Source: Candidatus Hydrothermales bacterium (GTDB taxonomy: Bacteria; Hydrothermota; Hydrothermia; Hydrothermales; JAJRUZ01). From it: a stretch of 64,000 nt of DNA. A program made the translations under genes and the position numbers. Numbering within the stretch: position 1 is the first letter of the stretch; every line of letters begins with the position of its first letter. The DNA is taken from NCBI GenBank assembly GCA_039630235.1, contig JBCNVI010000005.1, positions 37,690 through 101,689 on the forward strand, read 5' to 3'. The notes beneath the pieces are model-generated. The model had not been told where the DNA came from. It did no database searches and saw nothing but the letters and a program-made list of their open reading frames with translations. Shown here piece after piece: positions 1-64,000 of the stretch.

Positions 1-249
1 AGCTCTTGGATTTGGTATAAAAGTAGCTATATTCTTTATAGGTGGCTTTCTTTCCTGAATAAACCTTTGTAAAACCTCAATAACTACATCTCTCTCAATA
101 ATCTCCCCTTCTGCTATAGCTTCCTCAGGCAAATCCGTTTTCCATATCTCCTTAACTTTAACATTACCTTTAGATCCTTCTAAAAGTGATATTTTAATAC
201 TTGAAGATCCTATATCAATACCTAAGAGCCCTCTTTTTTTACCTATCAT
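1..249 (-). CDS. pilM: Partial type IV pilus assembly PilM/FtsA-like ATPase fold protein. Only the N-terminus lies inside the window; the rest is beyond the window start.
   Basis: Own translation of the reverse strand gives MIGKKRGLLGIDIGSSSIKISLLEGSKGNVKVKEIWKTDLPEEAIAEGEIIERDVVIEV. The LGIDIGSSSIK actin-fold phosphate-1 motif is typical of PilM. The ATG is at 247-249 and the ORF runs off the window edge. Confidence 0.45.
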   Translation of the reverse strand, partial: MIGKKRGLLGIDIGSSSIKISLLEGSKGNVKVKEIWKTDLPEEAIAEGEIIERDVVIEVLQRFIQERKPPIKNIATFIPNPRA

Positions 250-342
250 CCGTAGCACTTTCTCTTGTAAGGGTTGAACTTTTATTCACAATTTTCATTA
301 TAATATAAAATGCTCAAAATGTCAATAAAAGGGTGAATTAAA

Positions 343-1293
343 ATGGTAGAACTAATTTTTGTTATTATTCTTATATGGGTTTTTCTTTATTTACTTTATA
401 GATTTGCTTTCAAAACTGTATTAACTGAAAAGTCCGGTGAAATTTTACCAGTTAGAAAGATTGAAATAACACCAATTATTATCTTAATTATCTTGTCTTT
501 TTTTATTACTATTTACGTAGTATTAAGTTTCAGACAAGTCCCCCTCGGTTACGTTCTTATTACCTTTAACATACTCACAAAGGAATACGGACTAAAAACA
601 GAGGGTTTACAGTTTGTACCAAGGATAATATATAAAACACACCTTTACAATATAAGAAGACAAGAGTATACAATGACTGCAAGAAAGGGAGAGAGTGAAA
701 AAAAGGACATCGATGACTCTCTATGGTCTCCAACAAAAGAGGGCCTTCAAATAGGTCTTGATCTTACCTGTTGGTTTAGAATACCACCCGAAAATGTGAT
801 AAAAATTCACAAGGAAATAGGCCCAGATTACAACGAAAAAGTTATAAGACCAGCAATAAGATCTGAAGTAAGACACACTATATCCTCTTACTCAGTTATC
901 GAGATATATTCTTCAAGAAGAGAAGAAATACAAAGAGAAATTGAAGAAAAAGTGAGAAAGAGATTGGAAAAGGATGGTTTCCTTATTGAAGCTGTTTTTT
1001 TAAGAGATGTTCATTTTACACCAGACTTTGCTAAGGCCATAGAGGAAAAACAGATAGCCCAGCAGGAGGCTGAAAGAATGGAGTATCTCCTTGAAAAGGA
1101 AAGAAAGGAGGCTGAAAGAAAAAGAATCGAAGCAAAAGGAAAAGCAGATGCTATAAAGATTATAAGTGAAGAACTTAGAAAAAATCCCCTATACATAAAT
1201 TATCTATTTGTTGATAAACTTTCTGATAAAGTCAAAGTGGTAATATCTGATAAGGGAACAATTCTTAATTTACAATCCCTTGATGAAAAGTAA
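343..1293 (+). CDS. SPFH/band-7 (prohibitin/HflK/C-like) membrane protein
   Basis: N-terminal TM helix, then a band-7 core, then a C-terminal Glu/Lys/Arg-rich coiled coil (EEKQIAQQEAERMEYLLEKERKEAERKRIEAKGKADA) typical of SPFH proteins. Confidence 0.75.
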   Translation: MVELIFVIILIWVFLYLLYRFAFKTVLTEKSGEILPVRKIEITPIIILIILSFFITIYVVLSFRQVPLGYVLITFNILTKEYGLKTEGLQFVPRIIYKTHLYNIRRQEYTMTARKGESEKKDIDDSLWSPTKEGLQIGLDLTCWFRIPPENVIKIHKEIGPDYNEKVIRPAIRSEVRHTISSYSVIEIYSSRREEIQREIEEKVRKRLEKDGFLIEAVFLRDVHFTPDFAKAIEEKQIAQQEAERMEYLLEKERKEAERKRIEAKGKADAIKIISEELRKNPLYINYLFVDKLSDKVKVVISDKGTILNLQSLDEK

Positions 1294-1672
1294 AATAGAG
1301 GATCTGCCTGGAACACCACTTAAAGTATTGATCAAAAATAATAGATTTTTAAGTTTCTATTTAGAAAAAAGAGGGGATTACTTTCATATATACTTTCCCT
1401 TTGGATCCTTTATGCTTACAAGAATCAAAAAACAGGAGGAAAAGGAAAGGAAAGAGGAAATAGGTAAGATAATTTCACCCATGTCAGGAAAAATTATCAA
1501 AGTTTTTAAAAAAGAAAAGGAAGAAGTAAAGGAGAACGAACCATTATGTGTAATAGAGGCAATGAAAATGCAAAATGAGATTAAATCTAAAAGAGAAGGA
1601 AAAATCAAAAAAATTTTTGTAGAAGAGGGCAAAATCGTTAAAAAAGGCGACATTTTGTTTGTAATAGAATGA
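1280..1672 (+). CDS. Biotin/lipoyl-attachment domain protein (biotin carboxyl carrier, decarboxylase gamma-subunit-like). The true start is probably downstream of 1280.
   Basis: C-terminal biotinyl domain with the canonical EAMKM motif (CVIEAMKMQNEI), preceded by a KE-rich linker. The 5' end overlaps the upstream gene, so the start is uncertain. Confidence 0.65.
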   Translation: MMKSKIEDLPGTPLKVLIKNNRFLSFYLEKRGDYFHIYFPFGSFMLTRIKKQEEKERKEEIGKIISPMSGKIIKVFKKEKEEVKENEPLCVIEAMKMQNEIKSKREGKIKKIFVEEGKIVKKGDILFVIE

Positions 1673-3207
1673 ATAACAAAATTTTTTATACTAAAGAAGA
1701 TCTTAAGAAATACGAATTTTTAGAGGGCGATTTAAAGCCCGGGAAGTATCCATTTACAAGAGCTATCTATGAGGAAATGTACACAAAAAAGCTCTGGACA
1801 ATGAGACAGTACTCTGGATTTGGGACTCCGGAGGAAACAAACGAAAGGTTTAAAAAAATGATAAAGGAGGGACAAACAGGACTATCTCTTGCCTTTGATT
1901 TACCAACTCAACTTGGTCTTGACCCTGACCATACTCTTTCAAAGGGAGAAGTGGGAAGAGTGGGAGTCTCCGTTTGGAGCGTTGATTCAATGAGAAGAGT
2001 TTTAAAAGACATTGAGATTGATAAGATCTCACTTTCTATGACCATAAACGCTACAGCCGGCATTTTGTTAGCCTTTTACTTGGCAATCGCTGAAGAAAGA
2101 GGTATTCCAAAGGATAAACTCAGAGGAACAATTCAAAACGACATTTTAAAGGAATTTGCTGCAAGAGGAAATTATATCTATCCCGTAAAGGAATCTATGA
2201 GACTTAATATCGATGTTATCGAATTTTCACTGAAAAATCTTCCCAATTTTTATCCTATATCAGTAAGTGGATACCACTTTAGAGAAAAGGGAGCAAGTGC
2301 TGTACAAGAGGTTGCCTTTACTATAGCTGATGCTATTGAGTATGTAAAGGGGACTGTTGAAAGAGGAATTGATCCAGATACCATAGGAAGAAGGATAACC
2401 TTCTTTTTTTCTTCCCACAATAATTTCTTTGAGGAAATTGCAAAATTCAGAGCTGCAAGGAGAGTATGGGCTATTATAATGAAGGAAAAGTTCGGAGCAA
2501 AAGATGAAAAGGCAATGCATATGAGATTCCACACCCAGACAGCTGGCTCTACACTGCAGGCACAGTCCCCTATTTTAAATATAATAAGAGTGACTTCTCA
2601 GGCAATGGCTGCTATTTTAGGAGGAACACAGAGCCTTCATACAAACAGTTTCGACGAGGCACTTTCCTTACCGACAGAAGAGTCTGCCTTAATTGCCTTA
2701 AGAACACAACAAATTCTTGCCTATGAAACAGGCATTGCCGAAGTAACAGACCCACTTGGAGGCTCTTTTTATGTAGAGGCTTTAACAAGAAAAATTGAAG
2801 AAGAAGTTTTTTCTCTTTTGAAAGAAATTGAGGAAAGAGGGGGAGCAGCAGAGTGTGTTGAAAAGGGTCTTTTTCAAAAATGGATTGAGGAAAATGCTTA
2901 CTTAGAACAAAAAAGTATAGAAGAAAAAAAGAAGATAATAGTTGGCTTAAATGCCTTCAGATCTGAAAAAGATCAAAAAGTTAAGATATTTAAGATTAAA
3001 AGTAGGGGGGAAAGAGATGAAATGAGAAGGATAAAAGAGTTTAGGAAAAAGAGAGATAAAAAACTTGTAGAGGAAAAATTAGAGATGTTAAAAGAAAAGG
3101 CACAGAGTAAGGAGAATCTCATGGAGGCTATAATAGATTGTGTTAAGGCAAATTGTACGTTAGGAGAAATTTCTTATGAACTTGAAAAGATCTGGAAAAG
3201 GGTCTAA
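1669..3207 (+). CDS. Methylmalonyl-CoA mutase family, catalytic (substrate-binding TIM barrel) subunit without a B12-binding domain
   Basis: 512 aa. The whole length reads as the MCM N-terminal catalytic domain (FTRAIYEEMYTKKLWTMRQYSGFGTPEETNERFK, GQTGLSLAFDLPTQ). No C-terminal cobalamin-binding (DxHxxG) domain is present. Confidence 0.8.
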   Translation: MNNKIFYTKEDLKKYEFLEGDLKPGKYPFTRAIYEEMYTKKLWTMRQYSGFGTPEETNERFKKMIKEGQTGLSLAFDLPTQLGLDPDHTLSKGEVGRVGVSVWSVDSMRRVLKDIEIDKISLSMTINATAGILLAFYLAIAEERGIPKDKLRGTIQNDILKEFAARGNYIYPVKESMRLNIDVIEFSLKNLPNFYPISVSGYHFREKGASAVQEVAFTIADAIEYVKGTVERGIDPDTIGRRITFFFSSHNNFFEEIAKFRAARRVWAIIMKEKFGAKDEKAMHMRFHTQTAGSTLQAQSPILNIIRVTSQAMAAILGGTQSLHTNSFDEALSLPTEESALIALRTQQILAYETGIAEVTDPLGGSFYVEALTRKIEEEVFSLLKEIEERGGAAECVEKGLFQKWIEENAYLEQKSIEEKKKIIVGLNAFRSEKDQKVKIFKIKSRGERDEMRRIKEFRKKRDKKLVEEKLEMLKEKAQSKENLMEAIIDCVKANCTLGEISYELEKIWKRV

Positions 3208-3231
3208 ATCCCTCTAAAGTTTTTCTTAAAA

Positions 3232-4413
3232 ATGAACCAAAAAAAATTTGAAACAATATGTGTTCATACAAAAAAAATAAATTATGAAATTAGGGATATT
3301 TCAACACCCTTACATTTTTCATCAACTTTTTACTTTGAGTCAGCTGAAGAAGGAGGTGAGCTTTTTCTTGGTACTAAAGAAGGATTTATCTACACAAGGC
3401 TCTCAAACCCTACAATAAAAATTCTTGAGGAAACTCTTGCTGAACTTGAGATGGGTGAGAAAGCTCTTGCCTTCTCTTCTGGTATGGGTGCAATATCAGC
3501 TCTAATATTTTCTGTTTTAAAAAGGGGAGACAAAGTAATATACTCAGATCCAGTTTACGGTGGAACCTATTCCCTTTTTAAAAGATTAGAACAAAAGGAA
3601 CTTTTTACCTTTATAGGTATCCCAGCTAGAGATTTTTTAAAAAATTTAAGAAGGGAGATTGACGATAAAACAAAAATTATATATATAGAAACACCTACAA
3701 ATCCCACTTTGGACATCATTGACATAGAGGAAACATCAAAAATTGCCAAAGAGTATAACATTATTTTAGCTGTTGACAATACCTTTGCAACACCCTACCA
3801 TCAAAAACCCTTAAAACTTGGAGCTAATGTCGTAATACACTCTCTCACAAAGTATCTTGGAGGACATACTGATTTAATCGGTGGAGCTCTTGTTGGAGAA
3901 AAGAAGATTATAGATGAAATCGAAAAGGAAGAAAGAGCCCATATCGGAAGTTGTATTTCTCCATTTAATGCATGGCTTGCTTTAAGAGGAATAAAAACCC
4001 TTGCAGTTAGAATGAAAGCACATTCTGATAATGCTCTTTTACTAGCAAAGTTTTTAAGAGAACACCCTAAAGTGGAAAAGGTACTCTATCCTGGGCTTGA
4101 AGACTTTGAAATGCACGAGATAGCTAAAAAACAGATGACTAACGGTTTCTCTGGAATGCTCTCTTTTATTCATAAGAACGGAAAAGAAGGGGCAATAAAG
4201 TTTATCAATTCACTTGAACTTTGTGTAAAAGCAGTAAGTCTTGGAGCAGTTGAAACCTTAATAGAACACCCTGCTTCAATGACACACTCTTCAATGAATG
4301 AGGAGGAACTTTTAAAAGCTGGTATCCATCCAGGTCTTGTTCGAATTTCAGTAGGCATAGAGCATATTGAGGATATAATTAGAGATATAGATAAGGCTTT
4401 AAAAAATTCTTGA
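3232..4413 (+). CDS. PLP-dependent Cys/Met-metabolism enzyme (methionine gamma-lyase / O-acetylhomoserine sulfhydrylase / cystathionine gamma-synthase family)
   Basis: 393 aa. The PLP-lysine motif HSLTKYLGGH is present, with the fold-type I pattern of the CGS/MGL family. Confidence 0.75.
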   Translation: MNQKKFETICVHTKKINYEIRDISTPLHFSSTFYFESAEEGGELFLGTKEGFIYTRLSNPTIKILEETLAELEMGEKALAFSSGMGAISALIFSVLKRGDKVIYSDPVYGGTYSLFKRLEQKELFTFIGIPARDFLKNLRREIDDKTKIIYIETPTNPTLDIIDIEETSKIAKEYNIILAVDNTFATPYHQKPLKLGANVVIHSLTKYLGGHTDLIGGALVGEKKIIDEIEKEERAHIGSCISPFNAWLALRGIKTLAVRMKAHSDNALLLAKFLREHPKVEKVLYPGLEDFEMHEIAKKQMTNGFSGMLSFIHKNGKEGAIKFINSLELCVKAVSLGAVETLIEHPASMTHSSMNEEELLKAGIHPGLVRISVGIEHIEDIIRDIDKALKNS

Positions 4414-5543
4414 AAGATAGCAAAATCTGTGTAATTGGCTCGGGAATTTCCGGCATAATGACCCTCTTTTTCTTAGATAAATTTGGTTCCCAAAAATTAA
4501 CAATATTTGAAAGAGAGTTACTTGCCTCAGGAACAACTGGTAAAAGTGCTGGAATTGTTGTTACTCATCTTTTTGATGAATTAGATATTGAACTTTCAAA
4601 GAGAACAATAAAAATATTAGAGGAAATAAATGAGAAAAGCAAATATAAATTTTTAAGGAAATATAGCACAGTAACGGGAACTATAAGGGATAAAGAAAAA
4701 GATAAACTTGAGGGTTTGCTGAAGAAAAAATTTATTGAATTTGAAACACTTTCTTTAAAAGAGATTAGAAAAATTTATCCTCTTTTTAAAGAAGAGAAAA
4801 CTTATATAGTTTCTCATGATGGATTTTATGTTGATGTAGGAGAACTTCTTTATTCAATCTATGTTTATTTAAAAAGTAAAAATCATGAGTTTAGATTCTT
4901 TAATGAAGTTGAGGATTTTGAAATAAAAAATAGTAAAGTTAAAAATCTTGTTACAAAAAAGGGAAAATTTTATTTTGATAAATATATAGTTGCGACTGGT
5001 ATATGGTCAAAGGAAATACTAAAAAGACATGATATAAATATAAACGTAAAGCCCTACAGAACCCAAGTAGCAATCTTAGAGTTTAAAAGGGAAATTAATT
5101 TACCAATATATAACGATCTCGATTACGGTATTTATTTAAGAAAAGAGCAGGCAAAAGATATTTTAATTGGAGACGGTACCGAAAGAAAGGAATCTAACAT
5201 TTATAATTTTAAAAGCTATAACGATGAAGAGTTTTTCTTTGATATTTCAGAGAAGTTACCAAAAATTTTAGATGGGGCAGAGGAATTTCTTTTAAAGGGG
5301 GGATGGGCTTTTCTATGCCTAGCAACACCAGATAGAAGGCCAATTGTTTCTAAGGTCGAGGACATTGAGAATTTGTTCTTATTTTGCGGATTTAATGGAT
5401 TAGGTATTATGAGAGCTCCAGCTCTCTCAGAAATCCTCGCTGAGTGTGTTACTGATGACTTACCGTTGCCAAAAGAATTTAATTTAGATAGATTCAAAGG
5501 CCTTAAGGATTTTGAAATTAAAGAGGGATTTTATCCAGATTGA
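4410..5543 (+). CDS. FAD-dependent oxidoreductase (DAO/glycine-oxidase-like)
   Basis: N-terminal Rossmann dinucleotide motif VIGSGISGIM; about 377 aa, typical of the DAO family; ATGA-type overlap with the upstream gene. Confidence 0.6.
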   Translation: MKDSKICVIGSGISGIMTLFFLDKFGSQKLTIFERELLASGTTGKSAGIVVTHLFDELDIELSKRTIKILEEINEKSKYKFLRKYSTVTGTIRDKEKDKLEGLLKKKFIEFETLSLKEIRKIYPLFKEEKTYIVSHDGFYVDVGELLYSIYVYLKSKNHEFRFFNEVEDFEIKNSKVKNLVTKKGKFYFDKYIVATGIWSKEILKRHDININVKPYRTQVAILEFKREINLPIYNDLDYGIYLRKEQAKDILIGDGTERKESNIYNFKSYNDEEFFFDISEKLPKILDGAEEFLLKGGWAFLCLATPDRRPIVSKVEDIENLFLFCGFNGLGIMRAPALSEILAECVTDDLPLPKEFNLDRFKGLKDFEIKEGFYPD

Positions 5544-6622
5544 AAAGAGTGCTTTTTGCGACTCATTCTCCCTACTTTATTGGTGGTGAAAAAAGTATGT
5601 GGGACTTAATTTTAGGACTGAGGGAACATTTTGAAATAGCACTTCTTGCTCCAGATGGAGAGCTTGCTGAGAAAGCAAGAAAGGAAAAGCTTAAAGTTTT
5701 CATTTTACCTCTACAAAACTCAACAATATGGAAAACAAAAAGAAAAATAGTTTTATCTATATTTAAAAGTCAGTTACCTAAAATTTTAAAAAAATTAAGG
5801 AAAATTGTAATAAAGTTTGATCCACACCTTATATACACGCATTCTATGAAGATGCATTTACTTTTTTCACTATTTTTTTTAAGAAATAGAAAGAAGCTTG
5901 TATGGCACTTTAGAGAAATACCTTCTGGCATTTCAAAGTATATTTTTAAATTTTTTTCAATTTTTCCTGATAGAATAATTGCTGTTTCAAACGCCGTTAA
6001 AAAATTTTTCCCCTTTAAAAATAAAGTAACGGTGATATATAATGGAATAGAGGTTCCGGAAAAGTTAGAGGAAGGTAAGATTAAGAAGAAAAGATTTACA
6101 GTATTAACGGTTGGAAATATCCAGTACTTAAAATCTCAAGATATTGTTCTTGAATGTGCTAAAAAATTAAAAGATTTTGATTTTTGGGTTGTGGGCGATG
6201 CAATCCATCCGGGTGAGATTAATTTCAAAAAAAGGCTTATAAAAAAAATAAAAGATGAAAATATAAAAAATGTTACTTTATGGGGAAAAAGAGAGGATGT
6301 TTTTTCCTTTTATAGCGAGTGTGATATTTTTCTTCATATACCCAGAGCAAGAGAGGGATTTGGAAGAGTTGTTGTAGAAGCTATGGCTATGAAAAAACCT
6401 GTAATAATAAGTAACATAGAAGCTCTACCAGAAATATTAGGAGAGGCAGGATTAGTTACAAATTTAAATATCAAGGATATTTGTGATAAAATACTTTTAT
6501 ATTACAATAACAGAGACCTAATGAAAGAAATGAGTGAAAGGGGTTACCAAAGGTACAAGAGATTATTTACAGTTAACAGAATGGTTGAAGAGACATTAAA
6601 ATGCCTGATAGAGATCATATAA
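5540..6622 (+). CDS. Glycosyltransferase family 4 (GT-B, retaining)
   Basis: C-terminal EX7E-type motif (REGFGRVVVEAMAMKKPVIISN) and GT4 architecture. Confidence 0.75.
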   Translation: MKRVLFATHSPYFIGGEKSMWDLILGLREHFEIALLAPDGELAEKARKEKLKVFILPLQNSTIWKTKRKIVLSIFKSQLPKILKKLRKIVIKFDPHLIYTHSMKMHLLFSLFFLRNRKKLVWHFREIPSGISKYIFKFFSIFPDRIIAVSNAVKKFFPFKNKVTVIYNGIEVPEKLEEGKIKKKRFTVLTVGNIQYLKSQDIVLECAKKLKDFDFWVVGDAIHPGEINFKKRLIKKIKDENIKNVTLWGKREDVFSFYSECDIFLHIPRAREGFGRVVVEAMAMKKPVIISNIEALPEILGEAGLVTNLNIKDICDKILLYYNNRDLMKEMSERGYQRYKRLFTVNRMVEETLKCLIEII

Positions 6623-8025
6623 AAGTTTTATTTAACCCTCTTTTAGTTTTCATTTTAACAATTTCTTTTATCTATTTTTCCGGTAAAAGTATATCTGAGG
6701 GCAACATAAGAATTCCTTTTTCAATTTTTCTATTTTTATTTTCAGCAGCAATAGCAACCTCAATAAGATTTGGAGTTTTTTATCTTTTCTTTTATATTGT
6801 TTTTATGGCCTTTTTAAAAAGAGTACTATTTGCAGTCCAAGGTTTTACCTTCTTTGAACCTGCATATCTTGTTACAGATGTTGTTACTATTGTTATGTTT
6901 CTTGTCGTTATAAATAGATATAGAGAAAAAATTTTAGCTGCCTATAAAAAAAGCTTTGCCTTTAAAGTTTTACTTTTTCTCCAAATAATTTTCTTTGTTC
7001 AGATATTTAATCCCTTACAAGGGAGCTTAATGATTGGTTTAACAGGGTCAAAGTTTCTTTTGATTCCCTCTCTTTTGGCTTATGTTGCTTTTGGAGTAGA
7101 TAGGAGAGCTTTAAAAATCCTTTTTACTACTCTAACATGGCTTGCCTTAGTTTCTTCTCTTTATGCTATCTATCAGTTTCATAAGGGTTTTTTTGATTTT
7201 GAGATTCTTTGGGCAAAAAAATCTGGTATGCATTCACTTTTTCTTGGTGACAGAATAAGACCCTTTTCTTTCTTTCCAAGTCCAAATGAGTTTTCTCTTT
7301 TTATAGCAACAGTTGCGTTGATAGAGATTGCAATGAGTAGTTTATCTCCCGGTATTTTATTTACTCTAATAAGGCTTTTCATATACGCCTTAGCCAGTTT
7401 CTACGTTAATGTTAGGGCTGGTCCCTTTATATTTCTTTTTCTCTTTCCTCTTCTAATTATTTTTAAGATTTCAAGGAGAGCACTGCCCACTTTATTTTTA
7501 TACTATTTTGTTTTATTAATCCTCATAAACTTCATTTCAGGAACATCACTTCGAGATTTAAATTTGAAGATAGTAGGTGTAAATCCTGTGTATGTGGAGC
7601 ATTTTCTTCAAGGAATTATAGATCCTGCAGCTAGGGGGTCATCTTTTATTCATCGTTTAAAGTTATGGAGAAATGCCTTTATAAATGTGCTAAAAAATCC
7701 ATTCGGACATGGAATCGGAGTTTCAACTTTAGCGGCAAGAAGATTCGGGGGATATGCCTTACATGTAGAAAGTACATTTGTTTCAATGCTTTATTCATGT
7801 GGAATTTTTGGATTTTTAAGTCTCATGTTTTTAGTTTTTTATGTGAGTATTAAAGGATTTTTAAAGTTAGTAACTTATAGACACGATAAAATTATGCTCG
7901 CTCTTTGGATAGGTTTTGTTTCAATATTTATGGGACAGTGGTTAGTTACATACTTTCAAGGTGCCTTTTTCTGGCTTTCAATGGGCGTTTTATTAAGATG
8001 GATAGATTTAAAAGAAGAAATTTAG
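6601..8025 (+). CDS. O-antigen ligase/polymerase-like (Wzy_C family) polytopic membrane protein, paralog 1
   Basis: More than 10 predicted TM helices. Conserved periplasmic-loop motifs are shared with the downstream paralog (QIFNPLQGSL..GSKFLLIPSL, RPFSFFPSPNEF, RLKLWRNAF..NPFGHGIGV). Confidence 0.6.
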   Translation: MPDRDHIKVLFNPLLVFILTISFIYFSGKSISEGNIRIPFSIFLFLFSAAIATSIRFGVFYLFFYIVFMAFLKRVLFAVQGFTFFEPAYLVTDVVTIVMFLVVINRYREKILAAYKKSFAFKVLLFLQIIFFVQIFNPLQGSLMIGLTGSKFLLIPSLLAYVAFGVDRRALKILFTTLTWLALVSSLYAIYQFHKGFFDFEILWAKKSGMHSLFLGDRIRPFSFFPSPNEFSLFIATVALIEIAMSSLSPGILFTLIRLFIYALASFYVNVRAGPFIFLFLFPLLIIFKISRRALPTLFLYYFVLLILINFISGTSLRDLNLKIVGVNPVYVEHFLQGIIDPAARGSSFIHRLKLWRNAFINVLKNPFGHGIGVSTLAARRFGGYALHVESTFVSMLYSCGIFGFLSLMFLVFYVSIKGFLKLVTYRHDKIMLALWIGFVSIFMGQWLVTYFQGAFFWLSMGVLLRWIDLKEEI

Positions 8026-9479
8026 AAAGTTTTAGTTTACTTTTAATCATTATAACAACCGTTGTTTCTCTTATAGAAATTAGTCTTTTAATTAACCTAA
8101 ACATAAGAATTTTTCTCTTTATTTTTTTCACCTTCATAGGAATCGCATTAATAATTTTAAATTTTTCTATAGGCTTTTTTTATATTCTTACTTATATTTT
8201 TTTAATGCCCTTTTTGAGAAGATTCATTTTGATTTATGAAAAATACGAGCCGATCGAACTTTTGTATCTTGTACCAGATATTCTTACTTTATTCCTGTTT
8301 ACCTATCTTTTTATTTTAAAAATCCAAGAGTTTAAAAAATTACTTTCCTATACTGAATTTAAAATTCTATTTTTTTTACAAGTTCTAATGTTTATACAAA
8401 TCTTTAATCCTATACAGGGTTCTTTATACGCCGGTTTTGGGGGAACAAAATTTTTACTTATTCCTTCTCTTTTTTCTTATTTTGCCTATATGATCGAAAA
8501 CAGTAATTTTAGAAGGATAAGGAATTTTATTATATTTGCAGGTCTTGCTTCACTAGTTTATTCTTACTTTCAATTAAAGTCAAAATTCTTTTTTTTCGAG
8601 AGAAATTGGATTTTAATAGTTAGTAGCGAATATAAACAGGTTCTTGAAATGTTAAGCGGAAATATAAGGCCCTTTTCTTTTTTCTCAAGTATTTCAGAGT
8701 TTGGTCAGTTTATGGGTATTTCTGCTATTGTGAGTCTTTTCTTCATAAAAAATAAATTAAAATATCTACTTACCTTTCTTTTTATAACGGGAATTATCAT
8801 ATCGGGGGTAAGATCTTCAATTTATGCTTTCCTAATTTGTTCCCTATTTCTTATATTTTTTAAAAGAAGCAATAACTTAAAAGATTTCATAAAATTTTCT
8901 ATTATCTCCATAGTTTGCTTTACCATTATTGTATCTGCCATAGATATTCCTTCAACTTATGGCACAAAAACCTATGTAGGAAGATTTTTACAAGGAGTCT
9001 TTGATCCATTAAGGGAGGGTTCTTCAGTTTATCCAAGATTAGAGACCTGGAAGAAAGTAATAATACATGTCTTTACTAAGAATCCCTTTGGAGCCGGTCT
9101 TGGAGTCGCAACGAGAGCCTCTGTGAGACTAGGAGGAATACCTGCAATGCATGACTCAACTTTCTTTGGTATGTTCTCAGCATGTGGAATAGTGGGAGGT
9201 TTTTTACTTATTTATCTTGTCTTATCTATTATTTTTAAAAGTATAAACTCAACAGCTGATATAAAGGAGACTGTGAAATTTCCTTTAATTTTAATACTTT
9301 TTATAAGTATAGGACAACTTTTAACTCAGTACCTGATAGGTGCCCTATTTTGGGGTTCTATTGGAATGTGGATCAGGGGTTTTTATTTTTATAAACACGG
9401 AAAATATAAAGATAATCATTATGAAACAAAAGATAATTCCTGGGGAAAACCTTTAAAAGGGAATCAGCATAAACTTTAA
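7905..9479 (+). CDS. O-antigen ligase/polymerase-like (Wzy_C family) membrane protein, paralog 2. The real start is probably the ATG at 7998.
   Basis: Same motif set as paralog 1 (QIFNPIQGSL..GTKFLLIPSL, RPFSFFSSISEF, RLETWKKVI..NPFGAGLGV). The annotated ORF overlaps paralog 1 by 121 nt; an internal ATG at 7998 reduces the overlap to 28 nt. Confidence 0.55.
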   Translation: MDRFCFNIYGTVVSYILSRCLFLAFNGRFIKMDRFKRRNLESFSLLLIIITTVVSLIEISLLINLNIRIFLFIFFTFIGIALIILNFSIGFFYILTYIFLMPFLRRFILIYEKYEPIELLYLVPDILTLFLFTYLFILKIQEFKKLLSYTEFKILFFLQVLMFIQIFNPIQGSLYAGFGGTKFLLIPSLFSYFAYMIENSNFRRIRNFIIFAGLASLVYSYFQLKSKFFFFERNWILIVSSEYKQVLEMLSGNIRPFSFFSSISEFGQFMGISAIVSLFFIKNKLKYLLTFLFITGIIISGVRSSIYAFLICSLFLIFFKRSNNLKDFIKFSIISIVCFTIIVSAIDIPSTYGTKTYVGRFLQGVFDPLREGSSVYPRLETWKKVIIHVFTKNPFGAGLGVATRASVRLGGIPAMHDSTFFGMFSACGIVGGFLLIYLVLSIIFKSINSTADIKETVKFPLILILFISIGQLLTQYLIGALFWGSIGMWIRGFYFYKHGKYKDNHYETKDNSWGKPLKGNQHKL

Positions 9480-18102: not shown

Positions 18103-20857
18103 TTATAATTTTATGATGATTTTGAAAATAATTATAACCTATTACATATGGGCGCAGAGCAGCTGGGAGGGGGGAGCTAATCAGTTCTACTTTTATGATA
18201 CAACTAAATACTTAAATATAGAAAACTTAGATCCGTATAAGCCCCGCGGCAGTTTATCTCTCAGCTATAAAGGTTTTCTTCAAATTTTTCAATTAGACAC
18301 CTCTTCCCTCTCAAGAGTTACAAAAATAAAAGAAATTGATAACGTTTACTATTTTTTAAAGTCTTATCCTACAGCGAAGATCTTTTTTAGCCTTGACCTT
18401 GTAAATCTTCAGAGTTTTCCAGATTTTCCCTATCCTCAATACTTTCTAGTTGAATCTGTCCATGATATATTAAAAAAGGGTAATTTTTTTATTGTCTGCG
18501 GAAAAAAATACTGGGCTGAGGTTGGATTTATCTACAAGTTTGATAGAAATCAAAACAGTTGGTTATGGCCTCCCTTACAGATTGGTGGTGTTCAAAACAT
18601 TTATGGTTTTATCGACAACTTTCCACCTACTTACATAACTGCCTTCTCAAAAGGGACCTATCAATTAATAAAATCAAATGACCTTTTTTCTACCTTTTCA
18701 ACCTTTCAAATCTCCCCTGGCTTAGCAGCTGAAAAAATTGTTCTTGCACCTGACAATTCTATTCAAGATACACTCCTTGTTGGTATATTTTTCCTGAGTG
18801 GACTCAGAAATATATATTATTCAGATTACAATCCTCCTGAAGGAAGTTGGTATAATTATTATCCTACTTGGAAATCCTTTGAAGCTGGTGAAATCACCTA
18901 TAGACCAAATCCAGATTATGTTTATATACCTATCAGTAAGGCTGAAAGTAGCTTAATTAGACTTTTTAACGTAAGAACAAAAACTATTGATACAACTATA
19001 TATATTGATAATTCTGCTAGTTTTAAAGGTTTAACTCTTGGTGTAGATAAAAATCTTTATGCAGCAACCATTAATAAGATTTATAGGAGCCATGATGGTA
19101 AAAAATTTGAAGTTTTAGGTTCTGTTCCAAAAGCTTTTACAATACTTCAAACATCTGATTATGAACTTCTCATCGGAACAACTAATCCTGCAAAAATTTT
19201 CAAATCCTTTTACTCTGACTCAGGAGTTATAGAATCTTCAATCTTTATTTCTCGCGACAAAAAAGAGGGTAAAACATTGTTTAAAAGAATATACATAGAG
19301 GGTGAGAATATAAATTACGTGAAAATACAAATAAGAGGGGATACTCTAGATTCACTTAAGTCGGCAAGCCCGTGGGATCACATTCCTTATCTTCAAAGTG
19401 GCGATACAATTACACACCTTAATCCTAAATTTATTTATTTTCAGTACAGAATAAAGATGTATAAAACAGAAAATAATAAGACACCAATTGTTGATAAGAT
19501 TTACTTTGTCTATGATCTTGATACTACAGGCCCCTACATACTAAGCTCTTATATAAGTGATGGAAACTTTTCACAAGATGGGGTTGATTTTGACGATAGA
19601 CTCGTAATAGTTTTCAGTGAAGAAACTAATACACCCCGTATTAGCCTATCTGGAATTGATACATTGTTTTATATTTCTGGCGGAAAAACACTAGTTGGGA
19701 GCGATTCAATAAGATGGAAAAGTTCTGATACTTTAGAAGTTTTTATATATAATTCTCTTGCACCACCGCAAAATGGTGATACCATAAAAATTTTAAAGAG
19801 ATTTATAAGTGATGAGTGGGGCAATAAAAGGCTTTCTTTCGCGGTGATTAATGGCTCCTATGACGACTTTGTTCCACCTAAGCTAAAAAAAGTCTTACTC
19901 TCGGATGGAACCTTTCATAGTGACGGTGTTGAAAATGGGGACAGTGTAATAATGATTTTTTCGGAGAAAACAAACACACCTTATATTCCACCTGAATCCC
20001 TTGATTTTTGGTTTCCTTTAAAGAATAGATCTTGGCTAGGTGAGGGTTACAGTTTAGAAACAACTTGGAAATCTCAAGAAGTTTTTGTAGTTTTATTCTC
20101 AGGTGAAGGCAGAGAGCCTATTTTGAAAGATGACTCTATCTCAGTTTCAAATAGAAATAAAATTGAAGATCTTGCAGGGAACAGAATAATGCCACAGAAG
20201 ATAAAAACTGAAGGTTCTTTAGATAAACAAAGACCTAAAATTTATTCTTCAATTTTTTATGACTTTATACCATACTCTACTAATCCAAATTCTAATTTTG
20301 ACCACACTTTGATTAGGTTTACAGAACCTATTTATCTTTTGGGAGATGTTAACAGCTCCAACATTAATTCAGTTTTCAAATTATCCTTTAATCACTCTTG
20401 GTTAAGTGGAAATGGTGAAATCTTAAGAAGTGAACTCTTAAATGACACAATTTTCTTAATCCAATTTTCAACATCTGGAGGAAACCCAACAGTTTCAGAG
20501 GGAGATACGATCACACCTGATACACTCTTTTTTGTAGATAGAAATAAAAACAGAATAACAGGAAAATCAATTTTAGAAAGATATCAAAAACTCAATGAAT
20601 CTCTTAAAGAACCTAATTTTGTTTTCAGTGCGATTGGTAACAACTTGGTCATCATCTCACGCTATGACTTTAAGTTAAAGCTTTATGATTTAGGAGGAAG
20701 AAAGGTTTTAGAAAAGAATTATAAAAGCGGACTGAATAAACTAAGTTTTAATTTCACTCCAGGACAATACTTTTTAAGTATAGAAAGGAACAATAAGGAA
20801 ATTTTAAAGAAAAAGATTTTTTTAATAGAAAAAAATTTGTTAATAGATGAAAGATAA
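18080..20857 (+). CDS. Large secreted surface protein (925 aa) with T9SS/Por-type C-terminal sorting domain
   Basis: Hydrophobic N-terminus; the C-terminal ~70 aa (YDLGGRKVLEKNYKSGLNKLSFNFTPGQYFLSIERNNKEILKKKIFL) match the T9SS C-terminal domain (CTD) pattern (ydl.GrkV...G...l.....GvYf..i). Confidence 0.55.
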   Translation: MTKVLFLIYNFMMILKIIITYYIWAQSSWEGGANQFYFYDTTKYLNIENLDPYKPRGSLSLSYKGFLQIFQLDTSSLSRVTKIKEIDNVYYFLKSYPTAKIFFSLDLVNLQSFPDFPYPQYFLVESVHDILKKGNFFIVCGKKYWAEVGFIYKFDRNQNSWLWPPLQIGGVQNIYGFIDNFPPTYITAFSKGTYQLIKSNDLFSTFSTFQISPGLAAEKIVLAPDNSIQDTLLVGIFFLSGLRNIYYSDYNPPEGSWYNYYPTWKSFEAGEITYRPNPDYVYIPISKAESSLIRLFNVRTKTIDTTIYIDNSASFKGLTLGVDKNLYAATINKIYRSHDGKKFEVLGSVPKAFTILQTSDYELLIGTTNPAKIFKSFYSDSGVIESSIFISRDKKEGKTLFKRIYIEGENINYVKIQIRGDTLDSLKSASPWDHIPYLQSGDTITHLNPKFIYFQYRIKMYKTENNKTPIVDKIYFVYDLDTTGPYILSSYISDGNFSQDGVDFDDRLVIVFSEETNTPRISLSGIDTLFYISGGKTLVGSDSIRWKSSDTLEVFIYNSLAPPQNGDTIKILKRFISDEWGNKRLSFAVINGSYDDFVPPKLKKVLLSDGTFHSDGVENGDSVIMIFSEKTNTPYIPPESLDFWFPLKNRSWLGEGYSLETTWKSQEVFVVLFSGEGREPILKDDSISVSNRNKIEDLAGNRIMPQKIKTEGSLDKQRPKIYSSIFYDFIPYSTNPNSNFDHTLIRFTEPIYLLGDVNSSNINSVFKLSFNHSWLSGNGEILRSELLNDTIFLIQFSTSGGNPTVSEGDTITPDTLFFVDRNKNRITGKSILERYQKLNESLKEPNFVFSAIGNNLVIISRYDFKLKLYDLGGRKVLEKNYKSGLNKLSFNFTPGQYFLSIERNNKEILKKKIFLIEKNLLIDER

Positions 20858-21056
20858 GGTAACAATAAAAATTCCAAGACCCTTATACAACAAACTAAAA
20901 AAAATAATTGAAGGAACAGGATTTTCAAGTGTTAACGAATTTATTGTTTATATTTTAAGAGACTTGGCCTCCGCAAAAGAGGAATACCGAGAAGATTTCT
21001 CTAAAGATGAAATTAACAAAATAAAGGAAAAACTCAAAAAATTGGGATATTTATAA
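20847..21056 (+). CDS. Small ribbon-helix-helix (CopG/Arc-like) protein
   Basis: 69 aa, KVTIKIPRPLYNKLKKIIEGTGFSSVNEFIVYILRDL fits an RHH beta-alpha-alpha fold; no toxin partner is adjacent. Confidence 0.4.
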   Translation: MKDKVTIKIPRPLYNKLKKIIEGTGFSSVNEFIVYILRDLASAKEEYREDFSKDEINKIKEKLKKLGYL

Positions 21057-21066
21057 AAATTTCATA

Positions 21067-21096
21067 TTGACAGTTAGGCTACAATTGGAGTATAAT
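21067..21096 (+). promoter_or_regulatory. Canonical sigma70-type promoter (TTGACA-18 nt-TATAAT) immediately upstream of the TauE-family gene. It implies a leaderless or near-leaderless transcript.
   Basis: ttgaca (21067-21072), an 18-nt spacer, tataat (21091-21096), and the ATG at 21103. No SD sequence lies between them. Confidence 0.4.
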
Positions 21097-21102
21097 TAGA
21101 GT

Positions 21103-21900
21103 ATGAATGTATTAATTTTAATTTTAAGTTCTTTCTTTTTTGAATTTATTGACAGTGCAATAGGTATGGGATACGGGACATCCTTAACGCCTTTTTTAAT
21201 TTTACTTGGTTTTTCACCTAAGGTTATTGTTCCCTGTATTCTTTTCTCTGAGTTTGTGACAGGAATCTTAGCAGGTTTATTTCATCATATATTTGGTAAT
21301 GTAAAATTTGATTTTAGGAAAGATGAAGCTGTTTTAAAGAGGCTTTCTGGACTGGGTTATATTCCAAAGTCAGAAGATGCTAAAGTAAGCTATTTTCTTA
21401 CCATATTTGGTGTTATAGGGGCTATAATTTCTTCTTCAATTTCTATTAATTTACCTAAAGAAATTGTAACTCTTTATATTGCAATAATGGTGACAGCAAT
21501 AGGAGTATACATTATTATTAACTTAAACAGAAATATAACTTTCAATTGGAAAACCTTCATTTTCATTTCTCTTTTAAGTGGCTTTAATAAAGGGATATCA
21601 GCAGGTGGTTATGGTCCTCTTGTTACTGGAGGTCAAATTATTTCTGGCCGAAACGTAAAAAGTTCAATAGGAACCACTTCTTTTGCAGAAGGTTTTATAT
21701 CCCTTGTATCTTTTTCCATTTATACCATAATGGGCAAAAATATAAATTTTAAACTAATAATTCCTTTACTTATTGGTAGCCTTTTATCTGTTCCCTTCTC
21801 AGCTTTATTTGTGAAAAAGGCACCTGAAAAGGAACTAAAACTTGCAACAGGTTTAATTATAGTTATTCTTGGGTTATCAAACATTTTTAAACTCTTTTAA
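21103..21900 (+). CDS. Sulfite exporter TauE/SafE family membrane protein (DUF81)
   Basis: 265 aa, two 4-TM halves with Gly-rich motifs (GMGYGT; GGYGPL), typical of TauE/SafE. Confidence 0.6.
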   Translation: MNVLILILSSFFFEFIDSAIGMGYGTSLTPFLILLGFSPKVIVPCILFSEFVTGILAGLFHHIFGNVKFDFRKDEAVLKRLSGLGYIPKSEDAKVSYFLTIFGVIGAIISSSISINLPKEIVTLYIAIMVTAIGVYIIINLNRNITFNWKTFIFISLLSGFNKGISAGGYGPLVTGGQIISGRNVKSSIGTTSFAEGFISLVSFSIYTIMGKNINFKLIIPLLIGSLLSVPFSALFVKKAPEKELKLATGLIIVILGLSNIFKLF

Positions 21901-23272
21901 ATTTTTTTATAATTTCTTAATGAAGAACAAAATTTCAATACTTGTGATTGCTTTTTTTGCTTCTTTTATGACACCCTTTATGAACTCAAGCATAAATGTC
22001 CTTTTACCTGATATGGGTAAAAATTTAAATTTATCGGCAAAAACTTTATCATGGATAGCTACATCTCATCTTCTCTCACTTTCCATATTTCTTTTGCCCT
22101 TTGGTAAAATAGGTGATATTTACGGAAAAAGAAGAATCTTTTTATTAGGACTTTTAACTCATTCACTATCTTCTTTTTTAATTTCTATCTCCTCTATACC
22201 TTTTTTAATCATATTTTTTAGATTGATTCAAGGAATCGGTTCAGCTATGGTTTTCGGTATGGGTCTTTCAATTTTAACAGAAATATTTCCTCCTTCTGAA
22301 AGGGGTAAAGCATTTGGTATAAACTCTGCCTCTATATATACTGGACTTTCTTTAGGTCCTTTACTTGGCGGAATATTAACAAAAGAATTTGGATGGAGAA
22401 GTCTCTTTGTTTTTAATTCAATTTTTTCATTAATATCAGTCCTGTTTCTTTTATTCTCTTTAAAGAAAGAATTTGAGACTATTAGAAACGAAAAATTTGA
22501 TTTTCTTAGTTTTTTAATATACGGCCTTTCACTAGCAACCCTTGTGTATGGATTCACTGTAATCAATCAGAGCCATGGACTCCTATACTTTCTAGCTGGA
22601 GTCCTTATTTTAATTTTTTTTATAAATTTTGAAGCAAAAAGAAGTTCACCATTACTTGAAATCAACTTATTTAAAAAAAATCCTACTTTTTTATTTTCAA
22701 ATCTTGCGACGTTTATAAACTATGCTTCTACATCCGGAGTGAGTTTACTTTTAAGTCTTTATCTCCAATACATAAAAGGTATAAATCCAAGAGAAACAGG
22801 AATAATCCTTTTATCTCAACCAATTGTTATGGCACTAATTTCTCCCCTTGCCGGAAGAATATCAGATAAGATTAGTCCTGGTTTTGTTGCTTCTTTCGGC
22901 ATGTTTATCACTTTTATATCCTTATCACTTTTTACATCACTTGAGAACTCAACAGAAACTGTGTTTATCTTACTTAACCTTATTCTTATGGGTTTAGGTA
23001 TAGGCACATTTGCTCCCCCAAATATTAAATGTGTGATGAGTTCAGTTGACAAAAGATTTTACGGGGTATCTGCCTCTATGGTCGCAACAATGAGAGTTTT
23101 AGGACACCTCTTTAGCGTAGCAATAGTAACTCTTATTCTTAGCTATTTTTTAGAGGGGAAAAATATAAACAACACTAATTTAAACTTACTTTTAAAAGGA
23201 ACTAAAACATCTCTTTTATTATTTTCGGTTCTTTCTCTTTTAGGTATTTTCGTTTCTTTAAAAAGAAAATAA
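21869..23272 (+). CDS. MFS transporter (14-TM drug:H+ antiporter-like). The real start is likely the ATG at 21920.
   Basis: About 14 TM helices, MFS motif A-like GKIGDIYGKRR between TM2 and TM3, 467 aa. Confidence 0.7.
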   Translation: MGYQTFLNSFKFFYNFLMKNKISILVIAFFASFMTPFMNSSINVLLPDMGKNLNLSAKTLSWIATSHLLSLSIFLLPFGKIGDIYGKRRIFLLGLLTHSLSSFLISISSIPFLIIFFRLIQGIGSAMVFGMGLSILTEIFPPSERGKAFGINSASIYTGLSLGPLLGGILTKEFGWRSLFVFNSIFSLISVLFLLFSLKKEFETIRNEKFDFLSFLIYGLSLATLVYGFTVINQSHGLLYFLAGVLILIFFINFEAKRSSPLLEINLFKKNPTFLFSNLATFINYASTSGVSLLLSLYLQYIKGINPRETGIILLSQPIVMALISPLAGRISDKISPGFVASFGMFITFISLSLFTSLENSTETVFILLNLILMGLGIGTFAPPNIKCVMSSVDKRFYGVSASMVATMRVLGHLFSVAIVTLILSYFLEGKNINNTNLNLLLKGTKTSLLLFSVLSLLGIFVSLKRK

Positions 23273-23275
23273 CTT

Positions 23276-24589
23276 TTAATCCAGTAACCCTTTACTTTTG
23301 TACTTTTTCAAATATTTTTTAAAAAGTAGAGTTTGTTTGTTTTCAAGATCAATCTTTTTCCCCTGAATAAAGGCGTAGTGGACATTTGTTCTTATATCAA
23401 GGGGATTTCCATCTGTAACAACTAGTGTAGCATCCTTTCCTTTTTCTATTGAACCTACCCTATCGGATATACCGAGAATTTCAGCAGCATAAAGCGTTAT
23501 AGATTTAATACCTTCCTCAATAGGTAAACCAAAGGCACAGGCAGTAGCTACTTTGTAGAGAAGATTCCTGGCATTTGGAGCCGCATAGGGACTTGATGAG
23601 TTAGCTATACAAAACTTAACTCCACTTTTATAGAGCCTATAAGGCAAAAGGTACGGTTCATCGTAACCCTCATCCTCTCTAAACGGATTTATATGGATAC
23701 CTGTTATTACCACAGGAATATTTCTCCTTTTAAGCTCCTCAGAAAATCTCCAGGCATCATAGCCTCCCACAATTACAACCTTTATTTCCGGGAATTTTGT
23801 GAAAAAATCCAAAACATCTCTGATCTGAAAGTATTCATCAGCATAAACAAATAAGGGCACTTCGCCTTTTAAAAGTGGAATCATTGACTCAAATTTCTCA
23901 TCACTTTCATATAATTTATTCGAATTTTTAAGTTTTAAATACCCATAGGAATCTTCAAGGAATTCTCTTATTTTTTTCAAATTACTTTCATATTCTTTTT
24001 CAAGTTCTTCCTCAGATTTAACTCTCAAGTAGAACCTCTGAGTAAACTCTCTCTTTGAGGGCCACTTAAGGTAAATTCCGGAGTTATACTTTAAAACCAT
24101 ATCTTCTACACTCCATCCATCAAGCATAATAACGGAAGAAGTTCCTGTAATAAGGCCTCCCTGTGGGACTACATTAGCAATTAGAATTCCATTTGATCTT
24201 GTAACAGGAATAAGTTCACTGTCAGGGTTAATAGCTACTAAGGCCTTTGCGTTTGGGTTAAAATCTCCAACTTCAGCATAGTCAAGAGTTGCCTCAACAG
24301 ATGAAATTTCTATGAGCCCTAATATTGAGTTGGCATCAATAAAACCAGGATATACATGCTTTCCCTTTAAATCTATAACAGAGACATTCTCAGGAATCTT
24401 TATATCTTTACCTACTTCAATTATTTTTCCATCTTTAACCAAAATAGAACCATCAAGTATATCACCATTTTTTATCGTGTGAATTACACCATTAACAAGG
24501 GCAAGATACCCCCTTTGCTCCTCAGATGGTATCTGCAAATTTGCATATAAAGTTAAAAAAACTAAAGCACTAATATAAAACTTTTTCAT
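23276..24589 (-). CDS. Secreted amidohydrolase-family protein
   Basis: Signal peptide, then a metal-dependent amidohydrolase pattern (GFIDANSILGL; C-terminal KGKDATLVV..GNPLD), characteristic of the amidohydrolase superfamily. Confidence 0.65.
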   Translation of the reverse strand: MKKFYISALVFLTLYANLQIPSEEQRGYLALVNGVIHTIKNGDILDGSILVKDGKIIEVGKDIKIPENVSVIDLKGKHVYPGFIDANSILGLIEISSVEATLDYAEVGDFNPNAKALVAINPDSELIPVTRSNGILIANVVPQGGLITGTSSVIMLDGWSVEDMVLKYNSGIYLKWPSKREFTQRFYLRVKSEEELEKEYESNLKKIREFLEDSYGYLKLKNSNKLYESDEKFESMIPLLKGEVPLFVYADEYFQIRDVLDFFTKFPEIKVVIVGGYDAWRFSEELKRRNIPVVITGIHINPFREDEGYDEPYLLPYRLYKSGVKFCIANSSSPYAAPNARNLLYKVATACAFGLPIEEGIKSITLYAAEILGISDRVGSIEKGKDATLVVTDGNPLDIRTNVHYAFIQGKKIDLENKQTLLFKKYLKKYKSKGLLD

Positions 24590-27543
24590 TTGTAATCTCC
24601 TTTTGGCTTTGTTTTAAGTTTTTTATTTAAGTATTGATTTACAAGTTCAAGCTTTAAACTATCATCTCTTTCCCTAAGTTTAAGATCTAAATCTCTATCA
24701 AAAAATTTTCTTCCCTCAATATAAACTTCAAGAACTTTACTAAGGGGTGAAAGGGGGTCTCCATCCCATATCACAAAGTCTGCTTCTTTATCTTCTTCAA
24801 GTGAACCAACGTATTTATCTATACCCAGCTGCTTAGCTGGATTAATTGTTATAAGTTTTATAGCTTCTTCAGGGGAAAGTCCGCCATATTTTATTATTTT
24901 TGCTGCCTCAGTATTTAACCTTCTTGCAACTTCTGGAAAATCTGAGTGCAACGAAGTAAGAACACCCACTTTAGTCATCAAATAGGCCCCGTAAGGTATC
25001 GCATCGTATACCTCAAACTTATAAGCCCACCAATCAGAAAAGGTTGTAACCTTAAAATCAGCCTCCTTAATCTTTTCTGCTATCTTATAACCCTCAAGGG
25101 TGTGCTGAAAACATACATTTTTAATATTAAACTCCTTACAAAGATCTATAAACATTAAAATTTCATCTTGTCTATAAGCATGAACCCAAGCAAATCTCTC
25201 ATTTTTAATAACTTCAAGTATAGCCTCCTTTTCAAGATCTTTCCTTATAGGTTCTTTAGAGATTTTTAGTTTTTTCTCATAATCAATTGCAGCAAGAAAA
25301 TTATCTCTTATAATCTCTCTTACACCCATTCTTGTTTTAGGATATCTTCCTTTCTCTCCGAAACCAGGGTGTTTAGGATTTTCACCTAAGGCAAATTTTA
25401 AAATTGGTTTTGCTTTTTTATACAAAAGATCGTAAGGGTTTTTAACGCCCCATTTTAATTTAATTACTGCACACTGTCCTCCAATAGGATTTGCAGATCC
25501 ATGTAAAGTAGCTACTGTTGTGACTCCACCTGATAAGAGCCTATATATGTTAATATCGTATGGATCTAAAACATCACTAACTCTTACCTCAGAACTTATT
25601 ACGTCTCCTGTTTCATTTACATCTCCAGTAACAGCAATATGAGTGTGGGGATCAATAATTCCTGGTGTTATGTGTTTACCTCTTGCATCTATGATTAAAG
25701 CACCAGGCGGTGGCTTTATTTCTTTCGCAATTTTTTTAATTAAACCCCTTTCTATTAAGATATCATGATCATGAAGGATTCCCCTTTCACTTGCAGTCCA
25801 CAGTACTCCTCCTTTCACTAAGATATAGTTATGCATCTTAGGTAACTCAGGATAACCAAATGCTGAAGGCGGGAAAAAAGGTAAAGGTTCAATTTTAAAT
25901 CTTTCCACATATTCATCCTTTTTTTCTTCCTTGAAATCTTCTTCTTTTAAACTTAGAGAATAGACAAAACTTTGACCGTTTGGTAAGGTACCATGTCCAG
26001 TTATACTGCGATCCTTAACTTCACCAGTTAAATTCAAAAAGCCTTCATAACCCAATTCTTTACCATGAAAGACAAAAGTCACATGGTTTAAATAAAGCTT
26101 TATCTTATCAATATTTATTTTTTTATCGTTAATAAGTAATGCGCCTGTGTATCTTTCATCTTTACCCTTTAATTCAAAAATCCCCTTAATCTCTTTACCT
26201 TCAACATTCGCTGAAAATTCCCATTTTCCCTCTAAGTCAGGATACTCTCTTTTTAAAACAATCCTTTTACCATCAATAAACACCTCATAAATTTTACCTT
26301 TTTTAAAAATATTTCCGTCAGAAACAAAAAGGTGAGCGAGTTTTCCCTTTTCTATTGATCCAACCTTATCAAAGACTCCCATAAGTTTAGCGGGCATTTC
26401 TGTAAGTGCCTTTAAAGCATAATTCTCTGGAAAGCCCCGTGCTACTATATATCTTAAATTCTCCATAAACTTGGACGCGCTCTCTAATCCATAAGTAGTA
26501 AAGGCAAAATCAATTTTATTTTCATAGAGTAAAAAGGGATTGTAATAACTATACTTATAGTGTAAAAGTTTACTTAGAGGAACATTTATGGCTTCTTCTG
26601 GTGTCTCAAATCTTAGGTCTTCTACAAACTTTAAAGGCAATATTATGGGATTTTTAAAAGATTTTAGAAGTTCAATTTGTCTATACTCGTATCCTGAACC
26701 TAAAACTGTAAAATCAAGATTAAACTCATCTGCTATACTTTTAGATCTATAGAGAAAAAGATCATCAGTTGTTTCAAATATAACCTTTATTTTTCTATCA
26801 AGTAGATCCTCTAAATCTTTGAGATTTTCTACAAATTCAGGCTTTTTGACTCTTTTATTTTTTTGATAATAACTCCAGATCTCTTTATGCCATTTTACAT
26901 CGTAGAGAACTTGTCTTATCAGAGCAATTACTCCCATTAGAGAGGTAGGATAATCTTCTGAGGAGACTTTATCATCAAAACTTATATGTTCAAAAATATT
27001 CTTTTTTAAAAGGGTTAGGCTAGGTTTTTCGTTTAAAAGAGAAAAAAGAGCGCTTTTGCCCTTAAAAATTCCCTTTTCAGGTACAAGGAGAATCAGAGTA
27101 AAACCATTTGAAATGTAGCTTTTAATTAATTTCTCATCTGGCGAATAAAAATCTGCCATATCTAAATGGGGATTCACATTTTTATTCCAATAGTAGGTTC
27201 CTGCTTCTATTTTCTCATCTTTTGACGATCCAGGATGATAAGAAACAGCTTGTGTACCTTTATCCCTTGTCTCTTTTTTATATACAAAGTAAGGCTCAAT
27301 AAAACCTGGATAAATCCACTTGCCCTTTAAATCAATTATTTGTGCATCATTGGGAATTTTTATATCTTTTCCAACATCCTCAATAATACCATCTCTTATG
27401 ACCACCTTACCATTTTCAATAACAAAATCTGAATTAACAAATATTTTTGCGTTAATAAGAGCATAAACTCTTGGAGGATTCTCTCTTAAACCGAAAGTTG
27501 GGCCAATTTGAGTTAAAAGCAAAATAAGGACACTTTTTATCAT
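24586..27543 (-). CDS. Secreted double-length amidohydrolase-family protein (985 aa)
   Basis: Signal peptide; two amidohydrolase-like modules (PGFIEPY...; GIIDPHTHIAVTGD metal-binding HxH motif; C-terminal EADFVIWDGDPLS); ATGA coupling to the downstream amidohydrolase. Confidence 0.65.
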   Translation of the reverse strand: MIKSVLILLLTQIGPTFGLRENPPRVYALINAKIFVNSDFVIENGKVVIRDGIIEDVGKDIKIPNDAQIIDLKGKWIYPGFIEPYFVYKKETRDKGTQAVSYHPGSSKDEKIEAGTYYWNKNVNPHLDMADFYSPDEKLIKSYISNGFTLILLVPEKGIFKGKSALFSLLNEKPSLTLLKKNIFEHISFDDKVSSEDYPTSLMGVIALIRQVLYDVKWHKEIWSYYQKNKRVKKPEFVENLKDLEDLLDRKIKVIFETTDDLFLYRSKSIADEFNLDFTVLGSGYEYRQIELLKSFKNPIILPLKFVEDLRFETPEEAINVPLSKLLHYKYSYYNPFLLYENKIDFAFTTYGLESASKFMENLRYIVARGFPENYALKALTEMPAKLMGVFDKVGSIEKGKLAHLFVSDGNIFKKGKIYEVFIDGKRIVLKREYPDLEGKWEFSANVEGKEIKGIFELKGKDERYTGALLINDKKINIDKIKLYLNHVTFVFHGKELGYEGFLNLTGEVKDRSITGHGTLPNGQSFVYSLSLKEEDFKEEKKDEYVERFKIEPLPFFPPSAFGYPELPKMHNYILVKGGVLWTASERGILHDHDILIERGLIKKIAKEIKPPPGALIIDARGKHITPGIIDPHTHIAVTGDVNETGDVISSEVRVSDVLDPYDINIYRLLSGGVTTVATLHGSANPIGGQCAVIKLKWGVKNPYDLLYKKAKPILKFALGENPKHPGFGEKGRYPKTRMGVREIIRDNFLAAIDYEKKLKISKEPIRKDLEKEAILEVIKNERFAWVHAYRQDEILMFIDLCKEFNIKNVCFQHTLEGYKIAEKIKEADFKVTTFSDWWAYKFEVYDAIPYGAYLMTKVGVLTSLHSDFPEVARRLNTEAAKIIKYGGLSPEEAIKLITINPAKQLGIDKYVGSLEEDKEADFVIWDGDPLSPLSKVLEVYIEGRKFFDRDLDLKLRERDDSLKLELVNQYLNKKLKTKPKGDYK

Positions 27544-27568
27544 CTTAATTCTCCTTTTATATAGTGTT

Positions 27569-28756
27569 TTAAATTTTTCTCACGTACTCTTCAATCTCAC
27601 TTATAAGCTCTTCCTCTGCTCTTTCGATATCCACTATTTTTTTAAAATTACCCTTAACGTAAATTGCTGCCTTTTTTTCACCAATTCCAGGTAGTGAGAG
27701 CCCTATATCAGCAAATCTTGATTCTCCAGGCCCATTTACAACACATCCCATAACAGCTACTTTTAAATTTTTAAACCTTTCATCCGTAAGAGACCTTTCC
27801 TCTAAATAAGAGGCAATATTTTGAGCAATTTCCCTAAAAAGGTAAGATTTTGTTCTTCCACAACCTGGACAGGAACTTACCTCAGCTTTAAAAACTCTAA
27901 GACCTAAAGATTGCAATATTTCTTTTGCTACTTCAACTTCTTTTGTTCTTTTTTCTCCTACAGATGGGGTTAAAGATACTCTTATAGTGTCCCCGATTCC
28001 CTGTAAAAGTAGAGCACCGATTCCAATTGAAGATGCCACAATACCTTTTAGGCTGCTGCCAGCTTCGGTTAAACCAAGGTGCAAGGCAAACTTTACTTTT
28101 TTTGCAAGTTCTTTATAAACGTAAATAAGTTCATTTACTTCTGATACCTTACAAGATAAAACAATTTTATTTTCTTTAAGTCCGAGTTCCAATGCTTTAT
28201 TAGCAGAAATAATAGTAGATTCAACGGCTGTATCAAGTAGTACTTTTTTAAAATCGTAGGGGCTCTTTCTTTTTGAGTTAATTTCCATATTTTTTGTCAA
28301 AAGGGACCTATCAATTGATCCCCAATTTACACCTATTCTAACAGGTTTATCGTAATCTATTGCTATTTTTATCATTTCCTTAAAGTTTTCCTCCTTCAGT
28401 GTTGTGCCCGGATTTATACGGTATTTATCTAGCAATTCAGCAGTTTTTTTATATTTTCTTAAAAGAATATGGCCATTAAAGTGAAAATCACCAATAATAG
28501 GATTTTGAAAGCCCTTGTCTCTAAATATTTTTATTATTTCTGGTACTGATGCAGCAGCACTTTCATCATTTACTGTGATCCTGATCATCTCACTTCCACT
28601 TTGAGCAAGTTCTATAAGTTGATTCACAGTACTTTCAATGTCAGAAGTCCTTGTATCTGTCATGGATTGAATAACGGGCACTCTCCCCCCGCCTATAAAA
28701 ACGTTTCCGATTTTAACTTCAATTGATTTACGTTTTCTGTTAAAATTACCTTGCAT
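27569..28756 (-). CDS. ispG: 4-hydroxy-3-methylbut-2-en-1-yl diphosphate synthase (IspG/GcpE)
   Basis: Characteristic GcpE N-terminus (IGNVFIGGGRVPVIQSMT), a TIM barrel, and the C-terminal [4Fe-4S] ligands SSCPGCGRT...MGCVVNGPGE. Confidence 0.9.
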   Translation of the reverse strand: MQGNFNRKRKSIEVKIGNVFIGGGRVPVIQSMTDTRTSDIESTVNQLIELAQSGSEMIRITVNDESAAASVPEIIKIFRDKGFQNPIIGDFHFNGHILLRKYKKTAELLDKYRINPGTTLKEENFKEMIKIAIDYDKPVRIGVNWGSIDRSLLTKNMEINSKRKSPYDFKKVLLDTAVESTIISANKALELGLKENKIVLSCKVSEVNELIYVYKELAKKVKFALHLGLTEAGSSLKGIVASSIGIGALLLQGIGDTIRVSLTPSVGEKRTKEVEVAKEILQSLGLRVFKAEVSSCPGCGRTKSYLFREIAQNIASYLEERSLTDERFKNLKVAVMGCVVNGPGESRFADIGLSLPGIGEKKAAIYVKGNFKKIVDIERAEEELISEIEEYVRKI

Positions 28757-30305
28757 AACTTATAGCTCTAACTTCTCTTATTACAGTAACTTTAATTTGC
28801 CCAGGAAACTTAACCTCTTCTTCAATTCTTTTTGCAACAATTTTTGAAAGCTCATAAGCTTCAGCATCTGAAACTTTATCAGACTGAACAATGATTCTTA
28901 ATTCTCTCCCAGCCTGCAAGGCATAGGCCTTTTCTACTCCCTCAAAAGCTGAGGCTATTTCTTCAAGTTTCTCAACTCTTTTTATATAGGCCTCTACAGA
29001 CTCTCTTCTTGCTCCTGGTCTTGAACCAGAAATAGCATCAGCTATTGCAACAATAGGTCCGTAAGGTGAGATTGGTTCAACGTCCTCATGATGGGAAGCA
29101 ATTGCATTAGCTACTATATCGCTTTCTCCATACCTTTTTGCTATTTGAGCTCCTATCAGCGCATGAGGGCCTTCGTAAGAGGGATCTGCAACCTTTCCTA
29201 TATCATGTAAAAGGGCAGATCTTTTTGCAATTTCAACTTCTAAGCCGAGTTCACCGGCAATCATACCGGCAAGTTGAGCTACTTCTTTTGAATGGAGCAA
29301 AAGGTTCTGTCCGAATGAAGATCTAAATTTTAACTTACCAACGAACCTTAAAAGCTCTGGGTGCATACCCCTTAAGCCAAGCTCAAGAATTGTCTCCTCA
29401 CCTATAATTCTTATATATTCATGAAATTCCTCCTGTGTTCTTTTAACAACCTCCTCGATCCTGGCAGGATGAATTCTACCATCTGCAATTAGTCTCTCAA
29501 GTGAAATCCTTGCAATTTCTCTTCTTTCAGGATCAAAGGAAGATAGAATTACGGCACCTGGTGTATCATCAACAATAACCTCTACGCCTGTAAGGGTTTC
29601 AAAGGTTCTTATGTTTCTTCCCTCTCTTCCTATAATTCTTCCCTTCATTTCGTCGGATGAAAGTGGAATTACATATACGGATGATTCAGATGAAACTTGA
29701 GAGGCAATTCTTTGCATGGCAGTAATGATGATTTTAGAGGCCTCCTTTTGAGCATTTTGTTTTGCCTCTTCTTTTATTCTATATACAAGTTGAGCACTTT
29801 CAAGTCTCGCCTCAGCTTCGATTTTTTTAAGAAGTTCCCTTTTTGCCTCATCACGAGTCATACCTGAAATTTCCTCCAATTTCTTTAATTCTTCAGAGAG
29901 AATCTGTTCAACCCTTTCTGTCTTAGCTCTGAGTGTTTTCTCTTTTTCAGAGATCTCCCTTTCCCTTATCTTCAATTCTTCTTCTTTTCTCAAGAGGAGT
30001 TCAGCCTTTTTTTCAATTTGGTACTCTTTTTCCTGCAATTCTCTTTTAAACTTTTCAAGTTCTCTTCTTGATTTTGCATACTGAGCGTCTACTTTATCTC
30101 TTTCTCTTTTTGCTATATCTTCTGCTTCACTTTTTGCCTTAATCAAGATTTCATCAGCCTCTTTTTTTGCTCTTTCTATTATAGATCTTGCCTCTTCTTT
30201 TTTTCTTTTAAGTAACGTTTCTATAACTTTTTTTGATATAAAATAACCGACAAAAAGACCTATCAAAAATGAAGGAAGTATATATATCATACTCTTCATA
30301 TTCAT
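28746..30305 (-). CDS. rny: Ribonuclease Y
   Basis: N-terminal TM helix, long coiled coil, KH domain (GREGRNIRTFETLTGVEVIVDD), HD domain (HSKEVAQLAGMIA..LLHDIGK); 519 aa. Confidence 0.9.
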   Translation of the reverse strand: MNMKSMIYILPSFLIGLFVGYFISKKVIETLLKRKKEEARSIIERAKKEADEILIKAKSEAEDIAKRERDKVDAQYAKSRRELEKFKRELQEKEYQIEKKAELLLRKEEELKIREREISEKEKTLRAKTERVEQILSEELKKLEEISGMTRDEAKRELLKKIEAEARLESAQLVYRIKEEAKQNAQKEASKIIITAMQRIASQVSSESSVYVIPLSSDEMKGRIIGREGRNIRTFETLTGVEVIVDDTPGAVILSSFDPERREIARISLERLIADGRIHPARIEEVVKRTQEEFHEYIRIIGEETILELGLRGMHPELLRFVGKLKFRSSFGQNLLLHSKEVAQLAGMIAGELGLEVEIAKRSALLHDIGKVADPSYEGPHALIGAQIAKRYGESDIVANAIASHHEDVEPISPYGPIVAIADAISGSRPGARRESVEAYIKRVEKLEEIASAFEGVEKAYALQAGRELRIIVQSDKVSDAEAYELSKIVAKRIEEEVKFPGQIKVTVIREVRAISYAR

Positions 30306-31585
30306 CCTCCTTTTTTAAATTTGTATCTTTTTTCTCTCAGTTCATCTAATTTTATAAGAAGCTCCTTTTCTTTTCCTACCCCTTTTAAAAAAACGATTGG
30401 ATAGAAATTTTTCATATATTGTTGAAAGATTGCGTTAGGGTTTTCGTGTGGATAAATATAGCCTTTCCCTCTACCTAATAAATGAGCAGAGGGGTAACTT
30501 GCATCCCTTAAAAAGGTGGGAAGTTCAGCAATTTTTTCTTCCTTAACTATCTTTCTTGCGTTTCCCATAGAGATAAGTACACTATTTGATTTTGACGTAA
30601 GAGAAAGATATATTGTTCCCATGGTAAGGAAAAACTCTCCTTCAGGCATTCCAACTGTTTCAAAGGCATCTTTAAGAGAGTTAATGAGAATAATCGCCTG
30701 TGGATCAGCTAAGCCCACATCTTCGCAGGCAAAGATTAACATTCTACGAAATATGAATCTAGGGTCTTCACCTGCTTCTAGCATTCTGAAAAGATAGTAT
30801 AGAGCAGCATCAGCATCTTGAGCTCTCATTGATTTTATATAGGCTGAAATATAATCGTAGTGTTCATCATGCTTTCTATCATAGCGAAAATATAATTTAA
30901 AATTTTCAAGATCAGAATCAGTTATTTCACCTTTACCATTTTTCGCCTCTACAAGCATCTCTAATAAGTTAATAGATCTTCTTGCATCACCCTCTGAATA
31001 TTTTGCAATTTTAACTATTAATTTTTCATCAATTTTAATTTCAGGATATTCATTTAAAGCTCTTTTAATTATCTTTACTATGTCCTCTTCCTTTAGGGGT
31101 TTAAATTCAAATACGTATGTTCTTGATATGAGTGCTTTATCCAATACAAAAAATGGATTAAGTATAAGAGCACCAATAAAAATTATCTTACCCTCTTCAA
31201 TATATGATAAAAGTATTTCCTGTTGTAACCTATTAAACCTATGAATTTCGTCTATAAAAAGTAAAGCTCTTTTCCCCTTTAATTTAAAAAGCCTCTCAGC
31301 CTCCTCTAAGGCTTTCCTAACATCTTTTACACCTATAGTTGAAGCATTTAAATGGTAAAATGGAGAATCTATATATTTAGCTATAAGTCTTGCAAGACTT
31401 GTTTTACCAACTCCAGGTGGCCCATAGAAAATAGAGGAGAATAATTTTCCTTTCTCAATTAATTTCCTTAACGGTGCATTCTCTCCAATAATATGCTCTT
31501 GTCCAACAAAATCCTCTAAAGTTTTCGGAGCAATACGCAAAGCTAAAGGTAATAACTCTTCCCCTTTTTTCTCTTGAAAAAGCAT
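30302..31585 (-). CDS. rarA: Replication-associated recombination protein A (RarA/MgsA AAA+ ATPase)
   Basis: Walker A GPPGVGKTSLARLIA, Walker B LFIDEIHRFN, and the C-terminal MgsA helical domain. Confidence 0.85.
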   Translation of the reverse strand: MLFQEKKGEELLPLALRIAPKTLEDFVGQEHIIGENAPLRKLIEKGKLFSSIFYGPPGVGKTSLARLIAKYIDSPFYHLNASTIGVKDVRKALEEAERLFKLKGKRALLFIDEIHRFNRLQQEILLSYIEEGKIIFIGALILNPFFVLDKALISRTYVFEFKPLKEEDIVKIIKRALNEYPEIKIDEKLIVKIAKYSEGDARRSINLLEMLVEAKNGKGEITDSDLENFKLYFRYDRKHDEHYDYISAYIKSMRAQDADAALYYLFRMLEAGEDPRFIFRRMLIFACEDVGLADPQAIILINSLKDAFETVGMPEGEFFLTMGTIYLSLTSKSNSVLISMGNARKIVKEEKIAELPTFLRDASYPSAHLLGRGKGYIYPHENPNAIFQQYMKNFYPIVFLKGVGKEKELLIKLDELREKRYKFKKGG

Positions 31586-31603
31586 ACTTTTTCTCCTTCA
31601 ATT

Positions 31604-31867
31604 TTATACGTTTTCTATTTTTTTAAAAATACTTGATATTTTCATCTGCGTCATTAAAAGTCTTTTTTCACAAAAAAAAAGCTTTTCAGCAAGAGAAAGA
31701 AGAGCCATTATACTTATAGTCTCAAAGTCCTGAGAGGATGTTTCTCTCTCACACTCTAAAATTGTATTATTAACAATTTCAACCACACAATTCAAATCTT
31801 CTTCATTTAGATCTGTCTCCACCTCATATCTTTTTCCCCTTATAACAACTTCCCTAATTTTCTCCAT
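31604..31867 (-). CDS. zapA: Cell division protein ZapA-like
   Basis: 87 aa. N-terminus VVIRGKRYEVETDLNEEDL resembles the ZapA beta-core. The position downstream of pheT matches the Firmicutes arrangement. Confidence 0.5.
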   Translation of the reverse strand: MEKIREVVIRGKRYEVETDLNEEDLNCVVEIVNNTILECERETSSQDFETISIMALLSLAEKLFFCEKRLLMTQMKISSIFKKIENV

Positions 31868-31882
31868 ACCCTGCTTTTTTCC

Positions 31883-32062
31883 CTATACCCCAGCATCATT
31901 CAATTTTTTAACCAAGTTCTCTATTTTGCTTATAACACCGTTTAGCTTCTCCTTCAATTCTGAGTTTTCTTTTTCTAGAGTATCACATCTTTCCCTATAT
32001 TCCCTGAGCTTTAGTAGTAATTCTTCAATTTTACTTTCAAGCATAAATAAAGTATCATCCAT
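31883..32062 (-). CDS. Unlisted small coiled-coil ORF (59 aa), ZapB-like
   Basis: Own translation: MDDTLFMLESKIEELLLKLREYRERCDTLEKENSELKEKLNGVISKIENLVKKLNDAGV. Continuous heptad pattern; strong SD (ggaggagaaaaaATG); immediately upstream of zapA. Confidence 0.4.
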   Translation of the reverse strand: MDDTLFMLESKIEELLLKLREYRERCDTLEKENSELKEKLNGVISKIENLVKKLNDAGV

Positions 32063-32132
32063 TTTTTCTCCTCCATAGAAATCCTATAAGGAGGGGAATT
32101 GAACCCTTTAAGCTAGCTGGCAAACTCTTCTT

Positions 32133-34457
32133 TTACCCCCTTAATTTAAAACCTATTTTTTTCTCTACATATTCAACAATTTTTTCCACTTCTTTATCTA
32201 CTTCCCTCTCTGAAAGAGTCTTATCCATACTTCTAAAGAAAACTCTAAAAGTAAAATTTTTCTCTCCCTCCCTTAAGGGTTTTCCTTTGTACACGTCAAA
32301 AAGTATAAATCTTTCAATTAATGTTTCATTTTTTAGTTTTTTAAATAACCTTATGATTTCAGAGGCATTGACATCTTCTGGTCCCACAAAGGAAAGATCC
32401 CTTGAAAGAGCTGGATAAGTAGGTAAAGACTTAAAAGTTAAATCTTTTTTAAAAGTTAACTTATTAACGCTAAGTTCAGAGTAAACAGCCTCCAGCTTAA
32501 GATCGTAAATATCAAGAATTTCTTCTTTTACTTCGCCGATATACCCTATTTTCTCCTCGTTAATGAAAATAGATGCAGAGTAGTTAAAAAATGGGTAACT
32601 TTCCTCTATAAAATAAATCTCATCTTCAAAGTGTTCAAGGAACGATTCCAAAATTCCCTTAAGTTCAAAATAAATCTCCACATTACTTTCTTTTATCCAA
32701 TTATCTTCTACTAAATTTGTTAAAAGTAACCCTATTTTCTCCTCCTCTTCAAAATCCTTGTAGAAAACTTTTCCAATTTCGAATAGTTTTTTAACTTTTT
32801 CTCCTCTTCTAACGTTGTTTCTCAAAGAGTTTAGTAGAGATGGAAGAAGTGAGGGTCTTAAAACTCCAAATCTTTCTGAAAGTGGATTTTTAATTTTTAA
32901 GACCTTTTCTGAAAATAGCCTTGCCTCCTTTTCATCAATTAATGAAATGGAGACACACTCGAGGAAACCCTCCCCCCTAAAGTAATCTCTTATCCTATCT
33001 TGAAATAAATTTCTTTTCCCAACAAAGGAAGAAATACTTTCTGCCTCCGATTCAAAATTTTCATAGCCATAAACTCTTGCTATCTCCTCTATCAGATCTT
33101 CCTCTATTTCTATATCTCTCCTAAAGGTTGGTACCACCACCTCAAGCGTATTTTTCTCTAATTTACAACTCATGTAAAGCCTTTCAAGAATTTTCTGGGA
33201 AGTATAAAGATCAAACTCATCACCAAGAATTTTTTTCAGTTTATTTTCCTTAAGATAAACTTTTTTAGGTTTTACCACACTTTTAATAACATCGATTTTT
33301 CTATAAGGGGTACCTCCTGAAAGGTCCATTACAAGGTCTCTTAGTCTTAGTGCCGCGTACTCCACCATATTAAAATCAGCGCCTCTTTCAAATCTATAAG
33401 AGGATTCTGTTTGAATATTAAACTTTTTACTTGTTTTTCTAATGTTTATTTTATCGAAGAAGGCGCTTTCACAGAGTATTTCTTCGGTTTCCTCTGTAAC
33501 AGCAGAGTTTTCTCCTCCAATTATACCAGCTAATGCAAGAACTTTCTCACTATCTGATATAACCATAACACTTTCATCAAGTTCTCTTGTTTTACCATCA
33601 AGACAAAGCAAAGCCTCCCCTTTTCTTGCGTTTCTCACTATAACTTTTTCTTTTATTTTCTTCAAATCAAAAACATGAGTAGGATGCCCAGTTTCAAGCA
33701 AAATGTAATTTGAAATATCAACTACCAAATTTATAGATCTAATTCCGCATAGAAATAGCCTATGTTTTATAAGATCTGGGGTCTTTGCCTTTTTTAAATT
33801 TTTTATAATTATTCCAACATATCTATCACAACTCACATTTTCTTCAATTTCAATTATAAAATCTATCTCATCTTCTTTAATTTTTTTTATCTCAGGAATT
33901 CTTAACTCAAGGTTTAAATAAGATGAAAGATCTCTTGCAATTCCTATAACAGAAAGTAAGTCGGGTCTGTTTGGATAAATTTCAAGATCATAAACAAAAT
34001 CGTTTAAACCGATTAAATCTTTTGGATCTTTATCTAAATCTACTTTATCGTCAAGAAAAATTACTGTTTCACTTTTATCAGAAAGACCGAGTTCTTCCTC
34101 TGATACGATGGTGCCCTCTGATTTTTCACCGGCAATATGTTTCACATCTACTTTAAAATCCTTAAGTAAGGTTCCCGGCGGAGCGTAAATTACTTTCTTT
34201 CTCTTTTCCAAAAAAGGAGCACCTGAAACAACTTGATAAACCCCCTTTTTAGTTCTAAGTTTTAAAACAAAAAGCTTATCTCTTTTTTGGTGTCTCTCTA
34301 CACTTTCTATCTCTGCTACCATTAAATTCTCTTTACCCTTTGATAAATCAATAACTTCTTTAACAGGCATTCCTAATTTATTAAAAATTTCTATAAGATC
34401 TGATGGGGGAACTTCTAAGTCTATATAATCTTTTAGCCAGTTATAGGTGACTCTCAT
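32133..34457 (-). CDS. pheT: Phenylalanine--tRNA ligase beta subunit
   Basis: 774 aa, N-terminal tRNA-binding domain (MRVTYNWLKDYIDL), B3/4, B5 and FDX-ACB domains in canonical order. Confidence 0.95.
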   Translation of the reverse strand: MRVTYNWLKDYIDLEVPPSDLIEIFNKLGMPVKEVIDLSKGKENLMVAEIESVERHQKRDKLFVLKLRTKKGVYQVVSGAPFLEKRKKVIYAPPGTLLKDFKVDVKHIAGEKSEGTIVSEEELGLSDKSETVIFLDDKVDLDKDPKDLIGLNDFVYDLEIYPNRPDLLSVIGIARDLSSYLNLELRIPEIKKIKEDEIDFIIEIEENVSCDRYVGIIIKNLKKAKTPDLIKHRLFLCGIRSINLVVDISNYILLETGHPTHVFDLKKIKEKVIVRNARKGEALLCLDGKTRELDESVMVISDSEKVLALAGIIGGENSAVTEETEEILCESAFFDKINIRKTSKKFNIQTESSYRFERGADFNMVEYAALRLRDLVMDLSGGTPYRKIDVIKSVVKPKKVYLKENKLKKILGDEFDLYTSQKILERLYMSCKLEKNTLEVVVPTFRRDIEIEEDLIEEIARVYGYENFESEAESISSFVGKRNLFQDRIRDYFRGEGFLECVSISLIDEKEARLFSEKVLKIKNPLSERFGVLRPSLLPSLLNSLRNNVRRGEKVKKLFEIGKVFYKDFEEEEKIGLLLTNLVEDNWIKESNVEIYFELKGILESFLEHFEDEIYFIEESYPFFNYSASIFINEEKIGYIGEVKEEILDIYDLKLEAVYSELSVNKLTFKKDLTFKSLPTYPALSRDLSFVGPEDVNASEIIRLFKKLKNETLIERFILFDVYKGKPLREGEKNFTFRVFFRSMDKTLSEREVDKEVEKIVEYVEKKIGFKLRG

Positions 34458-34458
34458 A

Positions 34459-35445
34459 CTAATAGATTGAGAATTGTTTTAAAAATCCTCTTACGTTTTC
34501 AAAAAAGAGTCTTATATCGGGTATTTTATATTTGACCATAACTAATCTTTCAACGCCTACTCCGAAGGCATAGCCGTTCCATTCTTCTGGATCTATATTA
34601 CAGTTTTGCAGTACCTTTGGATGAACCATACCGCAACCTGCTATCTCTAAAAACCTTTTTCCCTCTGGTGTTTCCCACAGAATCGAAACCTCTGCAGAGG
34701 GCTCTGTGAACGGAAAGTAAGAAGGTTCAAATTTAATTACAAGATCCTTTTTTTCAAAATATTCCTTAAGAAAAAGTTCTAAAGTTCCCTTTAAATTAGA
34801 AAAGCTTACACTTTTATTTATATAGAGGCCTTCAACTTGATGAAAAACAGGTGAATGAGAGGCGTCAAAGTTGTCGCGCCTGTATACCCTCCCTGGAGCT
34901 ATTATTCTTATAGGTGGTTTTTTCTTTAACATTGTCCTTATTTGAATTGGTGAGGTATGAGTTCTAAGGAGAAGAACTTCTTTTTCAAGAAATAAGGTTG
35001 CTTGCATATCTCTTGCTGGGTGCCATTTTGGTATGTTAAGGGCTTCAAAGTTATTAAACTCTGACTCTATTTCAGGACCTGTTTCTACTTCAAAGCCAAG
35101 GCCAACAAAAATCTCTTCCATTCTTCTTAACTCTTCTCTAAGAACATGAAGGTAGCCTCTTTGCTTTAAAACCCCGGGGAGTGTAGGGTCTATTTCCTTT
35201 TTCTTTTTAACTTCAAATGTTTTTTTTCTTATCTCTATTTCACTCTCAAGAAAATTTTTTAACTCATTAAGTGCCTTCCCAACCTCCTTTCTTCTTTCGG
35301 GCTCTAACTCTTTTAATTTGTCAAAGAGTTTTTTTATTAAACCTTTTTTTCCTAAATATTTAATTCTTATGTTTTCTAAATCATGAGCGTTTTTAACGTT
35401 TTTCAGTTCTATTTCAATTTCTTCCCTGAGTTTTTCAATTTCCAT
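34459..35445 (-). CDS. pheS: Phenylalanine--tRNA ligase alpha subunit
   Basis: 328 aa; class II aaRS motifs (HPARDMQATLF; FPFTEPSAEV; GCGMVHPKV...AFGVGVERL). Confidence 0.95.
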   Translation of the reverse strand: MEIEKLREEIEIELKNVKNAHDLENIRIKYLGKKGLIKKLFDKLKELEPERRKEVGKALNELKNFLESEIEIRKKTFEVKKKKEIDPTLPGVLKQRGYLHVLREELRRMEEIFVGLGFEVETGPEIESEFNNFEALNIPKWHPARDMQATLFLEKEVLLLRTHTSPIQIRTMLKKKPPIRIIAPGRVYRRDNFDASHSPVFHQVEGLYINKSVSFSNLKGTLELFLKEYFEKKDLVIKFEPSYFPFTEPSAEVSILWETPEGKRFLEIAGCGMVHPKVLQNCNIDPEEWNGYAFGVGVERLVMVKYKIPDIRLFFENVRGFLKQFSIY

Positions 35446-35791
35446 TAGGAGCCATTACGTTTTTAACTATTTCTTTAAAGCTTTCAGGTTCTTTAACTGC
35501 GAGGAATGCAAGGATTTTCCTATTAATTAAGACTCCCTTTTTCCTGAGGGCATTAATAAACTCATTATATTTTACGCCGAGAGATCTACAGAAGGCGTTT
35601 ATTCTTGTTATCCATAGTTTTCTGAATTCTCTCTTTTTTTCTTTGCGATGTCTATAGGAGTATCTGAGGGATTTTAGGACTGCTTCGTTTGCCTTTTTAA
35701 AGGTGCTTGATTTTTGGCCGTAGTATCCCTTTGCCATCTTTCTTATTTTTTTATGTCTTTTTCTCGTTTTTACACCACCTTTTACTCGCAT
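35435..35791 (-). CDS. rplT: 50S ribosomal protein L20
   Basis: MRVKGGVKTRKRHKKIRKMAKGYYG is the classic L20 N-terminus; 118 aa. Its own TATAAT and SD sequences sit upstream (35800-35830, reverse strand). Confidence 0.9.
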   Translation of the reverse strand: MRVKGGVKTRKRHKKIRKMAKGYYGQKSSTFKKANEAVLKSLRYSYRHRKEKKREFRKLWITRINAFCRSLGVKYNEFINALRKKGVLINRKILAFLAVKEPESFKEIVKNVMAPNGN

Positions 35792-35961
35792 TTTTTTCCT
35801 CCTTTAGGCTGAGAGAATAATTATACTTTCAAAATTTTTTTTATTTCAATAAACTTTTCTTCTATGAAAGTGTAAAAATAGAAGAGAAATTTAATAAAAT
35901 TAAAATAGTTTGAAACATTAATTTAAGAGGTTCTATTCCTTAAAAAAACTTACTATTAATC

Positions 35962-37128
35962 ATGGATTTTGAATTAAAAGAAGAACATAGAATGATAAGG
36001 GAGATGGTAAGAGATTTTGTTAAAAAGGAAATAGAGCCTATAGCAAACAAGATCGACGAAGAAGAAATTTTTCCAGAAGAAAATGTGAAAAAAATGGGAG
36101 AATTAGGACTTATGGGTATGGAAATTCCTGTAGAGTATGGCGGCTCTGGTATGGACTCTATTTCATATGTTATCGCTGTTGAGGAAATATCGAGGGTTTG
36201 TCCTTCACACGGTATCATTCTTTCGGTAAATAACTCTCTTTTTTGCTACGGAGTTTATAAATTTGGATCCGAGGAACAAAAAAGGGAAATTTTACCAATA
36301 ATTGCAAGTGGTAAAAGAATAGGAGCCTTTTCATTAACAGAACCTCATGCTGGAAGTGATGCGTCAAATTTAAAGACAAGAGCAATTAAGGATGGTTCAA
36401 ATTATATAATCAATGGAAAAAAGGTGTGGGTCACAAATGGGACACATGCAAAATATGTTCTTTTATTTGCAGTTACCGATCCTGAAAAGAAACATCATGG
36501 GATTACATGTTTTATAGTAGATACGGAAAAAGAAGGAGTAATAAAGTCACCACCTGAGAAAAAGTTAGGTATTAGGGCAGCCTATTCCTGTGAACTTACT
36601 TTTGAAGATTATAGAGTACCTGAAAGTATGAGGCTTGGAAACGAAGGAGAGGGGTTTAAGATTGCAATGTCTGTTCTTGATGCAGGTAGAATAGGGGTAG
36701 CAGCTCAAGCTGTTGGTATTTCCCAGGGTGCCTTTGAGTATGCAGCTAAGTATTCTTTAGAGAGAGAAGCCTTTGGTAAAAAACTCTGTGAACATCAGAT
36801 TATTCAATTTTATCTTGCGGAGATGAGGACAAAAATTGAGGCAGCAAGGCTTTTAACTTACAAAGCAGCATTTTTAAAGCAAAAAGGAGGAAGGTTTTCA
36901 GAGTGGTCCTCAATGGCAAAACTTTTTGCTTCAGAAACAGCAATGTGGGTTTGCGATAAAGCGCTTCAAATTCATGGGTCTCTTGGATACTCAAGGGAAC
37001 ATGACATTCAAAGGTTATTTAGAGCAGCAAAAGTTACAGAAATCTATGAAGGAACAAGTGAGATACAGAAAATTGTAATTTCAAGAAGTATTATAAATGA
37101 AATGAAAAAACTTTATGAGGAAGTTTAA
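35962..37128 (+). CDS. Acyl-CoA dehydrogenase (short/branched-chain type)
   Basis: 388 aa, MDFELKEEH...; FAD/CoA-binding motifs; catalytic Glu near the C-terminus (YEGTSEIQ). Confidence 0.85.
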   Translation: MDFELKEEHRMIREMVRDFVKKEIEPIANKIDEEEIFPEENVKKMGELGLMGMEIPVEYGGSGMDSISYVIAVEEISRVCPSHGIILSVNNSLFCYGVYKFGSEEQKREILPIIASGKRIGAFSLTEPHAGSDASNLKTRAIKDGSNYIINGKKVWVTNGTHAKYVLLFAVTDPEKKHHGITCFIVDTEKEGVIKSPPEKKLGIRAAYSCELTFEDYRVPESMRLGNEGEGFKIAMSVLDAGRIGVAAQAVGISQGAFEYAAKYSLEREAFGKKLCEHQIIQFYLAEMRTKIEAARLLTYKAAFLKQKGGRFSEWSSMAKLFASETAMWVCDKALQIHGSLGYSREHDIQRLFRAAKVTEIYEGTSEIQKIVISRSIINEMKKLYEEV

Positions 37129-37138
37129 AATATAGAAT

Positions 37139-37519
37139 ATGATAGATGAAATTTATGAGGTAATACTTGATCATTATAAAAGTCCGAGGAATTATGGGGA
37201 GATGGAAAATCCTGATATAGAGTATGAGGGTGGAAATCCTTATTGTGGAGATGAAATTAAGATGCAGTTTAAAATAAGGGATGGAGTTATAGAGGATGTT
37301 AGGTTTAGGGGAAGGGGGTGTGCGATTTCTCAGGCTGCTGCATCAATTCTAACTGAGTATATTAAGGGGAAAAAAGTTGAAGATTTGAGAAACTTCACAA
37401 AGGAGGAACATCTAGAGAATCTTGGACTTAAGCTTTCTCCTATCAGAATGAAGTGTGCTCTTTTATCTTACGAGGTATTAAAAATTGCATTATTTGGAGA
37501 GGAGGAGATAGGAAAATAG
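37139..37519 (+). CDS. Fe-S cluster assembly scaffold, NifU N-terminal-domain family (SufU/IscU-like)
   Basis: 126 aa with the conserved Cys triad context (GNPYCGDEI...; GRGCAISQAAAS). Confidence 0.75.
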   Translation: MIDEIYEVILDHYKSPRNYGEMENPDIEYEGGNPYCGDEIKMQFKIRDGVIEDVRFRGRGCAISQAAASILTEYIKGKKVEDLRNFTKEEHLENLGLKLSPIRMKCALLSYEVLKIALFGEEEIGK

Positions 37520-37729
37520 CTCTAATTGGACTTTTAGTTCCTTTTTTTAAACTAGAAAATTGAATCTTTTTCTCCCCTTAATTTCAAATCACGTTGATTT
37601 TCAAAGTATTTAAGAATTACTAAATCTACCTTAAACTATCTTATCCTGTTTTAGATACCTTTTTCACTTGCTCACTTTCTTTAGTCTTTCAAGTTTTTTA
37701 GAATCTAAAACTAAGTTTTTAACAAATCT

Positions 37730-38944
37730 CTAATCTCTTTTATTTTTGAAAATAACCTTTTTTGTTATAAGCGAATTCTCATCAACTATACAGTACTTAT
37801 ACTTTCCTTTCAAAGAAGGCAGCTCATATATTGCATCAAGTAAGAGATTTTCAATAATAATTTTTAAACCCCTTGCTCCCATACCAAGTTCCTTTGATCT
37901 TTTGACTATTTCCTTTTTTAAACCATCTGTAAAAATAAGCTTAATACCCTCAGACTCGAAAATCTTTTCATATTGCTTTAAAATTGCATTCTCCGGTTCA
38001 TAGAGAATCCTAAAAAGCTCATCCTCAGTAAGCTCATTCAGTTTAACAATTATGGGAAATCTTCCAACAAACTCAGGTATAAACCCATATTCAATTAAAT
38101 CATCAGGTAAAACTTCAAAATCAACTTCATTTTTTTCTTCATCTTTAACAAATCCAAGTTTATGCCTCTTTCTTCTATTTTCAATTATTTTATCAAGCCC
38201 AACAAAAGTCCCCCCGCATATAAAAAGAATCCCTGTTGTATCAACTTGAATAAAAACTTGCTCCGGATGCTTCCTTCCTCCTTGGGGTGGTACGTTAGCA
38301 ATAGTTCCTTCAAGAATCCTTAAAAGTGCCTGCTGCACCCCCTCTCCACCCACATCTCTTGTTATAGAAGGTGAATCTCCTTTCCTTGCTATCTTATCTA
38401 TTTCATCAATATAAATTATTCCTCTCTCAGCTTTTTTTATATCAAAATCAGCCATTTGTAAAAGTCTTAAAATGATGTTCTCTACATCCTCACCAACGTA
38501 TCCTGCTTCTGTCAAGGGGGTAGCATCTACGTGAGTAAAGGGAACGTTTAAAATTTTAGCGAGGGTCTTGGCTAAAAGTGTTTTACCAGTCCCAGTTGGC
38601 CCTATTAAAAGTACGTTACTTTTTTCTATACTGTTATCATTTAAAACAATCCTTTTATAATGCTGATAAACAGCCACTGATAAAATCTTTTTGGCTTTTT
38701 CATGACCAACAACGAATCTATCAAGCTCTCTTTTAATATCTCGAGGATACGGTATTTGAAAACAAAAGTCATTTTTTAAATATTTTTCTTTCTCTCTATC
38801 AAACATCAAATCATAACAGAATTTTACACAGTCATCACATATAAAGGCGTTGGCTCCGGAAAAAAGTTTTTTTATTTCTCCCTCAGCTCTTCCGCAAAAG
38901 GAGCACCTTATATCTTTGCTTGTGTTTGCCCTCTTTTCTCTCAT
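37730..38944 (-). CDS. clpX: ATP-dependent Clp protease ATP-binding subunit ClpX
   Basis: N-terminal C4 zinc finger (CSFCGR...CDDC), Walker A GPTGTGKT, Walker [10 protein letters not shown], 404 aa. Confidence 0.95.
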
Positions 38945-39540
38945 AAAGTTTCTCTTCTTGAGGTTATTATTTCATCAATGATACCGTAAGATAAAGCCTC
39001 TTGTGGTGACATAAAGTAATTTCTATCTGTGTCCTTTTCTATTTTTTCCTTTGGTTGTCCTGTATGTTTTGAAAGAATTTCGTTTAGAATATCTCTCATC
39101 TTCATTATTTCCTCGGCATGAATTTTTATATCAATAGCCTGGCCATGAACACCTCCAAAGGGCTGATGAATCATTATTCTTGAATGAGGTAGAGCGAACC
39201 TTTTTCCCTTTTTCCCAGAAGCAAGTAATATAGCTGCCATACTCGCTGCCATCCCAATACATATTGTGTTCACATCGGGTCTTATGTACTGAATAGTATC
39301 GTAAATGGCAAGCCCTGCACTTATGTAACCTCCTGGCGAGTTTATATATAGGTATATATCCTTCTTGGGATTTTCCGCCTCTAAATAGAGAAGTTGAGCA
39401 ATTACTAAATTTGCTACCTGATCATCTATAGGCATACCTAAAAAGACTATCCTATCCTTTAAAAGACGCGAATATATATCATAAGCCCTCTCATACCTAC
39501 CTGTCTGTTCTATTACAAAAGGGATAGTTTGGTTTTTCAT
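38941..39540 (-). CDS. clpP: ATP-dependent Clp protease proteolytic subunit ClpP
   Basis: 199 aa; catalytic Ser context GMAASMA, His in MIHQP, canonical ClpP fold. Confidence 0.95.
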
Positions 39541-40727
39541 TCTACTATTACCTCCATTTTTACGTTATTTTTTAAAAAATTCATAGCCTTTTTTCTTTTA
39601 ATCGAACTTTCAACTTCTTCAAAAAATTCTCTTTCCTTTAATCTTTTTTTAAAAAACTCATAATCCATCTTATATAAATCTGAAATTCTCTTAACTTCTT
39701 CATCTATCTCTTTCTCATTTATTTCTATCTTTAGTTGTTCGGCTAGTCTATCAAGGAGTAACCTTCTTCTGACTCTTTCTTCTGCTAATTTATAAAATTC
39801 ATCAAACCTTTCTTTGAGCTCTTCCTCCTTTAACTTATAACGAGAGATAATAAGTCTTAATTCCTCCTCTGTATAGGATCTGGGAACTGGTATAGGATTC
39901 AGTGCAGAGAGTTCTTCAAGAATTTTATTTTCTAATTCAATTTCTGCCTCTTTTTTTAGATCCTCCTCTATTTCCTCTGTTATCTTCTTTTTAAACTTTT
40001 CAAGGTTTTCCATTTCAAACATCCTTGCGAACTCATCGTTGATCTCTGGTAAAATAACTTCTTTTACAGAAATGATGTTTCCTTCATATATAAGGGTTCC
40101 GGACTTTTCGGTTCTGGCAACCTTAAAAGAATCATTCCTTTTTTTACCAATTAACTCATTGTAAAAGTCAGAGGAAACATTCTCCCTGTTAAATTTAAAG
40201 GATTCTATCTTACCCTTTAGAATTTCTCTTCCTGTTATGTCCTTTATGTTGTACTTTATAACCACAAAGTCTCCATCTGTAAGTGGTGTCTCTTTATCTT
40301 TAAACTCTGCGAGGGACTCCTGATACTTTTTTATTCTTTTTTCTATCTCATCAGGAGAGGGCCTTTTTATCCTCTTTTGCACCTTAATCCTTTCAAAACC
40401 CTTTACTTCAAAAAATGGCAAAACTTCAAAATATACTGTAACTTCTAATTCATTTTCGCCTTCCTTTTTATCTTTTATAATTATTGGCGATATAAGTTTT
40501 GAATTATCTTTTTTTAACTCTTCTATTACCTTAGATTTCAGAAACTCTTCTAAGCTGTTTTCTTCAATTTCTTTTTTATACTTAATCCAGACAATTTCAA
40601 GCGGTGCCTTTCCCTGTCTAAAGCCAGGAATTTTTACTACTCGTTGATATTCTTTCTTAAACTTTTCTATATAGGGGACTATCTCTGATCTTTTGATTTT
40701 TAAAGTTAAAACTCTTTCTGTCTCCAT
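39537..40727 (-). CDS. tig: Trigger factor
   Basis: 396 aa; N-terminal ribosome-binding domain with GFRQGKAP signature; conserved tig-clpP-clpX synteny. Confidence 0.85.
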
Positions 40728-40733
40728 TTATAA

Positions 40734-41861
40734 TTATTCAATAAAACTGTTTCTTTTTTCAAACCATTCTTTAAATTTAACTATGCCCTTAGCTATTGCC
40801 AAGGATAGTTTTCTTAGATATTTCTCATCCTTTAACTTTCTCTCATCAGAGGGAGTGGTAATAAAGCCCATTTCTATAAGAACTGCAGGAGAATAACAAC
40901 CGTTTAGTACATAGAATTCTGCCTGTTTTACTCCCCTATCAAAAATATTTAAACTCTTTGTAATTGTCTTTTGTAAAATTTCTGCAAGTTTCTGTGACTC
41001 GTAGAGAAACTCAGCTTGAGCCATATCCATCAAGATAAGATCTACTATACTGTTATAAATTCTTTCATCTTCATATTCATATTTCAATGAAGCATTTTCT
41101 AAGGCAGCTACTGCTCTTTCCCAATCAGTTTTTGCCTCAGAGAGAAAAAAGACTTCAACACCATTTGAAGTTTCTGTAACCTCTAAAGAAGCATTACAAT
41201 GAAGTGAAACAAAAATATCCGCTCCAACATTATTTGAAAATTTTGTTCTTTCAGATAGAGACACAAAAGTATCTTTATCTCTTGTCATAAAAACCTCAAA
41301 CCCCATTTTAACAAGTTCTTCTTTTAAAAACTTTGCAACCTTCAAATTAACATCTTTTTCTTTTGTTCCACCTTTACCTAGTGCTCCAACGTCAATTCCC
41401 CCATGGCCAGGATCTATAACAATTCTTTTTATTTCCCTTAACACTTTCTTTTTCTCTTTATTCCTCTTTTTTTTATTACTTTCTAAATAGTTAATTTTCT
41501 CAATTTCTTTTTCTTTCGCCTTAGGGGTGCTATCAGGAATTTTCCCGGTCAAAATTACTCTAAAGTAGTCTTTTTTATTTTCTATTCTAAATCGCTCACA
41601 AAAGCTCCCAAGTTCAAATAAGATTTTACCTTCTTTATTTTCTTTAGTTACACTTATCCCTTTTAAAATCGGGTGAACTAATTTTGATGAGAATGTAAAT
41701 ACTGAATCTACCTCTTTTAGTGTTATTTCAAGCTTACTTTCCCTTAAAACTCTCTCGTATTTAATAGGTCCCTGTAAGTAAAAAGTAATATACACGGAGT
41801 CTTTTTTTTGAATTATTTCAGGTGGTTCCCATAGAGTCTTTAAAAATATGAGTAAGATCAT
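40734..41861 (-). CDS. N-acetylmuramoyl-L-alanine amidase (Amidase_3/AmiC-like) with N-terminal AMIN-like domain
   Basis: VIDPGHGGIDVGALGKGG zinc-binding motif in the C-terminal catalytic domain; signal/TM at the N-terminus. Confidence 0.75.
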   Translation of the reverse strand: MILLIFLKTLWEPPEIIQKKDSVYITFYLQGPIKYERVLRESKLEITLKEVDSVFTFSSKLVHPILKGISVTKENKEGKILFELGSFCERFRIENKKDYFRVILTGKIPDSTPKAKEKEIEKINYLESNKKKRNKEKKKVLREIKRIVIDPGHGGIDVGALGKGGTKEKDVNLKVAKFLKEELVKMGFEVFMTRDKDTFVSLSERTKFSNNVGADIFVSLHCNASLEVTETSNGVEVFFLSEAKTDWERAVAALENASLKYEYEDERIYNSIVDLILMDMAQAEFLYESQKLAEILQKTITKSLNIFDRGVKQAEFYVLNGCYSPAVLIEMGFITTPSDERKLKDEKYLRKLSLAIAKGIVKFKEWFEKRNSFIE

Positions 41862-42313
41862 TTTAGCATCTCCCTTCTTAGCTCTCTTTCCATTTCTCTT
41901 TTCTTTATAAGTTCTTTCTTTTCGTATTTCTTCTTCTTTTTAGCAAGAGCTAATTCTATTTTTGCCCACGCTCCTTTAAAAAAAACTCTTATTGGAATTA
42001 AAACTAACCCCTTTTCCTTCCATTTTCCAATTAGTCTTTTAATCTCTCGCTTTGTTAGTAAAAGCTTCTTTTTCCTCTCGGGATTGGGAAAGAATTTAAA
42101 GGCAGGAGGATAGGGTGAGATGTGAAAATTATAGATATAGGGTTCGCCATCTTCAAACTTAACATAGGCATCGTTTATTGAGGCTCTTCCCTCTCTAAGT
42201 GATTTGACCTCTGCTCCTTTTAGAACAATACCACAGATAAATGTCTCATAAATCTCATAATCACTTTTTGCCTTTTTATTAACAAGAATATCTTTTTCTC
42301 TTTTACTTTTCAT
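41858..42313 (-). CDS. smpB: SsrA-binding protein SmpB
   Basis: 151 aa; KAKSDYEIYETFICGIVLKGAEVKSLREG is the canonical SmpB N-terminus. Confidence 0.9.
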   Translation of the reverse strand: MKSKREKDILVNKKAKSDYEIYETFICGIVLKGAEVKSLREGRASINDAYVKFEDGEPYIYNFHISPYPPAFKFFPNPERKKKLLLTKREIKRLIGKWKEKGLVLIPIRVFFKGAWAKIELALAKKKKKYEKKELIKKREMERELRREMLK

Positions 42314-42330
42314 ATTGCACCCCCAGAATA

Positions 42331-42738
42331 TTAATTATACGCTATAATTTTTTTGAAGTTTTCAAAGAAGCTTTTATAGTCCTTTCCTGGAATCCTTACT
42401 TTCAAATTCGTTTTTACTCCAATAACGGGGAAATCCTTTGAGAGATATTTTAAAAATGAATTTTTTGGAGAGTTTACTAAGTATATAACTAGTGATTTCC
42501 TTGTGATACTTTCTAAAAACAGATCTTCATTTTCTTTTTCCTCCCTTAAAATTAAGTAATTTTTAAATCCCATCTCATTTAAGATTTTTTCTATTTTCTC
42601 GTTACTTTCGTCGTGAATTACTATTAACTTGTCGTATAGCTCTACTTTAAGAGGAAAGGATAGGTAACTTTTTAAAGGCCTAATTTTAAAAATCAGGAAA
42701 AAAATTTTTTTAATAATTTTCCTTAAGCTCTCCATCAT
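42331..42738 (-). CDS. Hypothetical protein (135 aa)
   Basis: ORF with good coding periodicity and ATGA-type overlap with the next gene; no recognisable motif. Confidence 0.3.
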   Translation of the reverse strand: MMESLRKIIKKIFFLIFKIRPLKSYLSFPLKVELYDKLIVIHDESNEKIEKILNEMGFKNYLILREEKENEDLFLESITRKSLVIYLVNSPKNSFLKYLSKDFPVIGVKTNLKVRIPGKDYKSFFENFKKIIAYN

Positions 42739-43157
42739 AGCTCAAGAATAATTCCGAGTTTTAAGTAATTTAAAAAATACTTTCCGTCCCAGAATACCTT
42801 AAGACCTATAAAGGGAAATATTTCTCTTGAGGCTGTTATTAAAAAATTAAGGGCGTAATAAGTTCCCTTTTCTTTAAAACTTTCCTTTTGTTTAATTGCA
42901 TATACTATGCCTGGAAAAAGTGAAAAAACAACTAAATCTCTTATTAAGAATCTATGGAAAATGCCAACCTCAAAATTTTTGACAAAAATACCAGTACCGG
43001 AGGAAACCTCAATATCTGAGTAGTCAAAGTATAGGTAAACTTTTTTAATTTTTGAAACAAGAGAAAATTCTTGACCGATACCAGGATATTCATTAAATTT
43101 TGTTTGAGGAAATAAAAGGTTAATTGAAAAATAAAGGGAAAAAAGAAAGAAACTCAT
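42735..43157 (-). CDS. Hypothetical secreted/membrane protein (140 aa)
   Basis: Hydrophobic N-terminus, alternating beta-like pattern; no recognisable family. Confidence 0.3.
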   Translation of the reverse strand: MSFFLFSLYFSINLLFPQTKFNEYPGIGQEFSLVSKIKKVYLYFDYSDIEVSSGTGIFVKNFEVGIFHRFLIRDLVVFSLFPGIVYAIKQKESFKEKGTYYALNFLITASREIFPFIGLKVFWDGKYFLNYLKLGIILEL

Positions 43158-44080
43158 GGTTTAAATATATTTTTTATGATAAAAAATAGATTAGCAGGGC
43201 GCTCCCCAAGTCTTCTCATAAAATAGGCATACCATTCATTTCCAAAAGGAACATAAATCCTTACTCTGTAACCTAACTCAGTAAGTTTTTCCTGAAGATC
43301 TCTTCTTATACCATAGAGCATCTGAAACTCAAATTTATCAGATAAAATATTATTTCTTTTTACAAGATCAAGAGTAAAGTTTATGAGCTTTTCATCATGG
43401 GTTGCTACACAAGGATAAGTTCCATTAGAGAGAGAACCATCGGAAAATAAAATTAAAAGTGCCCTTTTAAAATTTTCGTCAACTTCTTTTTTTCTTTGAT
43501 AGGCAATCTCTTTTGGCTCTTTATAAGCTCCTTTACAGATTCTTACCTCTGCGCCCATTGAGGATAACTTCTCTATATCAGAGATCGTTCTTTTCAAATA
43601 ACTCTGAATAGCAACACCTACATTTCCAAATTCGTTGAAGGCTTTTTCGTATATATCCAGTGTCTTTTGGGTGTATGGGGAATTTTCCATATCTATACAA
43701 ACTCTATTATTTAAATCCTTTGCACATTCAAGTATTTCACTTAAAGATTTATAGGCAAGATCATCTGAAATCATAAGACCAAGATGGGTAAGCTTTACAG
43801 AAATTGTAGAATTTAAATTTTCCTCCTTTATAACTTTTAATATCGTCTTGTAATCTTTTATAACTTCTTTTATTTTTTCTTTATCGGTTATGCTTTCGCC
43901 TAATTTATCTAAGGTACAAGTCATATTTAGTTTGTTTATGTTTTTGATTACCTTGACAGCATCTGATAGTGTTTCACCTGCAACAAACCTTTCCACCAAC
44001 TTCTTTGATGGTGGAAACTTCTCAATATAACCTTTAAGGTTTTGTTTTTGCGATAAATATAGAAAAATTTTACGGAACAA
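43154..44080 (-). CDS. Proline dehydrogenase family protein (PRODH TIM barrel)
   Basis: 308 aa, monofunctional PRODH length, conserved C-terminal YVPFGNEWYAYFMRRLGERPANL-like motif. Confidence 0.6.
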   Translation of the reverse strand: MFRKIFLYLSQKQNLKGYIEKFPPSKKLVERFVAGETLSDAVKVIKNINKLNMTCTLDKLGESITDKEKIKEVIKDYKTILKVIKEENLNSTISVKLTHLGLMISDDLAYKSLSEILECAKDLNNRVCIDMENSPYTQKTLDIYEKAFNEFGNVGVAIQSYLKRTISDIEKLSSMGAEVRICKGAYKEPKEIAYQRKKEVDENFKRALLILFSDGSLSNGTYPCVATHDEKLINFTLDLVKRNNILSDKFEFQMLYGIRRDLQEKLTELGYRVRIYVPFGNEWYAYFMRRLGERPANLFFIIKNIFKP

Positions 44081-44105
44081 TTTTTCCCTCCTTGTTTAGT
44101 TAGAA

Positions 44106-45491
44106 TTATTTTATAGAAAATCTTTTCTTAAGTAAAACAAAATTATCACTAACATAAAGGGTATCGGAGAAAATTTCCTTTATAACTTCTCTAAGAGGGT
44201 CTTTATGGGAGATAAAATAAAACTCTGCTTCAGGAAAGCTTCTTTCTATAAATTTTAAAAGTAATCTCTTATTACTCTCTTTGTCAATGAAGTTCTTAAC
44301 TTCCCTTGAGGTATCTAAATTAAAAGAAGGAGAAATCAAACGTATTTTTAACTTTTCCATATTGTAAAAAAAGAAATACGGATCACTATAAAGAAGCACT
44401 TCTTTTTCTTGAGGAATAAATTCAGCTGCTTTAAGAGCTATATCCCTTATTTTTTGAGTAATATTTATAATAGTTCGCATGTTAAAAATAAGAATTAAAA
44501 ACTGAAAAATGATGAATAAGTGATAAATAAAAACAAGAAGTTTAAGTTTTAAAAGTTTAAGACCCCTGTAAAGAAAGAGAATAAGTATAGGGTATAAAAA
44601 GGCGATATGTCGAGAAAAGTGTATGCCTGAGAAGATTGAAAAACTACTTATAAACAAAATAAACATAAAAATTGAAAAAAAATAAGAAATACATAGTTTT
44701 TTTTCTTTAAGAATATAAATTGCTACAAAAGATAGAAAAAAGGGCGGGTATATAAAAGTTGATAGATAATCACTTACTTTAATATTCAAAAGAGGGAAAC
44801 CTATTAAAAATCCTATTAGGTGCTTTAAAAAAGTTTTAATACCTCTTAAAACAGCAAGATTTAATTCATAATTAAAAAAAAGAGATTGAGTTCTAAAAGC
44901 AAGAGTTACTAAAAAACCGGTTAATATGTAATTTAAAAGAAAAGGTAAAGTTGAAAGCAATAAAACAAATAGTAGAGGTATTATACTTCTTCTAATATTT
45001 TTAAGAGTAAAAACTCTAAAAAAATAAGAAATTCCAACAATTATACCCTCAGGCCTTGTAAGAACTAAAAGGGGATAAATTAAAAAAAACTTTTTGTTAT
45101 TATCTATGAAATAAAGGCAAAGATAAAAAAGAAATGTATATAGCGGAAAATTTAAGGTTAGGTAAAAATTTATAAAAAAGGGAAATGAAAAAATTAAGAA
45201 AAAAATTGGGAAATTGCTTTTTTCATTGAAAAACTTCTCATAAAATTTTTTTATTATGAAAATTGCAAAAACCATTATTAGGGTGTTGAATAAATAAGTG
45301 AACAAAATAAAAAGATCTTTATTTTTAAAACAAATTAGGTAGATTAATGCATAGATAAAAGGATGTATATAACCTGGTGGAAAGTTTGAAATTTTCTCAT
45401 CAGCATTCAATTTAAATATAAGACCCTCTGAAATTCTTATAGAATATATTGCCTCAGCATATAGATCTGCACTAAGAAAAATTGGTTTCAC
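44106..45491 (-). CDS. Polytopic membrane protein (possible GT-C-type glycosyltransferase), unknown function
   Basis: 461 aa, more than 10 TM helices in the N-terminal two thirds, soluble C-terminal domain. Confidence 0.35.
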   Translation of the reverse strand: MKPIFLSADLYAEAIYSIRISEGLIFKLNADEKISNFPPGYIHPFIYALIYLICFKNKDLFILFTYLFNTLIMVFAIFIIKKFYEKFFNEKSNFPIFFLIFSFPFFINFYLTLNFPLYTFLFYLCLYFIDNNKKFFLIYPLLVLTRPEGIIVGISYFFRVFTLKNIRRSIIPLLFVLLLSTLPFLLNYILTGFLVTLAFRTQSLFFNYELNLAVLRGIKTFLKHLIGFLIGFPLLNIKVSDYLSTFIYPPFFLSFVAIYILKEKKLCISYFFSIFMFILFISSFSIFSGIHFSRHIAFLYPILILFLYRGLKLLKLKLLVFIYHLFIIFQFLILIFNMRTIINITQKIRDIALKAAEFIPQEKEVLLYSDPYFFFYNMEKLKIRLISPSFNLDTSREVKNFIDKESNKRLLLKFIERSFPEAEFYFISHKDPLREVIKEIFSDTLYVSDNFVLLKKRFSIK

Positions 45492-46396
45492 TACTTTTTC
45501 TTAAGAATTTTATGGTATTCTTTCTTTAAAATTAGAGCATCGTACTCTAGAGTTGGACTTTCGCAGATTAAAAATCCCCTTACATCTTTTTCTACTAAAA
45601 CTTTAAGCACGTCTTTAAACTTGAACTCTGAATCCTTTAAAACAATATGTCTCTTTTCGCCTTTCTCACCGAACTCCATACCAGAAACATGTATATGCAT
45701 TCTCTTTAAAGAATCTTTTCCTAAGGCTTTTTCATAACTTTCTAATAGCTTCATAAACTCATCGTAGTTATTTATTTCACCTAAGGATCTTGCATAGATA
45801 TGGGCAAAGTCAAGACAAGGTTCTACTATGCCCTTAAATTCAAGGGAAAGTTCAAGTAATTCATCTAAATCCGCATATTGGGAAGGTTTTCCCATAGTTT
45901 CTGGTCTTAATCTAACTTTAATGTTTTCTTTATCAAGCATCTCAAAAATTTCAAGAAGTGCACCTTTTACCTTATTTCTAACATTTTTCAAACTTTCATC
46001 GTGCATATAGGCAGAGTGAAAACATATTTCGTAGGCTCCCATTAAATATCCAATCTTTGCAGAACTATAGATGTAACTTATGCTATTTTTAACTTTTTGT
46101 TTTTCCTTAGAATTTAAATTTATAAAGTAGGGAGCATGAACCGATAGGTATACTTTTTTCTCTTTTGCAAGATCCTTTATTTTGATTGCCCTTTCCTCTT
46201 TTATCCTTATTCCCTTAACAAATTCAATCTCCATAGAGTCTAATTTAAGTTCACTAATTCTTATAATTCCAGATTCTGTAGAGCTATCCTTTGCTGATTC
46301 GGGAACTCCAGCTGTTCCAATATATAAACTTTCATATTGTTTGGGTAAAACGTCCTTCATTGAAATATGATAAATTTTTATCAGAAAATTTTTCAA
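45491..46396 (-). CDS. AP-endonuclease family 2 TIM-barrel protein (endonuclease IV-like / sugar-phosphate isomerase fold)
   Basis: SVHAPYFINLNS resembles the endonuclease IV HAPYLINL block, with a later MHIHVSG metal-ligand region. Either endo IV or a related xylose-isomerase-like enzyme. Confidence 0.5.
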   Translation of the reverse strand: MKNFLIKIYHISMKDVLPKQYESLYIGTAGVPESAKDSSTESGIIRISELKLDSMEIEFVKGIRIKEERAIKIKDLAKEKKVYLSVHAPYFINLNSKEKQKVKNSISYIYSSAKIGYLMGAYEICFHSAYMHDESLKNVRNKVKGALLEIFEMLDKENIKVRLRPETMGKPSQYADLDELLELSLEFKGIVEPCLDFAHIYARSLGEINNYDEFMKLLESYEKALGKDSLKRMHIHVSGMEFGEKGEKRHIVLKDSEFKFKDVLKVLVEKDVRGFLICESPTLEYDALILKKEYHKILKKK

Positions 46397-46951
46397 AAAA
46401 TGGAAGATAAACTAATAAATTACATAAAAGAAATTTTAGCCTATTTAGGTGAAAATCCGGAAAGGGAGGGGCTTTTAAAGACACCCAGGAGATTTCTTAA
46501 TATGTTAAAAGAGCTAACGGAGGGATATAAGGTTGATCCTGAGGAAATTGTTAAAGATGCTATATTTTCAGCAACAACCGATCAGATGGTAATAGTAAAA
46601 GATATTGATTTTTCGAGTCTATGTGAGCATCACCTATTACCTTTTTTTGGGAAGATAAGTATAGGTTTCATACCTGATAAAAAAATCATTGGACTTTCAA
46701 AAATTCCAAGAATAGTAGAAGTCTTTTCCAAGAGATTACAGGTTCAAGAGAGGCTAACAGAGGAAATAGCGAACTTTTTGTATAAAAAGATTGAACCGAA
46801 GGGACTTGGAATTACAGTTGAGGCTGTGCACTTATGTACAGTAATAAGAGGGGTGAAAAATAAAAGTGTAAAGCTTTTTACAAGTAAGATGATGGGAAAT
46901 TTTAAAGATTTAGAAATTAAGAATGAATTTTTAGATGAAACTAAAGGGTAG
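46367..46951 (+). CDS. folE: GTP cyclohydrolase I (FolE)
   Basis: 194 aa; hallmark CEHHLLPF zinc-binding motif; TPRRF..ML motif. Confidence 0.9.
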   Translation: MINFYQKIFQKMEDKLINYIKEILAYLGENPEREGLLKTPRRFLNMLKELTEGYKVDPEEIVKDAIFSATTDQMVIVKDIDFSSLCEHHLLPFFGKISIGFIPDKKIIGLSKIPRIVEVFSKRLQVQERLTEEIANFLYKKIEPKGLGITVEAVHLCTVIRGVKNKSVKLFTSKMMGNFKDLEIKNEFLDETKG

Positions 46952-48350
46952 TTTGCTTTTTCTTTTATTTATATTATTACTTTCAGTTTATAAGGCGGCT
47001 CCAATTTCTATATGTCCTGATTTTTATTGGTATTTGATGGATGGAAAGTATTTTATTGAAAATAAAGAGTTACCGCAAAATGTTTATACGTACCTACCCA
47101 GTGAGAAGTGGATTGCCCATTCATTAGCCTTTGAGGTTTTGCTCTATGTAATATACAAAAATTTTGGAGATGTTGGCCTATATATTTTTAAAATAGTTTT
47201 GCTTACCATTTTATATTCGATTGTTATTTTTATAGTTTATGAAAAAAGTAAGAAAATTCTGAACTTTTTAATTGTTTATTTTTTGGTTTTTTCACTACTT
47301 TATTGGGGAACTACAGTTTTAAGACCACATATTTTTACTTATATCTCAACTGCGTTAATCCTTTTAGCTATTGAAAAGAGACGATATGAACTTATTCCAA
47401 TAGTTTTACTCTTTTTTTCTTTTTTTCACGCGGGAATCGTAGTATCGATAATTATTTCTGTTATTTATTTTTTAGCTTACCTGATTGACGGAAAATTTAG
47501 GGAGTCTAAAAAAATAATTTTTCTCACATCTTTAGGAATTTTTTTGATAGTTATCTTCAATCCTTATCATTTAGATTATTTTGATTATATTATAAAGGCG
47601 CTTTTTAAAAAATCAAAAATTTGGGAAAACTATGTTTCGGAGTGGGAATCAATATTTATCTCTGCCTTTTGGGAAAAGGATTACTATGTAAGATCTTTAC
47701 TACTTGCTCCTATTTTCTTAATAGTTATGCTGTTTATCTTATCTCCACGAAAAAAATTAACCATTGATATATTTCTTCTAATAGCTTTTTACTATTCCTC
47801 TTTAAAACATGTAAGAAACATACCAATCTTTGGAATTGTCTCAGCTTTTATAATCCCTCCCTATTTGAATGAAATCTTAAAACCTAAACTAACGTTTCAA
47901 GAAATCGATAATAAACTGATATTCAAAATATTAATCTTGTTAATTAATTTCTTCATAATAGTTAAGATAATTACGGAGAAAGAGAAAGTGAGAGTAGAGA
48001 AAACTTTTTTCCCTATAGAAGCGGTCGAGTTTATAAAAAATTATAAAAAAGAAGGAAATATATTGTGTCCTTCTGATAGGGGGGGATTTATACAATATAA
48101 ACTTTTTCCAAACTTTAAAATATCTGTTGATGGCAGATTAAGTGTACCTGACACAATCCTTTTAGAACATTTCAAATTTTGGAACTTAGAAATTGATCCT
48201 TGGAATTATATAAAAAAGTATAAAACAGAGTTTATATTAACTGAGAATAAATTTATTATAACTAAAGTTTTAAAGAAAAGAAGAGAACTTAAAGCTGTAT
48301 ATAATGATGAGTATTTCACTGTTTTTGAATTGAAAAGAAGGGATAAATAG
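46935..48350 (+). CDS. Polytopic membrane protein with C-terminal soluble domain, unknown function
   Basis: 471 aa, about 10 TM helices; no recognised motif. Confidence 0.35.
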   Translation: MKLKGSLLFLLFILLLSVYKAAPISICPDFYWYLMDGKYFIENKELPQNVYTYLPSEKWIAHSLAFEVLLYVIYKNFGDVGLYIFKIVLLTILYSIVIFIVYEKSKKILNFLIVYFLVFSLLYWGTTVLRPHIFTYISTALILLAIEKRRYELIPIVLLFFSFFHAGIVVSIIISVIYFLAYLIDGKFRESKKIIFLTSLGIFLIVIFNPYHLDYFDYIIKALFKKSKIWENYVSEWESIFISAFWEKDYYVRSLLLAPIFLIVMLFILSPRKKLTIDIFLLIAFYYSSLKHVRNIPIFGIVSAFIIPPYLNEILKPKLTFQEIDNKLIFKILILLINFFIIVKIITEKEKVRVEKTFFPIEAVEFIKNYKKEGNILCPSDRGGFIQYKLFPNFKISVDGRLSVPDTILLEHFKFWNLEIDPWNYIKKYKTEFILTENKFIITKVLKKRRELKAVYNDEYFTVFELKRRDK

Positions 48351-48399
48351 ATTTTATAATAAAAAAACGATAAATAAGTAAATAGGGAGGAGTTAAAAT

Positions 48400-50358
48400 A
48401 TGATAATCTTATTATTTTTCATAATAAATATGACGCCAATATCTTTTTGGACAGCTGGTAATTCAAGGTACGTTACTAGTAAGGACACACTTTTATATCT
48501 TATATCCGGTGGAGCAGTCTTAACTTTCCGATTTGGGGCTGGCATTCCTCAATTTAAAAAAGAAATAATAACAGAAGGTTCATTGTTTGATGTTGATTTT
48601 ATAGGTGATACTATTTTTTTAGCAGGAGAGCTTGGCCTAAAAATCTTAAATATTCAAAATCTATCAAATCCAATACTTATCGGAAACTATAGCGCCCAAG
48701 AGATTGTCTCTTATGAAAATCTATATCCCTACGGCTATGGTGTTTCAAGAGGAAAAATTAAAATTTTTAGACTCGATACTTCGCAATTACCTGAAGATCT
48801 ATATACTTATTCGTTGCCTGGATTTGTAAACAAAATTAAAATATATTCCAATTTAGGCTTTGCAATCGCAGGAGATACAATATACATTCTAAATCTTCAA
48901 AATCCTATAAGTCCTCAAATATATAGCAGAGTAAATACAAGAGCTTACGTCAGAGATATTTATAAAAGAAACGATTCTCTTTTTGTATTAGCTGGAGACT
49001 CATTTAAAATTTATAAAATTCAAAATCCTTCTCTTCCACAACGCTTATATAGTTTCAAAATAGTGGGGTTTGGAGAAAGTTTCGAACTTTTCTCAAATAT
49101 TTCTATTATAGCTCTTGGTTTTTCAGGAGTTGGAATTTATAACATAGAAAATGGAATAGAAATAAACCATAATTATTCTTTCTCAAATTGTTTTTCAGTT
49201 AAAAAAATAAGCTCTTATGTATATGCTGCAGACCTTGACCTTGGTCTTATAACTCTTTCATACCCTACTCTCATGGTTCTTGATACCTTTTCAACACCAC
49301 AGTTAACCTACAGAGCGAAGGTTATACAAGATACGATTCTTGTTTTAGCTTCAGGAACAGGCGGTGTTTTCTTTTTAAACATAAAAGATAGAGCAAAACC
49401 TTATTATATAAACTCAATAAATACACCTGGAAGTGCCTTTGATGTGGAGGTGTATAATGATACGATACTTTATGTAGCTGATGGGATTGAGGGACTAAGA
49501 ATTTATAAGATTAAAAATATCCGTTTGCCAGTACAAACTGGGTACACTACTGTAAACGGCTACGTCAAGGCAATATCGCTAAATTATCCCTTTGTTTATA
49601 GTGCAAATGGACCAGGCTATGGTTTTTCAATCCTTCATGTGGGCGATCCAACAAAACCGAGAGAAATAACAAACTTCACAACAACTGGTAATAGTGAAGA
49701 TGTACTTTTTTATCCACCCTTTTATCTTATATTAGCAGATGGTTTTGCTGGAATTAAAGTTTTTAATGTACAGGATACAAAAAATGTTGTGCTTTTAACT
49801 TCTCTTCCAACTTACGGTAGTTCACAATCTTTAAAAGTAAGCGGATATAAGCTTGCTGTTGCCGAGGGTTGGGTAGGAGGTGTCTCATTGTGGGACATAT
49901 CAAATATTTCAAATCCTCAATTTTACAGTAATTTTTCTACACCAGGATTTGCATATGATGTAGAGTTCATTCATCCTGACACACTAGTTGTGGCAGATGG
50001 AACAGGTTATGGACTAAGGAAAATAGATATTTCAAATCCTTATAGTCCAAGTGAGGTTAGTTTTAAAATTATTTTCGGTGACCCAAGAGGCGTCTCTTAT
50101 TCAAACGGTCTTTTATATACATCCCTTGGTTTACTTGGCGTAAGCATAGTGAATCCTCACATTACATTTATAAAAGAAAAAGTTCTCTCACCTATAGATA
50201 GGGAAGAAGAAAAAAAGATAGCACTTTTGTACTTGCCTCCATTCTTAAAAGAAAATTTATTTTTCGATTCCTCTGGTAGAAAACTAAAAATAAAAGCTCG
50301 AGGTACTTATATAATAAAAATCAATGGAAATTATTATAAAATTGTAAATGTAAAGTAA
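48400..50358 (+). CDS. LVIVD-repeat beta-propeller protein with T9SS-type C-terminal sorting domain
   Basis: Signal peptide. Seven or more repeats of about 45 aa, each starting A[GD][DE]..G[LI].[IV][FYW][ND][IV]....P (for example AGELGLKILNIQNLSNP, ADGIEGLRIYKIKN, AEGWVGGVSLWDISNISNP). C-terminal DSSGRKLKIKARGTYIIKINGNYYKIV is a CTD-like tail. Confidence 0.6.
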   Translation: MIILLFFIINMTPISFWTAGNSRYVTSKDTLLYLISGGAVLTFRFGAGIPQFKKEIITEGSLFDVDFIGDTIFLAGELGLKILNIQNLSNPILIGNYSAQEIVSYENLYPYGYGVSRGKIKIFRLDTSQLPEDLYTYSLPGFVNKIKIYSNLGFAIAGDTIYILNLQNPISPQIYSRVNTRAYVRDIYKRNDSLFVLAGDSFKIYKIQNPSLPQRLYSFKIVGFGESFELFSNISIIALGFSGVGIYNIENGIEINHNYSFSNCFSVKKISSYVYAADLDLGLITLSYPTLMVLDTFSTPQLTYRAKVIQDTILVLASGTGGVFFLNIKDRAKPYYINSINTPGSAFDVEVYNDTILYVADGIEGLRIYKIKNIRLPVQTGYTTVNGYVKAISLNYPFVYSANGPGYGFSILHVGDPTKPREITNFTTTGNSEDVLFYPPFYLILADGFAGIKVFNVQDTKNVVLLTSLPTYGSSQSLKVSGYKLAVAEGWVGGVSLWDISNISNPQFYSNFSTPGFAYDVEFIHPDTLVVADGTGYGLRKIDISNPYSPSEVSFKIIFGDPRGVSYSNGLLYTSLGLLGVSIVNPHITFIKEKVLSPIDREEEKKIALLYLPPFLKENLFFDSSGRKLKIKARGTYIIKINGNYYKIVNVK

Positions 50359-50387
50359 GGTTCAAATCCTTAAAAAATTGAAAGACC

Positions 50388-52196
50388 ATGATAAATTTTT
50401 TAATAGTGTCGATAATTCTACTAAATGAAGGATTTGAGGGAGGGAGTCTGCCTTACGGATGGAGGGTAGGAAATGGTGGAAGTCCGCTACGCACATGGAG
50501 AATAGCTCAATATGGCGAGTATTTTCCAGTAGAACCTCCACAACAAGGTAATTACTATATTTTATGTGACACAAATTCTATACTGTATCAAGATACCCTA
50601 TTTACTCCTGGAATTGATGTTCCTACCAGTATTGTAAAACTGAAATTATATTACAACATATCTTTTCTTAAGGATACAATTTCTCTTTCAAGAGGTGACA
50701 TATTAATCAGAACAAAGGCACAGGCAGGTTCATGGACCAGTTGGGTACCAGTTAAAATTTACGGGGGTTCTCCAGTTCCAATATTTGTTAATCAGAGAGA
50801 CTCAGTTGACTTACAGAGTTTTATAAATGCAGATAGTATAAAAATTGCCTTTGCCTATTATAGACTAGCTCAAGATACAGGCTTTTTTATGCTTGACTAC
50901 ATCGTTCTTTCAGCTAAACTTGGTAATGATGTCGGTGCAACTAAGATTATATCTCCTCGTGAATATTTTGAGGCAAATGTGCCTACACCTATTACAATAG
51001 AATTTCAAAATTTCTCAAATAATACTCTAAGTTTTTACGTAAAATGTGAGATAAAAGATAGTTTAACTAGAGTAAGAGTATATAGGGATAGTGGTTATGT
51101 TACAGTAGGTCCCCTTAGAAAAGATACAATCCAGTTATCAAACTTCACAGGTCAAGCAGAAAAAACATACTATGTTTTGGGATGGACAAATTATGCTTTA
51201 GACCCTGATCCTACAAACGATACAGTAAAGGCATATTCAAAAACGAAGCCCTTCTTCGGTGCAATAATAAAAGAAATACCTCTTCCTGGTACTTCTACGG
51301 CTTTTCAGGATATAACTTTTAAAACAGGTGATAATTTGATATTTATTGTTAATCAAGAAAAAGACACAGTTTTTTCTATTGACGATAATGGAAATGTAAT
51401 TTCAAAGTACAAACTTCAAGATTTTTCTCAGGGAACTACAATTGATGTTCCTTTTGGTATCTTTTACGACAAAGAGAGTGGAACTTTCTATACTTCACAG
51501 ATTGGTGTACCTCAGGGTGGTGGATCACCAGTTTGGTGTTATTTAGTTCACTATAGTGCAAACTTCAGTTTAATAGATAGCTTCAATACTCAAGGAAAGG
51601 GGCTTGGAGTGAACATCTTTGCTTTATGTGATGCTCAGGGAGAAAATTTGGGCTTTATGCATAGAGCTATTTATCCTGCAAGATATAGAATATATAAGCT
51701 TAACTTTCTCAATGAGGCTAATCCAAAAGTAGATTCTTTAAATCTTACTCAGCCTCTATACTTTTTAGCCGGAGCTTTAGAAGCATTAAATGATACATTA
51801 TTCATCTCATCTGGAATGGGTTTAACAGAGATAAAGCTCTTTACAAAATCAGGAGTAGTTTTAAAAAGTAAGACTTTTGATGGTGATGTAAGAGGTATTG
51901 CTGTAGAAAGGAGAGTTGTAGGTGAATATATAAATGCCTACGTAAACATAGGCGGAACCAAGCTTTATAAGATTTCAACGGGGTTAAAGTGGTCAAGTAA
52001 TATTTTTGAAAAAGAGAAAGTTCTAATTAATAATGTAATTCCAACTCTTGTGGTAGGCCAAGAAAATCTTCTCAAATACAAAATAAAGAAAGGTTTGATT
52101 GACCTATCAGGAAGGAGAGTAAAAACCTCTGGAGTAAGTAAGATACTGTATATTAAAGATGGAGATAAAAAATTTAAAGTTATTTTACTGAGATAA
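50388..52196 (+). CDS. Secreted protein (602 aa) with T9SS-type C-terminal sorting domain
   Basis: N-terminal signal-like segment; C-terminal LIDLSGRRVKTSGVSKILYIKDGDKKFKVILL fits the CTD pattern. Confidence 0.5.
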   Translation: MINFLIVSIILLNEGFEGGSLPYGWRVGNGGSPLRTWRIAQYGEYFPVEPPQQGNYYILCDTNSILYQDTLFTPGIDVPTSIVKLKLYYNISFLKDTISLSRGDILIRTKAQAGSWTSWVPVKIYGGSPVPIFVNQRDSVDLQSFINADSIKIAFAYYRLAQDTGFFMLDYIVLSAKLGNDVGATKIISPREYFEANVPTPITIEFQNFSNNTLSFYVKCEIKDSLTRVRVYRDSGYVTVGPLRKDTIQLSNFTGQAEKTYYVLGWTNYALDPDPTNDTVKAYSKTKPFFGAIIKEIPLPGTSTAFQDITFKTGDNLIFIVNQEKDTVFSIDDNGNVISKYKLQDFSQGTTIDVPFGIFYDKESGTFYTSQIGVPQGGGSPVWCYLVHYSANFSLIDSFNTQGKGLGVNIFALCDAQGENLGFMHRAIYPARYRIYKLNFLNEANPKVDSLNLTQPLYFLAGALEALNDTLFISSGMGLTEIKLFTKSGVVLKSKTFDGDVRGIAVERRVVGEYINAYVNIGGTKLYKISTGLKWSSNIFEKEKVLINNVIPTLVVGQENLLKYKIKKGLIDLSGRRVKTSGVSKILYIKDGDKKFKVILLR

Positions 52197-53154
52197 TTTC
52201 AAAACGGGAAAGGAAATTATTCTTTTGAAGTAAAATAAAGTTAGGATAATTAATCCATTTAGCTTCGATTCCATGCCTATTTAAAATCTCCTTCTTATAA
52301 ACTACTTTATCTTTTATTACTTTTAAGAAAAGTAGTTTTGTGGGAACTAATTCTTCTGAAAGCGACAATAGGACAAAAAGTGTATCTTTTAAAATAAAAG
52401 ATGACGGTTTAATAATTATATGGTAGTCAGAATCAAAGAGAAGGTTTATATTTTCAAGAGAGTCTATAATGTAGACTTTTTCGGGTAAAAGATCTTCATC
52501 TTTATCTGTTAATAAAAACATAAATCCTTTTTCTTTATCCATTTCAAGCACAGGTTCTTTATCAAAAAAAAGCTCTTTTTTACCTTCTTTATTAATTTTA
52601 AAAAGAGCATTTAACTTACCATCTTTTGTGCCATGAAGGAAAAAGATATTTGAATTAAAAACCAGCGGATAAACTCCTGTTGTAACTTCCTTTTTTTCAT
52701 TGTTTTTTGTAATGTAGATTTTTCCTCTAAGATCAAGTATAAAATTATTTTCTAATTTGGAATCATAAAAATCAAACTTATAGAAAAAGGTGTTTTTTCC
52801 GGTAACTTCAAAAACTTTTCTAATCTTTTTTTCACTATAACAAAAAATTTTTTTTAATTTTTTCGTTTTTTTGTCTCCTAAGTAATCATAAAGTGGAAAA
52901 AACAAAATGAAACTGACTCCTTCTCTTTTTAATTTTAACTCTCCAATCCCCTCCTTATAATTAAATAAACTTTGAATTTTACCTTTCTTCTTACGAATGT
53001 CAAAATTAAATAACTTTATTTCCTCAGCAAAATTATTATAATCTTTATCTAAACTATAAAAAAGAAGTAGAGAATCGCTTTTAATTAACGGGAGCCAGCT
53101 CTTAACATAACCCTTTTCTTCTAAGAGTAGTGAAAATATTAAAAAAAGGGGCAT
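52180..53154 (-). CDS. Hypothetical protein (324 aa)
   Basis: Long ORF, Lys-rich, no recognisable motif. Confidence 0.35.
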   Translation of the reverse strand: MPLFLIFSLLLEEKGYVKSWLPLIKSDSLLLFYSLDKDYNNFAEEIKLFNFDIRKKKGKIQSLFNYKEGIGELKLKREGVSFILFFPLYDYLGDKKTKKLKKIFCYSEKKIRKVFEVTGKNTFFYKFDFYDSKLENNFILDLRGKIYITKNNEKKEVTTGVYPLVFNSNIFFLHGTKDGKLNALFKINKEGKKELFFDKEPVLEMDKEKGFMFLLTDKDEDLLPEKVYIIDSLENINLLFDSDYHIIIKPSSFILKDTLFVLLSLSEELVPTKLLFLKVIKDKVVYKKEILNRHGIEAKWINYPNFILLQKNNFLSRFEIISVK

Positions 53155-53159
53155 TTTAT

Positions 53160-53190
53160 AAAAATAAAAAGGGGGGGATTTAACCCCCCT
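53160..53190 (-). terminator. GC-clamp hairpin (7-bp G/C stem, 6-nt loop) followed by a U-run on the reverse strand. Intrinsic-terminator-like; also an instance of the recurrent hairpin motif.
   Basis: Forward strand: gggggggatttaacccccc (53171-53189). The reverse strand reads GGGGGGTTAAATCCCCCCC followed by tttttattttt. It lies between the stop of the 53223..53894 gene and the start of the 52180..53154 gene. Confidence 0.55.
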
Positions 53191-53222
53191 TCTCTAATAT
53201 TTTTTAGTCTATAAAAACTAAA

Positions 53223-53894
53223 TTAAAAACTGTAGGAAGCTGTTAAAACAGGGCTCCATCCGAAACCACCATTTGCAAACTCATGATCTGTCGTAATATT
53301 AATAGTAACTCCTCCTGTTTCGCTTGTCCAGATTACAAAACCTGCATTAAAGGCTACGTGTTTATTATCATCTCCATATTCATAGTTCATCATTAATGTA
53401 TCAAGGATATTGTTAATGTAAACAATGCTCAAAACACCAAGTACATCAGCTCCAGCTAGTGAACCAGAGAAACCAGCATATCCAGCAGCCCCAATGTATC
53501 CACCGTAGCTAATAGCATAAGCTAAATTACCAGCTACCCAAAGGTCAATTTTAGGCTTATACATGAATTTTCCTCTTGCCTTACATCTAACGTTAGAGAG
53601 ATCAACACCTACCAGTTCTTCAATATATCTAATAAGTCTATCACATGGAATAGGGAATTCAAGTCCTCCACCTGAAAGTGCCTTCATTTCATTAATGAAT
53701 TTTTCATCTTTTGCCATAGTCATAATCGCCTTTTCGAAATCAGCCTTGTTTATAGCATAGCCACCCATCTCCTGAATCTCTTGCACAGTAGCAAACCTTA
53801 TACCAGGATCACTACTTGAAGTTACATCACGGGTTTCTTTACAACCACTTAGTACTAACCCAAAGATTATTCCCCCTATTAATAACTTTCTCAT
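53223..53894 (-). CDS. Outer-membrane lipoprotein / beta-barrel-like protein
   Basis: Lipobox LVLSGC; Gly/aromatic-rich C-terminal half ending in a terminal Phe (…LTASYSF), typical of outer-membrane beta-barrel proteins. Confidence 0.5.
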   Translation of the reverse strand: MRKLLIGGIIFGLVLSGCKETRDVTSSSDPGIRFATVQEIQEMGGYAINKADFEKAIMTMAKDEKFINEMKALSGGGLEFPIPCDRLIRYIEELVGVDLSNVRCKARGKFMYKPKIDLWVAGNLAYAISYGGYIGAAGYAGFSGSLAGADVLGVLSIVYINNILDTLMMNYEYGDDNKHVAFNAGFVIWTSETGGVTINITTDHEFANGGFGWSPVLTASYSF

Positions 53895-53960
53895 AAACTT
53901 AACTCCTCCTATTTAATTAATAACACGGGACTTGAACCCTTTTTCATTTTTAAATCTCAT

Positions 53961-56927
53961 TTATTTAATTATAATAATCTTAACCCTTTCCTTTTCAACT
54001 TTATCAACGGGTAAAATGAAATATACTCCCTTTCCATACTTTTTAAGGGTTTTTAACTCTGAACCTGTAAGTTTTCTACCTGTAACATCATAAATATTTA
54101 TTAAAGAGTTATCATCATTTAGTAATTCGTAAGACTTTATGTTTCCTATAAATTTGAATTCAGTATCTTTCTTCATACCAAAAGTATTAAATGTAGACTG
54201 AACGGGAACAAACTCAATAGATGTGTTACTTCTTGGAAGAACATTTCCGCTTCCATAGGCATAAAGATGCGCTATTGCACCATTTGCATCTTCAATTCCA
54301 ACTGCTGTAACATACTCGTCAGTTACACTCTGGTAATTAAATCTTATTGTTCCATTACTATAAAGAATAACCTGAAAAGTTTGTTTGTTATTATTAGAAT
54401 AATTTCTGATTCTATACCATGTAACAGCAAAATAAGAGGGATTTGAAGCGTAAGTTATTTTTGCACCCTGAGTTGTATCAGGTGGATAAAGATCTCTCCA
54501 GTAGGGTGCAATTACAGCATTTGGAGCTGTTGAATTTGGCATCTGTTGAGGAGTATAAGTTGTTGAATTAGATGTAAAGGAAAGCCAGCCGTTACTACAA
54601 ACGTATACTGAATTATAGTTAGAACCAAAGAAAGTAAAATTGAAAGGCAGAGTAAATCTTATCGTTTGATCATCTCCTGTTATTCCTGTAGGTGTAGAAG
54701 TTGTTACCCATGAGTAGCTAACCTGTCTCATGTTGTATCTTGCATTAGCCCCACCTATTCCATGCCTTGCAAAAGCTTGTATTATCTTACTTTCGTTTGC
54801 ACCATTATATAGATCCCTATCTGCTTGGATCATTGCATTTCTTCCAGCTAAGAAATCCTTAGGATAATATGTGTAAGCTCTCCATGTGACTCGATCAGCT
54901 GTTGTCTTATCTGTGTAGGTTCTAAAATCCCATAGCGCTCCGGAATATATTCGAGAGTCATCGTGAACTTCACCTACCCAATGATCAGGATACTTGTAAT
55001 CATTCTGGAGGTTTCTCTGATATTGAGCTGGCATCACCCACTCACCCATAATTGGGTCCCCAAATTGAGTACAGGCCCAGTAATCTGCCCAAGCTTCATT
55101 CATAGCACCAGGCTGATCTCTATATGGTAGTCCACCAGCACTTGCATAAATCTTATCAACAACACCATGATTATACTCATGATAAATCACATCAGCTGAT
55201 CTTGCCATATTCTGTATCTGATAGCTTGGATTACCCCTACCAAAATGCATTGTTCCGTTGTAATAGTAAGCATTAGCACCCTGATAGTTCCTATCTACTG
55301 AATGAGAGTAAACAGTTGCCTGAATCTGATAATCCATTCCTGTAAATCCAAAGTTATTCTTGAAAAAGTCATGAATCTTATTTACGTGATAGAAAACCAT
55401 AACCTCTGTGGTGTGCTTTCCCTCTGTTGTTTCATCAGAAGGATATTTCCATTCCCAGGATACTTCATTTCCGACACTACCCTGCTGAGGAATAAGTCTA
55501 TAAGCGGCATTGTTGGAAGGTGTAGGAACTGTCACTCCAACTGTTCCGCTTTCGTTTTCAATTCCTCTAGTTGTTGTATAATCGTTAGTTATAGACTTAT
55601 ATCTGAATTCAATTATACCATTAGGATATAAAACCACTTGAAAGCTCTGTCTGTTAGCGTTACCGTAATTTTTTATGTTATCCCATGTAACTACAAACTT
55701 ATCTGATCCAGAATAATAGGTAATTGAGCCTCCACCAGCAGCGGGATTAAGGTCTCTCCAGAATGGAGCTATAAGAGCATTAGGAGCATTTGAGTTTGGA
55801 ATTTGAGCAGGAGTATATGCGTTTGAATTGGAAGTAAAACTCATAAATCCATTTGTACATATATATATAGAAGAGTAATTTTTACCATAAAAGGGAAATG
55901 AAAAGGGAAGAGAAAACTGTAATGTTTGATCATCACCTGTTAAACCGGTTGCTGTACTTGTGTTATCCCATGCATAAGTTACACTTTGAACAGTGTAAGT
56001 AACTCCCTGAGAGGTAAAAACAGCTCTTCCAGGTGGATTGTCATCGATAAGAACTTTTACATAGGGACCCTCAAGATAGGCTGTTATGTTCCCTGATGCT
56101 GAACTTGAATAGTATCCACTTGCGTTTGTTGTTGCTGTAGAACTTCCAATATACACATATTGGTTTGCCATAGGATATTTTTGAAGGGCATCTGCTCCAG
56201 TACTTGGAAAACACCAACCGTAAACATAACCTGAAACTGTTTTTAGTTCATTTCTTCTTTCAATTATCAAGCCCTTTATTGCATCAATGTAATAAATAAA
56301 ATCTCCAAGAGGTTCCTCTGAGAAAAACCTTACTTTATAAGTAAGAAGAAGTGAATTCTCATAAGGGTAGTAAACAAGCTCAATTTTTAAATCTTTAGGT
56401 TCACCCCTTAAATTCAAATCTCTGTATATAGTACTTAAAGCTTCTCCCTCTTTAATATTTGGTACTGTAAAGAGGGGAGAACCATCATAGGGGAAGTAGT
56501 AAGAGGAAAGGTAATATATATTTCCTCTTTTATTTACATGGATACCAACAAAGGAATTTTCTACCCTTATACCGTTTATTACTTCTTCAAAAGTTACATG
56601 TGTATAGCCCAGTTCATCCTCTTTAACTTCTAAAAGAGAAAGATTTTTAGGATCTATTCCAAGGAGATAACCTTTTTGACTTAAGAAATTATAGACTTTT
56701 TCTAAAGCATTTTTACCTGGAACAGAAATTTCAAAATTAGAGATTAATCTTGGAAAACCAAAGTCTCCATATAAGATATCAGCCTTTATTCCGAAATCAT
56801 AATAGATATTTTCACTTATAGAAGAGGGAGCATGCTTAGCACAGGGCTTTAGAAGATCTTTGGGAGGTAAATAAATTTTGTTAAAATCCCCGCTGTATAT
56901 AAAGGTAAATATTAAAATTTTAAACAT
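53961..56927 (-). CDS. M36 (fungalysin)-like zinc metalloprotease (988 aa) with N-terminal propeptide-like region, internally duplicated ~80-aa domain, and T9SS-type C-terminal sorting domain
   Basis: HEYNHGV zinc motif (fungalysin HEYTHG-like). Two copies of a ~80-aa module (…TGLTGDDQTLQFSLPFSFPFYGKNYSSIYICTNGFMSFTS… and …TGITGDDQTIRFTLPFNFTFFGSNYNSVYVCSNGWLSFTS…). C-terminal YDVTGRKLTGSELKTLKKYGKGVYFILP. Confidence 0.6.
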   Translation of the reverse strand: MFKILIFTFIYSGDFNKIYLPPKDLLKPCAKHAPSSISENIYYDFGIKADILYGDFGFPRLISNFEISVPGKNALEKVYNFLSQKGYLLGIDPKNLSLLEVKEDELGYTHVTFEEVINGIRVENSFVGIHVNKRGNIYYLSSYYFPYDGSPLFTVPNIKEGEALSTIYRDLNLRGEPKDLKIELVYYPYENSLLLTYKVRFFSEEPLGDFIYYIDAIKGLIIERRNELKTVSGYVYGWCFPSTGADALQKYPMANQYVYIGSSTATTNASGYYSSSASGNITAYLEGPYVKVLIDDNPPGRAVFTSQGVTYTVQSVTYAWDNTSTATGLTGDDQTLQFSLPFSFPFYGKNYSSIYICTNGFMSFTSNSNAYTPAQIPNSNAPNALIAPFWRDLNPAAGGGSITYYSGSDKFVVTWDNIKNYGNANRQSFQVVLYPNGIIEFRYKSITNDYTTTRGIENESGTVGVTVPTPSNNAAYRLIPQQGSVGNEVSWEWKYPSDETTEGKHTTEVMVFYHVNKIHDFFKNNFGFTGMDYQIQATVYSHSVDRNYQGANAYYYNGTMHFGRGNPSYQIQNMARSADVIYHEYNHGVVDKIYASAGGLPYRDQPGAMNEAWADYWACTQFGDPIMGEWVMPAQYQRNLQNDYKYPDHWVGEVHDDSRIYSGALWDFRTYTDKTTADRVTWRAYTYYPKDFLAGRNAMIQADRDLYNGANESKIIQAFARHGIGGANARYNMRQVSYSWVTTSTPTGITGDDQTIRFTLPFNFTFFGSNYNSVYVCSNGWLSFTSNSTTYTPQQMPNSTAPNAVIAPYWRDLYPPDTTQGAKITYASNPSYFAVTWYRIRNYSNNNKQTFQVILYSNGTIRFNYQSVTDEYVTAVGIEDANGAIAHLYAYGSGNVLPRSNTSIEFVPVQSTFNTFGMKKDTEFKFIGNIKSYELLNDDNSLINIYDVTGRKLTGSELKTLKKYGKGVYFILPVDKVEKERVKIIIIK

Positions 56928-56970
56928 CGTTTAAAAAGTAAATAAACCAGAGAATTGAACTCCATAGATC

Positions 56971-57516
56971 TCATTTTATCAAATCTATAAAAATACCAAA
57001 GAAGGTGCCAAAGGCGATAGCCAAAGAATAAGGTATATGTAATTTAAAACTTCTTTCTTTATCATAAAAACAACTTCTCTTTGCATAAAGGGAATTAAGA
57101 AAACCTATAAATCCTTCTTTTCCCTCCCTAACTACTCCCCTTAAAACCACTAGAGTGTTCCCCTTTAAAAAAGAATAAATTAAAGATATTAAAAGTCCTG
57201 CAATTGAAGTTAAAAATATAATTAAAAGGATTGATGGGTAAGCTATCCACGATCCAATCCCTGTAATTAATTTAACATCACCTCCTCCGACACCACCTAA
57301 TTGAAAAAAAATATAAAAAAAAGCAAAAGCTATGAAGGCACCAATTAAAGAGTTTACAAAACCTTCAAATTTGTTAAAAATTAAGTTATAAATAAGACCT
57401 GAAAAGAAAAGAGGAAAAGTTATTTTATTAAAAATTTTTCCAAACCTCAAATCTGTGTAGACAGATATGATGGTTGCTAACCCTACAACTTGAAATTTTA
57501 TAAATTCCTGTATCAT
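56971..57516 (-). CDS. Prepilin peptidase, A24 family (TadV/CpaA-like, no methyltransferase domain)
   Basis: 181 aa, 5 TM helices; first Asp in DLRFGKI and second catalytic motif GGGDVKLITG. Confidence 0.8.
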   Translation of the reverse strand: MIQEFIKFQVVGLATIISVYTDLRFGKIFNKITFPLFFSGLIYNLIFNKFEGFVNSLIGAFIAFAFFYIFFQLGGVGGGDVKLITGIGSWIAYPSILLIIFLTSIAGLLISLIYSFLKGNTLVVLRGVVREGKEGFIGFLNSLYAKRSCFYDKERSFKLHIPYSLAIAFGTFFGIFIDLIK

Positions 57517-57686
57517 TCAGGACCTGCCTGAACAGTCATTAGTTTATATCTCATCCATACAATTACCTTATGAACTTCTCTACCTAGAACCCTATAAGCT
57601 GCAAAGGCAAAAAGGGCTATAAGCCCTATTATCATTGCATACTCTACTGCTGTTGCTCCTTTTTCATTATAAATTAATCTTTTCAT
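57513..57686 (-). CDS. flp: Flp-family type IVb pilin (57 aa, not in the ORF track)
   Basis: Own translation: MKRLIYNEKGATAVEYAMIIGLIALFAFAAYRVLGREVHKVIVWMRYKLMTVQAGPE. Flp motif G-ATAV-EY followed by a hydrophobic helix. The stop overlaps the prepilin peptidase ATG (ATGA). Confidence 0.7.
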   Translation of the reverse strand: MKRLIYNEKGATAVEYAMIIGLIALFAFAAYRVLGREVHKVIVWMRYKLMTVQAGPE

Positions 57687-57692
57687 ACCCTT

Positions 57693-57857
57693 TTACCCTC
57701 CTGCTTTTGTTATTTGAATCCACATATTTTCTATAACTTTGTAAGTAACTCTACTAAGTGCTCTATAAGCTGCGAAAGCATAAAGAGAAATTAAACCTAT
57801 AAGGATTGCGTACTCAACGGCTGATGCACCTTTCTCATCAAATATTAACCCTTTCAT
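57693..57857 (-). CDS. flp: Flp-family type IVb pilin (54 aa; the ORF track extends it to a GTG at 57893)
   Basis: MKGLIFDEKGASAVEYAILIGLISLYAFAAYRALSRVTYKVIENMWIQITKAGG, taken from the ATG at 57855-57857. Confidence 0.7.
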   Translation of the reverse strand: MKGLIFDEKGASAVEYAILIGLISLYAFAAYRALSRVTYKVIENMWIQITKAGG

Positions 57858-58027
57858 TCTGGACCTGGGGTTGCCTCCTGCATCTTTCTCCACATCAAGG
57901 ATATTATTCTTTGAACCTGTTTACCTAAGGCTCTATAGGCTGCAAAGGCAAAAAGAGCTATAAGACCTATAATCATCGCATATTCTACTGCAGTAGCTCC
58001 CCTTTGATCTGTTAAAATTTTTCTCAT
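57854..58027 (-). CDS. flp: Flp-family type IVb pilin (57 aa, not in the ORF track)
   Basis: Own translation: MRKILTDQRGATAVEYAMIIGLIALFAFAAYRALGKQVQRIISLMWRKMQEATPGPE. SD aaggag upstream; ATGA overlap with the next pilin. Confidence 0.7.
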   Translation of the reverse strand: MRKILTDQRGATAVEYAMIIGLIALFAFAAYRALGKQVQRIISLMWRKMQEATPGPE

Positions 58028-58046
58028 ATTTTTACTCCTTCTTAAA

Positions 58047-58220
58047 TTAAGGAGGTCCTGGATATATGTAAAAAAACATATTAGTCATTTCATTTATAAT
58101 CTCTTCAACCTTCTTTGCTAGGTAGGAATAAAAAAGAGAAAGTCCTGTTACCCCCATAATAAACCCGTATTCTACACTTGAACCTCCCCTTTGTTCCCTT
58201 AAAAAATCAGAAAATTTCAT
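58047..58220 (-). CDS. Divergent Flp-like pilin (57 aa, not in the ORF track)
   Basis: Own translation: MKFSDFLREQRGGSSVEYGFIMGVTGLSLFYSYLAKKVEEIINEMTNMFFYIYPGPP. It keeps G-x4-EY and the C-terminal PGP motif but has a divergent helix and no SD. Confidence 0.5.
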   Translation of the reverse strand: MKFSDFLREQRGGSSVEYGFIMGVTGLSLFYSYLAKKVEEIINEMTNMFFYIYPGPP

Positions 58221-58293
58221 TTAAAAAAGAGAGCTGAGGGGTTTGAACCCTTTTTTAGATTTAACATGGGTATATCATTAGGCATATTTCCTT

Positions 58294-58464
58294 TTATTCA
58301 GGACCAGCACTTGCCTGTTGCATTTGTCTCCACATTTCACTAATAATCCTTTGAACCTGTTTACCTAGAGCCCTGTAAGCTGCGAAGGCAAAAAGGGCAA
58401 TAAGCCCAATTATCATTGCATACTCTACTGCTGTTGCTCCTCTTTCACATCTTAAAAGTCTCAT
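58294..58464 (-). CDS. flp: Flp-family type IVb pilin (56 aa, not in the ORF track)
   Basis: Own translation: MRLLRCERGATAVEYAMIIGLIALFAFAAYRALGKQVQRIISEMWRQMQQASAGPE. SD aaggagg upstream. Confidence 0.7.
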   Translation of the reverse strand: MRLLRCERGATAVEYAMIIGLIALFAFAAYRALGKQVQRIISEMWRQMQQASAGPE

Positions 58465-58510
58465 TCTTAAACCTCCTTTTTAATTTTAGGGGACTTGGAC
58501 CCCATAAATT

Positions 58511-64000: not shown

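Follow-up and report, generated by a model that had tools for sequence, protein, structure and literature searches.

The hot-spring lineage Candidatus Hydrothermales (WOR-3) carries a 13-base RNA hairpin that resembles the T-arm of a tRNA and recurs a short distance upstream of start codons. Our analysis of a stretch of 64,000 nucleotides (hereafter the window) and of related genomes confirmed that this T-arm-like motif is real and conserved: its arms pair, it lies on the sense strand, it is retained between species and its placement is linked to the downstream start codon. The element reads as a sense-strand RNA hairpin mimicking a tRNA T-arm. Members, candidates and comparison features of the window are as follows.

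58489..58503, minus strand: GGGG.TCCAAGT.CCCC, 7-8 nt past the stop of a 165-aa gene, flp ATG (58464) 24-25 nt on; group A.
58238..58250, minus strand: GGG.TTCAAAC.CCC, 43 nt past the flp stop, ATG of a divergent Flp-like gene (58220) 17 nt on; group G.
56950..56962, minus strand: GAG.TTCAATT.CTC, 8 nt past the prepilin-peptidase stop, M36/M4 protease ATG (56927) 22 nt on; group B.
53927..53939, minus strand: GGG.TTCAAGT.CCC, 21 nt past the M36 protease stop, lipoprotein ATG (53894) 32 nt on; group C.
50358..50370, plus strand: AGG.TTCAAAT.CCT, its first base being the last base of the TAA stop of a 652-aa LVIVD gene and its 3′ end lying 17 nt before the ATG of a 602-aa gene; stem extendable to UAAGG/CCUUA; group F.
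35928..35940, plus strand: AGG.TTCTATT.CCT, in a divergent intergenic region with no co-directional gene upstream, acyl-CoA dehydrogenase ATG 21 nt on; group E.
32094..32106, minus strand: GGG.TTCAATT.CCC, 26 nt past the pheT stop, ATG of a ZapB-like gene 31 nt on; group D.
3200..3212, plus strand: GGG.TCTAAAT.CCC, degenerate candidate (C56 to T) overlapping the stop of a methylmalonyl-CoA mutase gene and ending 19 nt before the ATG of a Cys/Met PLP enzyme gene; covariance-model score 22.1 bits, no orthologue compared.
269..281, minus strand: AAG.TTCAACC.CTT, candidate, 19 nt before the ATG (249) of a PilM/FtsA-like ORF.
297..325, minus strand: sigma-70-type consensus promoter TTGACA-17 nt-TATAAT, read from the sequence.
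15419..15431, plus strand: T-arm core GGG.TTCGAGT.CCC of the genuine tRNA-Gly(CCC) found by ARAGORN (gene 15368-15442), for comparison only; Rfam tRNA score 68.9 bits.
53171..53189, minus strand: intrinsic terminator GGGGGG.TTAAAT.CCCCCC(C) followed by TTTTTATTTTT, after the lipoprotein gene, found in the terminator scan; not a member.

A sequence-only reading of this DNA had proposed seven sites, six of which proved to be members; three further ones were found in the window. Those at 58489, 58238, 56950, 50358 and 32094 match the earlier description, and the one before the lipoprotein gene had been placed at the correct distance of 32 nt from its ATG but 9 nt off in coordinates (53918-53930 rather than 53927-53939). 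The remaining site, 53171-53189, is a canonical intrinsic terminator (G6-TTAAAT-C7 then T5AT5) with a predicted stability of −13.5 kcal/mol at 37 °C and −7.0 at 65 °C, and its orthologues in four related genomes (L084, L085, L086 and L088) are long-stem terminators with differing, non-T-like loops. The tRNA-Gly element chosen for comparison is a genuine T-arm core, but lies at 15419-15431 and not at 15418-15430. The candidate at 269..281, recovered without requiring stem complementarity and missed by the covariance model at E≤10, is only tentatively assigned to the family; the truncated PilM-like ORF that follows it had no match in a homology search.

Members of the window share a 3-bp purine/pyrimidine stem (GGG/CCC, AGG/CCT or GAG/CTC) and a 7-nt loop that follows the tRNA T-loop consensus, T-[T/C]-C-R-A-N-Y. 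Across 38 aligned instances G53, T54, A58 and C61 are invariant (38 of 38), G52, C56 and C62 are each at least 90% conserved, and R57 and Y60 are preferred in most members. The likeness to a tRNA T-arm comprises the 7-nt loop, the G53-C61 closing pair, the invariant U54 and A58, which form a reverse-Hoogsteen pair in the T-loop, the near-invariant C56, the preference for R57 and Y60, and a stem with purines on the 5′ side and pyrimidines on the 3′ side. The hairpin carries the characteristic T-loop bases (U54, A58, C56 and R57) and may adopt the three-dimensional T-loop fold. It differs from a tRNA T-arm in having a stem of 3 rather than 5 bp, no acceptor, D or anticodon arms, a C at position 55 in about one quarter of the members, and a location in mRNA leaders. 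Among the departures from the consensus, three members belonging to groups D and E have a pyrimidine in place of R57, and one group D orthologue (L091) has a 6-nt loop.

Pairing of the stem was assessed in a non-circular manner, the loop pattern being searched without demanding stem complementarity. Both outer pairs were Watson-Crick in all 28 loop matches located outside long ORFs, which included four stem types; inside ORFs, 18, 13 and 12 matches had 0, 1 and 2 pairs, respectively. The covariation expected of a paired stem was also found across related genomes: in group B the window, L085 and L086 have GAG/CTC where L082, L084 and L089 have GGG/CCC, a compensatory change between orthologues, and in L088 the stem is GGGG/CCUC, within the final codons of the peptidase coding sequence, with a G·U pair whose counterpart on the opposite strand would mismatch. 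All curated instances are in the sense orientation, on both DNA strands. Flanking pairs 4-7 were no better paired than in shuffled sequences, and a longer minihelix with an acceptor-like extension was rejected on this ground. The earlier description of a T-arm-like hairpin is borne out, as is its statement that the remaining tRNA arms are missing: ARAGORN found tRNA-Gly at 15368-15442 as the sole tRNA of the window and no other tRNA arms at the hairpin sites, and neither a tRNA nor any other match to Rfam 15 covariance models was obtained there at the gathering threshold or at E≤10. We accordingly rejected a tRNA gene or tRNA-derived pseudogene, given the lack of acceptor, D and anticodon arms in both analyses. 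Literature searches on intergenic T-arm-like hairpins and on the motif strings returned tRNA contexts only.

The motif is strongly enriched. Exact GGTTCAANTCC occurs in 4 copies in the window against 0.14 expected, a count reached in 0 of 100 shuffles, and 13 copies of GGGTTCAANTCCC are found when up to 2 mismatches are allowed, where chance predicts 3.5. Among 25 distinct intergenic sites able to form a 3-bp/7-nt hairpin, 13 fit the T-loop pattern exactly in the sense orientation, with several more near fits, compared with a chance expectation of ~0.5% per site estimated from base composition. Motif density is 11.9 per 100 kb in Hydrothermales versus 0.44 per 100 kb in a comparison set of 1.36 Mb from other phyla. 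A covariance model gave 41 matches of at least 18.6 bits, all within ~0.25 Mb of Hydrothermales sequence (25.9 bits for the hairpin at 58489..58503), and nothing above 18.5 bits in ~1.4 Mb from other lineages. One of the 41 matches (L089, 17900) sits in a coding sequence and is probably spurious. An exact match at window position 14541-14551 was not accepted as a member; it is antisense within a coding region, has an incomplete stem and was read as a chance occurrence.

About nine related Hydrothermales genomes have the hairpin in orthologous spacers, and conservation at orthologous positions reaches down to ~50% protein identity while the flanks diverge. Near-identical sequence is also present in samples such as SRR28200751, SRR27730012 and JGI 3300020139. 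Group A has orthologues in L082, L084, L085, L086, L088 and L089 with the loops TTCAATT, TTCGAGT, TCCAAAT and TTCAAAT. The group G core is identical in L085 (17826-17838), and L088 has TTCAACT at 12135. Group C is kept in L082, L083, L084, L085, L086, L088 and L089, and in group F the AGG/CCT stem overlaps or abuts the stop codon in all six genomes (the window, L084, L085, L086, L088 and L089). The group D core is identical in L002 despite diverged flanks and reads GGG.TTCTATT.CCC in L003, where it overlaps the stop; at this locus the distant WOR-3 genomes L004 and L005 have neither spacer nor hairpin. The comparison set covers mostly a few syntenic loci, about ten independent sites, from which genome-wide behaviour is extrapolated; each genome probably holds hundreds of hairpins.

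We next consider position. The hairpin lies at a median of 24 nt from the start codon (interquartile range 21-26 nt) and spans about −24 to −37 relative to it, a location that coincides with the 5′ edge of the 30S footprint; its 3′ end falls at the 5′ edge of the ribosome-binding region. Placement follows start codons and not stop codons, as had been claimed: in group C the distance varies between 0 and 28 nt from the stop versus 24 to 32 nt from the ATG, and in group E the hairpin is kept across four upstream contexts, one of them a divergent promoter region, the orthologues L002, L003 and L091 having three other upstream neighbours and lying 20-24 nt from the same ATG. In L088, two hairpins fall within the final codons of the upstream coding sequence and a module consisting of hairpin, Shine-Dalgarno sequence and start codon is duplicated. 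Seven of the 12 co-directional window spacers of at least 24 nt hold a hairpin. The distance rule is not absolute, the L086 group B orthologue being 73 nt from the start and immediately past the stop. A compact genome could partly account for the tight spacing between hairpin and start. On sequence grounds the best reading is that the hairpin belongs to the leader of the downstream gene, which may be a genuine 5′ UTR or, within an operon, the spacer between two cistrons. Of the roles suggested earlier, a shared leader RNA element of this kind is the most likely, and a site for an RNA-binding protein is possible. The proposed cell-surface regulon did not survive Pfam annotation of the downstream genes. 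Some of these do encode surface proteins, such as the lipoprotein after 53927..53939, in which an LSGC lipobox was seen, but the hairpin also precedes ZapB-like, acyl-CoA dehydrogenase, Cys/Met PLP enzyme and PilM/FtsA-like genes; since cytoplasmic genes are included, a surface regulon is not supported.

The predicted energetics constrain what such a hairpin could do unaided. At 37 °C the energies of member stems lie between −0.1 and −5.5 kcal/mol, at 65 °C most stems are predicted to be unfolded, and fold z-scores of the leaders are ~0. By these predictions the hairpin is too weak to be a terminator or a thermodynamic barrier, and the generic stabilising hairpin offered in the sequence-only reading was abandoned on account of the 3-bp stems and the z-scores. 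Because the bare stem is weak, a partner or a special fold is required, and any stabilising role would need the T-loop fold, an RNA modification or a bound protein. Sequestration of the Shine-Dalgarno sequence by the 3′ arm was also rejected, being seen in single cases (group D in the window, group C in L082) from which the orthologues differ.

The explanation that we favour, without holding it firmly, is that a protein would recognise the T-arm mimic in mRNA leaders and in the spacers between cistrons, and that the mimic would mark the 5′ boundary of the downstream cistron. Given the weakness of the bare stem, we propose that some factor whose usual target is the T-arm of tRNA reads the T-loop fold; it could be a T-loop modification enzyme (TruB, TrmA/TrmFO or TrmI) or a nuclease of tRNA processing or decay. 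Once bound or modified, the hairpin would mark and insulate the boundary, protecting it after endonucleolytic cleavage (the organism encodes RNase Y, in the window itself) and freeing the AU-rich ribosome-binding site from any influence of the sequence and translation upstream. As a result, the flp pilin, secreted protease, lipoprotein and ZapB would be expressed uncoupled from their upstream neighbours. In this scheme we infer transcription at every site, protein binding and an effect on stability or translation. The arrangement resembles the 5′-proximal stabilisers of the E. coli ompA and B. subtilis aprE/ermC type, and processing or stability hairpins between cistrons, in that a small hairpin stands at the 5′ boundary of a cistron, that RNase Y is present and that the genes that follow presumably require more product than the genes before them. 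However, the known stabilisers are thermodynamically stable without any conserved loop and need to be at the very 5′ end, whereas the Hydrothermales hairpin has a marginal stem and a conserved loop. In a bolder version that we consider rather unlikely, minimal T-arms in mRNA leaders and at cistron junctions would act as “T-arm punctuation”, recruiting the tRNA maturation or modification machinery, which at the 5′ boundary of certain cistrons would cut, mark or lock the polycistronic mRNA; the machinery could be a T-loop methylase, a pseudouridine synthase or a T-loop-reading tRNA-processing nuclease.

If the boundary-marking role is correct, the hairpins would constitute the first family of tRNA T-arm mimics that bacteria employ systematically in their mRNA leaders, and would provide a compact, sequence-defined handle linking the tRNA-recognition machinery to the control of expression within operons. 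“T-arm punctuation” would further imply that tRNA biology sets mRNA processing and translation genome-wide in an AT-rich, compact thermophile genome. The motif is also useful as an annotation marker of true start codons and cistron boundaries in Hydrothermales/WOR-3 metagenome-assembled genomes.

An alternative with a modest chance of being right is a translational operator, or regulon signal, in which a T-arm-binding protein just upstream of the Shine-Dalgarno sequence would compete sterically with the 30S subunit, coupling the expression of many genes to the availability of a tRNA or of a tRNA-modification enzyme. The tight distance to the start at the 5′ edge of the 30S footprint, a loop identity conserved beyond what pairing needs and a stem weak enough to call for a ligand are all consistent with this possibility. 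The analogy is with the E. coli thrS leader, where threonyl-tRNA synthetase binds an anticodon-arm mimic directly 5′ of the ribosome-binding site and competes with the 30S subunit; in its position the hairpin likewise places a tRNA-arm mimic adjacent to the Shine-Dalgarno sequence. Yet thrS is a single autoregulatory site with an anticodon-arm mimic and a known ligand, whereas here a T-arm mimic stands before many unrelated genes. These genes are heterogeneous (pilins, protease, ZapB, acyl-CoA dehydrogenase, PLP enzyme), ~12 sites per 100 kb amount to hundreds per genome, many for one regulator, and the upstream ORF often overlaps the hairpin, which would be melted at each round of translation.

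Less probable again is that the hairpin is a substrate, opportunistic or functional, of the T-loop modification enzymes (m5U54, Ψ55, m1A58), the modification itself being the point, for example by locking a minimal hairpin in a thermophile or by marking the mRNA. Eukaryotic mRNAs contain T-loop-like hairpins modified by TRUB1/PUS4 (GUUCNANNC) and TRMT6/61A (GUUCRA), and the motif fits this same sequence-structure consensus, also in mRNA, with conserved positions corresponding to U54, C56 and A58; the terms for this consensus appear in bioRxiv 10.1101/202747. The eukaryotic sites are scattered, mostly in coding sequences and UTRs and without a positional rule, whereas the Hydrothermales hairpins are bacterial, intergenic or leader-located, at a fixed distance from the start and conserved between species. 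The TruB/PUS4-type consensus applies to members with U55; the approximately one quarter with C55 fall outside it and cannot receive Ψ55, so that Ψ55 cannot be the common function. We know of no phenotype for such marks in bacterial leaders. The hairpin offers a natural test bed for a possible functional action of T-loop modification enzymes on bacterial mRNAs, to which, to our knowledge, only scattered low-stoichiometry sites have so far spoken. In vitro, E. coli TruB modifies GUUCNANNC hairpins with 3-bp stems at 0.3 times the rate of tRNA (PMC13492117), and GUΨCG sites have been reported in bacterial mRNAs (PMC13236023). The TruB result speaks for this reading and for the favoured one alike, and the reported mRNA sites speak for the favoured one.

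We find it improbable that the hairpin serves the upstream gene as a weak intrinsic terminator, attenuator, pause site or 3′-end stabiliser. Like terminators, most sites lie in co-directional spacers, 0-30 nt past a stop codon, A tends to be abundant in the upstream flank and T in the downstream flank, and 14 of 40 instances have at least five T in the next 8 nt. But the other 26 have no U-tract, the stems count 3 bp, most predicted to be unfolded at 65 °C, against 6-10 G-C pairs in true terminators of the same genomes, and in the coding-strand scan the non-member at 53171-53189 is the only listed site that passes. The hairpin also occurs with no co-directional gene upstream (group E and 269 in the window) and inside the ends of coding sequences (in L088 it precedes the stop codon), and a terminator would leave the loop conservation unexplained. 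The 58238 site passes the terminator scan in the antisense orientation only.

A DNA-level signal, either a promoter element (discriminator or alternative-sigma −35) or a palindromic operator, is very unlikely. AT-rich −10-like hexamers do occur 0-6 nt upstream of several hairpins, and the GGG could serve as a discriminator, but their spacing varies, and spacers of ~80% A+T should contain such boxes by chance. An anchored alignment of 20 instances revealed generic AT-richness and no promoter at a fixed distance upstream, the −10-like hexamers having gaps of 0-10 nt, and a fixed-distance promoter was rejected as unproven. In the sole case with a consensus promoter (297..325), the 269..281 hairpin starts 15 nt downstream of the −10 box and lies downstream of the predicted +1, with a predicted overhang of ~8 nt. 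The Shine-Dalgarno sequence lies between hairpin and ATG in 25 of 40 instances, and the hairpin therefore cannot be the −35 element that had been suggested. An operator half-site pair, also suggested, is contradicted by the covarying arms, by G·U tolerated on the sense strand only and by the strictly sense orientation.

Finally, a selfish or neutral repeat (REP/MITE-like or a tRNA-gene fragment) with no role in expression is scarcely credible: the hairpin shares with REP/BIME elements an abundant, lineage-specific, palindromic and intergenic character, but those measure 20-40 nt, are often paired, occur in both orientations and are not linked to start codons, whereas this element, which we rejected as a REP/BIME or MITE, is only 13 nt long, present as one copy per spacer without inverted pairs, always sense, and kept at orthologous positions to ~50% protein identity, even in coding sequence.

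The sequence-only reading had listed seven hairpins, each resembling a tRNA T-arm, upstream of start codons. Six of these, with a 7-nt loop on a short stem, are present in the window, five on the minus strand, to which the genes between 53 and 58.5 kb belong, and one on the plus strand; the hairpin before the lipoprotein gene lies 9 nt from where it had been placed. The present analysis adds three members and a promoter associated with one of them.

58489-58503, minus strand: hairpin GGGG.TCCAAGT.CCCC
58238-58250, minus strand: hairpin GGG.TTCAAAC.CCC
56950-56962, minus strand: hairpin GAG.TTCAATT.CTC
53927-53939, minus strand: hairpin GGG.TTCAAGT.CCC, before the lipoprotein gene
32094-32106, minus strand: hairpin GGG.TTCAATT.CCC
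50358-50370, plus strand: hairpin AGG.TTCAAAT.CCT
35928-35940, plus strand: additional hairpin
3200-3212, plus strand: additional hairpin, degenerate
269-281, minus strand: additional hairpin
297-325, minus strand: promoter with perfect sigma-70 consensus TTGACA-17-TATAAT, upstream of a PilM/FtsA-like ORF

These numbers are far above expectation, with four exact copies of GGTTCAANTCC in the window (0.14 expected) and 13 copies of the 13-mer with at most two mismatches (3.5 expected). No tRNA was detected at the hairpin sites by ARAGORN and Rfam, which find the genuine tRNA-Gly alone in the window. The remaining entry of the original list, 53171-53189, is a terminator: its stem of six or seven G-C pairs precedes T5AT5, its score is −13.5 kcal/mol, and it alone among the listed sites passes when the coding strand is scanned for terminators. 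It follows the lipoprotein gene on the minus strand; only 16 nt separate its end from the ATG of the following gene in the same direction (52180-53154), a gap into which a promoter cannot fit, so that the start or the mode of transcription of this gene is in doubt; the same layout is kept in three related contigs (L085, L086 and L088). An exact GGTTCAAATCC at 14541-14551 (plus strand), antisense within an AlgX/SGNH-like gene (13022-14662), was ascribed to chance because its stem is incomplete (TGG/CCT).

PheT assigns the window to Candidatus Hydrothermales (WOR-3), with the best genome match at 84% identity. Comparison loci were taken from genome contigs (L002, L003), metagenome contigs (L082-L084) and contig look-ups (L085-L093), representing some nine related genomes, with protein identity falling to about 50%; they are mostly syntenic with the window and hold about ten independent hairpin sites in all. 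Hairpin density reaches 11.9 per 100 kb in 134 kb of Hydrothermales sequence versus 0.44 per 100 kb in 1.36 Mb from other phyla and distant WOR-3 genomes, where the matches seemingly all fall within coding sequence. A covariance model built from 38 curated hairpins, aligned without gaps, gave 41 matches of at least 18.6 bits, every one in Hydrothermales loci, and none above 18.5 bits elsewhere. These include one outside the training set (L091, 9958) and one, probably spurious, within a CDS (L089, 17900). A WOR-3 lineage with a 70%-identical acyl-CoA dehydrogenase has no hairpin in about 40 kb, in which long spacers are few. In the window, 7 of the 12 co-directional spacers of at least 24 nt contain a hairpin.

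In this alignment, G53, T54, A58 and C61 (tRNA numbering) are invariant and G52, C56 and C62 are at least 90% conserved, while position 55 is T or C, 57 mostly a purine and 60 mostly T or C. The conserved positions match the elements from which a T-loop is built, namely the G-C pair that closes it, the U54·A58 pair and C56. The stem is one of GGG/CCC, AGG/CCT and GAG/CTC, always with a purine-rich 5′ arm; pairing beyond 3 bp is not above shuffled controls, and leader fold z-scores are about 0. Pairing was assessed without presupposing it, using the pattern NNG-T[TC]CNAN[TC]-CNN. Both outer pairs are Watson-Crick in 28 of 28 matches outside long ORFs, versus 18, 13 and 12 matches with zero, one and two outer pairs inside ORFs. 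At the orthologous sites preceding the M36/M4 protease gene (group B), three genomes have a GAG/CTC stem and three others a GGG/CCC stem, and L088 has GGGG/CCUC with one G·U pair. These observations indicate that pairing is selected on the sense strand, i.e. in RNA, and the proposed T-arm-like hairpin is upheld.

As had been proposed, the hairpin is positioned by start codons and not by stop codons: the downstream start lies at a median of 24 nt (IQR 21-26), versus −1 to 68 nt from the upstream stop. Before the acyl-CoA dehydrogenase gene (group E), it stands 20-24 nt from the ATG in four genomes, following the divergent rplT promoter region in the window, a 692-aa gene in L002, a 302-aa gene in L003 and a patatin gene in L091. 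L088 has two hairpins within the final codons of the preceding CDS, and one hairpin-SD-ATG module there is duplicated almost exactly (12354-12366 and 14239-14251, minus strand), first codons (MRLLR) included, before a 56-aa Flp and a 611-aa NIDO-domain protein, which suggests that the 5′ module was copied along with the signal-peptide start. The 269-281 hairpin starts 15 nt downstream of the −10 box and ends 19 nt upstream of the ATG (at 249) of the PilM/FtsA-like ORF, which extends past the window start. Together, these results assign the hairpin to the downstream gene, as part of its leader or of the intercistronic spacer. One exception to the spacing is the group B hairpin of L086, located immediately after a stop and 73 nt from the start. 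Between this hairpin and the M36 protease start is an inverted repeat (9275-9347, minus strand; AACCCGC…GCGGGTT, 24-nt A-rich loop) found in none of the other genomes compared.

Hydrothermales are, as a lineage, associated with hot springs according to their name and the literature, and the modelled stem would not persist unaided, least of all in such a lineage. Given this weak stem and the conserved T-loop positions, the simplest interpretation is that a factor normally reading tRNA T-arms recognises the fold. Eukaryotic TRUB1/PUS4 and TRMT6/61A have mRNA targets with the same consensus. E. coli TruB modifies 3-bp GUUCNANNC hairpins in vitro at 0.3 times the tRNA rate (PMC13492117), and GUΨCG sites have been reported in bacterial mRNAs (PMC13236023). 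Ψ55 is not the universal purpose because some members have C55; an m5U54 or m1A58 enzyme, a nuclease or another binding protein would still agree with U54, C56 and A58. We tentatively favour a bound or modified hairpin that serves as both marker and insulator at the 5′ boundary of the downstream cistron, because it lies at the 5′ edge of the ribosome-binding region and the operon rplT-pheS-pheT-(hairpin)-zapB-zapA-mgsA-rny provides the genome with RNase Y, which points to RNase Y-type mRNA decay. Once bound by a protein or modified, the hairpin would protect the 5′ end of the downstream cistron after cleavage and shield its ribosome-binding site from the influence of the sequence before it, so that flp and other such genes would be uncoupled from those preceding them. 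The main rival, a thrS-like translational operator, appears unlikely. The operon (28746-35791, minus strand) reads rplT-pheS-pheT-zapB-like-zapA-mgsA-like AAA-RNase Y-gcpE, and directly 3′ of its hairpin (group D) a predicted stem (32063-32093, minus strand; CCUCCUUAUAG…CUAUGGAGGAG), not kept in L002, sequesters the zapB-like SD.

A DNA operator or sigma −35-like element, as suggested earlier, is contradicted by the lack of any box at constant distance from the hairpin, by an SD between hairpin and ATG in 25 of 40 cases, and by covarying arms that tolerate a G·U pair. The idea of a co-regulated cell-surface regulon also fails: downstream genes include Flp pilins, the M36/M4 protease, a lipoprotein (lipobox LSGC) and a 602-aa protein without assigned function, and also ZapB-like, acyl-CoA dehydrogenase, Cys/Met PLP enzyme and PilM/FtsA-like genes. 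Termination is incompatible with 3-bp stems of −0.1 to −5.5 kcal/mol at 37 °C, most predicted to be unfolded at 65 °C, and with 26 of 40 hairpins lacking a T-rich tail; the same genomes have long G-C terminators instead. REP or MITE elements are dismissed by the 13-nt length, the single copies, the conserved orthologous positions and the orientation, sense relative to flanking genes in all instances on both DNA strands.

No Rfam family matches the hairpin, and our literature search found no description of intergenic T-arm-like hairpins. It would work like known tRNA mimics and leader hairpins, but differs from them in mimicking the T-arm, in recurring at many unrelated genes under a positional rule and in being lineage-specific.

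Elsewhere in the window, the 162-nt "spacer" at 62224-62385 (minus strand) codes for an unlisted Flp-like peptide (…GAAAVEYAMIIGVIAL…), bringing the locus to at least six flp paralogues; a 50-aa Flp_Fap gene occupies the corresponding position in L086. Two regions without long ORFs, 6623-7664 and 9480-10756, have a coding-like, membrane-protein-like composition and may be disrupted genes or frameshifts within the glycosyltransferase/carbamoyltransferase cluster.

Follow-up and report, generated by a model that had tools for sequence, protein, structure and literature searches.

Tad pili are usually regarded as homopolymers of a single Flp pilin. The tad locus of Aggregatibacter actinomycetemcomitans comprises flp-1, flp-2, tadV, rcpCAB and tadZABCDEFG; its pilin genes and tadV open the operon, its short G/XXXXEY Flp prepilins are encoded directly upstream of a TadV-type A24 peptidase devoid of a methyltransferase domain, and its TadE/F/G pseudopilins, with the same cleavage motif, have RcpC, a secretin and TadA/B/C as partners. 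Tad pilins are single curved helices, with the N-terminal Flp motif in the core of the filament and the polar C-terminal half at its surface, as in PilA of Caulobacter crescentus (8u1k, 8u2b; PMC10710030), a species with a single pilin gene. Bdellovibrio bacteriovorus has four Flp genes (flp1-flp4), called the largest complement known in 2017, whose products are not interchangeable and three of which are individually required (PMC5430801). [quoted passage not shown]

We analysed a stretch of 64,000 nt (hereafter the window) from an uncultured Candidatus Hydrothermales bacterium. Judging from its sequence, one locus very probably represents that end of a complete Tad (tight adherence, type IVc) pilus cluster which encodes the pilins and their peptidase. 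It contains seven Flp genes, two upstream and five in tandem, which is many for one cluster, yet with precedent. Its prepilins, peptidase, pseudopilins and partner proteins are of the same kinds as those of A. actinomycetemcomitans, but it has seven flp genes instead of two, its pilins and tadV close the operon after the pseudopilins instead of opening it, and extra genes (propeller, membrane, lipoprotein, protease) are interspersed. The original prediction had recognised only the tandem array and considered five copies an unusually large number. The whole locus holds even more, since two upstream Flp genes had been missed, but the adjective was too strong in view of the six consecutive genes of Liberibacter; five is, nonetheless, the most that was seen in this clade, against 3-4 in relatives. 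Like this locus, Liberibacter has five or more Flp genes arranged in tandem within a single Tad system. It is an alphaproteobacterium with sequences unrelated to those of the Hydrothermales Flps, and the 2+5 arrangement on either side of the pseudopilins, the conserved A, D and E types and a first gene bracketed by hairpins are features that we describe for the Hydrothermales clade alone. Bdellovibrio offers a precedent for the non-redundant multi-Flp system that we propose, with only two of its four flp genes within the tad operon, compared with seven in the Hydrothermales locus.

Identity of the seven Flp genes

The seven genes are the following:

62386-62556, reverse strand: flp0a, 56-aa Flp-like prepilin with leader MKKKILLNEGG followed by EAAVEY; C-terminal half hydrophobic/aromatic
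62237-62389, reverse strand: flp0b, 50-aa Flp prepilin; Pfam Flp_Fap 29.2 bits, E 8e-7
58294-58464, reverse strand: flpA, 56-aa Flp prepilin (9-aa leader, 47-aa mature protein); Flp_Fap 30.1 bits, E 4e-7
58047-58220, reverse strand: flpB, 57-aa Flp-like prepilin, strongly diverged, lacking a Shine-Dalgarno (SD) sequence; Flp_Fap 12.7 bits, E 0.11
57854-58027, reverse strand: flpC, 57-aa Flp prepilin, duplicate of the A type; Flp_Fap 33.9 bits
57693-57857, reverse strand: flpD, 54-aa Flp prepilin of the D type, C-terminus KAGG; Flp_Fap 27.1 bits, E 3.6e-6
57513-57686, reverse strand: flpE, 57-aa Flp prepilin of the E type; Flp_Fap 31.8 bits, E 1.3e-7

Recomputation reproduced exactly the five uninterrupted 54-57-aa reading frames originally described for the array, and a six-frame scan of the 64-kb window for the G-x4-EY motif returned exactly these seven genes, all at the Tad locus. 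An independent repeat search found a family of 71-nt direct repeats that takes in six of the seven. All seven products have a short basic leader (9-12 residues), then Gly, four residues, Glu-Tyr and a hydrophobic stretch. Each prepilin combines a hydrophobic N-terminal helix segment with a short C-terminal one, and the predicted mature proteins measure 41-47 aa, without a C-terminal globular domain; this agrees with the ~40-60 residues and lack of a globular domain taken as the criterion for mature length, and with the 45 aa of Caulobacter PilA, which has no such domain either (PMC10710030). The motif and hydrophobic helix attributed to all five array peptides are thus present, as is the (A/P)GP(E/P) tail in four of them, the exception being flpD with its KAGG terminus.

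The original prediction also held that four array genes were invisible among the listed open reading frames. Only flpD does exceed 60 aa there (54 aa from its ATG, 66 aa from an upstream GTG), but this is a mere effect of the 60-aa threshold: the NCBI annotation of this MAG includes all seven genes, with boundaries identical to ours, and names four of them 'Flp family type IVb pilin', flpA and flp0b included, flp0a being a hypothetical protein (ABDH49_06175).

In the search against the Pfam model Flp_Fap (PF04964), four array genes (flpA, flpC, flpD and flpE) matched with E 3e-8 to 4e-6, and flpB did not match significantly. The gathering score of 32.2 bits was passed by flpC alone; flpE, flpA, flp0b and flpD fell below it with E 1e-7 to 4e-6, flp0a had no match in Pfam, and the five array peptides matched no pilin model in NCBIfam. 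Profile-profile comparison (hhalign) related flpB to the other Flps over 54 aligned columns (probability 96.8%, E 3e-10) and flp0a to the flpA-E profile (96.6%, E 5.6e-10), in the latter case over the leader and Flp motif only. The strong divergence of flpB and its lack of an SD noted at the outset are real, and its kinship with the other array genes would follow solely from this comparison, the motif and the gene context. In a sequence profile search of the PDB, the best matches were 8u1k and 8u2b, subunits of the Tad filament of Caulobacter, with E of only 0.04-0.05. Residue 1 of these mature subunits aligns with the residue following the conserved Gly, and the mature N-terminus ATA(I/V)EY corresponds residue for residue. 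Thr/Ser2, Glu5 and Tyr6 (mature numbering) are all present in flpA-E (ATAVEY, ASAVEY, GSSVEY). Mature position 2 is Ala in flp0a (EAAVEY) and flp0b (AAAVEY), and position 7 is Gly in PilA but Ala in these Flps except flpB.

Together with the Tad neighbours, the Pfam and structural matches strongly support the five small genes as genuine Flp-type pilin genes, directly 5' of their own processing peptidase in an ordinary Tad cluster, as originally proposed. It is highly improbable that the small proteins are instead A24 peptidase substrates with class III signals that do not build filaments, such as membrane-anchored or secreted peptides. The failure of flpB and flp0a with the Pfam model, the absence of flpB relatives beyond two genomes and the hydrophobic C-terminal halves of flp0a and flp0b, where known Tad pilins have a polar surface, would fit such a role. 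However, flpA, flpC, flpD and flpE have Tad filament subunits as their best structural relatives and resemble them in sequence, length and motif, and the genes lie within what is very probably a complete Tad assembly locus.

Peptidase and neighbouring Tad genes

The array is surrounded by the following genes:

60808-62223, reverse strand: TadE-like pseudopilin, 471 aa, with a large W/G/Y-rich C-terminal domain; Pfam TadE 28 bits, residues 7-47
59776-60795, reverse strand: TadG-like protein, 339 aa; Pfam Tad (PF13400) 31.3 bits
59018-59791, reverse strand: TadE-like pseudopilin, 257-aa reading frame; Pfam TadE 36.1 bits
58511-59008, reverse strand: putative lipoprotein (..TIGC..), 165 aa, conserved
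56971-57516, reverse strand: tadV, A24 prepilin peptidase of TadV/CpaA type, 181 aa, with D22 and GGGD80 motifs
53961-56927, reverse strand: M4/M36 metalloprotease with two NIDO domains, 988 aa, directly downstream of tadV

Upstream of the array thus lie TadE, TadG and TadE genes, and tadV overlaps flpE. Besides TadE and Tad domains, an RcpC domain was recognised among the neighbours. The product of tadV, named 'A24 family peptidase' by NCBI, matched Peptidase_A24 (PF01478) with 71 bits (cutoff 26.5) over residues 13-111 of 181. It has neither an N-terminal methyltransferase nor a zinc domain, and both Asp motifs, D22 (YTDLRFGKI) and D80 (GGGDVKL), are kept in the orthologs of three related loci (L001, L003, L005). 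As a query it found no relative among PDB sequences and no match in a first metagenome scan. The 471-aa pseudopilin is conserved in relatives and the 257-aa TadE-like frame has a 247-aa ortholog in the related genome L001. The putative lipoprotein has orthologs in L001, L003 and L005 and no family match, its single-sequence AF2 model being unusable (pLDDT 35.6). The metalloprotease, which occupies this position after tadV in L001, L003, L004 and L005 too, is probably co-transcribed with it.

No TadA/B/C or secretin genes occur elsewhere in the 64-kb window. Since the window stops at 64000, within the locus, we placed them just past its end from syntenic relatives. One of these, L006, encodes a secretin, a 725-aa protein combining MinD-like and TadA-family ATPase parts (TIGR03819, 340 bits) and two T2SSF proteins, and the full Tad set (TadA-family ATPase, TadB/C, RcpA/CpaC secretin, RcpC/CpaB and a TadZ/CpaE-like ATPase) is found in L006 and L008. 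TadZ and TadA are fused in the relatives of this locus, unlike in A. actinomycetemcomitans. The TadV-type aspartyl peptidase would cleave the Flp prepilins after Gly, and the mature helices of 41-47 residues would then be polymerised by the TadZ-TadA/TadB/TadC/RcpC/secretin machine. The cluster adds a well-behaved example to a known type, and how Flp pilins are made stays as known. Together with its relatives, it puts on record a full Tad system, to which a secreted-type metalloprotease is linked, for the little-known Hydrothermales/WOR-3 lineage.

Pilin types and copy number in the clade

Comparison with related genomes showed that array copy number varies, with 3, 4 or 5 tandem genes. Each of the eight related loci whose array is complete (L001, L003, L004, L005 and L009-L012) contains the A, D and E types, the A-type copies having been duplicated repeatedly among genomes. 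In the tree, flpC groups in the A/C clade. By contrast with these types, flpB occurs in two genomes only and is missing from the arrays of L003, L005 and L009-L012; among 1.84 billion representative sequences, its sole relative was the L001 ortholog. A tblastn search of plasmids with flpA gave no match.

Three of the array paralogs had been described as near-identical. For flpA, flpC and flpE this holds for the first 23 residues counted from the cleavage-site glycine, but full-length identity ranges over 57-84% (A-C 82-84%, A-E 64%, C-E 57%). The nearly identical N-terminal cores evolve in concert among paralogs, and the C-terminal halves are type-specific and conserved. All four array paralogs of L005 share AAYM, and the flpE core of the window matches the A-type cores at 65-66 of 69 nt, compared with 60 of 69 for its own ortholog.

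The dN/dS values relative to L001 lie between 0.036 and 0.099 for all seven genes (flp0a 0.073, flp0b 0.081, flpA 0.051, flpB 0.058, flpD 0.036, flpE 0.050), similar to those of the neighbouring genes, which argues that all seven are maintained. These values weigh heavily against a reading in which a single functional pilin gene is accompanied by redundant or decaying duplicates of itself that have no role of their own. Such a reading could draw on the 82-84% identity of flpC to flpA, the gain and loss of A-type copies between genomes, the missing SD of flpB and the presence in L005 of a second, truncated copy of the 5' end of flp0a. It is nevertheless very unlikely: all seven genes are intact, with dN/dS as low as in tadV and the pseudopilins, the D and E types with their own C-terminal halves are kept wherever a related locus has its array complete, and synonymous divergence is saturated for most paralog pairs, flpA-flpC included, so that the duplicates are old yet preserved.

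We consider least credible of all that the array serves antigenic or phase variation, a single gene being expressed and donor cassettes recombining into it. The nearly identical cores and the above hints of gene conversion might evoke such a system, but no copy lacks a start codon or a full leader, most are provided with an SD or a coupling overlap, the C-terminal surface halves keep to their type from genome to genome instead of being hypervariable, and no inverted repeats suggesting an invertible switch (repeat search) or recombinase genes flank the array. Of the original suggestion of 'pilin variation or heteropolymeric pili', the conserved paralog types thus argue against the first part in its antigenic or phase-type sense and are compatible with heteropolymeric or alternative filaments.

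In our preferred reading of a maintained, non-redundant multi-Flp system, flpD and flpE would encode conserved co-subunits or alternative subunits whose cores, near-identical to that of flpA, would fit the same filament core, their type-specific C-terminal halves altering the filament surface. flpC would be a flpA duplicate, flpB a low-abundance, lineage-specific subunit (no SD, position after a hairpin and U-tract), and flp0a and flp0b minor or priming pilins acting with the pseudopilins. Within the clade, nature supplies arrays of 3, 4 and 5 tandem genes, with two further genes upstream. The near-identical cores and type-conserved surface halves make this clade well suited for asking whether Tad filaments can change their surface through mixing or swapping.

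Transcription and RNA signals

The following candidate signals were recognised:

62593-62621, reverse strand: sigma-70-like promoter before flp0a, TTGACA-17 nt-TATAAT, matching the consensus at 12 of 12 positions
58489-58503, reverse strand: T-arm-like mini-hairpin GGGGTCCAAGTCCCC in the flpA 5' leader
58237-58251, reverse strand: T-arm-like mini-hairpin AGGGTTCAAACCCCT and U-rich tract after flpA
53927-53939: T-arm-like hairpin after the M4/M36 metalloprotease

The promoter block CCCTTGACA...TATAAT is invariant across four diverged loci in which the flanks vary. ATGA start/stop overlaps link flp0a to flp0b (62386-62389), flpC to flpD (57854-57857) and flpE to tadV (57513-57516), the last two being the pilin-pilin and pilin-peptidase overlaps already noticed in the original prediction. 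Stand-alone starts other than that of flpB are preceded by AAGGAG(G) 7-9 nt upstream (AAGGAGG at 8 nt for flpA), whereas the flpB ATG has an in-frame TAA immediately 5' and no purine-rich stretch. Given the invariant promoter, the overlaps, the short intergenic gaps and the conserved hairpins, a single operon appears the most natural reading: transcription would start at the consensus promoter, pass through flp0a, flp0b, the three TadE/TadG pseudopilin genes and the lipoprotein gene, and continue in the same tad transcript over the five-gene array, tadV and probably the protease. Another sigma-70-like site, at 58535-58508, was rejected as a flpA promoter because it falls within coding sequence and has no conserved counterpart in L001, L003 or L005.

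flpA may encode the major subunit: its SD is the best, two hairpins bracket it, and both its dN and dS are the lowest among the 12 locus genes compared, a small sample in which rates and position point to this role. The hairpins around it might let flpA mRNA accumulate or attenuate read-through, and the post-flpA hairpin with its U-rich tract is a candidate attenuator or 3'-end stabiliser.

Within the 20-kb loci, the hairpins are conserved before flpA, after flpA and after the protease, and absent elsewhere. They have only 3-5 GC pairs and fold no better than shuffled sequence (z ~0), so that the argument for them rests on conserved position and sequence, not on thermodynamics; an Rfam scan of the window detected a tRNA-Gly only. 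More speculatively, the GGG-TYCAANY-CCC hairpins on either side of flpA and at the end of the operon could act in RNA processing or stabilisation, by analogy with tRNA-like 't-elements', and so set the stoichiometry of an obligately multi-Flp filament. We regard this as rather unlikely; if true, a stable monocistronic major-pilin mRNA would be excised from the long tad transcript, and the Tad filament would comprise more than one conserved Flp type (A, D and E, with accessories) instead of one major pilin. The GGGGTCCAAGTCCCC hairpin is conserved upstream of flpA in L001, L003, L005 and L010, with a degenerate copy in L009 and, in the corresponding place, a match in L011, and the L003 version of the post-flpA hairpin reads GGGGUUCAAAUCCCCUUUUCUUUUUUUU.

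Seven Flp prepilin genes and their peptidase

When re-derived, the reading frames of the five predicted Flp prepilin genes were all uninterrupted and consecutive on the minus strand of 56971-58464, followed by the prepilin peptidase gene tadV. The original count of five was exact for this array but not for the whole locus, which has seven Flp genes, since translation of its far end revealed two overlooked Flp-like genes, flp0a and flp0b.

62621-62593, minus strand: sigma-70 consensus TTGACA-17-TATAAT, 12/12 match, directly upstream of flp0a
62386-62556, minus strand: flp0a, 56 aa (...NEGG/EAAVEY...)
62237-62389, minus strand: flp0b, 50 aa (...EEG/AAAVEY...)
58294-58464, minus strand: flpA, uninterrupted ORF, 56 aa
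58047-58220, minus strand: flpB, uninterrupted ORF, 57 aa
57854-58027, minus strand: flpC, uninterrupted ORF, 57 aa
57693-57857, minus strand: flpD, uninterrupted ORF, 54 aa from ATG
57513-57686, minus strand: flpE, uninterrupted ORF, 57 aa
56971-57516, minus strand: tadV, 181-aa ORF after the five flp genes

Four array genes had been described as invisible to the ORF track; this is a threshold effect, because only flpD passes 60 aa, and only when an upstream GTG is taken as its start (66 aa). The ATGA start/stop overlaps of flpC/flpD and flpE/tadV are real, and another one links flp0a and flp0b. AAGGAG(G)-type Shine-Dalgarno (SD) sites precede the ATG of flpA, flpC and flpE by 7-9 nt; flpD and tadV, with no SD at a usable distance, depend on the overlap with the preceding gene. 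As originally noted, flpB has no SD, its ATG being preceded by a pyrimidine-rich leader and, directly, by an in-frame TAA.

Several lines of evidence supported the identification of these genes as Flp pilins. A six-frame scan of the 64-kb window retrieved seven short ORFs with the G-x4-E-Y/F motif plus a hydrophobic stretch, all within the tight adherence (Tad) pilus locus, and an independent repeat search placed six of them in one direct-repeat family. Against Pfam Flp_Fap (gathering score 32.2), flpC, flpE, flpA and flpD scored 33.9, 31.8, 30.1 and 27.1 bits, respectively (E 3e-8 to 4e-6), and flp0b 29.2 bits (E 8e-7), but flpB, rightly described as strongly diverged, only 12.7 bits (E 0.11); the Pfam search gave no match for flp0a. 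Nevertheless, flpB aligned over 54 columns with a profile of the other array genes (96.8%, E 3e-10), and flp0a, across its leader and Flp motif, with the flpA-E profile (hhalign 96.6%, E 5.6e-10). The two best PDB-sequence matches to the array profile were the Caulobacter Tad filament subunits 8u1k PilA and 8u2b Flp (E 0.04-0.05). Mature residue 1 of both subunits (ATAIEY...) pairs with the residue after the conserved Gly of the array pilins (ATAVEY...), which predicts leaders of 9-12 and mature pilins of 41-47 residues, like known Tad pilins (40-60 residues without globular domain; PMC10710030). The 181-aa protein matched Peptidase_A24 (71 bits), possesses D22 and GGGD80, both kept in orthologs, and lacks any extra domain, as is typical of a TadV/CpaA-type peptidase.

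[quoted passage not shown] Five tandem genes, originally considered unusually large in number, and seven per locus reach the upper end of what has been described, yet this is a known kind of system: 'Ca. Liberibacter asiaticus' has six consecutive flp genes with host-dependent expression (PMC8312247) and Bdellovibrio four non-interchangeable ones (PMC5430801).

Shared cores and type-specific C-terminal halves

Comparison with related loci from NCBI MAGs and JGI metagenomes revealed arrays of three, four or five genes. The window and locus L001 have 2+5 genes (flp0a/flp0b plus array), L003, L004 and L005 have 2+4, and L009-L012 have 2+3; more distant Flp loci from the same query had 1-2, many on short contigs. 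The clade offers a tidy evolutionary series of Flp arrays. Six classes (0a, 0b, A/C, D, E and B) were resolved when the mature parts were placed in a neighbour-joining tree. Types A, D and E occurred in 8/8 related loci whose array is complete (L001, L003, L004, L005, L009-L012). The additional copies are A-type duplicates that cluster by lineage (W_C with L1_C, L5_1 with L5_2, L3_2 alone), implying repeated duplication or homogenisation. Among related loci, flpB was confined to the window and L001, whose ortholog was its sole relative in searches of 5.8 billion clusters and 1.84 billion representatives.

Three array genes had been called near-identical paralogs, which holds for the N-terminal core (23 residues from the cleavage-site Gly onward identical in flpA, flpC and flpE) but not beyond it. 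The flpE core of the window matches A-type cores at 65-66/69 nt versus 60/69 for its own ortholog (repeat-search figure, 88% over 106 nt). In L005 (10001-10808), the four paralogs of the array all have AAYM where the core elsewhere ends in AAYR/K, a clear concerted change through gene conversion or co-adaptation. The N-terminal halves evolve in concert, while the C-terminal halves remain type-specific across genomes. In the Caulobacter filament, the Flp motif at the N-terminus makes up the packed core, and the surface consists of the polar C-terminal half (PMC10710030); the array subunits should therefore fit one core and show different surfaces. Of the two outcomes initially suggested, pilin variation or heteropolymeric pili, mixed or alternative filaments fit this picture, whereas the type-specific C-terminal halves argue against hypervariable antigenic variation; neither inverted repeats nor recombinases are present.

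All seven copies, including the SD-less flpB, are under purifying selection, with dN/dS against L001 orthologs of 0.073 (flp0a), 0.081 (flp0b), 0.051 (flpA), 0.058 (flpB), 0.099 (flpC), 0.036 (flpD) and 0.050 (flpE), versus 0.05-0.15 for neighbouring locus genes. Paralog-to-paralog dS is largely saturated (A-C 2.2; the exception is A-E, 0.54), indicating old duplications.

Putative expression signals and pilin roles

The block CCCTTGACA...TATAAT upstream of flp0a is unchanged in four diverged loci with varying flanking sequence. Ala at mature position 2 and a hydrophobic C-terminal half are shared by flp0a and flp0b, from which we infer a minor or priming role alongside the adjacent pseudopilins.

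A small hairpin, GGG(G)TYCAANYCCC(C), with a 7-nt loop resembling the tRNA T-loop, occurs at three sites of the pilin locus:

58489-58503, minus strand: T-arm-like motif just before flpA
58237-58251, minus strand: T-arm-like motif just after flpA, then a U-rich tract
53927-53939, minus strand: T-arm-like motif after the protease gene

These positions are kept in L001, L003/L004 and L005, with the motif nowhere else in those 20-kb loci. Among the 2+3 loci, the pre-flpA hairpin is present in L010 and L011 and degenerate in L009, other copies lying at shifted positions. The L003 post-flpA hairpin resembles an intrinsic terminator (GGGGUUCAAAUCCCCUUUUCUUUUUUUU). These short hairpins show no better folding than shuffled sequence, and the promoter-like site in front of flpA lacks conservation. 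Given the hairpin bracketing, the strong SD and the lowest dS (0.31) and dN among twelve locus genes compared, we propose flpA as the major pilin. The hairpins would uncouple its mRNA level from that of neighbouring genes, and flpB would be a weakly expressed accessory subunit.

Outside its one tRNA gene, the window contains five copies of the T-arm-like mini-hairpin GGG-TYCAARY-CCC (0.21 expected by chance), each at or just past the 3' end of a same-strand gene. Its role may be that of a terminator or of a processing or stabilising signal specific to the clade, possibly worth separate study. Three copies fall at the sites above (53927-53939, 58238-58250 and 58490-58502, all minus strand); two lie outside the pilin locus:

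3200-3212, plus strand: GGG-TYCAARY-CCC
32094-32106, minus strand: GGG-TYCAARY-CCC

The surrounding Tad locus

The two Flp groups are separated by genes for a TadE-like protein of 471 aa, one TadG-like protein (PF13400), another TadE-like protein and a putative lipoprotein of 165 aa. The window stops inside the locus and has no Tad ATPase, platform or secretin genes elsewhere; the remainder was seen in the syntenic locus of a relative, MAG Ca. Hydrothermales DT_Bin_18 (L001/L006; TadV identity 79%). Its order is secretin, a 725-aa MinD/ParA-like plus TadA-family ATPase fusion, two T2SSF platform proteins, TPR protein, 426-aa protein, 855-aa beta-propeller, RcpC/CpaB, polytopic membrane protein, flp0a/0b, TadE/G/E, lipoprotein, five flp genes, tadV and M4/M36 protease.

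TadZ and TadA are ordinarily separate proteins. In the 725-aa fusion (L006 4043-6220; TIGR03819, 340 bits), the TadA-family ATPase follows an N-terminal MinD/ParA-like (TadZ/CpaE-like) domain; the fusion also occurs in L008 (721 aa). The 471-aa TadE-like pseudopilin (60808-62223, minus strand) far exceeds typical TadE length; its Trp/Gly/Tyr-rich C-terminal domain of ~420 residues, without family match, might serve as a tip or adhesin module. Conserved genes without Tad-family match (window 62639-64000, minus strand, and L001 207-4878) occupy the stretch from the platform genes to the pilins and encode the polytopic membrane protein (called at 440-511 aa in the different loci; no Pfam match), the beta-propeller and the 426-aa protein. 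The putative lipoprotein (58511-59008, minus strand), conserved between the pseudopilins and flpA, had no family match and an unusable single-sequence AlphaFold model (pLDDT 35.6).

The gene that follows tadV after 43 nt (53961-56927, minus strand) encodes a 988-aa metalloprotease of the M4/M36 (thermolysin/fungalysin-like) type, which has two NIDO domains and weakly matches a T9SS-dependent M36 peptidase. Every relative examined has it in the same place, which suggests that the pairing of pilus and protease is conserved. Downstream, and on the opposite (plus) strand, 48400-52196 encodes two large proteins of 652 and 602 aa, which show weak LVIVD-repeat and SdiA-regulated-like matches and keep their position in L003, L004 and L005. 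In L005, the intact flp0a is preceded by a truncated second copy of its 5' end (3752-3960; leader and Flp motif, then unrelated sequence), and an additional 611-aa NIDO-domain protein (8114-9949) is inserted before flpA.
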